Assembly: GCF_963676685.1 (NCBI RefSeq)
Contig: NC_092353.1
Coordinates: forward strand, 29,574,001-29,638,000
DNA: 64,000 bases
Reading direction: 5' to 3'
Source of the DNA: Mytilus edulis
Taxonomy: Eukaryota
Part shown: positions 1 through 64,000 of the stretch, one piece after another
Layout of the letters: each line of letters begins with the position of its first letter
How positions within the stretch are numbered: the stretch's first letter is position 1
The notes under the pieces: generated by a model
Seen by the model: only the letters and a program-made list of their open reading frames with translations
Databases searched by the model: none
Told to the model about the DNA's origin: nothing
Made by a program: the position numbers and the translations under genes

Positions 1-446
1 CGTTTTTATGTGTTTTGTCATTTGATTTTGCCATGTGATTATGGACTATCCGATTAAATTTTCCTCTGAGTTCAGTATTTTTGTGATTTTCCTTTTTTTT
101 TAAACAGTTAAACTTTAACTTATCCATTTATTTATTTCCAATATATACAGATATGTAAGATTAACATCTCCAATCTTTCAAAATAGTTGTTTAAGTTTGG
201 TTAACTCAGAATAGCCATTTGAACAAACAGAAGTTATCAACTGTTATTTTGTTGAAGATCTAACCAAATAATTCACAGTTATTGAACACAAGATGCCTGG
301 TTTGACAATATCCAGTATTTAAAACGACAGTGAATGCTTCCGTAATACTTTTTTTTAGCATTGAAGTTCGTGTCATGAATGGTATTTCCTGTATCTGATG
401 AGTTTGGAAGTTAAAATGTGTGCAAAGCATAGTTATAACTAATATC

Positions 447-1300
447 ACCGGGAAAATGTGTTTGCTTTGGAGGATTGAAATATGTTTTTACTGGCAGTAA
501 ATCATTCATCTTTTCTCTAAAATCAAGTTTGAACAATTATTAATACTTTAATGCATTGCTTTCGTCGTAAATCAAATTGCATATTCGTAAACTGCCGTTA
601 TTTTTATAGTATATTATAATTGTTTAAACTTTTTACTTAATAATTTAGCCGGTAATTAAATGTACAAGTGAAAAACAGAAACGGTATTAAAGTTAAACAA
701 TTTGACGTAGAATTTGAATTAAGCTATAGTTAATACTTTCAGAGAAATGTCAGTTTAACGAATGCAACAACGTGATCTAATTAGCTAAATTACATAACAC
801 AGGTTGAAGATTAAGATAAGTTTCATTAAAAGCTTTCCTTTTGTCTGAACCAATAGTTGCTTTCAGTATAAAGAATTATTTGCCTAATTTACACATTTCT
901 GGTCAAAGCGTTGCACCATTATAGTAGTTTGTGCTTATCACTAATACGTATTTCTAACAAGACGAGAACATTACAGAAAACCCGCAAAACTTTATTGCGA
1001 TTTACGTTTACAAACATCAAATCCATTTTTTTACAGTCTGTGTTTGCCTTGATCATAAGCATAAAACTGTTTGATGGATTTTCTTTTCCAATTAAGACCG
1101 TGTACTAAAATGTAAACCTAAAGAAAGAAATAGCAAAATTTAGTATCGTTATAACCATTACCAAGGGCAGCTGACGTTTCTCAATTTGACCGATCAGAAA
1201 ACAAAAAACTATTATAAACTTTTTTCTATTAAGCCACATGGTTTCAAGATTAAAGCTATATAATGAATTTCCATTGTTTTCGAGGTTTTCCACATTTATT
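447..1300 (+). repeat. ~0.8-kb non-coding unit present four times (447-1300; 3742-4126 + 5253-5365; 44330-45260; 48265-49060)
   Basis: Shared blocks attaaatg.a..agtgaaaaacagaa, gaaatgtcagtt.aacg.at.ca.caac.t.atct and ataacacagg...agattaa.at.agtt. Confidence 0.85.
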
Positions 1301-4130
1301 TATTATACTTTTATCAAAGAATATTTAAATAATAGTTGTTTATGTTTTCATCTTGCATTTTACGTCTGTCGTAACAAAATAAAGTTATAAAAGGTTCTTG
1401 GTGATTTCTTTATAAAGATAAACATAAAGAAACACGACAAGGTAATGTTTAAAAGGTTGATTTATTAAAAGATAACAATGTCTTTGAAATGCTACATTAG
1501 AAGCCTTCCAATTTCTGTAGTCGGGGGATTTAGAATTGAACATATGGTACAGCTACATGCATTAATGTCTGTTGTATAGTGTAGCGAAAAGAAAGACAAA
1601 AATGCGTCGATATCAAATAAAATCCAAAACTGTCAATATCACGGCAAAAAAAAAAAATACAGGACGAACAATTCGACATAGTTAACAAAAACTGGAGGCG
1701 ACCGCCGGTGCTCCAGAAATTGTAATCAGTATCTTCCATACGGTGATAAAAATATCATTCGGGGATGCCACAATTAAGTTGAAAAGGATGGGATAATGGT
1801 TAAAACAAATCGAAGTTATCCCGGATTATTTGAGTGATTAAACTTGTGATGGCGTCCGTTATATTTTTAGAAGGTATGAGTTAACTTCACAAATTGGAAT
1901 ACATTCTGTGGAAAATCGTACTAATTATTCTTTCATAGTTTGCATCTTTCTTATTTTCCAATAGAAATCTATGCTTTTTCTGCACTTACAATACAGTACA
2001 AAAAGATGACTGTATTCTTGATATATTTATTCATTTGTTTTATATTTAACCGTTTAATCGTATAATTGACTACTCTCTGCTATTTATAAATGGACTTAAT
2101 AATATTTCTAGATCATTGTTTTACTTGTCTGTTATTACTTCTTTTTCTTCTGCAGAGATTCAGAATTTATTAACAATTAATTACTAATCTAGCATATATC
2201 ACATATAGATGTATGGTCATAAATTACAACGGGACATGTGATGACCTGCCATTTGATGAAAATATTTTGACAATATTTGTAGTTTGTTCTCATTAGCTCG
2301 TTTTCAATCTGTAATATGATTTTCATGATGACAAATAAACAAAAACATCAGACAAGCACATTGATTTATAGGACGAAGATGTTCCATATTTCTTTGTATT
2401 ATCATTCCTTTTGATTTATAGCAGTGATTAATGGAATTTTTTTTAAAGGTCATTAGGGGTTAAAAACTAAAACATAAAGTCACCTTAGACTTAACAATCG
2501 TAGGCTCTGTCAACCTTTTTATTTATGAAAATGACATACAAATTGCAAGTTGTTGTCATACCAATGGTTTAACGGCAAAGAGTTATGAAATTGTTGAACC
2601 ACTCAGCTTAATTTTGAAAAAAATCGTCTTACCACTTAACTGTTGAATACAATTACGAAACATAAATGGTTTCCATCACTTGCAATATCTCAACATGATG
2701 AAAAGACTGCATCAGATTTATTTGTACGGACTAGAAAATTATACAAGACCTCAACCATACGCATATCTTGCATTCATAACATTTTGTTTGAATTATAGGA
2801 ATCGTGTATCACATTTATCCAACAGAAAGCCTCTTAAAACCTTCAAAGAAGAACAACAAAATAAAGTATACAAATAAAGGCAACAGTAGTAACCGCTCTT
2901 CAATTGTCATAAATCGCTTAAGCGAAACGCAAAACCAGTCACAAACCAAAACCACCTTTATGATGAAACAAAAAGAACAACAGAAACACTAAATTGCTAC
3001 CCAAAAAAATGTCAACATACATAGAAACGGACTAATTTATAACAACTGCCAAGTTCCTGACTCAGTAAAGGACATGTTAATGAAAACAAATGAATGGTTG
3101 AACCTGGTTTTATTTCTAGCCAAACCTTCCGCTTATACGAAAATTCTTAACATTCATATTTAATTTGTATTCAACGGTGATAACTCTTATAAACATAAAT
3201 CATAGAAGTATTACTGTAAACAGACTAAATGAAGTTCCCAAGTAAGACAGGAAGTAATATAAGCTAAATGTACGTATTTTATCAATGTACTTATCCAATA
3301 AGTGCTTGACTTACGATGCCTTCCGAACATGAATTACAGCCAAAAAGAAAACCTTTATTTTATTATTTTTTTTTGTTTTTGTGAAGCTATCATCATCATG
3401 TTGGTCATATTCGTACTAGTATATGTTTTTCCTTAAAAAAAATACCTTCAATTGTATAGCCCTCGAATTTTTTGTTGAATCAAGGACATGCACAAGAGAC
3501 GCACCAACGTCATAAAGGGTTATTTCTATTTGAGATCTACAAAAGTATTTGAAAAGTACACAGTTATTGAACACGTGAGGCATGATTCTTGAAATATATA
3601 GTATTATACGTGACAGTAACAGATTAGTTATAATTTTCTCTAAATCAGCGATGAAGTTAATGTCATGCATGTTAATACCAATATCTGATGAGCTATAGGT
3701 AAAATTAAGCTCAGGTTTTGCATAGTTCATACTATTAACATGAGGAAAGGTTTTTGCTTCGAATATGTGTGGGAGATGTTTTAGCTAGAAGTCGATAATT
3801 AGTCTATTCTCTAAATTAAATCGGAAGTTTGAAGACAGCGCAAATTACCACTATGTTTTGTGAAATAGCATCATAATTTAACCTTTTGACGTACTAGAAA
3901 TTTCAATCAGGAAATTATCTAAATAGCATGGCTCGTGATTAAATGCATGAGTGAAAAACAGAATTTACACCAACGAAAACAATTTACAGTAGGATTTCAA
4001 GTTTAGCTATTGTAAGTGCCTTCAGTGAAATGTCAGTTCAACGAATTCAGCAACGTAATCTTATTACCTCTATTGCATAACACAGGTAGCAGATTAAAAT
4101 CAGTTGCTATAAAATCATACCTAGTTTTAA

Positions 4131-5248
4131 GGTTACAATAAACCATTTGATGTTATGGGCGCAGCCATTTTATGAGCATAACATGGTCTTCAGAATTAAG
4201 AGTATGGCTTATCCTGATTGGTCGATATGTGCGCCCGTTATTTTTTATTATAAGAGACTTCGTGCACTCTGCTTTATACAAAAGGCAAAATAAATTATTT
4301 TCCTTAACCCCTACGGAACTGACTTGACTTTTCAACGCTAGAACGAGACACGTATGTTTAAGTGCAAATTTGATAGGCATTTGATAAGCATAAGTACACA
4401 TTACGCTAAGAAAGGCAACGCGAACCTAAATTTTTTTTCGACCAATCAATACTGTCCCAATAACTTTTCTTTTAATTCTAGCAAGGTTTCGTTAAAAAAA
4501 ATCACTTTCTAAAGTTTGTATCTCGAAAAAGGCTACCATTGTCACCGTGAAAAACGCCACATGCGGGGTGTCGGCTATGTTTGACACGGTATTATGATAT
4601 GACATTAAAAGTTGAATGTACTTCATTTTGCCTTCATTCAGGCAAAATGAAGTAACTTCAGTTTGTAATGTCTTATCATAATATAACTTAGATGTGTTTG
4701 AACTAAAAAGTATCAGATAAAGACCGATTTATATGCAAATCTATTCCATTTTTATTAAAAGCCTCTACCCCTTGAGATACAAAAGCTGACACCCCGAGCG
4801 ACACTTCATATTTTGATGAAAAAACTAGTTCTAAAACCAATTAGTTTCAAGTAAGAAGCTGGTATTCGGTTAAATTCCATGATAGGAATTCAATTCTATA
4901 TAAATGATACGAGAGGAAGTGGTCTAAAGTAGTTTTTTATCCCGAAATTTGCATATGAAGCCTCCAAATCTGCAACACGGAAAACTAGGGAGAGGTGTTT
5001 GAGGAAACAGAGCACTGAAAACGACTGCTTATGCTTGCAAGAAATACATTATGTTTCAGTTCATTCAGTGCAATACATTATACGGTACTAAGAATTCTAA
5101 AAAAAAAAAATTTTGATACTTTAACTTTCTTTGATAGTTTTTCCCGGCTTCGAAATTACCACCCGGTGTCAAACATAACAGACACCCCGCATGTGGCGTT
5201 CAACACGGTGATTGTCGCCTATGAGAAAATTAATTGTTTATTTCAAAC
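4131..5248. mobile_element. TTAA-flanked non-autonomous DNA element with imperfect terminal and internal inverted repeats
   Basis: TTAA at 4127-4130 and 5249-5252; termini ggttacaataaac / gtttatttcaaac. Removing it and one TTAA restores collinearity with the paralog at ~48681-48703. Confidence 0.8.
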
Positions 5249-8226
5249 TTAACAAACTATTGTTTTCAATATAACGAATAATCTATCCGATTTAGATATT
5301 TCTGTTCGTAAAAGTATAACATCGAAGTTCCTTGTGCGTGCGATTGATATGTATGTCTAACAAAATACGCTTCCGTACTAAAGTAATGTATATGCCGCTG
5401 ATTTGTAAAAAAAACTATATGATGTTTTCTTTCAGTTCCCTTTTTTTTTGCTCTTCACAATAACTTTCTAGAGAGGTGTCATGTGGGACCAAACAGATAC
5501 TACCACTATATATAATTTTGTTTACAATATAAAAAAAAACAATATTAGCAGTTAAAAGAGAAACTAACAAAAGCAGCCTGTGATTTTGATAATACATTGT
5601 TATTCATGCTTTAACAGGCTTCGTGTTGCTCATTCCTTATATTTCTTTATTATAATCTGTATATTATTGTTTGTCTTTTGGTCCTATTCTGGTTTTTTTC
5701 ATAGCTTAATGAGTTTAAAAATTCCTTTCATATTTTTCGCCTCTTTTTTACCAAACTTTTCAAATCTAACAAAACATAATATAAATAGTTCATGTCAACT
5801 AGACAGCCATGTAGAATTTGAAGTAACAAATTATAATATATTCTAACGAATCAGTTAAAATTCAGTTTGTGGAATGGTTTCATATAGTTCTTTTTTTCAT
5901 AGTTACTTTCTTTTAATGTAAATGGTTATAATGCAAATCGTTAAGTTGGAATTGGTAAACATTACGGTTAATGAGGTAAATAAAGATTAATTGCTTCAAA
6001 TGATGTCAAACGTTCTATAACAGTACAATGAAAACATCTCAATCATTTGAATGAATTTCAAACCCACACTTGACATCTCTGATTAAATTTTTGATCCATC
6101 ATAACTACTCTCTTTCCCTTAAACCGTGGGTTTTCCCTTTAAAATTTGAGTAAGATCCCCATATTATCTTATTTAATAGATTAAATATCAAATTAGGTCG
6201 ATGCTATTAATCTGGGTGAAAAACACAACAAAAGTTGTTTACTGAAGGGGCTTAATGAAAATGTCAGAGAACTCCCATGCAGTATTATCTGACAAACTGG
6301 TAAATATTGACAGACAGATAAATATTGACAAGATGCTAAATTAAATTGTGCAAAATCACTAAAATAATGACATATTGGATAATTGTCAACCACTATATGT
6401 TTTATGTTTGCTAATGTTTGCTCAACAGATGCAGTCCCGCTGTTTTGCATCCAATCAACGGAAAATACTTTGATGAGTTTAAAATAGTTCTTAATATGTC
6501 GAATAACCTTTGAGGAATGGGTATATTTAGAAAATACGTGTTAATACAGTTTCATCATGCCTATTATATTCTGTTATATTCTAAATAAGAACACAACTTA
6601 TAACTATATGTCAGTGACATCCTATCGTTTTAAATTGTTTCCCATTGCTGAAGTCTTTTTTTAACTTAAAATTATCGGTCAAACTAGTATACAGTACAAT
6701 TTAAATACATAGAAGTAATAGCATGAAACTAAAAGTAAAACGTTTTTTCTTTGAAACATGATTCGCTGTGCTTTAATTCATCTAATATTCAAAAATTCAC
6801 TACTCAAGTAACTAACTTTCATAATAATTTGATTTATGACAATGTTAATTATGTTGATAGATAGATTTATTTATTCTTAACTTTATAATATCAAGTTGCA
6901 TATCTTTTAATTGAGAAATATTAACCTCACGTGTACGATACGACAAAATGTTTTCAAAATTGTAAAAACTTCATGTCAACTAACCTTTCCTGATCACGTA
7001 AGGAAAACATATTTGCTTACTAAAAACAAATTAAAACCGTTATATAATGGTCATATCGCGAAACTTTTATGCATTTTTCAATCAAACAGATCAAATTTAT
7101 CTAAGAATTTGTTTTTATGCGCTCTCGGTAATTAAAGTGTTTCTTCACGAAGATTTGTCGCTGTAAAAACCAGATATACTCGCACGACATGTACTGAATC
7201 TTATCATTGAATGTTCCTCCAACTTTTCTTAATTGTTTTGGTTTTACTTTCTATTCTGAGTTATTGAATTTGTCGTTCGGGTAGGCATCCACGACATTTC
7301 ACTGAGCATGCTTTAAGACATTTGAGACGCAAATTTTTTTCTCCAGAATAAGCATGATCAAAAACTTTCCAGCTGCATCCTTAGAAAAAAGTGACAAAGT
7401 TTCATTCCATGATACAAAACTTTACACACGAGACTTTGCTTAATCGAAAGCATTGAATCAGTTGTTCTTACAACGTATGGTTCCAACGATTTTTTTTACG
7501 TTAACGCATAATTACTTTAAGATTTTATATCGTTATAAAACAAAGTAAGGAATTGAAAAACAGCTGTTGTTTAGTATCAATTTTTAGCAAATGGCAACAA
7601 CATCCTAACAAATTTCAAGTCTAGATAATGTTGACTTAGGAAAATATCATATATATATATATATTTTTAAACGTAATTTGTTTTAAAAGACTTTTGTTTG
7701 GATAAACCTTTGATCTTTTCTATAAACTTCCTTCACAGGAAGACAATTTATCAACTGATAAGGATCGTTTGGGACAGTTATATGGCTTTTTGTTTGTGTG
7801 TGTAATTTTGCGGAATTACCCATTTCTCACTTAATTCTTAGTAACTAAAGCATGCATTACAATTATCAACTAAAGCATCATCTCGTTTCCGTATTGTCGT
7901 TTTTACGATTCCAGATTTTTCATTTCGCATTACTTAATTTTCGTTTTAATGGAATAGCCAAAAGATCTGCTCAATAGATATATATCATCTAGACAAGGTA
8001 CCATTACGATGTCCTGCTATCACTTAATATACAAAAGAATATCATCGTAAATATCATGTAAGAGCTGACGTTTTACTTAATTTTTTGCGTAAAATAGGAA
8101 TTATGTGTCAGCAATTTTTATGTTATTTCTCTAGCTGTCTCATTATTCTTAGCTGTTGATATAAGAATTCGCATTGCAACAGACCTTAAATGACAAATAT
8201 TAAGACTATCAATGTAACAAGTGATG

Positions 8227-8343
8227 TTCACTTAGTTTAACTCAGACATCTGGTTAAACATAAAAAAAAAATTGCAAAGATCTGCTTTTCACTTAGTTTA
8301 ACTCAGACATCTAGTTTAACATAAAAAAAAAATGCAAAGATCT
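8227..8343 (+). repeat. Two-copy 61-bp tandem duplication (single copy in paralog at ~56876-56925)
   Basis: ttcacttagtttaactcagacatct...aacataaaaaaaaa..tgcaaagatct repeated. Confidence 0.9.
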
Positions 8344-8731
8344 CGTTACAGTTAACAAACCATATCTCAACGCAAAGACTATGGGTCAAATTTGGTAATG
8401 AGGAAATTTGACAAAATAAACCAGAAAACAAGCATAGGTTTATCGGCAGTCATTTGTGGGAAGGAAACGAACTGCAAGATAAATTCAAAACTGAAAGTCC
8501 CTTATTCTAAAGTCAAAATAAAAAGCTAAAACACATCAAACGAATGGAAAAAAAACTGTCATAGTCCTGACTTTCTACAGGAATTTAGTGATGCAGAAAA
8601 TGTGGATCAAACCTGAGTATATATCAAGGTAAATTTCTTAATTGTATAACAAATGGCTGTTTAAAAACTTCCGACGACAACAGTAAAGGTTTTGGAGAAA
8701 TTGTATCAGCAACTTTGGTATATTCCTTTAA

Positions 8732-9012
8732 CGTTGAGTCGTTTGTGTTTTCTCTTATTTTTGAGAAATTGAGATAAGACGTGACACGGTACTTGTCTAT
8801 CCCAAATTCATGTATTTAGTTTTCATGTTATATTTGTTATTCTCGTGGTGTTTTGTCTGATGCTTGGTCCGTTTCTGTGTGTGTTACGTTTCGGTGTTAT
8901 GTCGTTGTTCTCCTCTTATATTTAATGCGTTTCCCTCGGTTTTAGTTTGTTACCCCGATTTTGTTTTTTGTACATGGATTTATGAGTTTTGAACAGCGGT
9001 ATACTACTGTTG
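8732..9012 (+). mobile_element. 5'-truncated short retroelement (family D) specific to duplication copy 1
   Basis: Flanked by CCTTTAA at 8725-8731 and 9013-9019; empty site at ~57525 (actcctttaaaatatatt). A related older element lies at 2875-3140. Confidence 0.8.
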
Positions 9013-11849
9013 CCTTTAAAATATATTATGATAGACATTTCTTGGCTCCGAAATGTATGTTACAAAATGTATTGAATATTATAAATTCGTCATATTACCA
9101 GATTGCAAAAATTACATAACAGGCCTATGTACATGACATTCACTAATCAAGTATAATATCCATACTATCTCAAACGGTAAACACTATTCAGGTTAACGTG
9201 TGCTGGCGTTCTGATATGAAGGTTCTTTCATCGTTACAGGAAATAGTCAACAAGACAATTATGTGTAAGGTAGTTCTATTACATAGAATATTTAAAGCTA
9301 CAATAAATCTTACTGCATCTTATTTGTTTGCGCATATAGCTTTTATGTTTCTTTATATAGCTAATTACATCTATTCTTGAAGAAAATAGAAAACTTTATG
9401 GACACTTATAACAAATGCAACGTTATGATCAGGAATATTTGTTATCAGTCAAAACATAGACACTATAATCACACCGATATAACGGTTACTTCTCTAAATA
9501 GCAAATATATTGTTTCTGTTTCAATTAGCAATTTAAACTACAAAAAACTTACCTTACATGCAACATTTAAAATGATATGTCAATAATCTCAGCATCCCTT
9601 GAAGAGCAGCAATCTGTTTCAAAATGACGAAGGCATGTCATTAGAATAATTAGCCATTATATTCAACGTCAATTATTAACACTCCTAATTCTAAGTTGTA
9701 AGACGGACAACAACATGTGTTGAATGAAATCCCTCAATTTGAAAATGCTTCTCGTCTACCAATGTTGGTAATTTGATTGATTTAGTCTGATCTGATCAGT
9801 CAAAACATTCCCATCGACTTCTTCTGTAATCTGATACTATTTCACAGGAATCCTAAATAGACTGAAAGATGTACGTTTGCCACTAAGTTATTCTCAGGTA
9901 AATGGTATAATCAATCGCCTGAAAATATTGAATCATTAAATCTTTTATTTACAAGATTTTAAAAATCATAAAAAAGTATGGTGTCATCGTGCTTTGGTGG
10001 TATACTCTTCATTCAAGAAGAAATGATTTACTTCTTTGTGACTTCTTTGTGTTCTTTATTCGTGTATACGTTTCTGATATCTTAATTTTGATCATTGTAA
10101 AGCTTACTGTATCAAAGATTAAGAAAAAATACAAACTTAATGGTAATCAATTGTCTGTTAGATTTAAGGGGTTTATTAAATCTATATTTCAATTGTTTTC
10201 ATAAAAAGTATTGTTAGCTGTATTCAATACACTTGAATTACAAAAAAACAAAAAAAAACTTAAAGATTATTGTATTTGTGGGGAGGAAAAACGCCTTATA
10301 GATAAGCTATTCTATTGAATTTCAAATTCGATCTTAAACCTAAAGCATAGTAAGATTTTGTCGACAATTTTACCTCACCAAATAGGCATGTCAACAATTA
10401 ATGTCTCTTTATTGATGCTCGTGGACAAAATAATTGAAAATAAAAATAGTATTACGAACTTTGAAGATCTGATATGACATCAAGGGATCAGAAAGATAGC
10501 CAAACCCAAACAAAAAAGGAACCAGACCTAAACATGAGGGAGATATGTCCCTTAATTGAAAATGTCTCTTTAAAGATTTAGAACAGCAATAAACATCACA
10601 AAACATACATCAATTTGAGATTTCAACATATATTTCATTACGATACAAACATAGATATCGGTTTCCTCATCCCCTGATATAGCTGTATTTTTTATCTTGT
10701 TTACATAATAGTCGAATGATGTTCAATAATTCTGTCAATACTCACCATTATATCGTGTAGGATAACTAGACACGGAAAGACAATGATAAATACCAATGTT
10801 TCTCTACGAATTAATTTGAGAAGTATCAGTTACAGCAACATTCTTATAATTTGTCTGTGTTTTGACAAAGGAAGAAACGAATCAAATATATTCTGTCTGA
10901 GTTAAATTTATATGCAAAAACTTGTTTCCTGGTGTCAACTGATACTACTGCTATGATGTATTTAAAATAGAAGGAAAATATTTGTTATCCATAATCAACG
11001 TCTTTATGTAAAAATTTTGTATTTAGCACGAAAATAGTATCCTAAGTTGAAGACATTAAGTTTTGTATTTTGTATAGTGAATATTTAACACAACATTATT
11101 TTCAGAATCAAGGTCAATTTTGAATCTAATCTTGTATGATAGGAATCTCAAAATATCCAATATTTTGACTATAGCATAAAACCGAACAGAAAATCTAAAA
11201 GGCTTCATACGCCATTTTCATCCATGGAAGACAATGTTTACTTTTTTTACTGCAGGGTTTTCTTACATAAAGCGCTTTGAGAAATCAGACAATAAGTGCA
11301 CTAAGCACATTTTGTAAATGGTAACTTTGGATGGTAGACATTTTTTTTATTATTGTTTGAGATAATTTGGACCTTAGCACTTGTTTATTTAAATGAAATC
11401 AACCAGGACTATTTATCCATATACCCACGTTCTAACGTAAACATACTATTGATTGGTAGATCGAACGCTCGAATACCATTAACAACGATTGAACTGAATA
11501 TCTGTCGATGGAACGATTTATTTTTTGTTAAATTCTATGCCAAAACAAAATATTTAAATCATAAAAGATAAAAGTGGTAAATTATAGTACTATCCCTGTA
11601 GTATACTGGGAGGTCGTAACAAGTTGTAAATTTTATCATGTTATGTCTTCTCAAACCAAAAGAAGGGGACAATGCAGATTCCTTAAATCCAGCCTATATA
11701 AAATGTTTTAAGTTATGTCGTAAATCTTTAGAGAAATTGTCAATATGACACAAACTTATGTCATAATAGAAGATACTATTCAATTACGACACCATTTAGT
11801 ATTGTATTATAACGAAAATAATATGCATGTTTATGAGATATTTTCCTTG

Positions 11850-12140
11850 TGTCGAAACCACACATTCGCCTCCTTTTCTGAAATGTGACCTACCAAATTA
11901 GACTTATTACTGGCTTTGTACTAGCATGAGCAACACAACGAGTGTTACATATGTAGCAGGATCTGCTTATCCTTCCGTAGCACGTGAAACCACAGTTTTA
12001 TGTTGGGTTCGTGTTGCTCAGTGTTTATATTTCTATGTTATGTTTTGTGTCTGTTGACCTTTTTAATATCCAGACCGTTGTCATCATATTTTCGATATAT
12101 AAGTTTGATTGACCATTTTGTATCGGTTGCCTCTCTTCTA
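11850..12140 (+). mobile_element. Degenerate PLE 3'-UTR remnant (also 61380-61680; similar remnants 1640-1900 and 45570-45800 on minus)
   Basis: Matches the PLE 3' UTR (tgtgacctacc..., agcaggatctgcttatccttccg, gggttcgtgttgctc). Present in both duplication copies, so it predates the duplication. Confidence 0.75.
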
Positions 12141-12299
12141 TGATATATATCAGTCAATTATCGATTTAGATGATTGAAAAACAATGTTATCTGCTGCGCA
12201 TTTGATCATTTTGGGAATTGGAAAAAATAGAATCCAATAATATCATATTCGACATTGACATATATTTTGAAGATCAAATGAAAAGATTACAATACCAAA

Positions 12300-12383
12300 T
12301 ATAAAGGAAGTGTCTCTTAAATCCTCAATTACAATTCATCTGAGAAGAGTACTAATAAAACAGAATTGGTTTTTAGCGTAAGA
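12300..12383 (+). promoter_or_regulatory. Candidate TATA core promoter plus short non-coding first exon and donor (paralog 61841-61926)
   Basis: TATAAA at 12300 followed by GGAAGT, Inr-like TCAATT ~25-30 nt downstream, and donor C|GTAAGA at 12378. All retained with the same spacing in copy 2. Confidence 0.4.
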
Positions 12384-15300
12384 TATTTTTTTCCTGTTGA
12401 TCCTATTAGATTAGATTGTTAATATTTTTAGAAGTCAAAGCATATAGTTGAAAAATCAATAATGTTTATTTAGCATCTGGTAATTTGTGGTTACGAAATT
12501 TCTTCAATAAATTATATCTTAATGTAAAATACCAATAACGGTATTAAATTCCAACAGAAAGATAGACTTTTTGTGTGACATTGTATATCTTTACAATAGA
12601 TAAGGAATAAGTTGTGGTATGATTGCAAATAAGACAACTCTCTTCAAGTGACCGAGTCATTTCTCAACTTATGAACGAAACACAAATATGATATATTACA
12701 ACAAACGGCAATTATGTGCTGGATAACAGATTCCTGACTTGTCAGTCACATACATTATGTTGCGCGTTAAAATTAGTTTGAATGTTTGTTAATGACTTGA
12801 GTTATTATCTATGAATAAATGGTCTTACCTTTAAACGTTTTTTTTTTAAATAATTATTTAAGGTAGCGAGACTGATATATTTGTATTTACAACATCTATT
12901 GAGTTGTTAACACAAATTACAAAATGCATATTTACAAAACATAATGTGTACAAAAGACGATAAAAGATACATAATTTGTATTACCATGTGTATATAGTTT
13001 AAACATTGTAAATAAAAAAATAGCAAAATAAAAACAAAAATATACCCGGAGGCCACCAATGGGTTCCGATACCTAAAAACTCTGATAGGATATTTATGCA
13101 TTCTTCCTTGTTAGATGATTATCAGGCATGTCAAATTATAGATTTGAGAAGTCTATAGAAATATCTAACATGTCATCCTGATTGTCTGACATAGCGTACC
13201 GTAATCTTTAGAACCTTTCTTTACCCTCTAGCCATCAAATAGGTATTTAGAGAGATGAAGATTTTATTTGTCATTCAAACTAATTGTCTGCCTTTAATTA
13301 TGAGGCTTATCTTCGACAAAAAAGTATGCATAAAAAACACAAGTTATGCCACATGATGAGTACGATCTGCTAACTGTTGTGAGAGTATGAATTCATCCAT
13401 GTTTGCTGTAAGGTTCGTGTCTTTAATTTTCCGTGTTTACGTTTGAAGACTTTTATTTGTCTCTTGGTCATTACCTTGTTTATGTTACTTTCTCTTATCA
13501 ATTAGAATATCCCTTAAGTATCTCAAATGTATTGTCGATGGTAGCGGAAGTTGCGGTTTTGTAAGAATTGTTGCATTATTAGATTGAAAACGTAATTGTC
13601 ATCTTTCTCCAACTATATTCCATAAGAACGGAGACAAGAAAAAAACTAAGAAAATAAATTCTCAGTTTAGAATCTTCAATCTAAATATTTTTATGAAATT
13701 TTTCATATTTATCACCATGAAAAGATAACCTTCAGTGTTTATGACAAAACCTTCCAGAGATTTAGGTCCTCAATGCTCTTCAAATTTGTACTTTTTCAAG
13801 CTTTTCTTGACAGTTTCAAGCGTCACGTGTGAGTAATCCTGGTAACTATCCTGGTGAGTTTATTCAAATGTTATACAGAACAATGTGTTTTTCTGCGGGT
13901 CGAAACAGTCAATGAAATATATCTACAGGTTTGATCTTACCTTTACAACAACTTATGATGTCAAAAAAAGTTGAAAATACTCTTTTAAGGATTGTTTTTT
14001 TACTGAAAGAGAAAAAATCGAAAAACTCTTGTTCTGGTATGTCAATTGGTACATTCTGTTTGAAATCCTAAAAGTCAATTGTATGGTCTAACGTAATATA
14101 GAGATGATACTCTCTAAACAATACCATGTAACTGAATATCTAATAAATTTAAGTACTGTTAACTGTTTGTTCTTCTTAAAATCCGTTTAATGTCAAGAGT
14201 TCCACAAACATTTCATTTAAACTGTTTTATTGGAAAATTTTCTGCAATAAGTTGTATTCATACTATGAATATAAAGCATGGATTCGTTCTTAGTTTTGAA
14301 TGATCCGGAAAAAGAAATAAAGCAATTACACTTTCAGTTATATTGATATATAAATGAGATTTCATTACATTTAAGTAAAAGCATTTCACAAAGGAAGCCA
14401 GTATAACAAAAACTCATAAAGTCTATTGTCCTAACTTTTCATGAGTATTTTGACTTTTTAGACGGAAATCGGATAAGAATAATCAGCAGCGGAAGCATTA
14501 CAAGACATAATCTCTTATCTCTTTTGTTCCATTTGATGGAATTTTAATAAAATCACTATAGGGCTGCTTAAGACGTGAACTTTAATTAAATATTGACAAT
14601 ATTTGATTCACGTGTTTTGAATTGGATTTTTAGATTAATGAATAGACCCCAGAGTTAAAGATATGCTAATTGTAGCTCAGTCATTACCGGAAAAATATAT
14701 TATTCATCTAGTGCACTTAAGGTCTTATTTGCATTGTACAGATTTATTTAATTTTCTAATATACTGTAGGTTTATTTATTTCCGGGTGTACCAATTTTCG
14801 TGGATAAAGGAACAATGGTATTTTCGATCATCTTTAATGTTGTGGTTTTGTCTAGGTCTGCATATAAGCCTATGGATAATTTGCTATTCGCTGAACAGTT
14901 AGATTAACAATTACAAATACAATTAAGTCGTTTAAAAGTATTATTTAGGTTAAGTGTTAAAAAAAAATTCCAAAGAAAATTCAATACGGAATGTCCCTTA
15001 TCAAATGGCAAAATTAAAAGCTCAAACACTGTCATATTCCTGTACAGAGAATAAAACCGGGTTTTAAAGCTAGATAAGACTCTTACTTGTATAATAGTCA
15101 TGTAGAATGAACAAATGTTGGTAGTATATAGCAGTAGACTTACACCATTGACAGACACTTTTATAAGAAATAAGATAAAGTTGTGAGAAAATTCATGCAC
15201 GTTGGCAAATAATGCACAAAATCAATTCGGATGAATAAATATATTTTAATGAAAACTTACAAAAGATTGAAAATAAGTAGAACTTGAACAGTTATATCGC

Positions 15301-16346
15301 TATTTGCAGGATATTACATCACTAGCAACAATAATATTAACATAATCGATATCTAAAACGCTTGAGTTTAAAAATATCAAATGCTTAAGATAACTCCTTT
15401 AATTATTAACGCAAAGTAATCACACATATATATATATTAACAAACATACAGGGGTTTGTTTAGAACAAGCTAAGCAGAACCAATCATACCGCATGTAGAT
15501 ATATAAAGAACAATACAGTACAAGAATGAAAAAATGTAAAATTATTCAAGGTAGTTTATAAACAACGAACACTTATTGAGAGTGAATCTTAAAACAGAAT
15601 CTTTTGCCTAGAGGATATCTAAAATATACTCCGACAAGAGTTGACATATAAACAAAGCATAAAAAAGATCAACAATAAACTGAAATAGTCAGTACTGTTT
15701 GAGCCGCTAGTTGACAAACTGAGGAGAGGTAAGTTCTGCTTACTATATATCCATTCTTCGCAACCATGTTACAATTCCAAGGGAAAATCATGATGCAAGA
15801 ATAACTACTACGAAGTTGGTTAAATTTGTAAATGTAACAATGCAATCTTTGCGATATTTTGAAATGGTTAACATGTCTCTCTAGAAAGATGAGGAATTTA
15901 TTGTAGTGATAACAAAATTTGTAAAGATGACAACAAAGTTTGTGCATTATTACACAGAGTCGCCCTTCTACATGATCTTGCTAACTCAGATATTGCGTCG
16001 AAATGATATTTAGGGTATTTTTATCGCCATTACTAGCAGATGATTACTTATTCATCGAGAAGCAACACTTTAATGCAAATTTCAAATTACTGATCAATTG
16101 AAAACTTCACAAAAATATAACACAAACCATTGTATTCGGTATAGATAATTTTCTGATTTGTCCATTTTTTTAATTTTAGAAAAAAATACGTATGAATCAG
16201 ATATTTCTGTCTCTATAGTAGTCGTGAATTCAACAGCACATATATACACACAAACAAATAAAGAATATTATATTATCGCTATTGTGTGTTGAGAAAAGTA
16301 TAACATATAATATTAAAAGATCTCAACCAGCTGAAGGACGCCTCCT

Positions 16347-16670
16347 AAAAATGTAAAACAATTCAAGCGAGAGAACTAACGGCCTTATTTATGTAAAAAA
16401 AAATGAACGAAAAACAAATATTTAACACATAAACAAACGATAACCACTGAATTACAGGCTCCTGACTTGGGACAGGCACATACATAAATAATGTGGCGGG
16501 GTTAAACATGTGAGCGGGATCCCAACCCTCCCCCTAACCTGGGACAGTGGTATAACAGTAAAAAATAAGAACAAACTATAAAAATCAGTTGAAAAAGGCT
16601 TAACTCATCAGATGGACAAACATACAAGTGGACGTGGCCGGCTCCCGACACAAAAAAACACAATGAACAT
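16347..16670 (-). mobile_element. Interspersed short repeat family B (twister-like ribozyme bearing)
   Basis: Homologous copies at 63499-63888, 52288-52895 (two in tandem), 62182-62475/12601-12780, 53870-54005 and 58993-59125; variant at 29222-29531 and 37386-37520. Confidence 0.88.
16444..16550 (-). ncRNA. Candidate type-P5 (circularly permuted) twister ribozyme, family B, best-preserved copy
   Basis: RNA CCACUG ucc CAGGU ua GGGG GAGGG [uugggaucccgcucacauguu] U|AA CCCC GC CACAU..AUGUG CCUG UCCCAAGU CAGG a GCCUG uaauu CAGUGG. P5 CAGGU/GCCUG plus CCACUG/CAGUGG; P2 GGGG/CCCC; P3 CACAU/AUGUG; P4 CCUG/CAGG; L4 UCCCAAGU; GAGGG and UAA as in the twister consensus. Predicted cut between 16504 and 16503. 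Confidence 0.75.
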
Positions 16671-19024
16671 ACATACACACATACAAACAAAGAAATTAGA
16701 TTATATATCGTTATCAACATTTAGTAATAAAAGAACTCAAATACAATTTCAAAAATTTGGAAATCAATAATTTTTGCCCATGATATTTTTTTGTGCTATA
16801 ATTTTTTATTTCATGCTTCTCGCATGAGATTTAGAATAATGCCAAGACAATTTGGACGCACGTGTCGTGGTAAATTAAAACATTTATGACGTCAACTACT
16901 GATTGCAGACAATTCAATACAAAACTACCGTAGGTGGTTTAAAAAACGTACAGAAAAACAAAATACAAGAAGGGAAATGTCAACAGTAATTATTGATGAA
17001 ATCATATAGAATCAATCAAATTAAGCAACCATTAAATAGTGTTTGTTTACCACGATGTGCGTTACAAGTTCACAAATAAGGGTTAACGACACGTACGACA
17101 GCCGTTGTCTGTAACAAAACAATGACATTGTAATTGCTTATTTAGTGAATATTGTTTACCAACTATTTTGCGGTATTTATATACTTTCCAAACTGAAAAT
17201 AGATTAATAAAGCGTGGGACAATTGTGTAATATGTTTTTCTTTATATTTACAAAAAAATAACTATCTATGATAGGGAAATGGTTGAAAACATTTTAAATC
17301 AAATTATAAGTAGCATTCAGATCTTGAATTAGCGTATAGATGATGTAAAACAGAGGTAAACCTCAAATGATATAAACAACTTTCCTCGCCGATATTATCT
17401 TACAAATTTAAATAGATTAATAATAGTTATGTCAACAAGATAGACTACTCAGACTTGAATGTTGACAGAAAATACAATTTTGAGGTTTCACTCATTTAAT
17501 AGTTATACATTCAAAATGCCAAAGAATATAATGAGTAAGAATTTTGTTTGAATCTCAATTTTTTTAATTCTATGCACTCAAATACATTTAGAATTAAAAT
17601 GTGCTGTATTTTCGAAACAAGTGGAGATATCATCATAAAATTGTGTATTCATGGTAAGTACATTAGTAGCATTGAAAAAAGGCAAAAAACTGAAAATATG
17701 TTTCTCAGTCACAGTCACATATATCAGTTATTTATCGATTGTGTATGTCTGTGATGTATGTTAACATAGTTTTGTCCAGAGAATACCAATAATTATCCTG
17801 TTTTCTTAATATGGGTAGCTCACTCAATTTTGTGAATATAATGTAATATTAACAATTTTCATAATAGTGGGATATAATGTAATATTTAAAAAAATCAAGG
17901 TAAACCCACCAGAACAAATCATGTACTAAGTCAGACATATTTCGTTTGTCTTCAAACAGTTATGTTGGTTGATATGGTATAACGTTTGATGTTGTCAGGT
18001 TTTATATTTACCTTGGAGTTCGGTAGTTTTGTCGATCCTTTTTTTGTGACCACACATGGAATTAGTTTCTAACTCCCTTTAATTTTTTGCAATTTTATTT
18101 GCAATGTTTGAGATACAAACTGCGTCCTTGACATCTGTAATGTGCAACAGACATCAGGCATATGAACAGAACAATTTGCCTCCCAATGGCGGAAATCTAA
18201 AATAACTAAAGGTGTAAGACAATAAAAATTTAAATGACCTTAACCTAACAGAGAAGAGAAAACAGTATACAGTTAACTTTGCCTGGAAAAGATGCTGTGT
18301 ATAAATTTTGATAGTATTTTTACTGTTTGTTAAAATTAAGAAGAAATTTACATTTGAAACGGTTACTAATTGTTAGTCTGAATATAGTTTTAAGATAGTT
18401 GCTAGAATTGTATTCCCTTTATTTGTATATATCATTTGCAATCTGAATCTTTTTTATAAATTAAATCATTCATGCTTTTCAAGATATTTATATAGAAATC
18501 GAACAGACTTGGCCGGTAAATTAAATTTATTTCTTCATAACGAAGACATCAACTTTTGTCTGAAAACGTTGTTTGATTCTGTATTCAACTGCAATAAATG
18601 TTTATTTTAATAAACAACAAAATGTTTAAACGTAGAATGACGGATCATCTAAGGTGGTATGGTTGCATCAATTCCAAAAATTCAACCCGGGTAAATTTCA
18701 GGCGTTTTTGCAACTACTATGACGATTTCACTGCTGTTTAATGTTTTGAATTTAACCGAATTAGCAACTCATAGACAACATATCTGTTCTGAAATTAAAT
18801 ATAATTTCACCTCAAATATATTATAAACCATTCAAGTGACATAGAATGAATCGGTTAATTTTCATTTCTTGCACGGAAGGACGAACAACTTTAAAAATTC
18901 ACACCCAGAGATTCTACCTTTGTTGCACATTTATTTTCAAACGTTAAAATGACTTTTACTCGTGTTTGTTACTCCATGAAAGGTAAGATTGTCGGTTTAA
19001 ACAACACATCCCCTGTTTGATCAG

Positions 19025-19189
19025 TATAATTAAACAATTGTGGTTACTTAGAACCGATGAATATCTAATATTGTCAAACCAGGAAAATCATTTCACTGAG
19101 GGCTGAGGACTGTGCCTTAAGAGAATTAACCTTTTCGTGTTGACAATTTTGGATATTCATCTTTCTACGGGCCAAAATTGTATATTATA
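19025..19189. mobile_element. Fold-back (imperfect palindromic) miniature element
   Basis: tataat..caatt..gatgaatatctaatattgtcaa mirrors ttgacaattttggatattcatc..aattg..attata. Confidence 0.6.
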
Positions 19190-22100
19190 AAGGCAGACAT
19201 ACATATAAATAACTTAAAATGCAAAGGATCATGGTTCCATAATGAATTGAGAAAATTTAGTTACGGTATTATATACTAGTATTCTATTGAAACTTTAATT
19301 CAATTGAGATTTGCCAAGATTATTCAAAATAATTAACTTTATGTAGCTTTATGTCATGCATATCAAATACAGTTTATTACGTTTCTTATTTCAGTACTTC
19401 TTATTATACCACGATACGATGAATGGGTACATTGGTCTGTTCTTCCTTCTCATAAAATTTAATTTGCATTTTCTCATGTAAAATAATGAACTCCGAGAAA
19501 TATTCAAAAAGGGAAAGTAAAAACAAACCTGACAAAGGTTTGATTTCATTTTTTTAAGAGGTGAAGATTAGTATCTTAGTTCCTTCTTCTTTCCTTCTTG
19601 CTTTCTATTAAGGATATATTGAAGTCTTGTAATAAAATTATTCAGGAATAACTTTTCTATTTACGAGTTTATTTAACTTGCGATCATACCGATTAAAACC
19701 ATTCATTTTAGAAAAGTCCTAACGTAGTTCGGAGTGTTCTTTACAACTTAATTATTAAATATGTCTTTAATTTCGATCATCTTGAGAGGGACATATCCTT
19801 GTTTAGTCGCTTGGTGTTAATGTTTTCGGGTATTACCAATCTAATTAAGTGGTCCTTACATCTCGTCTTTGTTATTTATGTTATCCATCAAAAAGAGCTA
19901 TTATTATTAACTGTTGATGTAATAATGCAGACAGAGATTGATCAATACCTTGGACAGTATGAAGATGTTGTGTGAAGTTTCGAACACATTACAGCATATA
20001 AGCGGAGTACATATGTTATGGTGAAAGATGATAGACCTGTAATTGTACAAGCTTTAACGAGGGTTAGGATCAATTTATGTCTGCAAGAATAGTAATGGAT
20101 TCGTTTTCGGTCGCTTCCTTATTGTGATAAATGTATGTATCTGTAAACTTTATAATGTCAATAAATATGAAAGGAAATTCGTTTATATAAATCAACATTC
20201 GTAATATATACAGCTACTGTAACAAACATTTTCATGGAATACTATCAAAATGACATTAATTTTCAAATGTCGGACACAAAAATGCAAGTACTTCTAGATG
20301 CAAAATCATTATAAAGCTTAAACTTTTAGAAAGTGTCAACAAGCTATTGACATTTTATAGGCTTTATGATCATGATAACTGTCGCATGGTTGTTATGCAG
20401 CTATTCAATTATGAATCTAGTTTTTGGACACATTTCATTTCTCTTTTTTTTTTGTTTAAACACCATTTTCTGCAGTTGTATTCAATTTTTTTGCTGTGTT
20501 TGAGCTTTAGGGTTTTCTATTTATTAAGGGATTGAATTTTCCTTGAAGTTCGGTATTTTTGTTGTTTCAGTTTTTGCAACACCACAAAATATTAGTAGAA
20601 GTAAAATTAACCTTCTTCTCTACAAAATATCATTGCGTCATTACATTTTATAATGCTGGTCTATAAAATGTGGTCCGAAGATTAGCAGTTGATATGAAGG
20701 CTTAGGATGACATTATTTCATATCCGCATGATAAGAACTTACATTTTAGTTAAGCTTGATTTAAGTAACATGAGAACGGGGGAGAAAGTGGAAAAGGGTG
20801 GGGGGGGTCTTTGTTTGAATTGATTGCTATAAATGCATTGTAACATTGACTAAAGTATCATATGATAATAATAGACATTCTCAAGGTGTCCTTTTAACTA
20901 GTACTTGGGAGATTGTATTTATAATATTATTAGGTGGACAGCTGATCCTTAACTATAGTAAACGTTATTGTGACTTTTTATATCCAATTGGTCGACATAT
21001 TTTAAAAAGAGGTTTTTTCTTTTTATTTCACAATATTCCATATTTATCAAAGCAAGATGAAAACGAATATACTAAAATCAAATCCCAAAATATCATTCAT
21101 TTGCAAATAATATTGCCTTATAGTTTAAAAAGAGGGGATACTGCTTTGCTGGTTAGACCTCAAAAGGCAACCAACAACCTACATGACACATTGTGAGAAA
21201 CTGCAGATTGAGCATCACAAAACCCTCAAACAAATGAATACGGTCATATAAAAAATACGTAAAGTTAGTCTTAACTCTATTGGCATTCATGGATGCAAAA
21301 ATATAATTCAAAATTTATAAAACAAATTGAAAAGACTTGTTTTGAAGTGTAACTTTACCAATTGATTAATTTGCCTCTACGTCCAGAATCGTTCAAACAT
21401 GGTGTATTTTTATGATTTATATTATTTATTTGTATTCTGGGTGTAGCATTTAAAAAAGATTTCTGAATTTCGTACTCGTCAACCGATTTTTCATTCATGT
21501 TAAGATTTCCTTTTGACATGTTACAGATTAGCAGTTATTTGTTTACATTTTACCAAAAGACGGTACTCAGAATAAAATCCTTTACGGCTCATGGTTGAAT
21601 GGAATCATCTTTTATTGAATTAATAAACATTTTGATTTTTATTTAAATCAGAAAATTAAATTCACATTTATAAAGCGTAGAAAATATATATTCAATACAC
21701 GAACTAAATAGCCATTAAAATTAGCTTTTTCCATAAATTTGAAAATCTATAGTTTTGTTTTCTTCAAAATCATTTTAGTATGAAAAGTAGATATGGTATG
21801 ATTGCGAACAAGACAACTATGCACCACAGTTGAGATGAAGTGATTGTGTCATCTTTGACAACATGACCATATAATGTTTGTTGTTGTAATACACAATGGC
21901 ATTTATAGTAAGGAAGCTGTAACACATTCCTTTTACTTTGTTTTATCTTCAAAGATAAAAGATTAGACACCCTACGTCATATACAATACAAATAATTGAG
22001 TTCGGTTAGCTTATATAGTCACGGGATATGACACAATAACGAATACCTATGAACTTTTACAAAAAAAGAAATGAAATCAACCTACTTTGGAACAAGAATG

Positions 22101-23124
22101 TAAATTAACAAAAATATCAAACTCCAAGGAAAATTCAAAACAGAAAGCCCCCCTATCATATGGCAAAAGACTTAAAAGTATTTAAATGAAACACGATTAA
22201 ATCAAACCTAACACTATTAAAGTTTTCAAAAAACAGCGCAACATAATAATCCAATTTACATACCCAAGATTTCTTTTAGCTTAGATTTATATATTGAAGA
22301 CTGTTTTCTTTACTAACAAAAAGCTATGTATTATAAAAAGTATTGATGCGATTAGTACGCAAGCAAACTAAGTACTTCTCATTGTAAAAATAAGATTTGG
22401 TTATTCATTAATGCTCCCTTTGGTCATGTAGCTTGTTGAAGTACTTAGACACTGTCGGCTTTCAATTTTTCATATGAGCATTCATCACGAAAAGCGCTTC
22501 GGATTGGGAAATCTATAAGTGGTTATTTTCATTTATTTTTATAATACAGACTGATTCAAAAACCTGGGGAGGGGAAGGGGCTGATGTCAAACACAATTAG
22601 ATAAGAATATCAACTGAAATATAATTAAGTTCAGCAACGACACATTTTGACTTTTAACAAACTCATTGTTTGATACATGCTGAATAATTGTGATGATAAA
22701 TCTGATTATTTATCTTTTTTACTTCATCTCAAAACAACAGGATTGCTTAAATTGGACATGCAATTTTCACATTATGTTTTGATACGAGGACATAATTGAA
22801 TTTTATCTGTGTTGATATATATATATTTAGATCCCCTTTTATAGTAAAACCATTATTGAGATAAAAGCAATCTCTTTTCAATATCCATTATTCAATTTAA
22901 AGGCAAACCTGATAAAACTTGATGAAAACAGTTGAATTTAAATTAATTCAAATAGAAAAGCTTTTATGGACTGATTTTTTTACACCCAAAGTTAAATTAA
23001 ATTTTTACAATTTGTTTTACCTTAATAAAGGTTTAATATTATACTAAATGGTGCATAACATTTTCGGGAACACATATACATTTCGATTTTTACTACTATA
23101 TACCATTGTTCCTAAAGTTCACAT

Positions 23125-23532
23125 AATAGTTATCAAAAGTACCAGGATTATAATTTTATACGCCAGACGCGCGTTTCGTCTACATAAGACTCATCAGTGA
23201 CGCTCAGATCAAAATAGTTAAAAAGCCAAATAAATACAAAGTTGAAGAGCATTGAGGATCGAAAATTCCAAAAAGTTGTGCCAAATACGGCTAAGGTAAT
23301 CTACTCCTGGGGTAAGAAAATCCTTAGTATTTCGAAAAATTCAAAGTTTTGTAAACAGAAAATTTATAAAAATGACCATATAATTGATATTCATGTCAAC
23401 ACCGAAGTGCTGACTACTGGGCTGGTGATACCCTCGGGGACGAAACGTCCACCAGCAGTGGCATCGACCCAGTGGTGTAAATAGTTATCAAAAGTACCAG
23501 GATTATAATTTTATACGCCAGACGCGCGTTTC
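23125..23532 (-). mobile_element. Hammerhead retrozyme (non-autonomous, PLE-associated), 355-nt monomer plus 53-nt terminal direct repeat, 5-bp TSD
   Basis: Direct repeat 23125-23177 = 23480-23532 (period 355). TSD CATAA at 23122-23126 and 23532-23536. Contains an intact hammerhead; no coding capacity. Confidence 0.9.
23160..23203 (-). ncRNA. Type I minimal hammerhead ribozyme
   Basis: RNA GCGUCA-CUGAUGA-GUCU uaugu AGAC-GAA-ACGCGCGU-C|UGGCGU: full core, stem I GCGUCA/UGGCGU, stem II GUCU/AGAC, palindromic stem III. Predicted GUC cleavage between 23166 and 23165. Confidence 0.92.
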
Positions 23533-24251
23533 ATAAGCATTTTCATATCTATATCGGACGGAGAGATTTATTTGAGAATATATATAATGCATTTTTCTGG
23601 TTAATGTTTGTAAGAAAACATGTCTTCATATTTTATCCTACCAAAACAAGAATCAGGTAACATAAAGGTACCAAGCGGCCCTGTCCACTCGACCAACTTG
23701 GCTATGAAAAAGGAAACTAACAAGATACCGAACCTGAAGGAAAATTCAAATTGGAAAGTCCCTTATCAAATAGCATAATCCAAAATTAAAACACATTTAA
23801 GGAATGGAAAACTACTTCTCCGCGTTAGTGTTATGTATACAACAGTTGTTGGGGGTATAGCGGCGAGTAGACAGTATACATATAGCTCTTTATAGTGTGT
23901 TCATTTTTTTTCGCATCTTGTAAAAACTTATCATGAATTTCATCGTTTACAAGTATTTTATTAGGGATGCATTTGTTTGAGTTTTCAAAATTAATAATAT
24001 TAATAAAAGTAAGAGGCGGAAAACGGATTATTCTGCAAATTGATTACTTTAAAAAAAAAAAAGTAGAAATGCTACGTTCAACTAATGGATATAAAACAAA
24101 ATGAGGTTAATACTCCGTTTGCATGTTTGAAATATGATGCAAGATATAAGATTACAACAAAACTCGATAGAAAAGTAAAATATGTTTCCAAATATCTCTG
24201 TTTTCATTTTTATATTGCTTAGAACATTTCATTGAACGTAGTAGAACAAAT

Positions 24252-24423
24252 ATGTATATGTTTTGTCTTCTTTTTTGTATGTCTTCTGCTTATCAAATTA
24301 TAGTGTCAGATAAGGATCTTTGTAAGACCGTTACAAATGATATAAAAAGTTTGGAGAGAAAGATGGATAAACAATTTGACAAAGTGGTGATGACACTTCA
24401 ACTGAGTATAGAAAATAAATGCA
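24252..24423 (+). CDS. F-type lectin (fucolectin-like) gene, coding exon 1: signal peptide plus short helical/coiled-coil stalk
   Basis: ATG at 24252 gives MYMFCLLFCMSSAYQIIVSDKDLCKTVTNDIKSLERKMDKQFDKVVMTLQLSIENKC. Hydrophobic N-terminus; phase-1 donor A|GTAAGG at 24424; upstream acceptor (pyrimidine tract + AG, 24221-24222) implies a 5' UTR intron. Confidence 0.8.
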
Positions 24424-25026
24424 GTAAGGATATGTTTATATTTATATATATATCATTTATATGAGTATGGTAAAATTATTTGCTCATGTATGGATAAAAA
24501 TTATATAATCAGAAAATGAAGTTAGTTTTGCTGAAAATAATATTTTCAAACTCTAAGTTTAATGGCTTCCTTATAAGCTGCAGTAATCCATCAAAGAAAT
24601 TATGATAAGACATAGAAACTCTGGATATTGCCACTTTCTTTATTATATTGCATTTAAATTGTGAGTATAGTTTCGTTAATTTTCCAATTGTTTATATTAA
24701 ATTATTTATTACATCTGATGTTGGATCTCCATGTCCTGCTAACGCTTCCTTTGGAGTTCATGCCATTTCTACAGGACATTTCTCTTGTCCAGTATTTGGA
24801 TATACAAGTTTAAAAATGTGATTGCTAATGGTGCCTCGTATATTCATTGACATCAAAAACATCGCAACCATTTTTAAAATTAATTATTAGTAAAATTGAA
24901 AGTGTGGTTCACGTTTGTGTTATCGGACATTATATGACTAAAATATTGGCATTAATGAACATGAAATTGTCAAAGCATATGATGCCTCATCCAATGAAAC
25001 ATCGAAATGATTTATCAAAAACCGAC

Positions 25027-25432
25027 TAAAATTGAAAATGGTAATGGGGAATGAGTCAAAGAGACGAAAACCCGACCATAGAACAGACAACAGCTGCAGG
25101 CCACAAATAGGTCTTCAATGCAGCGATAAACTCCTGCATCCTGAAGAGTCCTTCAGCTGGCCCCTAAACACATATGTTTCTAGTTGAGTGATAATGGACG
25201 TCATACTAATTACTAACTCCGAATTATACACAAGAAACTCAAATTAAAAATCATACAAGACTTACAAAGGCCAGAGTCTCCTGACTTGGGACAGGTGCAA
25301 AAATGCGGCAGTTTTAAACTTGTTTATGAGATCTCAACCCTCCCTTATACCTCTAGCCAATGTAAAAAACGCACGACAATACGCATAGTAAAACTCAGTT
25401 TAAGAGAAGTCCGAGTCCAGTGTCAGAATATG
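25027..25432 (-). mobile_element. Interspersed short repeat family C inside the lectin intron (other copies 30134-30226, 53778-54152)
   Basis: aaaattga(g/a)aatgg..atg(g/t)ggaatg.gtcaaagagac.acaacccga is shared by three loci. Confidence 0.85.
25269..25358 (-). ncRNA. Candidate type-P5 twister ribozyme, family C (P2 mutated in this copy)
   Basis: RNA GGCUAGAG guauaagg GAGGG [uugagaucucauaaacaaguu] UAA aacu GCC GCA uuuu UGC a CCUG UCCCAAGU CAGG aga CUCUGGCC. Closing P5 is GGCUAGAG/CUCUGGCC. Confidence 0.6.
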
Positions 25433-25498
25433 TAAACTTTTTTAATTGTTGAATTCATATTTTTGTTTAAAACCTGTCTAATCAATTCATTTTTTCAG

Positions 25499-25714
25499 AA
25501 ACCATAGGACCTTTATATGAAGTAGCAAAGGGAAAAGTAGCAAAGCAAAGTTTAGTATATGCGTATAAAAGTTTTCCTGCTGATTTGGCCCTTGATGGAA
25601 ATACTGGTACTTATTCTCACACCAATGGCCAAAGAAATCCGTCTTGGTGGGTAGATTTAGGAAGACTGTTTAGTGTTGTACGGATTGAAGTGTATAGCCG
25701 AACGCAGTGTTGTG
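25499..25714 (+). CDS. F-type lectin gene, coding exon 2 (N-terminal half of F-type lectin/F5-8 type C domain)
   Basis: Acceptor TTTTTCAG ends 25498. Reads (K)TIGPLYEVAKGKVAKQSLVYAYKSFPADLALDGNTGTYSHTNGQRNPSWWVDLGRLFSVVRIEVYSRTQCC(G), with family motifs VAxGKxAxQS, AxDGN, SHT, PWWxVDLG-like and RxxCC. Donor G|GTAAGT at 25715; phase 1-1 consistent. Confidence 0.92.
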
Positions 25715-26384
25715 GTAAGTTCTCATGGTAACAAAATTAATGAAACCAGGCAATGATTTTAGACGTAATATTTTAACAAAAACAATTTTGCAATTTCATG
25801 AAAAATATTTTAGGTTTAGAATTTGTATAAACATAAATGATACTTGCACAATAAATTTACAGATTATGATGAATGCTAGTTATTCATTCGTACAAATTCA
25901 ATGGAAGTTAAACATCATTATATTGCAAGAACAAATAAGATAATTTTGTGTGGCTAAAACACGTTCCGCACATGAAGAGATTTCGTCGACACTTTCAAAA
26001 TATCTGTTTTCAGCTTAGGTCATGAAACGAAACGAATTATCATGTTTTCTTTGATTTGGAAAAATTCCAATCGCATTATTCTATAAATACTGTAGATTAC
26101 CAAAATGGTAATTGGAGAAAAATTTTTATGTAACAAACTATTTCTTTTATCTACATGTATAAGAAAAACAGAACTTTACGTACGGTATGAGCTAGATCTC
26201 TACTTCCCCTATTTGTTTTATTGTGTGTTAGGCTACTGTACGTGACATATTACCCATACCATTCTTTTTTTATTATGAGAAGATGTTATTTAAAGGGGAA
26301 ATATTGTGGGGAAAATATGATTAACTATCATCTAGTAATCGTCTTCCAATTTAATAATTTATATTAATATGAATGTATTTCTAG

Positions 26385-26596
26385 GTTCATATCTTCACTA
26401 CATGGACGTTACTGTTGGACTATCCCTTAACAACATGTTTTTATGCACCCACTATAAAGGTCCTACAAAAACAGGCGAACATTTCGTCTTAGAATGCAAA
26501 ACTACCATGATTGGGCGGTTCGTGAAATTGTCCATAGTTGGTAGCGGTATTATGCAGTTGGCAGAATTAAAAGTGTTTGAGTATTATCACAACTAA
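26385..26596 (+). CDS. F-type lectin gene, coding exon 3 (C-terminal half of domain, stop TAA)
   Basis: Acceptor TTTCTAG ends 26384. Reads (G)SYLHYMDVTVGLSLNNMFLCTHYKGPTKTGEHFVLECKTTMIGRFVKLSIVGSGIMQLAELKVFEYYHN*, with GRFVKL and LAELKVF matching the family GRYV / LCEVEV motifs. Exons sum to 172+216+212 = 600 nt = 199 aa + stop. Confidence 0.92.
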
Positions 26597-26612
26597 TAAA
26601 GTACTAAATAAA
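26595..26612 (+). terminator. Polyadenylation signals (two AATAAA) immediately after the lectin stop codon
   Basis: AATAAA at 26595-26600 (overlapping the stop) and 26607-26612, followed by T/GT-rich sequence. Confidence 0.55.
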
Positions 26613-29600
26613 ATACTAACATTTATTCGATTTATTATAACAAACTTGCTTTCAGTCGGAAACGTGTTCAGAAAAGTTTTTTCTTATTCGGTTTTGGTCC
26701 AGCAAAAGTTTATTGTGTGCTTTAGTGTGTGAGAGAAGCCTTAGAGAGTGCCAAAGAGGAAATATTTATCACAGATTGGTGGTAAGTGTATTGTGTGCTT
26801 TAGTGTGTGATAGTGTGCAATAGTTAGATCTCATCATGAAGTATTACGAATAGGCTACGTAGGATTTCATCATTCCCTTTGAAAGTTTTATCAATCTAAA
26901 ACAATTTCTTTTATGTGTATTTCACTTCAAAATAAATACAGATAGAATCGATTGATAATGACAAAATGTACAGGAAGAGATGATAATGTTAATAAACATA
27001 ACATAAATAATTATTTTGTTAACAACTCTTATTAGAGTTATTTCCCTTGAATTGTTATACAAAATTATTTGAAAAATATGTATTTCGAGAACCCAAAGTT
27101 TTGTAGATATAAAACCTTCACCAATAATCTTCAGTTCATGTGACATATAATTTCAAGACAATTTTAAATGATCACTGAGTGTTATATAACTGCATTCGAC
27201 GTTTTAGGCGTGTCGGAATAGACGACAAATCTTTGGTTTGGTGACCGGTGACGTTTTCTGTAGTTGTTAAATTCATTGCCATTGATGACTATCTTCTCGT
27301 TAGATCTTGTTTTATATCATTATCACGTCAAGTTACAATTATGAAGATAAAATTATAACCTTACACATTGATCATACATAACATCGATTGTTGTCCTTGA
27401 AATGCTATTCTGATAATATAAAATGTTAGTCTGGTATGATTTCAATTACTCTGAATCAAACATGGATAGATACAAATTGTACAGTTGATTTTGACATGAT
27501 ATTGAGCGAAGTAATCAAGAACAATGTAATTTATATTCAAATCTCAAGTCACTTATAAATAAAACGGTTTTCACAGTTTCGTCAAAACTGATTTTTTATC
27601 TGTTGGATTGTTTTACGGAATTAATCGCCTTTCGGTACGTTAATTGTATTACTTCTGTCATAGGAAACCAAATCGCAATTGTCACATCAATAAGGCTGCG
27701 AGAACAAGATTTAGTTATTATTTTATACATAGAATGTGTTATAAGAGATTTGTCAATAACTATGTCGGTTTACCAATATTACATTAATAAAGAGTTGACA
27801 AGTTTTGAAGCCAACGAACGCATAAAACAATAGTACAATTTTCAAATAGCATTAAAACCAATGAGTGCATATAAAAAGAGAATGACACGTTTCAAATACC
27901 AAAAATGAAACAGGAAAACAAAAGATGCATACTACAAAAACATTTTGAAATTATAAATAATCAAATAGAAAGGTTTGTTCCGGAAAAGGATTCTAATAGT
28001 GTAATTTGAAATTCAAGATAGCAAATAATAACTGCAAGACAAGTATTGTAAGAAAAGTTGTTGGTTGAATGTCATCCAAACAGAAACAACATATGATATC
28101 ATTAGTAGCATACAGATAAAGAGAACTTGAAGTTAAAATAAAAAGAGCGCTCAGAGAGCTACTGAGTTTATCACCCTTAAAATAATTGGCACTTAAGTAC
28201 AAATTGTTATTTAGGTTTATGCCATCATTGATACATAGTTTGTTTAGACAAAGCAGTGAGACTCCGTTTCAATTAGCGATTTAGATACATTATGTTTCAA
28301 ACTCAGCGTACTTAAACAGACATCTTCAAATGACTGTCAACTAAACTATTTATTACACATTAATTGGACTGTTTGTTCACGTTTCCATCGGTTGGCAATG
28401 TTCCAAATGGTTTCCTGGTAGACTCGCAAAATCAAGACTTCAAAATAACAAAGATTTATTGAAAATGAAAAAAAAAGAGTTGTGCTATAAAGTAAAATAA
28501 CGGACAACAAAAAGACAGATATAACCAAAACGTAAAATTAAAAAAAAAAACGAACTAAAAGGAAATTTCAAAAAGGAAAGCCCTTTATCAAATGGCAAAA
28601 TCAAAAGCTCAAACTCATCAAACAAATGAAAAACAACTGTCATATTCTTAACTTGATACAGACAATTCCTTATGTAAAAAATGGTGGTTTTATACCAACT
28701 AAACCTGTCACTTGCATGACAGTCCTATTGCATTCCCTGATATTGACAACGATGCGTCAGCAAAACGAAAACAATAACAATAGAGATAAAGATGTCAAAA
28801 AAATTTGGGATATACCAGTCATCATTGTATGATAATCATATTCACAATAAAACAAATAGCTATTTAAACAAAGAAATATAAAATGGTATATAAACACTTT
28901 ATAGACTATCGAACACTGTTCTATGACCTTCAATAATATGCAAACCCATATATTCAGCTATAAAAGCCCCCAACATTGTGAAAAATGATGAACAAATCTA
29001 GAATGACCTGATTTTTTGCTGAAAACTATTAACGAAAAACAAATATGAAAGAAAGCAAGCTCCTAAAACTAATAACTTTCATGTCTTAACATGTTTGTTA
29101 ACTCTAAAAAAATAATTCGGGAAAAATTTTGAAAATAGTAGTTTGAAAACATTTTAAACTCCCATGTTTTAAAAAAAGCTAACAGGAAAATATAAAAGCT
29201 TTATGACTAGTTTAAAAACTTTGGATACCATTAAAACATTTAATCCCGCTGCAATTGTTTGCACCTGTTCTAAGTCAGGAATTTGATGTTCAGCAGTATT
29301 CGTTTGTTGACGTGGTTCATAAGGATTTCTCGTTTTTTATATAGATTAGACTGTTGATTTTCCCGTTTGACACTAGTAATTTTTGGGGCCCTTTATAGCT
29401 TGCTGTTCGGTGTGAGCCAAGGATCCGTGTTGAAGACCGTTCCTTGACCTATAATGGTTTACTTTTATAAATTCTGACTTGGATGGAGAGTTGTCTCATT
29501 GGCACTTATACAACATCTTCTTATATCTATCAAATACATTTTATTGTGGAAGACAAACCAACATATGACGAAAATTATACAAAATTTCGAAATGTACGCT

Positions 29601-30864
29601 CCAAAAAATGTACTTATATAGTAACGATGTGACGGTATATGTTTAATTTAACAACTACGAGTAAACAGAAAGATCCCAAATTCATGTTTGTGGATGAGAT
29701 AACTTCAAAGAGGACTAATGTAGCAATATTATTCATTGCTTTCTATGAGCTTCAGACATGCAAATGTGATGTAAGATAGACTTTATATTGTCATAATTGC
29801 TATATCCTTACATAATTCGTTTAATGCTTGATAATTTTGTACTGATGAGTTTGAAAATCCTGTATTACATAATGCTTTTGATAATAAAATAAGAAAAAGC
29901 AATGAATGTTATCAACTGGTGTAAAATGACTTTGATTAGGGACTTTCCTTTCTGAATTTTCCTCGGAGTTCAGGTTTTTTGTGATTTTACTTTTTAGACC
30001 CATTTTTGTCGGTATCTGACAATTCATATAGAAACATAGGCAATTTCTTATATATTTGGTCCTACAGTCATGACTTATATGACTTTTATATACATGTATT
30101 TTATGACTAATTCTTCTAATTACTGCTCATCCATAAAATTGAGAATGTAAATGGTGAATGTGTCAAAGAGACAACAACCCGATCATAGAGCAGACAACAG
30201 CCGAAGGCCCCTAATGGGTCTTCAACCAGTCTACATCAATCTCAAGTTTAACTTATTTGCTTAATAAATTCAAGTCAACAGACTAAATTGTACTTTATTA
30301 TAAATCTCAACTGGACATATTTGTCTGAGATGTACTAAACACAAGTGAAGTTTGAACCAATCATGGTTGTGTAAATGCATATTCTAATATGACATGCTTC
30401 TTTCGCTTTGTAAACAACACCGTAATAAAATTCTCGATATATCTATACTTAGCGCACTTTCAGAGATATACATAAAAATGGATGTTACAATATACCTCCC
30501 ATGTAAATCCACATGCATCGGAACCTATTTGTAAACGCTATGCCGATTTTACTGTTTTAAAAATTGCTAATGAAAAATACTACGGAAGTTTAATTCTGAA
30601 TTGGATGCATATCAATAATATTATTTGCAAAAGAACTCGGAGAAATCTACAAAATCAGAATAAAATAAAATTCCGCGAAAGTCCATCAATGCTTTTGGCG
30701 CATTTCAGTCATTTCAGAACATGACGTCATACAAATTTAAACGCTTAAGCTGTATGTTTTCCGTTACGCAAACCATCGAAATTCGTATAATATTACATTA
30801 AAATGGATTTTTGAGGTAGGTTTTGTTTTATTTTCAATTCTATTACATTATTCTCATATTTACT

Positions 30865-31127
30865 GGTTTCAACAGCCCAGTAGTCAGCACTCCGGTGTTG
30901 ACATGAATATCAATAATGTACTTGTTTTGCTTTATAAATATTTTGATATGTTATAGCTTAGTCGTATTTAGCACAACTTTTTGGAATTTTGGATCCTCAA
31001 TGCTCTTAAACTTTGAACTTGTTTTGCTTTATAAATATTTTGATATGAGCGTCACTGATGAGACTTATGTAGACGAAACGCGCGTCTGGCGTACTAAATT
31101 ATAATTCTGGTACCTTTGATAACTATT
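30865..31127 (+). mobile_element. 5'-truncated, internally rearranged hammerhead retrozyme copy
   Basis: Reverse-complement homology to 23125-23432; ends ...tacctttgataactatt. Confidence 0.88.
31049..31092 (+). ncRNA. Type I hammerhead ribozyme (core intact, one stem II mismatch)
   Basis: GCGUCA CUGAUGA GACU uaugu AGAC GAAACGCGCGUC UGGCGU. Confidence 0.85.
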
Positions 31128-33815
31128 CAGCAAGTCAAAATAGCGGCTCCTTAGTTTAGAACTTTGGATTCGACAGTAGCTTACGAGAAAATCATGGAAA
31201 TTAGAAATAGCAAATGTTTAGTTTGATAATTAAAAGAAGTAAGCAATTTTTTTCAAGTGGTGATTTACGAAATAATTCATGCAAACAACATATTTATACG
31301 AGAGTTTTAAATTCATCTAACAGGGAGTAAAAGTTTTTCAATTACCGTATTTGTTCTATTAGAATCGAAATAATTCATGGAAACAGTAACGCTCAGGATA
31401 AAATTCAAATATCACGGCCCAGGCCATGTGTAAATTTTCGACAAATCTATGGCTTCCGTGAAATATTTCTTAATTAACAATTACAGAATCACTTGTTTTT
31501 GATAAATAGCAAGGTTCAAATTTTAAGTCTCTATCGATTGCTATTCAGAATCGAGTACAGTTTTCATTAGAGTACTTTAGTATATAGAATAACGTTCAAA
31601 ACATAGTCGAGTACCATGGTTTAAACATGAATAAAATACCATAATCAGATTTGAATCAAGTACAGTTAACTAACAAAATTTAAGATATACCAGTAATTAG
31701 TGTTTACAGCAATGTGATGTCTAGCGACAGATAGATGTTTCGCCCAATCCGACTGCATCATTCTTGTCGACAAATGGCACCACTTACTTTACTTCGAAAG
31801 TATAAGAAATGACATGGGGACAGACTCAGGGCACGATCTGCACATGGAAACTGTTTATTTACATATTCTTCATTTACTTGTAATCATCTTTAAAAAAAAG
31901 ACACTTCTTGACTTGAGTGGATGCAGCCATTTATAATCTCAACCAATGAAACTTATTATCTCGATGATTCGACATGCTGTCTTAATCTTACAATGGTGAA
32001 GAGATTGACCAGATCACAAACCATGCCTACAATGTACAGATGGACTGAGAAACCAATAGGAAAGTCAAATAAAAAAGAATCACGGAATCTTCAATAAAAT
32101 GACAAAATCAAAAGCTTAAACACATCAAACAAATGTATAATGATCGTCACATTCCTGACTTAGTACAGACATTTTCTTATGTAGAAAATGGTGAATTAAT
32201 CCGGGTTTTGTAGTTAGTTTTAAAAACCTCTCACTCATATGACAGTCGCATTAAATTCCATCATATTGACAACGATGAGCGAACAATACAAACAGACATT
32301 ATAGGTAAAAATAGTGTTACACCAGTCATCATTGTGTTATACTATCCATAATCACTCTTAAACTCTTAAAAGCAAAACAAAACAAAAAAACAGACAAAGC
32401 ACATTCGCAAAAACGAAAGACAAGATTAGAAAAACTTAACACAGCACAATAACTGAATTACGGGATGTAGAAATACCGAGCCACCTAGAATCAATTCTTT
32501 CAGACCATCGTGAATTATTTGTGAAGAAAATTTATAAACGATCTACCTTTTAGAAAAAGGACAAGACGTCGATAATTTTTCGCGATTTATTTGGTAAATA
32601 AAGTGTATATATATTATGTTAAACGGCAATGTAAAAGTATGATACTAGTAAAAAATTGAACTTTTTATACCACTGAAAATACGTAACTTATCGTTTTCAA
32701 ACTAGTTCATGTATATTTCTACGGTTCAAGTAAGGATTTCAATAACTTCTTGAAAATCTATATTTACTGTTAGTCTTATAGTCGTTGTAGTTATCTATAA
32801 ATATATATTTGACGATTTCTATCTCTATTTTTGAAGAATCTATGTAGCATTAAATAGCTCTCAATCTGCTGATATATTCATAAGTTGCAGTTATTTTGAT
32901 GGCAATCTTTCAGTTATAGACTGATGGTAATCAGAATCAAAATAATGACAAGGCCGCTCACTAAGTATTGTATTCCAATGAAAACATATCCTATGCTTAA
33001 TTAAAAAAATCTCTTGGAAATAATTCATGTATTTTATATATCAAATGTTTAAATTTTACTTTTAGTAGAAAACGGACACGAGGCCCATCAAATATTACTT
33101 TATAGTAGCTTTTTATCACAAAAATGTCACTGTGAATACCAATAACATTACTTTGAAATTTACCACCGATGGCAATAATTTTCTTTGGCAAAATATTTCA
33201 TAATGCATTTTTTGTGCAATTTACATTGCCAACAAATGATTGCCTTAAGATGGCAGTAGTGTTCAATTTTATAAACTTGTTAGACAGTTACACTTACCAG
33301 TTTTGTACTAAATTGTGACCCATTTTATTATAACGAACATTTAGTTAGAACCTTTTTGTCGTATTTTTTTTCAACTTTTAAAAACTAGTAAAACTGCATT
33401 CAGCTTTGAAGGTTGCTGAAACGAAAACTGCTGTTTCTATAATATCCGGCACCATTAACTTACTAGGAAGTTATTTGAACTGAACTATAGATTTGTCTTT
33501 GATTACGTTTTGCCTACTTGACGTGTTGTATATCGAAATCGTGTTTATGCATACTTATGCCAACAAGATGCACATGACTCACGATTATCTTAGACTTTTA
33601 TGTTTGTGAACTACCGTAATGTCTATTCCTACGCATAAATCGAGATGGTTTACATGTTGTTCTGAAATCATCTTCCCATTTGACTTTTGTTTTTAATATA
33701 CACAACAATGTATGGTTCGAAATAAAGTGAATAATTATGTCGTCAACAATGTTAATGAAAACAAAGTAAAAGCTCGATTAAACCTTAGCAAAACATAAGT
33801 ATTTTAATGATTTAA

Positions 33816-34201
33816 GAAGTTCGCTTGTCATGTTTGGGATTTTGTCAGATTTTTGGAATCCTCTGGTTCTATCCATTTGAATGCCTTTAAAAAATTGGCC
33901 CATTGACCCCCGTTTTTCTTTTTATAAATCTTTTATATTTATAATGATAATCCATCTGTAAAAGTCTTTTAAAATTCAAATTATTTTAAATATGTTTTTA
34001 GGACTTACACTTGTCACTGATAAAGCTATGACAAGTCAAGAGAGAATATTTTCCCGCCAAAATTTCAATGCCTAATATCTCGAAAACAGGCACATTGACC
34101 TATATATTGTATTTGCTCTTTTGATTTCTTTATTAATCCCCTATCAATATAAACTAGTGTTTTGAAAAGTTAATTATTTTAAAACTGAGAAGCGAACTCC
34201 T
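33816..34201. mobile_element. Non-autonomous TIR element with TTAA flanks (Kolobok-like)
   Basis: ttaa-gaagttcgctt ... aagcgaactcct-ttaa; no ORF. Confidence 0.7.
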
Positions 34202-35436
34202 TTAATGCCTCTATTCTGTAATTCTATTGAGTTTTAAAAGCGTTGACCATTGACACAATTTAAGCATGACGAGTATCATAGCTCCATACAAATAATGCTC
34301 CAGTCACTACACTAAACAATTGATTAAAGAAACCTCAAATTGTCAAATGAAAGTATGTGTTATTAGCTTGTATAGATGATGCATTTATTAAGCAATGTCT
34401 CCAAATGACCAACATACTGTATAATTATGCCCAAATAAGGAAATACAATTGAAAACTCCTCTCAAATGCTTTATTGCTTAGGCTACATATAGTTCTGACA
34501 GTCAATAGCTACATATGGCCACGCTAGCTCATCAATTTTTAGAACAAAGTTAGCTTTAAAGGCTTCGTGTTTAAAACATAAAAATGAAACCAGAAAGACA
34601 ATGTTGAATCAAGGCAACACGTTGAAGCCTGATTGCATAAACAAACCTCTGCACATGTATTTAATTTAGATTTGTAGACAATGTCGCCTATAACAGACGC
34701 ATTAGCCACGCTCGAATCAACAAGGTGCAAAATTAAGTACGCGTTGTAGAGCATAAAGGACTATTTTTTTTCAGAAGGTTTTGTCAATACATTTAGGTAA
34801 TATAATCAGTATATCATATAACTAGTTAAATACGTTTTCTCTAATCTAAAAACATAACAATAAAGAGTAAATATAATCAAATTGATTTCAAAGTATATAT
34901 AATTCTTGCAATAGAATACGTTTTAATACCCCGAAAATTATGTAACTTGACATTAAGATCTCTTAAACCATCACTATGCAATGTTGATTATCGATTTAAC
35001 ATGCGTGGTTTCTATTTTGGTTCTGAACATCTCATGTTATATATCCAATATCTGTTACATTCTTACAATTTATTTAATCAGCATGATATTACATAACTGA
35101 TTAAATCACCTTACAGCACAAACCATTGTTAAAAGGAATAAAATTAAATCCAATCAAAAGTTAAATTACAAAAATTCCGAACTCTGAGGATAATTCTTAA
35201 CGGAAAGGTCGTAAGTAAATGCCAAAATCAGAAGGTCATGCACATCAAACGAATAGAAAACAATTTTCATATTCCTGACTTGGTACAGGCACTACATGAT
35301 TAAAATATAAACATTTATTTTACTTTTCCTCTTAATATAATAAGTAATGTGACTTTTTTCAGTTTTCGATGAGTTTAAATTACTTTCATGAGTTTTCTAA
35401 AAAATCTTCGGAAAGTGTCTAGCAAACGGGACAAAG

Positions 35437-36356
35437 AGAGAGGGACGAAAGATACCAAAGGGACAGTCAAACTCATAAATCTAAAACAAACTGACAACGC
35501 CATGGCTAAAAATGAAAAAGACAAACAGAAAAACAATAGTACACATGACACAACATAGAAAACTAAAGAATAAACAACACGAACCCCACCAAAAACTAGG
35601 GGTGATCTCAGGTGCTCCGGAAGGGTAAGCAGATCCTGCTCCACATGCGGCACCCGTCGTGTTGCTTATGTGATTACAAATCCGGTAAATAGTCTAATTC
35701 GGTAGGTCAAATTCATGAAAGGGAAGGGGATTGTAGTTACGACGTGAGGAACATAATATCCGATATCATTTGTGAAATGGTTATTCCATAACGGTCAACC
35801 AACTCGTGATGGCGTCCGTAAAATTTACGAAGGGATGATTTCAACTTCACCATTTGGAACTCTTGATTTAATAGCTTCCTTGTGAGCAGTAACCCTCTAT
35901 CAAGAAAATCATGATAGGAAATGCAAGCACGGGAATATCGTATCAATTGAGAGATATATACCCCGTATGCAGGTGCTGCTGGAATGTTGCTACTTAGAAA
36001 TGGAAAGTTCACAATTGGAAAGCTGAAATCATCTCTTTTGTCGTAAAGTTTTGTCTTCAACCGACCCTCATTGTCAATTTCTAGATGTAAGTCAAGATAT
36101 GAAGCTGACTTAACTGTATCTGTAGTATCCTTTATCTCCAATTCGATGGGATAGATGCGTTCCACATAGTCACCAAATTTTGAATTGTTTAGTGAAAGAA
36201 CGTCATCTATATAGCGGAAAGTAGAGTTAAAGGATATTGCTAACTTCTTATCTTTCTTCCTAAGAAGTTCCTGCATGAAGTCAGCCTCATAATAATAAAG
36301 AAACAAGTCAGCAAGTAGAGGGGCACAGTTTGTTCCCATTGGTATGCCGACAGTCT
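35437..36356 (-). mobile_element. 5'-truncated Penelope-like retroelement (RT C-terminal half plus 3' UTR) with 6-bp TSD
   Basis: Begins TVGIPMGTNCAPLLADLFL, contains FRYIDD, YLDL, LYDKRDDF and SNIP..PAYGVYISQLIRYSRAC (PLE RT motifs). No C-terminal GIY-YIG before the stop, consistent with the N-terminal-endonuclease (Naiad/Chlamys-like) PLE clade. Flanked by ACAAAG at 35431-35436 and 36357-36362. Confidence 0.9.
35737..36356 (-). pseudogene. Truncated PLE reverse transcriptase ORF (motifs B'-E and thumb)
   Basis: Uninterrupted ~200-aa frame with YIDD catalytic motif; N-terminal RT motifs and endonuclease are missing. Confidence 0.88.
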
Positions 36357-36984
36357 ACAAAGCATCGTCTTATTAAAAAAACGTATTTCATTATTGATTA
36401 TTGAGAAGTGAAATATCGGATGTTTCTTTCGTCACTAATCCGGTTATGTCCCTAGATATGTTTCTAAATAATTTGCATACTTTTTATTTACTTTTAACAA
36501 TATTTCTTTCAAGAGTTCATCCTTGTGTAAAATTTTATTGAGTGACATATATTCAAGTTTTATACTTTCGAATTTAAAAGACGAATTGTCACATACACGA
36601 AAATATCTATATCTGTTGATTAACGGATCTAAAAAGATAATAGCAACCAGGTCGATAAAAAATGTTAACGATCGTGTTTTATCTTACAATGTACTGTATA
36701 TATCTTAATAAAATGGAATGCATTTGCATGGACGGAAAATCAGAACTTTATTGTCAAAAAATGCATTAAAACCGAAAATAATAATCATTTAAAATATGAT
36801 CGGCTGTATATTCTACACAGTGCGTTTCTTGGTTAACTTGTATAAGACTCATTTAATAAAGCTGTCATGCAATAGCTGTTTTTGTATTGGCCCTGGTGTA
36901 AGGCATCAACTAGCTACATTAATTCTAAAAAAATTAAAAAAAAAACCTTCAGGAACGAAAAAACAATGATAGATACACGTCTAA

Positions 36985-37900
36985 CATTTTTCACGAACGA
37001 CAAGCGTTTCGTTTTAATAAAACCCACAGTGGCATTCGAAAAAATACTCAGATGAATCCAATACGCAGTTCAAGATCATTGAAGGCCACAAAATCATTAA
37101 AAAGTTGTGCATTATGCAGTTAAAAACATTCATTATTTCATAAACAGATCATTTACAGGAAATAATACATTTCATGTCACCACAAAAATTTTAATTACTC
37201 GACTGGTGATGATAGCCTAGAGGACCAAACACCAACAAGGGCATCCGCCAATGGTTGTAAAAACTAAAACATAAGAGAATTTAAAGTTGGTACGCCAGAT
37301 GCCCGTTTCGTCTTTACAAGACTCGGCAGCGCCGTCGAAATAAAATAGTTGGATGGACAATTCAAAGAGCATAAAATACTGCAAATAGATATAGGAAGAT
37401 GTGATGTGAGTGCCAATAAGACAACTCCCCATCCAAAAAAACAATTTATAAAAGTAAACCATTAAAGGTCAATGTACGGCCTTCAACACGGAGCCTTGGC
37501 TCACACCGAACAAAAAGCCACAAAGTCTCGATTCGACTAGGGCAGTTAACAACATCCTTAGTGTTTCAAATAACTCATCATTTTATAAGATTAATTTACA
37601 GAAATATGAACTCATCAACGATATTTCAAGTTAACATAATGATGACTATTCGGCTGGTGATGATACCATCAGGGATGAAACGTCCATCAACAGGAGAATC
37701 GACAAAGAATTTCTCAAAAATACAAGTCTATCAATTTAAATAAATAGTTTGAAATGCATACCACTCATCATTGGCGCTCGATTAAACCAGTTAGAATGCC
37801 AACATCATCAAATACAAATTTGAAGAGCAATTAAAACTGTGCATCGGAAAGATCCTACCAAATACAGCAAAGGCAAACGATGCCTTAGGTAGAATACAAT
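36985..37900 (-). mobile_element. Decayed head-to-tail array (~3 monomers) of hammerhead-retrozyme-like repeats, interrupted by a family-B fragment (37386-37520)
   Basis: Recurring degenerate motifs: gcgtttcg..., ctggtgatgata...gga(c/t)..aaac (37203, 37654), tacgccagatgcccgtttcgtc (37291), actcatca..ggcgctcg (37763). Confidence 0.6.
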
Positions 37901-38273
37901 TCTAAAGTGTAACGAAATTTCAACAGTCTTTCATATTCTCAATCAGACACGCTCGTGATCGTTAATTGGTTATCATGGCAAAGATAAGAGTATCAAATTA
38001 CAAAACGGCAAAATAGAAAAATCAAACTATTATTTTAGGTCTACGTAGCCCAAGGAAGTTGCAACTGAAGATTTGAAGATAAAGGACAATGGCATTACTT
38101 ACTGAAGAAATTCGAAGATTAAAATACATCATTTCAATTATACCAACAATGAAGAATCGCACATTTTAAATCATTGACTTTAAAATTATTGAGTTGGGAA
38201 ATGTTTTGTTTCTTTGATAATAAATTTTATAAAGCTAGTGATGCTTGATGTTTGATCATCATCTTTTTCAAAG

Positions 38274-38620
38274 ATATAAATTAAAAAATCAACAGGCCAC
38301 TCACAGCCACTACCTCGCTAGTTACCAGCAAAGAAGGTACAACCGTGTTTTAGGCTACCGGCACTTCATTATAAAGAATCGAACTGTCTCACAAACTACT
38401 AGTACTATAACGACAAGCACAGACGCAACTACCATCTTGCAAGTGATTATACTAGCACAACCGTGTAGCTGACTATTGGTAAAACTGTATCAAGCGACGA
38501 AGGTGCAGAGGTATCAAAGATTATTAGAACTACTACTGAAACAAAGATACACACAATTGCAACATCATCCTCGCACCGGAGGTGTAACCGTCTTCAAACT
38601 AATGAAGCATGTTTGTACAA
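38274..38620 (+). pseudogene. Possible decayed Thr/Ser-rich (mucin-like) coding exon
   Basis: Consecutive frames give TATTSLVTSKEGTTVF*ATGTS, TVSQTTSTITTSTDATTI and SDYTSTTV*LTIGKTVSSDEGAEVSKIIRTTTETKIHTIATSSS, with stops and frameshifts; composition is less AT-rich than the flanks. Confidence 0.4.
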
Positions 38621-40427
38621 ACTCACCAACGAAACGAAGCATACGTTTACAGAAAATATAGATCATTGAAGACCATTTAAACACAGGAATTCTCACAACT
38701 GCTTCGAAATCATATGTTAGAGTTCTCTCATGGAATTATCTTGATACTAATACTTGAAACTTTAAATCAATGAAAGATGCTGATTTGATAAATTCTAATG
38801 GTACTCTTCAATCTTGATCGATATGTATATGTATATCTTGATGGCTAAATGTCCTGTTTGGTGTTATTTACATGTCTATTTCATTGCAGTATATAATACA
38901 TGTTGACAATGTTTGATGGTAATTGGTTTTAAGCAACGGCAATTCATAACGAAATTATGACTTTTTTTTTGATTGACATAAAGTCAAATTGAATACATTA
39001 ACTATAACACAGCAGAAATAGACTGTTTGACGTAAATCATACAAATATTAAAGTACCTTTACACTGTTCATACTGGAATAATTAAATTAAATACAGTAAA
39101 TAATTCACGTAATTATTTGTCCATAGTCTGACTTAACTTGTCAAATTAAAGAAAAACCACTGTCGTATGAACTTGCATTTCATACCATAAATGCAGATGA
39201 CATACTTTCGTATTAGGCACAGAATGGCCCGTCTGAACGCATTATGTATTCAGAAATAACTTTTCTTCATAATTGTCAATATATATTCCTATTTACAAGG
39301 TTATTTACACAGAAGTTAGAAACCTTAAGTCCCTTGTGAATTCAAGTCGGCAAAGAAAGTATTTACTGCTACAGTCTAAATGATAAAGCCACGGTGTAAA
39401 TATTCAACAGTTCGCTTTCTTCCTACTTGTCAATATATTCTTATTTACAAGGCTATTTATACACAGAAATTATAAATCGTCTTCCCAAGTGATTTTTTTC
39501 AGCAATAGGTACTTTAAGAGTCTGAATAAGCCGTTAAAGGTTTAAAGTCCAATGCCATTAAGAAAAAAATAAAACAGAAAAAAACACTTAGTGTCGAAAG
39601 ATAGTAATTATGTTCAGACGTTGCACTTTTGCTGATATAATTTGGTAATGTGATAGCAGCTGATATAAATGACGGTACATATGTCTGTATTTTGTTACTG
39701 AAACTATGAGTGATATTTATATATGGTCCTTTTTATCAGAAGATAGAATGATTTGTTTAAGCCGACTGTGTGAAGTTATTAGAAACAGAATAACAGCTAC
39801 GCAAGATGATATATTATAAATGAACATCATCGAGATGAGTAAGTTACATTGTTTCTCTTACCTTTCCGATGTCTCGTCAGTAACCGAGGATATATAACAG
39901 TTGCAATATGTATAATAATATCGGATTGACGCCAATATCAATTTCAACTATTTGTTATTATATCCGATGGACGTCCACATAAATGTTTCTTGGAGACGAC
40001 GAATGTTTATCTCAGCCTTGCCTAATTGTCTGAAGCATTCAACCATAAAATGAGACATAATCCTGAAAAACATACCATCTATTAACGTTAGTTTTGTGTT
40101 CCAATTAAACGTTGAAATATTAATAAATTATAATGTAACGACACCTGTATTCTACACTTAATCACCTACAATGTATCTGAGTTTCTTGAAAGTAACGGTA
40201 TGCGTAGGTTCGTATATGCTTCAGCATTTGCTGAATTATGACTTTTTAACACAACTTAAACATTGAACAAATATAAAAAAGGAGATGTAGTATAATTGCC
40301 AATGAGACAACTATCCACCAAAATTCTAAAGAAGTTCAGCATCAATTTTGTCATAAACTTATTGTTAATGATATACTGTTGCACTTACACTGCTGTTATC
40401 ATCAATATTTCTATCACATTATGAATC

Positions 40428-40660
40428 AATCGTTTACAAAACTTTGAATTATTTGAAAAACTAATGCTTTCCTACCTCAGGAATATATTACCTTAGTTGT
40501 ATTTTGCAAAGAATTTTTGGTCTGCAATGCACTTCAACTTCTTACTTTATTTAACCGTTTTAGCCCTTTTTATTCGAACGTCACCAGTGAGTTGTTTGTA
40601 GACGATACTCGCGTCTGGGAAACATACAACATTTAAATCTTTGTATCTATCTTTAGTTTA
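40428..40660 (+). mobile_element. Degenerate hammerhead-retrozyme relative (another remnant at ~13750-13865)
   Basis: aaactttgaattatttgaaaaactaa...attaccttag...caatgcacttcaactt...cgtcaccagtgagttgtttgtagacgatactcgcgtctgg; core degenerate. Confidence 0.65.
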
Positions 40661-43600
40661 AACACGAATAAACACCAATTAATCATAACAAAAATCACAA
40701 ACAGAGATAAGGCGTTTTTATGTATATCATTTTGTAGTCTTCGTAATACAACAACAGATTTATAAAGATCAGTGAAGATTTAAATCAGCTTAATTTCGAA
40801 ATTTTTATTTTGTAAGATGAAGTTTATATTGTTTAAGACTAGCTGTAAAATCAATCTGAACAAATTGAATCATCAAATCTATTATATTGCAAAGTGAATT
40901 GTATGCATGCATTTTATTTTGACGGAACAATTCGTCTACATTTCAAAAGCATAATCTATTATATGACAGGTTTGTTATATTTATGATTGATAACATATCT
41001 GTTGACATTTACGAAATTCTGCTGCAACTTGATACATATTGATTACATTTGTGTAAATATGCTCTCCTTGTCAGCAGTTCTTATCCTTTTGTCTATAGAA
41101 GAGAATCTTAGAATTAATCTCTTGACACTCCGTTTATTTTATGTAGTTTTCATCGTTTACGTGTCGATTTGTGACACAACATTTTGCTTTCTTGCAAAAC
41201 TAGACCAAACTAAACTTTACAGGTACGCATTTTGCAATATTTCAAATTGACAAACCTTTTTTCGTACTATTCATTTCATGAATAAAAAGACTAAATTTTC
41301 AGTTAAGCTTTATATAAGTGCGTCATTCTGCAACACGTATCTCTACAAACAAAAAAGTTTCCTTCCAAAGGACTTATTCCATCTGCAATTACGAATAAAT
41401 TTCAAATAAACAACAATCTCAATAATTTGACTAACGAGAGTTTGTTACATTAGATTGTAGCCGATATAACTGGCGCAATGATAAATACCTTTTACTCAAT
41501 ATTTGATGCATTTAAACCAGTTTTGACCATTTTTGTTTTTACATATTTATAGATGAAGGCGATAACAATAGTTTACCAACTTTCAAGTCTCACGAATCGA
41601 TTAAGGAAAAAAAACGGTAAATATTGCATTACACTCAAAAGGATAAAAAAAAAATGGATGCATGAGCATGGTAATCGTTTATTGCTCTGTTTGTATCTGA
41701 CACACTATATGTTGATTTTATTTTTCTCATATGATTACCAAACATATTCGTTCGTAACATTCTGAATGAACGAGGATGTTAAATTTGATATATACCTTTT
41801 TTGCTTATTTGTTACATATTTATTTCTTTGTATAGTGATTAAGATTATAACACACTGTTGGATGTTGTTCCCTTATTTTTGACATTTTTACCTATTACAT
41901 TTTTATGTCTATTTGTTTAGACCCCGCATCGTTGTCAATATAATGGAATTTGATGCTACTGTCATACAAGTGAGAGATTAAACTACCTATAAAACCAGAT
42001 TCAATCCACCATTTTCTAAATAAGAAAATGCCTGTACCATTTCAGGAATATGACAAATGTTATTCATTCATTTAATGTGTTATTGTATGCAAATGTACGC
42101 TAACGATTATTTATGAAACGTTAGCCTGTTCATATCCCTGTATTAGGATGAAAAGTGTGTTTGTAAACGGCAATAATTTAGTCACGTTAAAATTAAAACA
42201 TAGTTTATATTTCCACCTTCCAAAATATAAGGCAAATGAAGATTTTGACCCATATAACATGTACCAGTATCTGTGTCAGCTCAATCCTCCTTCATATTAC
42301 ATAACACAAGATTCGTTATTCCTTTTGTTTCTCTGAAGTCTTAATTAATAAATCTTCCTTTTATGCACTATAAAGCGATTAGTCTAATAGATTCCTTATT
42401 CCGACAAATAATTCTTATACCATAGTACTTGGATAATATAATATCCTCATCTATATTCACTGAGTTTTATATATGACATTTAGCGTTAATTTTCTTTAAT
42501 GTAAAGTATTTTTTATGATTCATACTATAAATAATAGCGGATATCGATGTTTTGGATCTTAAAGATCTGCCATCAATACCAAGTTTTCCACATTATGAAA
42601 ACAGGGGAAGTTTAAATACGGAGAAAAGGGAAGAACTATATTACCTAAAAAGTATAAAAAAGGCAAAATTTATTAAAAGTCCTCTATGCCTGATAGAGTT
42701 CGAACCTTAGTTTCCTAGAAATTTAATAGTTTTTCAAAGATAAATTTTAGACACTATGCTGTAAATTATGTCGGTACCTTATTGCTCCACGTTTAATCAT
42801 CAGTGAGCTTTTATGGAGTACAAAACGGTAAACCGATTACTCTCACTTGCTCGTAGCTATTTACATCTTAAGATAGGTGTTTTAATGTCAACAATATCTC
42901 AACTCCTTACTTGTTGTTGCTTTTCTTTTAAATACTGACCTTCCTTGCATGGCATAGCATTGCATAGAAAGTGACATTGACTTTATTGCATTATCGCGTT
43001 GTTCCCTTGTAAATCATCTTAAAAACAATTTATAACCTCAATATTCAGAGCATATTGATGTTCTTGTTAATATGTCTACACAAAAGATGAGCAATGGATT
43101 TTCACGACATAAATGTTGTATATCAGTCTGGTTTTACTGATGTTGACGTGTTAATACTTTTCTTTTGCAATTTATATTCAATATAAAAAAAAGAATCTTT
43201 ATATAAAAGCCATTCATGATTTGAAAAAGTTTGCAACTATAAAATGTCAAAATGAATAGTGCTTTCTGTTTACTGTCCAATAAACAGACAAAAAGCAAAT
43301 TAGATAATTGTAATTCTGTTTAGTAGGTGCCCATTAAACCTTTTTACTTATTTGTTATATTGAAACTCATACCTATTACCTTATTCTCATGCTGATATTC
43401 AACATATAGTAGCTAGGAAAATATTTATAACTGACCGTTTTGGATATCGAATTCACAATTCAAACATTGAGTTCCAAATATTGTATCACGAAAGATACTT
43501 TAATTCTTTTTAGTTTGAACCTACTTAAGCACGTAAAAGTATATTTTTTCTGCTCTTGTTATGATGCAACTTGGATAAAAATTGTACATATTTGGATTTA

Positions 43601-46600
43601 TTTGTTTTCTCTGTTACCTTTTTCTCATATAAATGACAATTTGGTGTCCGTTCTAAGGATGCTCATTGATAAGCCGATATCACCTGTTTTATCTGTCGTA
43701 CATTATTTTGTTTCTGCTGCAGTTAATGGATTCTATAGATACATGTAATTATTTTCTATTTGAACTTGTATCACTTTTTGATTCATAAATCAGAATTGAA
43801 TATCATGGGAAATGCGCTGTCCTAAATTTGTTGTGTCGTTTCTTTTAATTTGACATTATTTATAGTTTCGAACTAATCAGCATAAAACTGATCTTCAATT
43901 ATTAATATTGTTTTCATGACAACGAAAAAGCCAACTATTTTTACACCAGGAAGACGAATTGATTCACAGCACGTCAATGGTCCATATTGGTATTTTTTTC
44001 ATATTTGATTTATAAAACTATGAAACACCAAAGTTCATGCGGTTTAGGACTGATATGTGAAAACACCCAAGACTGTATGGTATATGGGCACTTTAAAATT
44101 TATGTTTGTTGATGACGCGCTTTTAAAATAGCTGTTTATAGTTTGGTTAATCCAGCCTTTTGGACGAACAAAAGTAATAAACTGCTATTCTGTTGACGAT
44201 CTAACAAAATTATTTACAGTAAATGAACACATGATGCCTGGTTTAAAAACATGCAGTATTAAAAACGACAGTGGTTGTTTGGTATATTTTTTCCCTAATG
44301 TAGCATTAAAGTTTGTGTCATGAATATCATCGGAAAATGTGTTTGCTTTAGAGGATTGAAATATGTTTTACTGGAAGTCGATCATTTATCTTTTCTCTAC
44401 ATCTAGTCTCAAAATATATTTTAATCCTTTAATGCATTGCTTTTGTCGTAAATCAAATTGCCTATTCGTAAACTGCCGTTATGTTTTATGATATATCACC
44501 ATTGTTCAATATTTTTACCTAATAATGAATTCTATTTCAATGCAAATCCGGTAATTAAATGTACAAGTGAAAAACAGAATTGGCATAAAAATTAGACAAT
44601 ATGACGTGAAATTTTAAGTTCAGCTATACTTATTACTTTCAGAGTAATGTCAGTTCAACGAATGCAACAACGTAACCTAATTAGATATACTACATAACAC
44701 AGGTTGAAGATTAAAATAAGTTTCATTAAAAGCTTTGCTATTTGTCTGAACCAATAATTGCTTGCAGTATAAAGAATTATCTGTCTAATTTAAATATTTC
44801 TGGTCACAGTATTGCAGCTTTGTAGTAGTTTGTGCTTACCACTGATACTTATTTATAACAAGACGAGAACATTACAGAAAACCCGCAAAAGTTTATAACG
44901 ATTTACGTTTACAAACACCAAATTCATATTTTTTACCATCTGTGTTTTCCTTGATCATAAGCATAAAAATATTTGATGGATTTTCTTTTTCAATTCAAAC
45001 CGTGTACCAAATTGTAAACCTAAAGAAATGTGTAGCAAAGTTTTATATCGTTACAACCATTAACAAGGACAGTTTTACGATTTGACCGATCATAAAACAA
45101 AAAACTATAATAAACTATTTTTCTGTTAAGTCACATTGTTTCAAGATTTAAGCTATATAATGGATTTCCATTGTTTTTAAGGTATTTCACATTTTTTTAA
45201 GTTACTTTTATCTAAACATATTTACAACATAGTTGTTTATGTTCTCTCAACTTGCATTTTACGTCTTTCATAACAAAATTAAGTTATTAAAGCCTAAAGG
45301 TTCTTGATGATTTCTTTTCAAGGATAAACATAAAAATTAATGAAAAGGTAATGTTTAAAAAGTTGATTAAATAAAAGATAACAATGTGTTGGTAAAGCTA
45401 CATTTGACGCCTTCCAATTTCTGCGGTCGTGGGATTTAGAGAATTTGACATATGGTAAAGCTACGTGCATTAATTTCTGTTGTATAGTAAAGCGACAAGA
45501 ATCACAAAAAGGCGTAGATACCAAAAGAATATCCGAAACTGTCAATGCTACGTCAAAACAAAAAAAGATACACGACGAACAATTTGTCATAATGAACAAA
45601 ATCCGGAGGTGAACTCCCTCCGGTTCTCAAGAAATGCAAGCAGTATCTGATCTACATGAGCTGCAAGTCTGGTGATCCCATTCGCATTCGGTGATGCCAC
45701 AATCAAGGTGAAAAGAATGGGATAATGGTTACAGCAAATTGAACTTTTCCGTGATTATTTGAGTCAATACAATTTTGATGGCTTCTGTTATATTTTTAGA
45801 ATCGTATTAATTTTTCGTTCCTAGTTTGCACCTTTCTAATATACCAATAGAAATCTTTGCCTTTTCTGCACATGTTATACAGTAACAGAGATGACTGTAT
45901 TCTTGATATATTTGTTCATTTGTTTTCTGTTTAACCGTTTTATCGTAGAATTGACCACTCTTTGTTCTTTATAAAGAGACTTATTAAAAAGTCTAGATCA
46001 TTTGTTTTACTTGTCTGTCTTTCTCTACTGCAAAGATCTAGAATTAATTTAATCTAGCGTATATCACATATTGATTTAAAGTCAAATATATAGACATAAA
46101 TCAACACTGAATCACACAGGGACATGGCTGACCTAAATTTACTGTGTCCTTCCATTTGAAAAAAATCTTTTGACAATATTTGCAGTTTAGCACTCATTAG
46201 CTCATTTTCAATCTGTTGTACGATTTTTATGATAACAAATAAGCAAACACATTTGTGGTATAAAACATCAGACAAGCACATTGATTCATAGTACGAGGAT
46301 GTTCTATCTTTCATAGTATTTTCATAACTTTTATTTAGAGCAGTGTTTAATTAAAAGATTTTTTTTAAGTCATTAGGTTTAGAACTAAATATAAACTAAC
46401 ATTAGACTACACAATATAAGACTCTTTTAAACTTTGTATTGATGAATATGACATACAAATGTTAAGCTATTGTCAACACAATTGTATAACGGCAAAATAT
46501 TCTTAAAAGCAGAAAAAGGATGAAATTTTTGAAACAATCAGCATGATATTGAAATAAAGCATCTTACCAGCAATCTGTTAAATACAATTACGTCAGCTGG

Positions 46601-46876
46601 TGTAAAAATTATGAAAAATTAATGGGTTCATAAATTGCGTTCTCTTATTATAATGAGAACACTTTGTTCATCATATTTATTTGTACGGACTAGGTAAAAA
46701 AATTATACAACACCTCAACCATACAAATATCTTATTTTCAATATCTGACTTGATCAAACATTTTGGTTTGAATAATAGGAATCGGATTTATAAAACAGGA
46801 AGTATCTTAAATCATTAAAAGAAGAACGTTAGGAATTATACAAAAAAAAAGACAACAGTAGCATTCCGCAGTTTAA

Positions 46877-47280
46877 GTTGAAATCATCCCTTCGTAAATT
46901 TTACGGATGCCATCACGAGTTGGTTGACCGTTATGGAATAACCGTTTCACAAATGATATCGGATATGTTCCTTACGTCGTAACTACAATTCCCTTCCCTT
47001 TCATGAATGTGACCTACCGAATTAGACTATTTACCGGATTTGTAATCACATAAGCAACACGACGGGTGCCACATGTGAAGCAGTATCTGCTTACCCTTCC
47101 GGAGCACCTGAGATCACCCCTAGTTTATGGTGGGGTTCGTGTTGTTTATTCTTTAGTTTTCTATGTTGTGTCATGTGTACTATTGTTTTTCTGTTTGTCT
47201 TTTTCATTTTTAGCCATGGCGTTGTCAGTTTGTTTTTGATTTATGAGTTTGACTGTCCCTTTGGTATCTTTCGTCCCTCT
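46877..47280 (+). mobile_element. Short 5'-truncated copy of the same PLE (last RT codons plus 3' UTR), inserted after the duplication
   Basis: Near-identical to the reverse complement of 35437-35850. TTTAA at 46872-46876 and 47281-47285; absent from the paralogous site near 2895-2905. Confidence 0.9.
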
Positions 47281-47821
47281 TTTAATAGTCATAATCTATT
47301 AAATGAAATTAAACCGGGTCACAAACTAAAACGAAATACAAGAAGAAACAAACAGAACAACAGAAACACTAAACTGCTACACAAACAAACGCCAATATAC
47401 ATAAATCCTGACTATTTAATGACACCTGCCATATTAATGACTAGGTAAAGGACATTTTAAGACACAATTGTGAGTTGAACCTTGTTTTATAGCTAGCAAA
47501 ACCTTCCGCTTACATGACAAAGTTTAATATGTATATATTATTTGTTCAAAACGATGATATCTTTTATAAACATTAATTATAGGAGTATTAAAAAGATTAA
47601 ATAAAATAAGAAAGACAGAGATATTAGCTAAATGCAGACATTTGATTATAATAATATGCTTATCCAAAATAATTTGTCAAACGATGCATTCCGAGTATTA
47701 ATTACTGCCAAAAAAAAACCTTTATCTTATTATTTAATTTTTTTCTGTGAAGATAACATCCTTATGCTGGTGATATTCATACTAGTATATAGTCTTCCTT
47801 TCAAATTACCTTATGTTTAGT

Positions 47822-48063
47822 TAACGCATCAATGTAAATATAATGGAATTTGATGAGACTGTCATCAAAGTGAGAGGGTTAGCGCTATAAAACCAGGTTT
47901 AATCCACCATTTCTACATTTGAAAATGCCTGTACCAAGTCAGGAATATGACAGTTCTTGTCCATTCGTTTCTGATGCGTTTTGTTATTTGATTTTGCCAT
48001 GTGATTATGGACTTTCCGAATTGATTTTCCTCTGAGATCAGTATTTTTGTGATTTTACTTTTT
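47822..48063 (+). mobile_element. Interspersed short repeat family A inserted after the duplication (others: 1-97, 8470-8650/57280-57450, 14965-15105, 23730-23815, 28533-28860, 29930-29995, 32090-32290, 35165-35292, 41820-42080)
   Basis: Shared ...tgattttgccat..gat..ggactttcc...ttttcctc.gagttcagtatttttgtgattttactttt 3' end; absent at the paralogous site ~3450. Confidence 0.88.
47858..47954 (+). ncRNA. Candidate type-P5 twister ribozyme, family A
   Basis: RNA ACUGUCAU caaa GUGA GAGGG [uuagcgcuauaaaaccagguu] U|AA UCC AC CAUUU..AAAUG CCUG UACCAAGU CAGG aau AUGACAGU. 8-bp closing P5 stem, same P4/L4 and UAA; P2 is imperfect. Predicted cut between 47900 and 47901. Confidence 0.6.
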
Positions 48064-49317
48064 ATATAGCCTAATTAATTCGTAAAGTTTTTGTTAAATC
48101 AAGAAAATGCACAACAGACGCACCAACAGTCACAGTCACCGATTTGTTATAATTTTTTTCTAAATTAGCGATGAAGTTCGTGTCATAGATGTTATTTACA
48201 ATATATATGATGAGCTAGAAAGTTAAAATTAAGCTCAATTTCTGCAGAGTTCTTGCTTATATCATAGAGAAATGTTTTTTCTTTGAATATGTGTGAGAGA
48301 TTTTTTACTGGAAGTCCATAATTCGTCTATTCTCTATGTTAAGTTGGAAGTTTTGAAACACACTAACACGTTTATATGTTGCGTTTTTCCTCAATCAAAA
48401 TAGTATATTCGTAAATTGCCATTATGTTTTGTGAAATATCGTCATAATTTAACCTTTTGAGAAATTTCAATTAGGAAATTATTTAAAAAGCATGGTTCCT
48501 AATTAAATGCATGAGTGAAAAACAGAATTGGCACAAAAGAAAACAATTTACAGTAGGATTAAATTTAGCTATAATAAATACCTTCAGCGAAATGTCAGTT
48601 CAACGGATGCAGCAACATAATCTTATTAACTCGATTGGATAACACAGGTTGCAGATTAAAATCAGTTGCCATAAAATCATTACCTTGTCTGAATAAATTA
48701 TTGTTTTCAATAAACGAATTATCTATCTAATTATGATGTTTCTGTTCGTAAAAGTATCAGATCGAAGTATCTTGTGGTTGCGATTGATACTTATGTCTAA
48801 CAAAACATGACCAATATGGGAAAGAGTTCGAATCCAAACAAAAATGGTTGACGATATCGGTTGGAAAACATTAAAATACATTTTCACAATTTGTGGTTTC
48901 CTAGGTCACAAACATAAAGATAGAGTATTTGTTTTCCAATTAAAATTGTGTTCTTATGTATTCATGAGGAAACATTAAATACCATTTCGTACTTTTAATA
49001 CCATGACCATTTTTTGATAAAAATGATTTGAAATTTAAGGCTATGTAATGCATGTTAATTGCTTCAATGATCTTTCAACATACTCTCAATAAAATGCGTT
49101 AACAACAGAGTGCTTGTTTGTTCTCATTCTGCATTGTAAACTTACAAGGTTCTAATAGAATTTTTTCATGAATGAACAAAACAATAAATACTAAGTAATC
49201 TATATGCAACTGATTTGTTAAAATCAATCTATGTGTTCTTACTGATTGCTTCAGTTCATTTATTTGTTCTGAAATCGGTAAATGTTTGCTCTTCACAATA
49301 ACTTTCCAGAGTGTCAT

Positions 49318-49646
49318 AGTTATCAAAGGTACCAGGATTATAATTTAGTACGCCAGACGCGCGTTTTGTCTTCATAAGACTAACCAGTGACGCTGATATC
49401 AAAATAGTTATAAAGCCAAACAAGTACAAAGTTGAAGAGCATTGAGGATCCAAAATTCAAAAACGTTGTGCCAAATACGGCTAAGGTAATCTATGCCTGG
49501 GATAAGAAAATCATTACTTTTTCGAAAAATTCAAAGTTTTGTAAACAGGAAATTTATAAAATTGACCAATTATTAATATTCATGTCAACAACGAAGTGTT
49601 GACTACTGGGCAGGTGATACCCTCGGGGACGAAACGTCCACCAGCA
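49318..49646 (-). mobile_element. Hammerhead retrozyme copy with mutated core, inserted after the duplication
   Basis: Homologous to 23128-23457. TSD GTCAT at 49313-49317 and 49647-49651; empty site at ~5477-5482 (gtgtcatgtggg). Core reads CUGGUUA...GACAAAA, predicted inactive. Confidence 0.9.
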
Positions 49647-51519
49647 GTCATGTGGGATCAAACAGATTCTAACACTATATATCATTTTGTTAACACAATT
49701 AACAAAACCAATAGGAGCAGTTAAAAGGAATCTTACAAAAATAGCTCATGATTTTTATAATAAACTGTTATCCATGTTTTAACAGGCTTCGTGTTGCTCA
49801 TTCCTTTTATTTGTATGTTATTATCTGTATATTGATGTTTGTGCTTTGGTTCTATTCTTTTTTTTTTCATAGCTAAATCAGTAATAATGTCCCTTTAAAT
49901 TTTGTCGCCTCTGTTTTACAAAACTCAAATCTAGCAAAACATATATAGTTGATGTCAACGAGCTAAAGACAGCCAAGTAGAATATTTGAGGTACCAATTT
50001 TATGATATGTTCTAACAAACAGTAAAAATTAAGTTTCGGAATTGTTTGATTAAGTTTTTTTTCATATATGTTTTTTTTTAATGTAAATGATTATAATAAG
50101 AATCGTTATATCGAAAGTGGTGATCTTTACTGGTTAATCCTCCTACATTTGTTGGAGATAGAACAGTTCATATTAAGGAAAACAGAGATTAATTTCTTTA
50201 AATGATATCAAACGTTCGTAAACAGTACAATTAAAACATATGAATCAATTGAATCAATTTCAAACCCACACTTGTCATTTCTAATTTAATTTTTGGTCCG
50301 ATATAACTATTCTCTTTCTCGTAAACCGTTGATCTTCCCTTTTACATTGGAGTCAGATCCCTATATTGTCGTATTTAATAGATTGAAAAAACAAATATGG
50401 TCTATGCCATTATTCTGGTGGAAAACACAAGAAAAGTTGTTTTCTGAAGGCGCTGAGGGGAATGTCAGAAAACTCCCATGCAGTATTATCCGACATAACG
50501 GTAAATATTGACAGAAGGATAAATATTGATAAAATACTGAATTAAACTGTGCGAAATCACTAATATAATGACATATTGGATAATTGACAACCACTATATG
50601 TTTTATGTTTACCAATGTTTGCTCAACAGACGCAGTCCCGCTGTTGTGCATCCAATCAACGGAAAATACTTTGGTTATTTTAGAATAGCTCTTAATATGT
50701 CAAATAACCTTTAAAGAATGGATATATTTAGAAAATACGTGTTGATACAATAACACCATGCCTATTATATTCTTAATAAAAACAAACTTTTAACTATATG
50801 TCAGTGACGTCCTATAGTTTAAACATGTTTCCCATCGTTTAAGTCTTTTTTTATCCTAAAATAATCTTTCATACTGGTACACAGTACAGTTTTTATACAT
50901 ATAAGTTATGGCAAGAAACTAATAAAACGTCATTTTGAAAACATTATTCGCTATGCTATAAATTATATATAAATATACTAAATAAATAAATGATTTGGAA
51001 AATACATTGAATGTATAAAAAGTCATGAGAATTCCGAATGTAATCAGGTTATATCCGGGCACTCTGGTTGTAAACCTTGGTTCCATCTGGGTTTTCTGGT
51101 TCTGAACCTTGGTTCTTTGGTTCGAAACCATGGTAACTGGTTCAACATCCGGGTTGTCTGGTTAAGGCAACCCAACTTCTTGGTTCCATCTGGGTTGTAT
51201 TCTAGATCATTCTAATGTTCCGTTGAACATAACAGAAGATAACCGCAAGTCTCCGAATAAAAAGGTAAAGTAGGTCAAAGACGCTAAAATTATTTTATAA
51301 CATTAAACATTTTAGCATCGACGGTAAAGGAAGCTATGAGGTATTTATCTTCTCATTTTAATTATTTTGATAAGGAAACTAGATAAAAATAAAGCATCGT
51401 ATAGATTTTTAAAACAAACCGAAGTATACAGTACATCGAACATCCTTTTATTTAATTCAGTCGTTTTGTTTTCTTTTTTTTCCCCTTACTCATCCCTTGT
51501 TTACGTAAATATGTCTAGA

Positions 51520-51646
51520 CAGTGGCGGATCAAGAACTTTTCCTATGGGGTGCCCGCTCCAGTCATGCTTCAATGATTCCCTATATAATCAACCCAAATT
51601 TTTCCCACGAAAGGGGAGCCGCCCCCCCCTCCTGGATCCGCCTATG
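51520..51646. mobile_element. 127-bp MITE with 5-bp TSD
   Basis: TIRs CAGTGGCGGATC / GATCCGCCTATG; CTAGA at 51515-51519 and 51647-51651. Confidence 0.75.
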
Positions 51647-54153
51647 CTAGAAGTTTTAAAACCACCCAATTAGGACATTTTGTTTATATGGCTAACGATA
51701 TGTGCATCTAGCCACTTGACCAGTTGACGACTTGCATATATATTTGATCAAGTTGCACATTTATTATCAAGTTCGACTGAATTTTATTTAAAGGCTTTTT
51801 AATAATGTCAGATTTGAAAGAAATACATGTGAAGTATATGTAACAAATCTTTTTGTTCAACACAGAATGTTAAAAGACATATAATTGAAATTGATGATCA
51901 ATAAGTTGGTAAGCTTTAATTAGTTGGAAAAAAACGTTATAAAATATAATAAAATGTATAATTATGTACAATAAATTTGTCAAATTTTATACTCATTTAG
52001 TCATTGTGAAGGGCATGCATATAATCATTCGGCCAACAATAAAGAAATCAAAAGATTGAATATTTTTATACAATGTAATAAAATTATGTGTACATGTGTT
52101 AATTACAGTGCTAGTGGAATGTGTATCACCAGCACAATAGTCAGAACTTCTGTGTTGGCGCCATGATTTAGGGGCATAAAGAGTTACACTAGTCCGTCTG
52201 TCCCGAACGTCCCATAAAAACGGGTTACACTCTTCTTACTTTAATTTGCCTCAACCAAATACTAAAAAACTTATACACAATATATAAAAGAAGCTGGTGC
52301 ATGAGTGCCAATGAGAACTCTCCACAAGAGACAAAATGACACAGAAATTAACAATTATACAATGTAGCCTAGGTCACCACACGGTCTTCAACAATGAGCA
52401 AGGTTCATACCGCATAGTCGGCTATTAAAGGCACCGACATGACAACGTAAAACAATTCAAACGAGAAAACAAACGGTCTAATTTATGTACAAAAAATAAA
52501 CGAAAAACAAGATAGGCACGTGCATATAAAATAAGGCGGGGTTAAACATGTAAGAGGGATCCCAACCCTACCCCTTATGTGGCATGAGTGCCAATTAGAA
52601 CTCCCAACAAAAGACCAGATGACACAAACACTAACAACTATAGGTCATATACAGCTTTCAACAATGAGCAAAGTCAATACCGCATATAGTCAGCAATAAA
52701 AGGCACTGAAATGACATTGTAAAACAATATTCAAACGAGAAAATAAACGAACAAATTTATGTACAAGAAATGAACGAAAAACAAGTATGTTACACTTAAA
52801 AACGACATTCATTGAATTACAGGCTCCTGACTTACCACAGACACATACATACCGAATAAGGCGGGGTTGAACATGTAAGCGGGATCCCCACCTCAACACA
52901 TAATCAAATTTGAAATTTTTAAGTGTCACTTTTACTGTTCAAGAGTTATCATGTCCCTTTGAAAACATAAGAATTGCTGACTCTTTCGTTTCCTTTCTCT
53001 TAAATAAGTCTGACTCAATCAAATGTTAGTATTCACATTACCCCATAACACATATCTATTAAGTTCGATATAGGGTCCCGATGGCGTCACTGTTCATGAG
53101 TGTTTAGATGTAAAAAGTTGTGGTACGAGTACCAATGATACAAATGCGAACCCAGAGCCTTGAGATAGGAAAACTGCTAAATCTATTGTTTCCGTTCTTT
53201 AACTTTAATTTGCCCCAACCAAATGTTTTGAAACTTATTCACAATGCTTATGGTCACAAAACGGTCAAAATTACGCAATTACTGCATCTATATGTGAAAG
53301 TTTACTCATTTTTTTCACAAGCAGGGGCATCTGTGGTTAATAGACATATTCTACATTTATTTCAGTAATCAGCTTATTTACTTCCATTGAATTCTTCTTT
53401 AAATAGACTTAACTTGCGCATTTTTTTTTCAGGATCTCGGTGCAGTTTGGTAACAGACAGTGATATTTCAAGTTGAATGTGACCAACTTAACAAAGTGTT
53501 TCACTAGATTGAGCTCTCTGTCTAAGTGTACTTTAAAGGTTCTTAGCCTTGAGTTCAGTTTATTGATATGCGTATACCTTCTGTGTGAATTTTTATGATG
53601 TAAAAGCAGACTATCCATACCTACATGTCCATGAAATGAAATCTAAGGTAAAATGATTGAAACATTTTGCATTATCTATCACAACTGGCAGCACACGATG
53701 CTACTGAAGCAGTAAATTTTCTTACTTGATATTCGCAGAAATTAAAGGATTTAGTTTCATCTGAACCAAACATTCTTAAAAATTGAGAATGGAAATGTGG
53801 AATGTGTAAAAGAGACAGTAACCATGTCAAAAGAGCAGAAAGCAGTCAAAGGCAACTAATGGGTCCTCATAGCTGACTATGCGGTATGGGCTTTGCTCAT
53901 TGTTGAAGGCCGTACAGTGACCTATAATTGTTAATGTCTGTGTCATTTTGGTCTTTTGTGGATAGTTGTCTCAATGGCAATCATACTACATCTTCTTTTT
54001 TATATCTTCAACAAAGCGAGAAAATCCCTCGCCCAGAGGCGGGCTTCAGATGGCCCTTAACAAAATGTGTACCAGTTCAAACTTCAAATTATAAAATAAA
54101 CTTACAATTAAAAACATACAAGACTAACAAAAACCAGAGACTCCTGACTTGAC

Positions 54154-54680
54154 GTCAAGGTAATCATACCAAGAGACACATCCAATATGCAAAGGTCAAG
54201 AGTCAAAAAGTCATAGTCTGGTCAAGAGATCCTTGTCAAAAAAAAAAACCACACACACACACAGCGGATTTTGAGAAAAGGGTCATCGTGGTACATAAAA
54301 CTAACAATATATCTATATATCTAATATACCTAAGAAGATGTGGTACGAGTGCCAATCATACAGTTAATTCTCCATTTAATTCAAACAAAATATACAAGTT
54401 TTACATTGACGGCAAAGGTCAAGCTCACATGAAGTTTCTCGTGCCAATAGTCTCATCATCTTATGACAATACATCTACATACCACATATTCAGAAGCAGG
54501 GTCAATTGAAAATTATATTTTGAGGTCAAGGTAATATACCGAGGAATACACTGCAACGTGATGACACACCCAACGTGCATACATGTAGGTCAGGAGTCAA
54601 AAAGTCAAAGTCTGATCAAATGTTCCATGTAAAAAATACACACAGCAGTCTTGCACGAAAGCTAATCATGGTACACGTAA
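54154..54680 (+). repeat. Diverged ~370-bp-period repeat (gtcaaggt..., gtcaaaaagtca)
   Basis: 54154-54295 resembles 54525-54678. Confidence 0.6.
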
Positions 54681-56133
54681 CAATGTCTTGTGTCATGATG
54701 CACTACACATGCAAAATATAGAAAACTTAGGGCAGAGACAGAAATACAAGACACATAACTAAACTCAATTGAATGGTACTTGTATTGCAGGTCACTACAT
54801 TGCCTTCAACAAAGAATATAAACTCTCGCAACAATGCAAAGTTAAACCCGTCTTTCACTAAAGTTTGAGCAGGATTCTTTGCAACGATTATTTTACCACG
54901 TATAATTGAGAATCGAGTCGTGCAGTTATGTCAATAAAGTAAAACGGTAAGATTAGACATTAAAACACTAAAAACTAGGGTTTAACATTAATTTTTAACC
55001 CAACCATATGATAGTACTATGGTAAACTTATGGAAACACATCATACAGTCATGAAATTGAATATTTGAAATAGTACGACCAGAACAATACAAGACAGAGT
55101 TGTAAACAAAAGAAAGTAATGATACATATCGAATTTTTGATCCCAATGCACAAATTAGGAACCGTAGTTTTCATTCAATTTATTTATCTAAAATGTACGC
55201 TTGGGTTAAACAATGGAAATTTACATTGTATATTTATATAAACGATCAATCTTGTAATCTAATATTAAAAAAATTACTACCTAAGTAATATACCTTCAAA
55301 ATAATTTGATTTATGATAATAAGTCTATATTTCGATAGATAGATTGATAATTCTTCGATTTATAAAAAAATTGGATATCTATTCACTGAGAACTATTAAC
55401 CTCACTTGTCCGTTGCGAACAAATGTTTTTCGAAATTGTCAAAAACTTCCGGCCGACTATCATTTCCTTTGACATGAGATCACGTCGTAAAATTTGCTTA
55501 TGAAGTTAGATTATGGTCATATCGCTAAACTTTTATGCATTTTTCACATAAACAGTGCAAAGTTGTCTAAGAATTATTTTTATGCGATCTCGGAAATAAA
55601 AATGTTTATTCACGACATTTTGACGCTGTAAAAACCAGATATACTCGCACGACGAATTCTGAATCTTATCATTGAATGTTCCTCCAACTTTTCTTAATTA
55701 ATTGTTTTTGGTTATACTTTCTGTTCTAAGTTATTGCATTTGTCGTTCGGGTAGGCATTCAAAAAATTTGACTGAGCATACTTAAAGACATTTGAGACGC
55801 AATTTTTTCCCGAATAAGCATGATCAACTGCAATTGCATCTTTAGAAAAAAAGTGACATTGTTTTATTTCATGATACAAAACTCTACAACGAGACTTTAC
55901 TAAATCGAAGCATTGAATCAGTTGTTCTTACAACGTATAGTCACAACGATTTTTTTTACGTATACGCATAATAACATTCAGATTATATATCGTTATGAAG
56001 CAAATTAAGGAACTGAAAACAGCTGTTTAGTTTAAACTTGTATCAAATGACAACAACAGCCTTACAAATTTCGAGTCTCTATAAAATTGACTAAAGAAAA
56101 AGGTCATATATTTTTTTTAAACGTAATTTGTTA

Positions 56134-56585
56134 TTTAAAGAATTTTGTTTGGAAGACAATGTCTAACTTGACATAGGTTATAGATATTTGTCTACTGATG
56201 AGGATCGTATCTGGACAGCTATATGGCTGTTTGTTTGTGAGTGTAATTTTGCGAAACTGCCCTTTTCTCACTTAATTCTTAGTAACTAAAACATGCATTA
56301 AATACATCAACTCAAGCATCATCTCGTTTCCGTATTGTCGATTTTACAATTTCAGATTTGTCATTTAAAGAATTTTGTTGGAATGTTTAACCTTATGTCT
56401 CTTCTATAAACTTCCTCCACGGGAAAATAATTTATCTACTGATGAGGATCGTTTGAGGACAGATATATATTTGTTTATGAGTGTAATTTTGCGAAACTTC
56501 CCTTTCCTCACTTAATTCTTAGTAACTAAAACATGCATTAAATACATCAACTCAAGCATCATCTCGTTTCCGTATTGTCGTTTTT
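56134..56585 (+). repeat. Two-copy ~230-bp tandem duplication (single copy in paralog at ~7680-7920)
   Basis: tttaaagaattttgtt...tctactgatgaggatcgt...ctcacttaattcttagtaactaaaacatgcatt...ccgtattgtcg repeated. Confidence 0.9.
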
Positions 56586-59500
56586 CATTTTGCATTACTT
56601 AATTTTCGTTTAAATGGTCAATAGATATATATCATCTAAACAATGTACCATTAAGATTTCCTGCTATCACTTATTATAGAAAAGAAAATTATCGTGAATA
56701 TCATATAAGCGCTGACGTTTTACTAATTTATTTTCGTAAAATCGGAAATATGTGTCAACAATTTTTATGTTTTCTTTCTCTAGCTGTCTCATCATTCTTG
56801 GCTGTTGATATAAGAATTCGCATTGCAATAGACCTTAAATGATAAATGTTAAGATTTACAATGTAACATGTGATTTTCACTCAGTTTAATGCAGACATCT
56901 AGTGCTACGTGAAATATGCAAAGATCGCATTACAGTTAACAATCTATATTGCAAAGCAAAGAAAAAGTTGTTGTGCTGACTTTTTTCATTTTAAACGAAT
57001 CTAAATACATGAATAGTCTTTTAAATCCACGTTTATGACATGTTAACTGATAGACAGAATACAGCTAGCATGTTATTCAAATAAATAACACACCATAGAC
57101 TAACGAGGATATCAGGTCAACTGAAAGGTCACTCATGGACTTTTTACGCTCCATTACTCGATGGTCAGTACGAATAAGGGGCCAAATTTGGTAATGGTTA
57201 CAAAATAAATGGGAAAACTAAAGCAGATATGTCGACAGTCATTTGTGAAAAGTAAGATTATTATAAAAATAAATCCCGAACTACAATGAAAATTTAAAAC
57301 GGAAAGTCCAAAAAGGCAAAATCAAATGCTAAAACAAATCAAACGAATGGAAAACAACTGTCATATTGCTGATTTAGTTAAGGAATAAATTGATGCAGAA
57401 ACATTTGAATTAAACCTGAGTATAAAGTAAGCTAAATATCTAATTGTATGACAAATGTTTATTAAATAATTCAGACGACAACAGAAAAATATTTAGAGAA
57501 ATTGTATTAGCAATTTTGGCATACTCCTTTAAAATATATTACAATGAACAGATCTTAGCTCCGAAATGTATGTATCAATTTTTGTGACGACAATTTTAAA
57601 TATTATAAATTCGGCATACTACCAAATTGCAAAAATTACATTACAGGCCTATGTTCAACACATTGTCAACAAGTATAATATCCATACTATCTCAAACGGT
57701 TAACACAGTTCAAGTCATCGTGTGCTCGAGTTGTTACAGAAAACAGTTAACAAGACAATTATGTATAAGTGTGTTATATTACATAGAATTCATATAGCAA
57801 CAACACATCTTATTTTATCTTATTTAGTTGCGCATGAAAACTTTATGGACACGTATGGGAAATGCAACGTCTCTTTATCAGTAAAAATATAGGCACTATA
57901 ATCACACCGAAATAATGGTAATTTCTTAAAATAGAAAATGTATTATTTTTGTTTCAATTAGCTCTACATTTAAACTACAAAAAACTTACCTTTAATGCAT
58001 ATCAATAATCTCAGCATCCTTTTAACAGCAGCACTCTTTTTTTCAAAAAGCGAAGGCATGTCATTAGAACAGTTAGTCCTTATATTCAACGTCAATTATT
58101 AACACTTCTGATTCTAAGTTGTAAGACGGACAACAAAGTGTGTTAAATTAAATTCCTGAATTTGAAAATGCTTCTCGTCTATCAATGTTGTTATTTTGAT
58201 TGATTTAGTCTGAACTGATCAGTCAAAACATTCCAATCGACTTCTTCTATAATCAGATACTATTTCACAGGAATCCTGAGTAGACTGAAAGATGTGCGTT
58301 TGCCACTAAGTTATTCTCAGGTGAATGGTATAATCAATTGCCTGAAAATATTGAATCAATTATCTTTTCATTTACAACAGTTTAGAAATTATAAAATAGT
58401 CTGGTGTCATCGTGCTTTGGTGAGATAATATTCATTCTAGAAGAAATGATATATTTCTTTATGGCTTCTTTCATCCTTTTTTCTGATACCATTCACAGAA
58501 AGTTAAACTGATTGGTTATATCAACATTTGGTTAAGGTGCTAAGAAAACACTAAATAAACTCTTCATAGACGCAGGACGTGGGTTCAATTTGCAAAAGAC
58601 CACACAGGCAATAAAATCTAGTATACAAAGAAATATACAATGGATTAAAAAAATATTCATAGACAAAAAAACTCCAAACTAAAGATCTAGCAGAACGAAT
58701 TACAAGAAAAACGGAGATTCACAGTTTTACGAAAAGGGTTTTACTCTTTGCTATTAGAACCTGTCATGATGTTGATGGTCAGTATTTACAAATGAAAATC
58801 ATGTGATCGACCACTTCAGTGCTGCATTAACGGGGAAACTAACGTTGACGCGTTAGAATCAGATTGTATCTTTAAATTTTACAATTTGTCACTTGCTTTT
58901 AAAGAGTAAAGACATTTTTGTTTTCCCGATGCAACCGTCATAGTTCTTATGTGGTAGCATTTGAATGATATGATGATAAACCATGCTAACATAGCTGACT
59001 ATGCAATATGGGCTTTGTTTTCTGTTGAAGGTCGTACGGTAATCTATAGTTGATTTCTGTGTAATTTGGTCTCTTGTTGAGAGTTGTCTGATTGGCAATC
59101 AAACTACATCTTCCTTTTTTTTATATTAACAGCTTTAGTTATGTCGCTCAATTTCTAAAAATTGTCACTTTTTAACTCTCAAGTCAGAGCAATTAAATAA
59201 TGTTAAAACATCATAAAATCTATCGTTTTAAACATGTGCTTCCATCTGAATGTACCTGGTATCTTTTGAAATATGTCATCACTAGAAAGTACTTGTTGAT
59301 ATTGACTTTATCAGCAAAATAAGAAGCGAGCTCTCGCTACTGTTAGATGATATTTGCGGTGATCAAGTCAGTAGAAAAAAAAAGATATAAACATAATTTG
59401 CATTTAAAAACTCTTTAGGTCAGACAATGATATAGTTTAAAATAAATTATAAAACTATTTTCTATTGGATAAAGAGGCAGATAATGTTGACACAGATAGC

Positions 59501-62500
59501 CAGGAAAGCGTAGCATTGCTGCAGTGTTACGTTATGCATTCGCTCAATAATTCCGAGTATCACCTGATACTTTCTGCATGATTTTAAATTGTTTAACCTA
59601 AAGAATCAAAAGGAAAATTTACAAATTGTCTAGGGTTTTGCATAGGCTATATATATTGATCAAAATATTTAATTTCGTTCAATGGTTCATCAAAACCTCT
59701 AACAATTTGAGGAATTATATATAGCGTTTCTGTAATATTGTTTCGAGATAATCTAGTAGTATTTAAATGCTATATGTAACAACAAAACGATTTTGATTAT
59801 TCTAACTGTATCACAAAACAAAACAAAAACAAAGTCAAAGTTTAAATTTGATTGTTAGTATTTAGGGGTTTATAAAATCTGTACTTCAATTGTTCTCATA
59901 AAAATATTGTTAGCTGTATTCAATAATCTTGAATAACATTAAATATCAAAATAATCACGTAAACATTAAATTTGTTTTATTTGTGAGGAGGAAAACGCCT
60001 TTTAGATAGGCAATCTGGTTCCATTTCAATCGTAAACCTAAATAACATTTTGTCAAGAATTGTACCGCACCAGATAAGAATTGAAACAATTAATGTCTCT
60101 TTATTAATGCTCGTTGTCAAAATAATTAAAAACCAAAAAAATTGATACGAACTTTGAAGATCTGATATGACATGAAGGGATCAGAAAGTATAGTCAAACC
60201 AAAACAAGGAAGCAGAGCTATACATGAGGGAGATATATTCTTAAATTGAAAACGTCTTTTTGAAGATTTGTAACAGCAATAAACATCGCAAAACATACAT
60301 CAATTTGAGATTTCAACATATATTTCATTACAATACAAACATAGATATCGGTTTCCTCATCCCCTGATATAGCTGTATATTTGATCTTGTTTACATAATA
60401 GTCGAATGATGTTCAATAATTCTGTCAATACTCATCATTATAACGTGTAGGATAACTAGACACGGAAAGACAATGATAAAATACCAATGTTTCTCTACGA
60501 ATTAATTTGAGAAGTGTCAGTTACAGCAACATTCTTATAATTTGTCTGTGTTTTGACAAAGGAAGAACAGGATCAAATATACTTTGTCTGAGTTAAAAGT
60601 TTATATGCAAATACTTGTTTCCTTGTGTTATCTGATACTTCTACAATGATGCTTCTAAATAGAAGAAAAATATTTTTGATCAATAATCCATGTGTTCATG
60701 TAATGATTTTGTATTAAGCTTTGACTATATAAAAATAGTAGCATCCGTGAAAGAAATTCGGTTTTTGCATATTGTCTTTACTAGAAATTACTTTTTTGAA
60801 TAGTGAACGTTAAACGCAACATAATATCTTAAAATCAATGTCAAATTTCAACTAATCTAGTATTAAAAGAATCTCAAAATATTCAATATTCTATGAAACC
60901 TGAAAAAGATCTGAAAGGCTTTATCCAATATTTTTATCACGTTAGTGGGCAATGTTTAGATTGTTATTCCCAGGTTTCCTGTAATTGTTCCTTAAATAAA
61001 GCGATTTGAAAAATCAGACAACAAAAGCGTTCAACCCATTCTGTAAATGTCAAGTCGACCTGTCAACCGTTGAAGCTAGACACATTTTTAATTGGATTAT
61101 AAGATTTTGACTTATGCACATGTTTACTTAGATAAAATCACCCAAGAGCTATCTATCCGTATAATTTTTTTTACCTGTACCACGTACTAACGTATACGTA
61201 TTATTTATTAATAGATTGAACACACGCATAATATTAACAGATAAACTAAATACCTGACAATGGAACGCTATGAAAATGTATTTCTTATTTTTTGCCAAAA
61301 CAAAGTATTTAAATGATGACAGATGAAAGTGGAAAAAATCGATACACATGTTTATGAAATATTTTCCTAACTTCGTATCAACATTACAGCTACCTTTTCC
61401 TGAATGTGAGTTGCCGAATGAGACTTACTACAAGAATTGTACTAACATGATCAACACGACGGGTGTCATATGTGGATCATGATCTCCTTACCCTTCCGGT
61501 GCACCTGAGATCAACACCAGTTTTTGGTGATGTTCGTTTTGCTCGGTCTTTAGTTTTCTATGGGTTGTGTTTTGAGTACTATTGTTTATCTGTTGACCGC
61601 TTTCTGTGTTTGCCAGGACGTTGTCAGTTTAGTTTCGACTTATAGTTTTGAATGACCCTTTTGTATCGGTTGCATCTCTTCTATGATATATGTCAGTTAA
61701 TTATCGATTTACATAATTGAAAAGTAATGTTATCTGATGCGTATTTGATCATTTCGTGAATTGGAAAAAATCAAATCCAAAAATATCACATTCGACATTG
61801 ACATATTTTTTTAAGATCAAATGAAAAGATTACAATACCCTATATAAAGGAAGTGTCTCTTATATTCTCAATTACCTTTTATCTAATAAGAGAACTAATA
61901 AAACAGAATTGGTTATTAGCGTAAGATATTTTTTTCATCTGTTGATCCTATATAGCTATTAGATCAGATTGTTAATTTCTTTAGAAGTCAAAGCATGTAT
62001 TTGAAAAATAAATAACGTTTATTTAGCATCTTGTAATTTGTGGTTACGAAATTTCTTCAATAAATTACATCGTAAGGAAAATTACCAATAACGGTATTTA
62101 ATTCCAACAGAAAGGTAGACCAACTTTGTGACAGTGGTTCGGGGATTGTATATCTTTACAATAGTTTAGGAATTAGCCAATATAAAAAAGATGTTGTATG
62201 ATAAATCAAACAACTCTCCACAAGTGACCAGATGGAAATTAACATAGGTCACCGTACGGCCTTCTACAATGGACAAAAGCCAAACTGCATAGTCCTCTAA
62301 AAAAGGCCCCGAAATGACAACTGTGAAACCATTCAAACGAGAAAACTAACAGCCTGATTTATTTTTAAACTGATAAACGAAACAAAATGTAACATATTGC
62401 AACAAACGACAATCATGTGCAGGTTCCATACTTGTAACAGACACATACAGAATGTGGAGGGGTAAAACTAGTTTGAATGTTTGTTTATGAGTTGAATTCT

Positions 62501-62504
62501 TATA

Positions 62505-62626
62505 AGTTATCAAAGGTACCAGGATTATAATCTTATACGCCAGACACGCGTTTTGTCTAAATAAGACTCACCAGTGACGCTCAGATCAAAATAGTTATAA
62601 AGCCAAACAAGTAAAAAGTTGAAGAG
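62505..62626 (-). mobile_element. Short 5'-truncated hammerhead retrozyme copy (core mutated)
   Basis: agttatcaaaggtaccagg...gttgaagag; absent at the paralogous site ~12800. Confidence 0.85.
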
Positions 62627-63498
62627 TATTATCTATGAATAAATGGTTTTACCTCAAAAGTTTTTTTGAAATAATTATTTAAGGTAGCGAGACTGAAATA
62701 TTTGTACTTACTACATCTATTAAGATGTTTTAAAAAATTACAAAATACATATTTACAAAACATTGTGTGTACAAAGGATATGTAATTTGTATTACCATGT
62801 TAATGTAGTTTAAACATCATCATTGAAGAAATAAAACCCAAAAAAAGACGATGGCCAAAGACGGGTTGGGATATCTAAAACCTATGGTAGGATATTTATG
62901 CATCCTTTGTTGTTACATAATCATCAGACATGTCAAGTACAAGATTTGAGAAGTCGATAGAAATATCTAACATGTCATCATAGTTGTGATTTTACGTATC
63001 TTTCATTACCCTTTATGATCTATAAAACATATATTGGGAGAGATGAAAATTTCATTTGTCAATCAAACTTGTTGTCTTCCTATAATTGAAAGGCTTATAA
63101 TCGGGAAAAAAGGCATGCATAAGCAGCTTGATGTATGCCAAATGATGAGTGAGATTTGCTAATTGTTGCTGAGCATTTTGAGTTCATCCATGTTCTTTTT
63201 AAAGTTTGTGTCTTTAGGTTTCTGTTTTCCACTTTGACGATTTCTATTTATCTTTTGGTCATTACTTTGTTTGTTTTGCATTGTTTTATCGGTTTGGGTA
63301 TCCCTTTAGTATGGTCCGCATCTCAATGGTATTGTGGATGGTAAGTTGAGGTTTTGTACGATTTGTTGCATAATTGGATTTAAAATGCAGTTGTCTCCAA
63401 CTATATCCCATTAGAACGGCTACAAGAAAAAAACACTGGTGAACACAAACGTTATCCTGGTATATATCGTGATTAGTTTATTGACATTTTAAAATAAT

Positions 63499-63888
63499 AT
63501 AAAAAAGAAGTTGTGGTATGATTGCCAATGAGACAACTATCCACAAAAGATCAAAATGACACTGACATTAACAACTATAGGTCACCGTACGACTTCAACA
63601 ATGAGCAAAGCCCATACCGCATAGTCAGTTATAAAAGTCCCCGATGAGACAATATAAAACAATTCAAACGGGAAAACTAATGGCCTCATTTATGTAAAAA
63701 AGAAAATGAACAAAAACAAATATGTAACACATAAACAAACGACAACCACTGAATTACAGGCTCAAGACTTGGGACAGACACATACATAAATAATGTGGCG
63801 GGGTTAAACATGTTAGTGGGATCCCAACCCTCCCCTAACCTGGGACAGTGGTATAACAGTACAACATAAGAACGAACTATAAAAATCA
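63499..63888 (-). mobile_element. Family B repeat inserted after the duplication; twister-like domain 63746-63851 with P4 disrupted
   Basis: Near-identical to 16347-16590 but P4 reads UCUG/CUUG; absent at the paralogous site ~13875. Confidence 0.85.
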
Positions 63889-64000
63889 AAAATGTTTTTG
63901 TTGGTCGAAACAGTCAATGAAGTATATCTACGGATTTGATCTAAATGTTACAACTTATGTTGTCAAAATAATTGCTAGTACTCCTTTATGGATTGTTACT

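Follow-up and report, generated by a model that had tools for sequence, protein, structure and literature searches.

A predicted type-P5 twister-class ribozyme in the tails of Penelope-like retrotransposons of the mussel Mytilus edulis

What is the compact block of conserved sequence on the minus strand at 16444-16550 of a 64,000-nt stretch of the Mytilus edulis genome (NC_092353.1, positions 29,574,001 to 29,638,000; hereafter the window, whose numbering is used except where another element is named)? A first-pass annotation had proposed that this block and its counterparts in two other repeat families (A and C, the block itself belonging to family B) conceal a circularly permuted, type-P5 twister-like ribozyme carried by small non-autonomous retroelements. 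Our preferred reading, to which we give a probability of roughly 0.72, is that 16444-16550 represents a single genomic copy of a twister-class ribozyme of type P5, predicted to be self-cleaving, that has been conserved in the 3′ UTR or pseudo-LTR of Naiad-type Penelope-like elements.

The minus-strand RNA running from 16550 to 16444 contains all the parts of a type-P5 twister in the order P5-P2′-L1-P1 region-cleavage site-P2-L2-P3-P4/L4-P5′:

16444..16550, minus strand: the whole family B type-P5 twister-like motif (sequence; centroid fold; Rfam twister-P1 match)
16536..16550, minus strand: P5 5′ strands, CCACUG 16550-16545, bulge UCC, and CAGGUU 16541-16536, pairing with CAGUGG and AGCCUG
16531..16535, minus strand: junction A 16535 and P2′ GGGG 16534-16531, which pairs with CCCC 16501-16498
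16526..16530, minus strand: L1 strand GAGGG, with G16530 at the catalytic-guanine position and GGG as the T1 strand (Rfam Twister-P5 alignment, the assignment being made by aligning a family C copy to GAGgG of that model)
16505..16525, minus strand: 21-nt spacer UUGGGAUCCCGCUCACAUGUU where P1 would be (sequence)
16523-16516, minus strand: palindrome 1, GGGAUCCC, inside the family B spacer
Family B spacer adjoining the cleavage site, minus strand: palindrome 2, ACAUGU (consensus AACAUGUU; sequence)
16502..16504, minus strand: predicted cleavage site, U16504 / A16503 A16502 (the counterpart of UAA in the Rfam twister models)
16496..16501, minus strand: P2 CCCC 16501-16498 and L2 GC 16497-16496, the T2 strand (Rfam alignments)
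16477..16495, minus strand: P3 hairpin, CACAU(9 nt)AUGUG (centroid fold)
16461..16476, minus strand: P4 CCUG 16476-16473 / CAGG 16464-16461 and L4 UCCCAAGU 16472-16465 (the counterpart of cCGGUCCCAAGCCCGg in the Rfam models)
16444..16460, minus strand: P5 3′ strands, AGCCUG 16460-16455, UAAUU, and CAGUGG 16449-16444 (sequence; centroid fold)

The centroid fold of the family B motif is exactly P5/P2/P3/P4. The conserved L1/L4 core (GAGGG, N/AA, GC, and UCCCAAGC, the slash marking the cleavage position) is present in full in families B and C apart from a U in place of C as the final base of L4; the B and C core nucleotides are fixed across the family alignment, where G-A-G-G and the cleavage-site AA occur in all families and an A precedes P2′ in nearly every one. 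P2 has four Watson-Crick pairs, GGGG/CCCC in B, C, and the metagenome families H1-H3 and AGGG/CUCU in L186; T1 in B and C consists of three pairs, GGG/CCC; and the T2 partners of the family B L2 GC are G16466 and U16465 of L4 (C-G plus G.U). The first-pass description of these parts was accurate: the strings it quoted for A, B, and C lie where it had located them, the closing stems of A and C pair as claimed, GAGGG accompanies L4 UCCC in both B and C, and the cleavage site that it had placed between 16504 and 16503 matches the UAA of the Rfam twister alignments.

With up to 2 mismatches allowed, CCTGTMCCAAGTCAGG (the core) is matched 8 times in the window, against 0.02 expected, and the exact 16-nt P4/L4 core is found 20,036 times in the 1.37-Gb genome (reversed control, 0). 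The related features of the window are as follows:

16352..16641, minus strand: family B copy carrying the motif and taken from inside a ~660-nt Penelope-like element tail, both ends being cut
25027..25435, minus strand: family C tail copy, with decay of its motif (25253-25374) in P2 and P2′
35854..36351, minus strand: Penelope-like reverse transcriptase (RT) fragment, 53% identical by tblastn to its counterpart in the family C element
47814..48064, plus strand: family A tail copy (motif 47842-47970), with L4 UACC, GAGGG, and a degenerate P2
63496..63888, minus strand: second family B tail copy (motif 63736-63864), with a mutated P4

By BLASTN, 16352..16641 corresponds to positions 213-500 of the 661-nt full B tail (95.5%). 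The C copy at 25253-25374 has AACU for P2 and a deletion in P2′, and a UACC-type P4 hairpin (35274-35289) follows the RT fragment at 35854..36351 after 565 nt. Family C predominates in an unbiased sample of 30 core matches, several of which have RT-like ORFs just upstream, and the motif core also occurs in 115 metagenome contigs. Arrays and chimeric families that retain P4/L4 alone, or the 3′ half alone, are seen as well.

The repeats are not anonymous. In families A, B, and C, as in the metagenome ones, the motif is preceded on its own strand by RT homologs at a distance of 340-930 nt; spacing and divergence from the family C RT are as follows:

Family B: RT identity to C 69%; RT-to-motif distance 705-730 nt
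Family A: RT identity to C 42-46%; RT-to-motif distance ~909 nt
Window copy at 35.3 kb: RT identity to C 53%; RT-to-motif distance 565 nt
H1-H3 (metagenome): RT identity to C 70-86%; RT-to-motif distance 654-668 nt
G (metagenome): RT identity to C ~51-53% over the last 40 aligned residues; RT-to-motif distance 341-357 nt

When genome copies are aligned, the 5′ ends of the tails are variable and the 3′ end is sharp; both 5′-truncated copies and pseudo-LTRs from partial tandem insertion are present. Judged by the upstream RT homologs and these alignments, families A, B, and C are the 3′ tails, mostly 5′-truncated, of autonomous Penelope-like elements, so that the first-pass description needs correction on two points: the repeats are mostly truncated tails of RT-coding elements rather than anonymous sequence, and the RT homologs upstream speak against a non-autonomous origin. 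Nor are the families unrelated, for their tails are homologous.

The best view of the host is a full element, L061, in which a 558-bp direct repeat (2871-3427 and 6838-7395; 98.4% identical) surrounds ~3.4 kb comprising a GIY-YIG-like N-terminal region followed by RT motifs, with the twister motif in the middle of the pseudo-LTR, inside the 558-bp repeat and ~665 nt past the RT. The element has in-frame TGA codons, and L061 6810-6874 matches SECIS_1 with 41.4 bits (gathering score, 35); intact copies on metagenome contigs have a frame broken by TGA alone, at cysteine-like positions, and IIYLLT(TGA)NKPGCGIQYVGET...EH...LNWIKKLQTVYPLGLN is legible in the sequence at some point upstream of the RT motifs. 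Domain searches with the element's own pieces gave RVT_1 at E 0.11 and no GIY-YIG match in Pfam, and nothing significant in Pfam and PDB sequence searches with the RT and endonuclease pieces; protein-database homologs carry PF01541 (P0053) and PF00078 (P0064). Hammerhead models found no match at E≤1 in L061 2800-7450, nor was there a hammerhead in the 64-kb window at Rfam gathering scores. Naiads include selenoprotein members in bivalves and have pseudo-LTRs but no canonical hammerheads (Craig et al. 2021, PMC8557442), and because the GIY-YIG-like N-terminus, RT, SECIS, pseudo-LTR, and lack of a hammerhead reproduce this layout, the host elements are likely, rather than proven, to be Naiad-type Penelope-like elements. 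In the window, a CUGAUGAG box at 16612-16605, upstream of the motif, had suggested a hammerhead and was rejected, as no hammerhead model matches it at E≤10.

Does the predicted structure account for how the motif varies? The strongest single result is the covariation of T1, a long-range pairing that would be predicted by the twister fold alone. Genome-wide, the outer T1 pair is G-C in 11,651 copies (GAGGG with UCCC) and U-A in 10,085 (GAGGU with UACC), against 2,893 mismatched copies (2,347 with GAGGG and UACC, 546 with GAGGU and UCCC), all counted in a single pattern frame over the whole genome (reversed controls, 0-4). The first-pass annotation had suspected such covariation from the GAGGU of family A at ~32.2 kb, and had noted that the copy at 47.9 kb has GAGGG instead; the sequence shows GAGGU accompanied by UAC(U/C) at the former place and GAGGG by UACC at the latter, and T1 does covary across the genome, but family A turns out to belong to the mismatched minority. 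The other change that it reported, GCC...G to GCU...A at 29.25 kb, is indeed a change of the P3 closing pair from C-G to U-A, but in a single decayed copy without the GAGGG strand.

In 10 UCCC-class sequences the proposed structure is paired in 93.9% of cells, as against 22-48% when the partners are slid by 1-3 columns, and the covariation score is 0.170 as against 0.106 in shuffles, with 0/500 shuffles reaching 0.170. Specifically, i) changes on both sides are found among these 10 sequences in P2, P3, palindrome 1, and palindrome 2, including a compensatory A-U/G-C change in P3 between families B and C; ii) T2 (GC or AC against GU) is paired in 100% of cells, as G.U in 6/10 and A-U in 4/10 sequences, with no both-side change among the 10; iii) P5 pairs in 12/14 family representatives through at least 9 different sequences that form closing helices of 6-12 bp adjoining P2′ and P4, with a compensated change in one subfamily pair (AAUGA/UCAUU to AAUGG/CCAUU), the comparison of cognate with non-cognate P5 strands being blurred by related families and two mis-parsed rows; and iv) P4 shows no covariation, CCUG/CAGG being present in all and P4/L4 invariant. 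The 292 copies with an altered first P2 base are nearly all single decays of B or C, with a few AGGG/UCCU cases. Covariation is shown for P3, P5, T1, and the spacer palindromes; because the sequences are related and independent events are few, we take these pairing data as moderate support for selection on the fold.

The P1 helix is absent, which counts against a twister; on the other side, P1 is reportedly not needed for twister cleavage (PMC5408937). In its place every family has a spacer of ~21 nt with two self-complementary blocks, the first represented by GGGAUCCC, GAGAUCUC, UAGCGCUA, GGCAUGCC, or GGCGCC, and the second by AACAUGUU, AACUAGUU, AACCAGGUU, or AAUCUGAUU, the last base of the second immediately preceding the cleavage site. 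These palindromes would leave a loop of zero or one base and hence cannot be hairpins; the spacers do not self-fold (monomers 0 to -1.5 kcal/mol), whereas predicted spacer homodimers reach -15 to -20 kcal/mol (family B, -18 kcal/mol). The small hammerheads of other Penelope-like elements cleave as dimers, according to the account of Lunse et al. 2016 given in PMC6765202. Considering that hairpins are precluded, that P1 is dispensable, and that there is this dimeric precedent, we prefer to read the palindromes as probably pairing between two ribozyme copies.

Not every family keeps the motif intact. The UACC class (families A, D, and G) has ~12,400 genome copies and is dominant in the JYMV01 metagenome contigs; its P2 is one base shorter and forms 1-3 pairs only. 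Altered P2 length may disturb the twister active site (review PMC5408937). The family A consensus, GAGGG with UACC, is unpaired at T1, and an A-like copy from another sample (L158) has GAGGU. Family A is young, with copies 97-98% identical, and as it is nonetheless mismatched at T1, mobility does not depend on every element having the motif intact. With so short a P2, the versions of the UACC class, the window's family A among them, may be inactive derivatives. Either they are carried along without activity while still serving the tail in other ways, or the block is functional beyond cleavage.

These same families make up much of the case for an alternative that we consider unlikely, namely that the block is a conserved structured tail RNA with some other job, such as RT recognition, dimerization, or packaging, and is a twister descendant or look-alike that no longer cleaves. 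In its favor, families with a degenerate P2 (A, D, and G) and the T1-mismatched A are abundant, A even being young; the P4/L4 hairpin and the palindromes are the most invariant parts; downstream blocks of the tail also keep their layout; and there are arrays and chimeric families with just P4/L4 or the 3′ half. A recognition hairpin would have no use, however, for GAGGG, N/AA, GC, and UCCCAAG at the exact twister positions, for a covarying long-range T1, or for R-U complementarity in T2, nor would it account for a perfect 4-bp P2 retained in B and C. For families B and C the twister reading is well supported, and they are quite probably true self-cleaving twisters.

At Rfam gathering scores the whole window gave 0 matches; at permissive thresholds, twister-clan models are the best matches on the motif stretches. 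With twister-P1 in truncated mode, 16455-16508 scores 25.1 bits (E 7e-4; gathering 67.2) over model positions 1-56, which comprise UAA, P2, GCC, P3, and P4/L4, and in a wider permissive twister-P1 search the family B motif scores 16.9 bits. A well-kept family C copy (L061 7084-7150) scores 23.1 bits against full Twister-P5 (E 0.0033 in 131 nt; gathering 37.6), and the L173 copy, from a different organism, scores 20.3 bits against full-length Twister-P5, again below gathering; in UACC-class versions only the P3-P4 part is aligned by Rfam. Genome-wide runs with RF02681 (which is twister-sister) and RF02684 found no match, but scored only 69-79 candidates and so make no fair test. Mostly responsible for the shortfall are the absent P1 helix and the handling of P3 as an insertion by the P5 model. 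The motif also has features to which the Rfam model gives no score, namely the closing P5 and a P3 at its canonical place. The covariance-model search suggested with the first-pass annotation has thus yielded twister matches, but all of them below gathering scores; its central proposal, a permuted type-P5 twister-like motif common to abundant families, is borne out by the twister clan being the best match and by the covariation of P3, P5, and T1.

The Rfam score by itself proves nothing, for by our own estimate from the L061 E-value ~8 chance matches of 23 bits are expected genome-wide. It could then be argued that a single ancestral repeat happened to look like a twister and was multiplied by transposition, and that conservation reflects nothing but recent descent, particularly as scores fall below Rfam gathering, P4/L4 is identical in all, and several random matches of such score are expected in a 1.37-Gb genome. 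We judge this very improbable: elements with RTs 42-69% identical still have the core in common, while the remainder of their tails cannot be aligned; there are compensatory changes in P3, P5, T1, and the palindromes; the motif recurs on contigs from other samples with RTs 70-86% identical; and the observed pairing far exceeds the shuffle and slide controls. The tails of B and C, for example, can be aligned by BLASTN over the 80-nt twister core only, although their RTs are 69% identical, and over all the elements compared the core is retained across RT lineages 42-98% identical. Equally hard to credit is the retrozyme reading, that small non-autonomous "twister retrozymes" spread via circular RNAs, since the many short copies without ORFs that suggest it are 5′-truncated tails of RT-encoding elements, and, for all that two motifs surround a full element in the tandem layout of L061, copies are dispersed with a single motif each (the window copy included) and form no short tandem units.

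Returning to the type-P5 twister reading, we can set the mussel motif beside known systems. It shares with the type-P5 twister (RF02684, clan CL00120; PMC5408937) the same element order (P5-P2′-GAGGG-P1 region-UAA-P2-GC-P3-P4/L4-P5′), all core nucleotides but one, T1 and T2 complementarity, and the optional P3 and P5 at their canonical places; it differs in having no P1 helix but a 21-nt spacer with two palindromes there, in an L4 that ends in U, so that T2 has G.U or A-U rather than G-C, in a P2 of GGGG/CCCC, in scores below Rfam gathering, and in its host, the tail of an animal retrotransposon with tens of thousands of copies. Twister variants published as active lie at the 5′ end of the Perere-3/RTE LINEs of Schistosoma mansoni (PMC8501958; PMC7761336), and resemble the mussel motif in being retrotransposon-borne, with a weak or absent P1, N/AA with variable N, and many copies; yet these are type P1, at a LINE 5′ end where they trim the upstream transcript, and their activity has been demonstrated experimentally, whereas the mussel motif is type P5, in the 3′ UTR or pseudo-LTR of a Penelope-like element, and its activity is predicted. 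Metazoan retrozymes (Cervera and de la Pena 2020, PMC7229834) are likewise repeats with ribozymes that occur in bivalve genomes, and are believed to rely on Penelope-like elements, but consist of short non-coding tandem hammerhead units that give rise to circular RNAs, whereas each mussel copy has one twister motif and is what truncation has left of the tail of a coding element. In host and position there is a parallel with the hammerheads of Penelope-like elements themselves: the host is of the same kind, the place in the pseudo-LTR is the same, and self-complementary blocks again suggest pairing of two copies, but the mussel motif belongs to another ribozyme class and its dimer is a prediction. 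Those hammerheads, by now well known, were reportedly described by Cervera and de la Pena in 2014, and their role in Penelope-like elements is still unclear. A literature search that did not cover the twister lists of Roth et al. 2014 found no paper tying twister to Naiads, Penelope-like elements, or molluscs, or containing the core string, and a November 2026 paper from the field's main laboratory cites hammerheads alone for Penelope-like elements.

How might such a ribozyme serve the element? In the sense transcript, folding would give P5, P2, P3, and P4, while GGG would meet CCC of L4 in pseudoknot T1 and GC would meet GU of L4 in pseudoknot T2, and the RNA would cleave itself between U16504 and A16503; P1 is replaced by the 21-nt spacer, whose two self-complementary blocks would probably join two ribozyme copies; and where the element is in partial tandem, two cleavages would free a unit-length RNA. 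We would tentatively go further and suppose, although the odds are somewhat against so specific a scheme, that Naiads, said to be the one large clade of these retrotransposons with no ribozyme, may have exchanged the hammerhead for a twister lacking P1 which is active only when two copies pair via the palindromes and which excises unit-length RNA from tandem transcripts.

We wish to stress that this would be a variant of a familiar class of ribozyme in a host element that is new for it, and that it matters mainly as the "missing ribozyme" of Naiads, a clade that dominates many invertebrate genomes. If a twister does occupy the position of the hammerhead in Naiads, the need would be for self-cleavage and not for one particular fold, a pattern also seen in bacteria, where twister and hammerhead occupy the same gene neighborhoods; and if the swap is real, Penelope-like retrotransposition would require self-cleavage in general, by whatever ribozyme class, and the >20,000 copies in this mussel genome would be by far the largest known twister repertoire. 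The motif would also provide a twister that naturally lacks P1 and possibly depends on a dimer, add molluscs to the hosts of twisters in very many copies, account for the strong conservation of a block found in repeats that are among the most common in mussels, and supply an annotation marker for Naiad tails. On the other side, a test for cDNA run-off found no more than a weak excess of break-points at the predicted cleavage site (24 vs 6) among ~10,000 copies.

The family C Penelope-like element codes for a selenoprotein. It contains a SECIS_1 match of 41.4 bits, against a gathering threshold of 35, and the only interruptions of the reading frame in intact copies are TGA codons, which sit at cysteine-like positions in the N-terminal zinc-knuckle / GIY-YIG part; selenoprotein-coding Penelope-like elements of this kind were described in clams and spiders by Craig et al. 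2021 (PMC8557442). The features assigned to this selenoprotein-coding element are:

L061 (locus with the full family C element), 6810-6874
L061, 5311
L144 (a second locus), 2031-4094, minus strand

A likely annotation artefact involves the protein of this element: the NCBI gene model "sulfotransferase 1A1-like [Mytilus edulis]" (P0065) includes a stretch that shares 84% identity with it.

At least 20 tail fragments of families A, B, and C lie within the 64-kb window, among them the following, each an A, B, or C tail:

1-97
28527-28687
32093-32271
41925-42055
52279-52892
53869-54005
58991-59129
62241-62468

The window also holds a Penelope-like RT fragment at 35854-36351 (minus strand), which shares 53% identity with the RT of family C, and 565 nt downstream of it a tail of the UACC type, the class defined by an L4 of UACC, at 35156-35291. 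Head-to-head junctions are common among Penelope-like elements, and the end of the B copy is one: the copy stops at about 16352, and the abutting sequence at 16320-16351 matches the CCAGCUGAAGGACGCC block of a C-type tail in reverse complement, so that two elements are joined head-to-head.

Several sequences carry only part of the twister-like motif. In the family represented at window 29169-29314 (plus strand) and at loci L032 and L050, UAA-P2-GC-P3-P4/L4 is retained and the places of P2′ and GAGGG hold unrelated sequence; in its present form this family is half a twister. A tandem array of 113-bp period (L046/L047, G000:C1:942166-945294) keeps the P4/L4 hairpin CCUGUCCCAAGUCAGG, with the remaining motif absent, and resembles a satellite that arose from a piece of a tail. 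At G000:C2:12989081-12989120, AGGG is fused straight to AACCCCGCC; both the 21-nt spacer and the U have been lost precisely. The four bases 5′ of A(+1), the first base 3′ of the predicted cleavage site, are all non-consensus in 24 copies (6 when tested four bases further upstream); from those 24, this spacer-loss copy is the only sequence among the matches listed.

Near the motifs, a CUGAUGAG box and GUCCAU resemble hammerhead pieces (window 16605-16612, minus strand, and 47956-47975, plus strand); a hammerhead reading was rejected, with zero hammerhead-model matches at E≤10.

Divergent single copies occur on metagenome contigs:

L186, 7494-7610
L183, 2679-2795
L188, 814-934

The L186 copy has a compensated P2′ AGGG / P2 CUCU of four pairs, and in its spacer ACCAU/AUGGU make up a genuine hairpin of 5 bp adjoining the predicted cleavage site; another copy of this set has three As 3′ of the predicted site.

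Follow-up and report, generated by a model that had tools for sequence, protein, structure and literature searches.

A conserved hairpin beside the fixed end of a mussel retrozyme is shared with hammerhead-free Naiad elements and is a candidate reverse transcriptase-positioning signal

The window analysed here, a stretch of 64,000 nucleotides of Mytilus edulis, carries a non-LTR retrozyme insertion together with other retrozyme copies and fragments of Naiad, a Penelope-like element (PLE), as follows.

23125..23532, minus strand: non-LTR retrozyme insertion of 408 bp, consisting of one 355-nt unit and a 53-nt repeat, with a fixed 3′ end at 23125 and a truncated 5′ end at 23532
23160..23203, minus strand: type I hammerhead ribozyme, read from the sequence, with its core at 23191-23197, a palindromic stem III and cleavage between 23166 and 23165
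23395..23414, minus strand: UUCG hairpin found in retrozymes but not in Naiad (family comparison by eye), adjoining the shared hairpin on its 3′ side
23416..23473, minus strand: conserved 58-nt hairpin common to Naiad PLEs, with P1 of 7 bp, a 1x4 internal loop, P2 of 6 bp, an invariant bulged core and P3 of 5 bp with a 3-4 nt loop
23474..23479, minus strand: 6-nt spacer between insertion-end position 23480 (equivalent to 23125) and the hairpin base
23515..23532, minus strand: partial second hammerhead without CUGAUGA, equivalent cleavage site 23520
35439..36351, minus strand: 5′-truncated Naiad fragment (RT C-terminus and 3′ UTR) that stops at the Naiad fixed end, without the hairpin
37196..37256 (approximate limits), minus strand: decayed hairpin copy with a 3-nt insertion
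37647..37709 (approximate limits), minus strand: second decayed hairpin copy with the same 3-nt insertion
46875..47280, plus strand: second Naiad 3′ fragment
49316..49648, minus strand: further retrozyme copy, 5′-truncated within the hairpin

Retrozymes are recognised by tandem units of about 170-400 nt and by a cleaving type I hammerhead in each unit. Both were found here, namely a 355-nt period in arrays distributed genome-wide, and a hammerhead whose core and stems are present in the sequence and at whose cleavage site 116 RNA 5′ ends lie. Unit size, copy number and ribozyme type agree with the non-LTR retrozymes of M. galloprovincialis, described in the available text as tandem 350-390-bp units with a type I hammerhead, in thousands of copies and several families (Cervera and de la Pena 2020, PMC7229834). 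In the genome searched (G000), the hammerhead pattern gave 19,860 matches, a 38-mer of the motif was found in 3,277 exact copies, often 355 bp apart (control pattern 0), and the motif core gave 10,400 matches (control 0). Pattern searches distinguished four main retrozyme families, F1 to F4, with differing hammerheads and units of 350-366 nt, plus the variants F2b and F5. The hairpin is 78-93% identical between families and the rest of the unit 61-66% in five of the six family comparisons, the sixth, F1 with F2, showing little excess conservation (hairpin 87% vs remaining unit 82%). The neighbouring UUCG hairpin (23395-23414, minus strand) also displays two-sided changes among F1, F3 and F4 by eye. 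Elsewhere in the window, a short plus-strand stretch at about 22470-22512 looks by eye like a deleted F4-type hammerhead, and another dispersed repeat family with many copies occupies 29385-29530, 37385-37525, 52279-54013, 58991-59131, 62179-62468 and 63495-63888, one copy of which splits a decayed retrozyme array at 36986-37891. Positions 441-13996 and 44120-63997 form a long diverged duplication, probably a duplicated gene region, with pieces 66-92% identical and about 44-50 kb apart.

The motif had been predicted from the letters alone to be a pseudoknot-like domain, in which the helices GAUGCC/GGUAUC and GCUGGU/ACCAGC cross each other around an inner hairpin. Its sequence and coordinates were confirmed, with P1 formed on the minus strand by 23467-23473 and 23416-23422. 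The letters also contain the GAUGCC/GGUAUC helix, the 6-bp GCUGGU/ACCAGC complementarity and the inner hairpin. The motif does begin a few nucleotides 3′ of the fixed end, 6 nt from the equivalent junction, and the decayed copies pointed out near 37200-37255 and 37650-37705 are recognisable, each aligning to the motif with a 3-nt insertion. Its parts are the following.

23467..23473, minus strand: P1 5′ strand, partner 23416-23422, with two-sided changes in 3 of 7 pairs
23460..23465, minus strand: P2 5′ strand, partner 23427-23432, with two-sided changes in 3 of 6 pairs
23433..23458, minus strand: invariant core CUGCUGGUGGA ... UCCCCGAG, flanking the variable apical stem-loop P3 (23438-23450), with invariant alignment columns
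23423..23426, minus strand: 4-nt internal-loop strand, ACCA here, which differs between families without a matching change in GCUGGU

Ten representatives were aligned, namely F1, F2, F2b, F3, two F4, the Naiad family N1, two of the Naiad family N2, and a metagenome Naiad (L132); pair counts exclude F5 copies, whose fetching pattern forces a break in P2, and two decayed N2 copies (L224 and one of the three in L223). Read as a nested hairpin, the alignment has 230 of 230 cells paired and 8 of 23 pairs changed on both sides, the nine invariant inner pairs carrying no information on structure. RNAalifold gives the nested hairpin for the alignment, and every intact family representative is predicted likewise. 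As the rows of the alignment are only 10 and related, its shuffle control overstates significance. The folding energy of the motif beats its shuffles (z -3.09, with 3 of 200 shuffles equally good). When the same alignment is read as a pseudoknot, each of the three nested helices is paired throughout, and they have 2, 3 and 2 pairs, respectively, with changes on both sides, whereas the crossing helix, formed by strand 23423-23426 and the first two P1 bases pairing with GCUGGU, shows two-sided changes in 0 of 6 pairs and is broken at 3 of 6 in some family, its 5′ strand being invariant. Of the six bases opposite that strand, two are part of P1 and covary with it, one showing a two-sided change there. 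The original prediction had named missing covariation of the crossing helices as its own refutation, and for GCUGGU/ACCAGC none was found in the 10 rows. Furthermore, the model links the 3′ strands by 0 nt and the 5′ strands by 3 nt. Such links are unusual for H-type geometry.

What speaks for a pseudoknot, or for a transient switch to the crossing helix that would echo the telomerase template/pseudoknot core, is the perfect 6-bp complementarity in F1-F3, the 91.7% of crossing-helix cells that are paired in the 10-row alignment, and the G-U one-sided changes in two pairs. Among 12 published Naiad consensi, compared by eye, the crossing helix is complete in one, four to six of the six pairs are possible in seven, such that a brief contact is possible, and only two or three of six can form in five (three oyster, one pearl-oyster and one deep-sea mussel Naiad). 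In the same 12, P2 is intact or minus one pair and P1 retains 6-7 of 7 pairs in the 11 complete ones; three carry an extra hairpin inserted beside P2, and that position is therefore a free bulge. We thus regard the pseudoknot as very unlikely: the claim that two crossing helices coexist is contradicted by the nested prediction for every intact representative and by the lack of two-sided changes, and with a nested fold the telomerase-like template/pseudoknot layout is unsupported. The motif is predicted to be one long nested hairpin, with the invariant core at 23433-23458 as the likely region of protein contact.

Transcripts of the family were examined in RNA runs X1, X14 and X24; for X24, raw reads were sampled at about 6 in 100 and 6,271 were placed. 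Reads placed on the window represent the whole retrozyme family and not this copy, whose upstream hammerhead is incomplete. Over 23414-23436, X24 depth is 1,479 vs 292, about 5:1 in favour of the minus strand when strand is assigned by the usual library convention. The original prediction had called the strand evidence mixed, with one G-U pair favouring minus and one outer pair favouring plus. The family-level one-sided changes are G-U wobbles in the minus-strand polarity, the Naiad ORF runs in that same polarity, and the RNA reads lean the same way; the polarity is therefore that of the minus, or ribozyme, strand, and the plus strand is set aside. Exactly at the hammerhead cleavage site 23520, 116 RNA molecules start (depth 402), and 156 reads jump back by 355 nt, which circles and tandem transcripts fit equally. 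Retrozyme RNA reads in X24 cross the insertion junction with no end pile-up there.

This RNA evidence bears on whether the hairpin could itself be a ribozyme, one that cleaves its own strand a few bases to its 5′ side and takes the place of the hammerhead that Naiads lack according to the available text of Craig et al. (2021; PMC8557442). Such an activity would suit the invariant core and the nearby fixed end. However, X24 has no site near 23474-23480 above the many-molecules threshold, which the hammerhead site passes (116 of depth 402), nor is there a many-molecule RNA end site at the Naiad junction, where depth is low. Circles are reported to be abundant in mussels (PMC7229834, available text) and would not survive a second cut, and the hairpin has neither a multi-helix junction nor an Rfam match. 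The suggestion of an unrecognised catalytic RNA, also made in the original prediction, thus finds no RNA-end pile-up at the motif whereas the hammerhead has one, and we consider it very improbable. Searched against Rfam, the window had no match, not even at its true hammerhead, and a set of 5 loci had a single weak match to a hammerhead.

Several other identities were considered. HDV-like ribozymes are nested double pseudoknots with P1.1, P4 and a catalytic C in J4/2. The motif has no bases between its two 3′ strands and no Rfam match, and an HDV-like identity was rejected; by eye, neither this layout nor the twister and pistol layouts fits. A non-circularly permuted hammerhead (as in the available text of PMC10085705) was discarded, there being no CUGAnGA in the sense strand around the motif. 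We also rejected a Pol III B-box in the P1 5′ strand, the unit having 6-9 T runs of at least 4 and these bases covarying with P1 in N2. The F1 plus strand does resemble a type I hammerhead, with a CUGGUGA ... GAAAC-GUC layout, and 124 copies there carry CUGAnGA, which could make the hairpin a degenerate hammerhead of opposite polarity. The 124 copies are scattered point variants, set against a consensus found in at least 3,277 copies, CUGAnGA and GAAA never occur together on the plus strand in any of F1-F4, and Naiad together with the wobbles sets the opposite polarity, so that this idea is scarcely credible.

The hairpin is not confined to retrozymes. Comparison of retrozyme F1 with Naiad N1 revealed a single common segment of 55 identities in 63 nt, lying at +3 to +66 from the fixed end in both, with a score of 86 (the best after masking is 22, and the maximum of 200 shuffles 35). 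A search of G000 for the sequence following the commonest Naiad-like 3′ end gave 175 matches, and most of those listed are the start of the motif, some at a 3,370-bp spacing; where Naiad units of 3,370 bp stand intact in tandem, the fixed end is immediately followed by the hairpin. The N1 ORF of 995 aa (P0001) has an N-terminal cysteine motif CXnCxxC followed by GIY-YIG (both read by eye), then CxC (as CTC) and DKA, and a C-terminal RT; RVT_1 matches residues 640-849 below the curated cut-off, and homologues carry PF01541 and PF00078. The hammerhead core CUGAnGA...GAAA is absent from 6 of 6 Naiad units. Domain order, motifs, partial tandems and the missing hammerhead agree with the Naiads of PMC8557442 as available, and the assignment of the N1 units is by these features. 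All 150 scored matches of a Naiad protein search in G000 belong to the N1 family; 45 of them are identical over the 166-residue endonuclease region and many lie within intact 1,000-codon frames, and the family looks recently active. A second Naiad family in G000, N2 (L224), is 49-73% identical to N1 over tblastn pieces and carries a diverged version of the hairpin.

Beyond this genome, a metagenome scan with a pattern that left both crossing helices free yielded 33 matches, 31 of them chance and two real: L147, an F2 copy, and L132, a Naiad whose diverged motif follows the end of a Penelope-like RT frame and has no hammerhead core upstream. A pattern for the L132 variant had one match in G000, the level of chance, and viral contigs gave 0 matches to the hammerhead pattern and 0 Naiad relatives. 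In the available part of the supplement to PMC8557442, 12 of 54 Naiad consensi are headed by the hairpin core, the 11-nt core occurring 11 times at or near the start and once across a line break; the 12 come from three oysters, an ark clam, a pearl oyster, three mussels and a toadfish, and include three hemichordate elements. Looser versions begin three coral consensi and a Modiolus consensus. The Scon, Mmer, Ebur and Tama consensi in the same material show no such core where they begin, and it is therefore not universal in the Naiad clade.

The distance of the hairpin from the insertion end is also conserved. In 195 of 241 terminal copies of six families, the end lies 2-9 nt before the first P1 base (F1 93/115, F2 37/52, F3 14/17, F4 5/8, N1 32/34, N2 14/15), a spread over 8 nt that is partly due to chance matches with AT-rich targets, and the other 46 end elsewhere. 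Some N1 loci were picked by a pattern containing the end, and the unbiased N1 subset gives 7/8; the loci picked by hammerhead only give 30/39 for F1 and 18/27 for F2, beside the 7/8 for N1 and 4/4 for N2. In truncated Naiad copies, 747 RNA reads break off at L190 6743-6746, which is the Naiad end. The hairpin itself spans +7 to +64. No second end cluster, as a PLE tail would give, appears among the terminal copies, and stalling of the RT at the hairpin was rejected, since 72 5′ ends show no pile-up there. Given target-primed reverse transcription, and given the fact that genomic ends of the Poseidon PLE PAc coincide with RT start sites in vitro (Frangieh et al. 2024, PMC11167929, available text), the fixed 3′ end would mark the RT start.

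Shared ancestry alone accounts for the similarity, and the hairpin could then be a functionless relic of Naiad capture. The conservation above the rest of the unit in five of six family pairs, the retention of all nested pairs and the preserved distance to the end in all four retrozyme families all count against this, and we give a relic hardly any weight. A somewhat more serious, yet unlikely, alternative is that the hairpin marks the end as an RNA 3′-processing or termination signal, as part of an internal promoter, or as a DNA element read by the endonuclease. It stands at the start of the unit, about 65 nt before a conserved TATA-like box, and recognition of a DNA "tail" by the endonuclease in Penelope is cited in the available text of PMC11167929. 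On the other hand, the covarying helices and one-polarity G-U wobbles point to a single-stranded RNA fold, retrozyme RNA runs through the junction without an end pile-up, and retrozymes retain the hairpin but not the TATA-like box.

Some further arrangements of Naiad sequence were observed. In the L190 unit, the TATA-like box lies at +129 after a conserved GC-rich stretch, and an ATG in strong context near +157 from the fixed end; stretches resembling +115 to +160 of this unit occur in several published Naiads, and 3 of 30 copies have Naiad 5′ ends at +144 to +156. The region +115 to +160 is a candidate for an internal promoter with the true start codon. At L223:3712-4039 (minus strand) three tandem units of about 130 bp consist of the N2 3′ end and hairpin only, with no ORF match, and two N1 hairpins at L206/L207 are 201 bp apart; these hairpin-only repeats are possibly minimal hammerhead-free non-autonomous derivatives, or local duplications. 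Two sense fusions were seen among the 100 matches listed (L188:1500-1680 and G000:C5:10383319), in which a Naiad 3′ end is joined directly to a retrozyme that starts just before its own end and hairpin. A single RT that switched templates could have produced them, as could insertion into T-rich target sequence used by both elements. In L132:1-145 (minus strand) the frame after the hairpin has, by eye, an in-frame TGA three codons past a cysteine, either decay or selenocysteine, the latter being described for some clam Naiads.

The best reading of these observations, drawn from sequence comparison, is that the hairpin is an RT-recognition and start-positioning element of Naiad which the retrozyme has borrowed. 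It is probable that it serves as the site bound by the Naiad endonuclease-RT, from which the start of target-primed reverse transcription is measured. That the motif may be an RT-binding or positioning element was part of the original prediction, and this part gains strong indirect support from its presence in autonomous Naiad PLEs at an equal distance from the fixed end; the pseudoknot and telomerase layout attached to it does not stand. The Naiad protein would bind the invariant bulged core and nick AT-rich DNA, and cDNA would start 5-7 nt 5′ of the hairpin base, and therefore the hairpin would be left out of the last unit. Naiad RNA would carry the hairpin behind the start site only by read-through from one tandem unit into the next, and we propose that this need is the reason for the partial-tandem (pLTR) layout. 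The retrozyme may reach the same layout through hammerhead cleavage and circularisation, or as a multimer, and an RT running around circular retrozyme RNA would generate 355-nt arrays all ending at one point. Binding, the measuring of the start site and the templating by circles are all inferred. With its signal outside the copied stretch, a Naiad RNA would have to be a tandem read-through product, and a retrozyme RNA circular or multimeric. A presumably non-coding retrozyme keeps exactly this piece of the autonomous element, at the autonomous element's distance from the insertion end, and among published Naiad consensi, as available, the hairpin is distributed from bivalves to hemichordates and a fish. 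We give even chances to a broader reading, in which the hairpin is a portable address of the Naiad RT, outside the copied region and fixing the start 5-7 nt before its base, such that any RNA with the hairpin behind the template, above all a circle, would be an insertion substrate.

In SINE-LINE pairs, the shared signal is the copied 3′ tail. Here, by contrast, the signal lies beyond the copied end. The closest experimental parallel is the Poseidon PLE PAc, in which the RT starts internally at +111-118 and RNA is needed to +172, some 55-60 nt 3′ of the start (PMC11167929, available text). PAc thus resembles the hairpin elements in having a fixed internal RT start and required 3′ RNA whose reach is similar to the hairpin at +7 to +64, an analogy with another PLE clade that is drawn by description; the required region is not resolved to a conserved structure in the available text, and PAc has two start sites (tail), whereas the retrozyme and Naiad copies show no second end cluster. 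In most species the telomerase RNA pseudoknot lies downstream of the template, the ancestral form presumably having had none (PMC4993307, available text). The likeness is one of position only, both cases having structured RNA on the 3′ side of what is copied, next to RTs that are related. The hairpin element lacks the pseudoknot, the short template that is copied repeatedly and the boundary on the 5′ side of that template; whole retrozyme and Naiad units are copied, the 72 5′ ends being spread along the unit.

As regards the available literature, retrozymes and Naiads have been described before, as have internal initiation in one PLE, the candidacy of PLEs as mobilisers and the homology between retrozymes and pLTRs in Xenopus. 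PLEs have been proposed as likely mobilisers of mussel retrozymes (PMC7229834); compared by description, its main text names no partner clade, fixed end or shared cis element and contains neither "pseudoknot" nor "polarity". The main text of PMC8557442 leaves the hairpin undescribed ("stem-loop" and "hairpin" are absent), though its published consensi start with the core, and it ties retrozymes to HHR-bearing PLEs in general terms only. Sequence common to retrozymes and the pLTRs of PLEs has also been reported, with the proposal that retrozymes use the enzymes of PLEs as SINEs do those of LINEs (Li, Clavereau and Pollet, bioRxiv 10.64898/2026.07.22.740005). The available text of this preprint covers vertebrates, mainly Xenopus, and "Mytilus", "bivalv", "hairpin", "stem-loop" and "pseudoknot" are absent from it. 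In contrast to the Xenopus case, the Mytilus retrozymes would be paired with an element that has no hammerhead, and a single 60-nt hairpin is all that the two have in common. Within a mostly non-subscription literature, no description was found of this hairpin, of its occurrence in both retrozymes and hammerhead-free Naiads, or of the fixed spacing, a negative to which the supplementary data of PMC7229834 and the preprint may be relevant.

Which RT mobilises retrozymes and how Penelope-like RTs choose an internal start are open questions in the available texts of PMC7229834, PMC11167929 and the 2026 preprint, and both become testable with the candidate enzyme family proposed here, of which numerous copies are intact, together with an RNA element of 60 nt and a spacing that has been measured. 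The partner suggested here lacks the hammerhead, the very feature thought to tie retrozymes to PLEs, and the pseudoknot form of the telomerase analogy is removed. If the portable-address reading is true, it would name the enzyme that moves these retrozymes and explain the need of PLEs for tandems, and a relative of telomerase would gain a defined RT anchor 3′ of the template.
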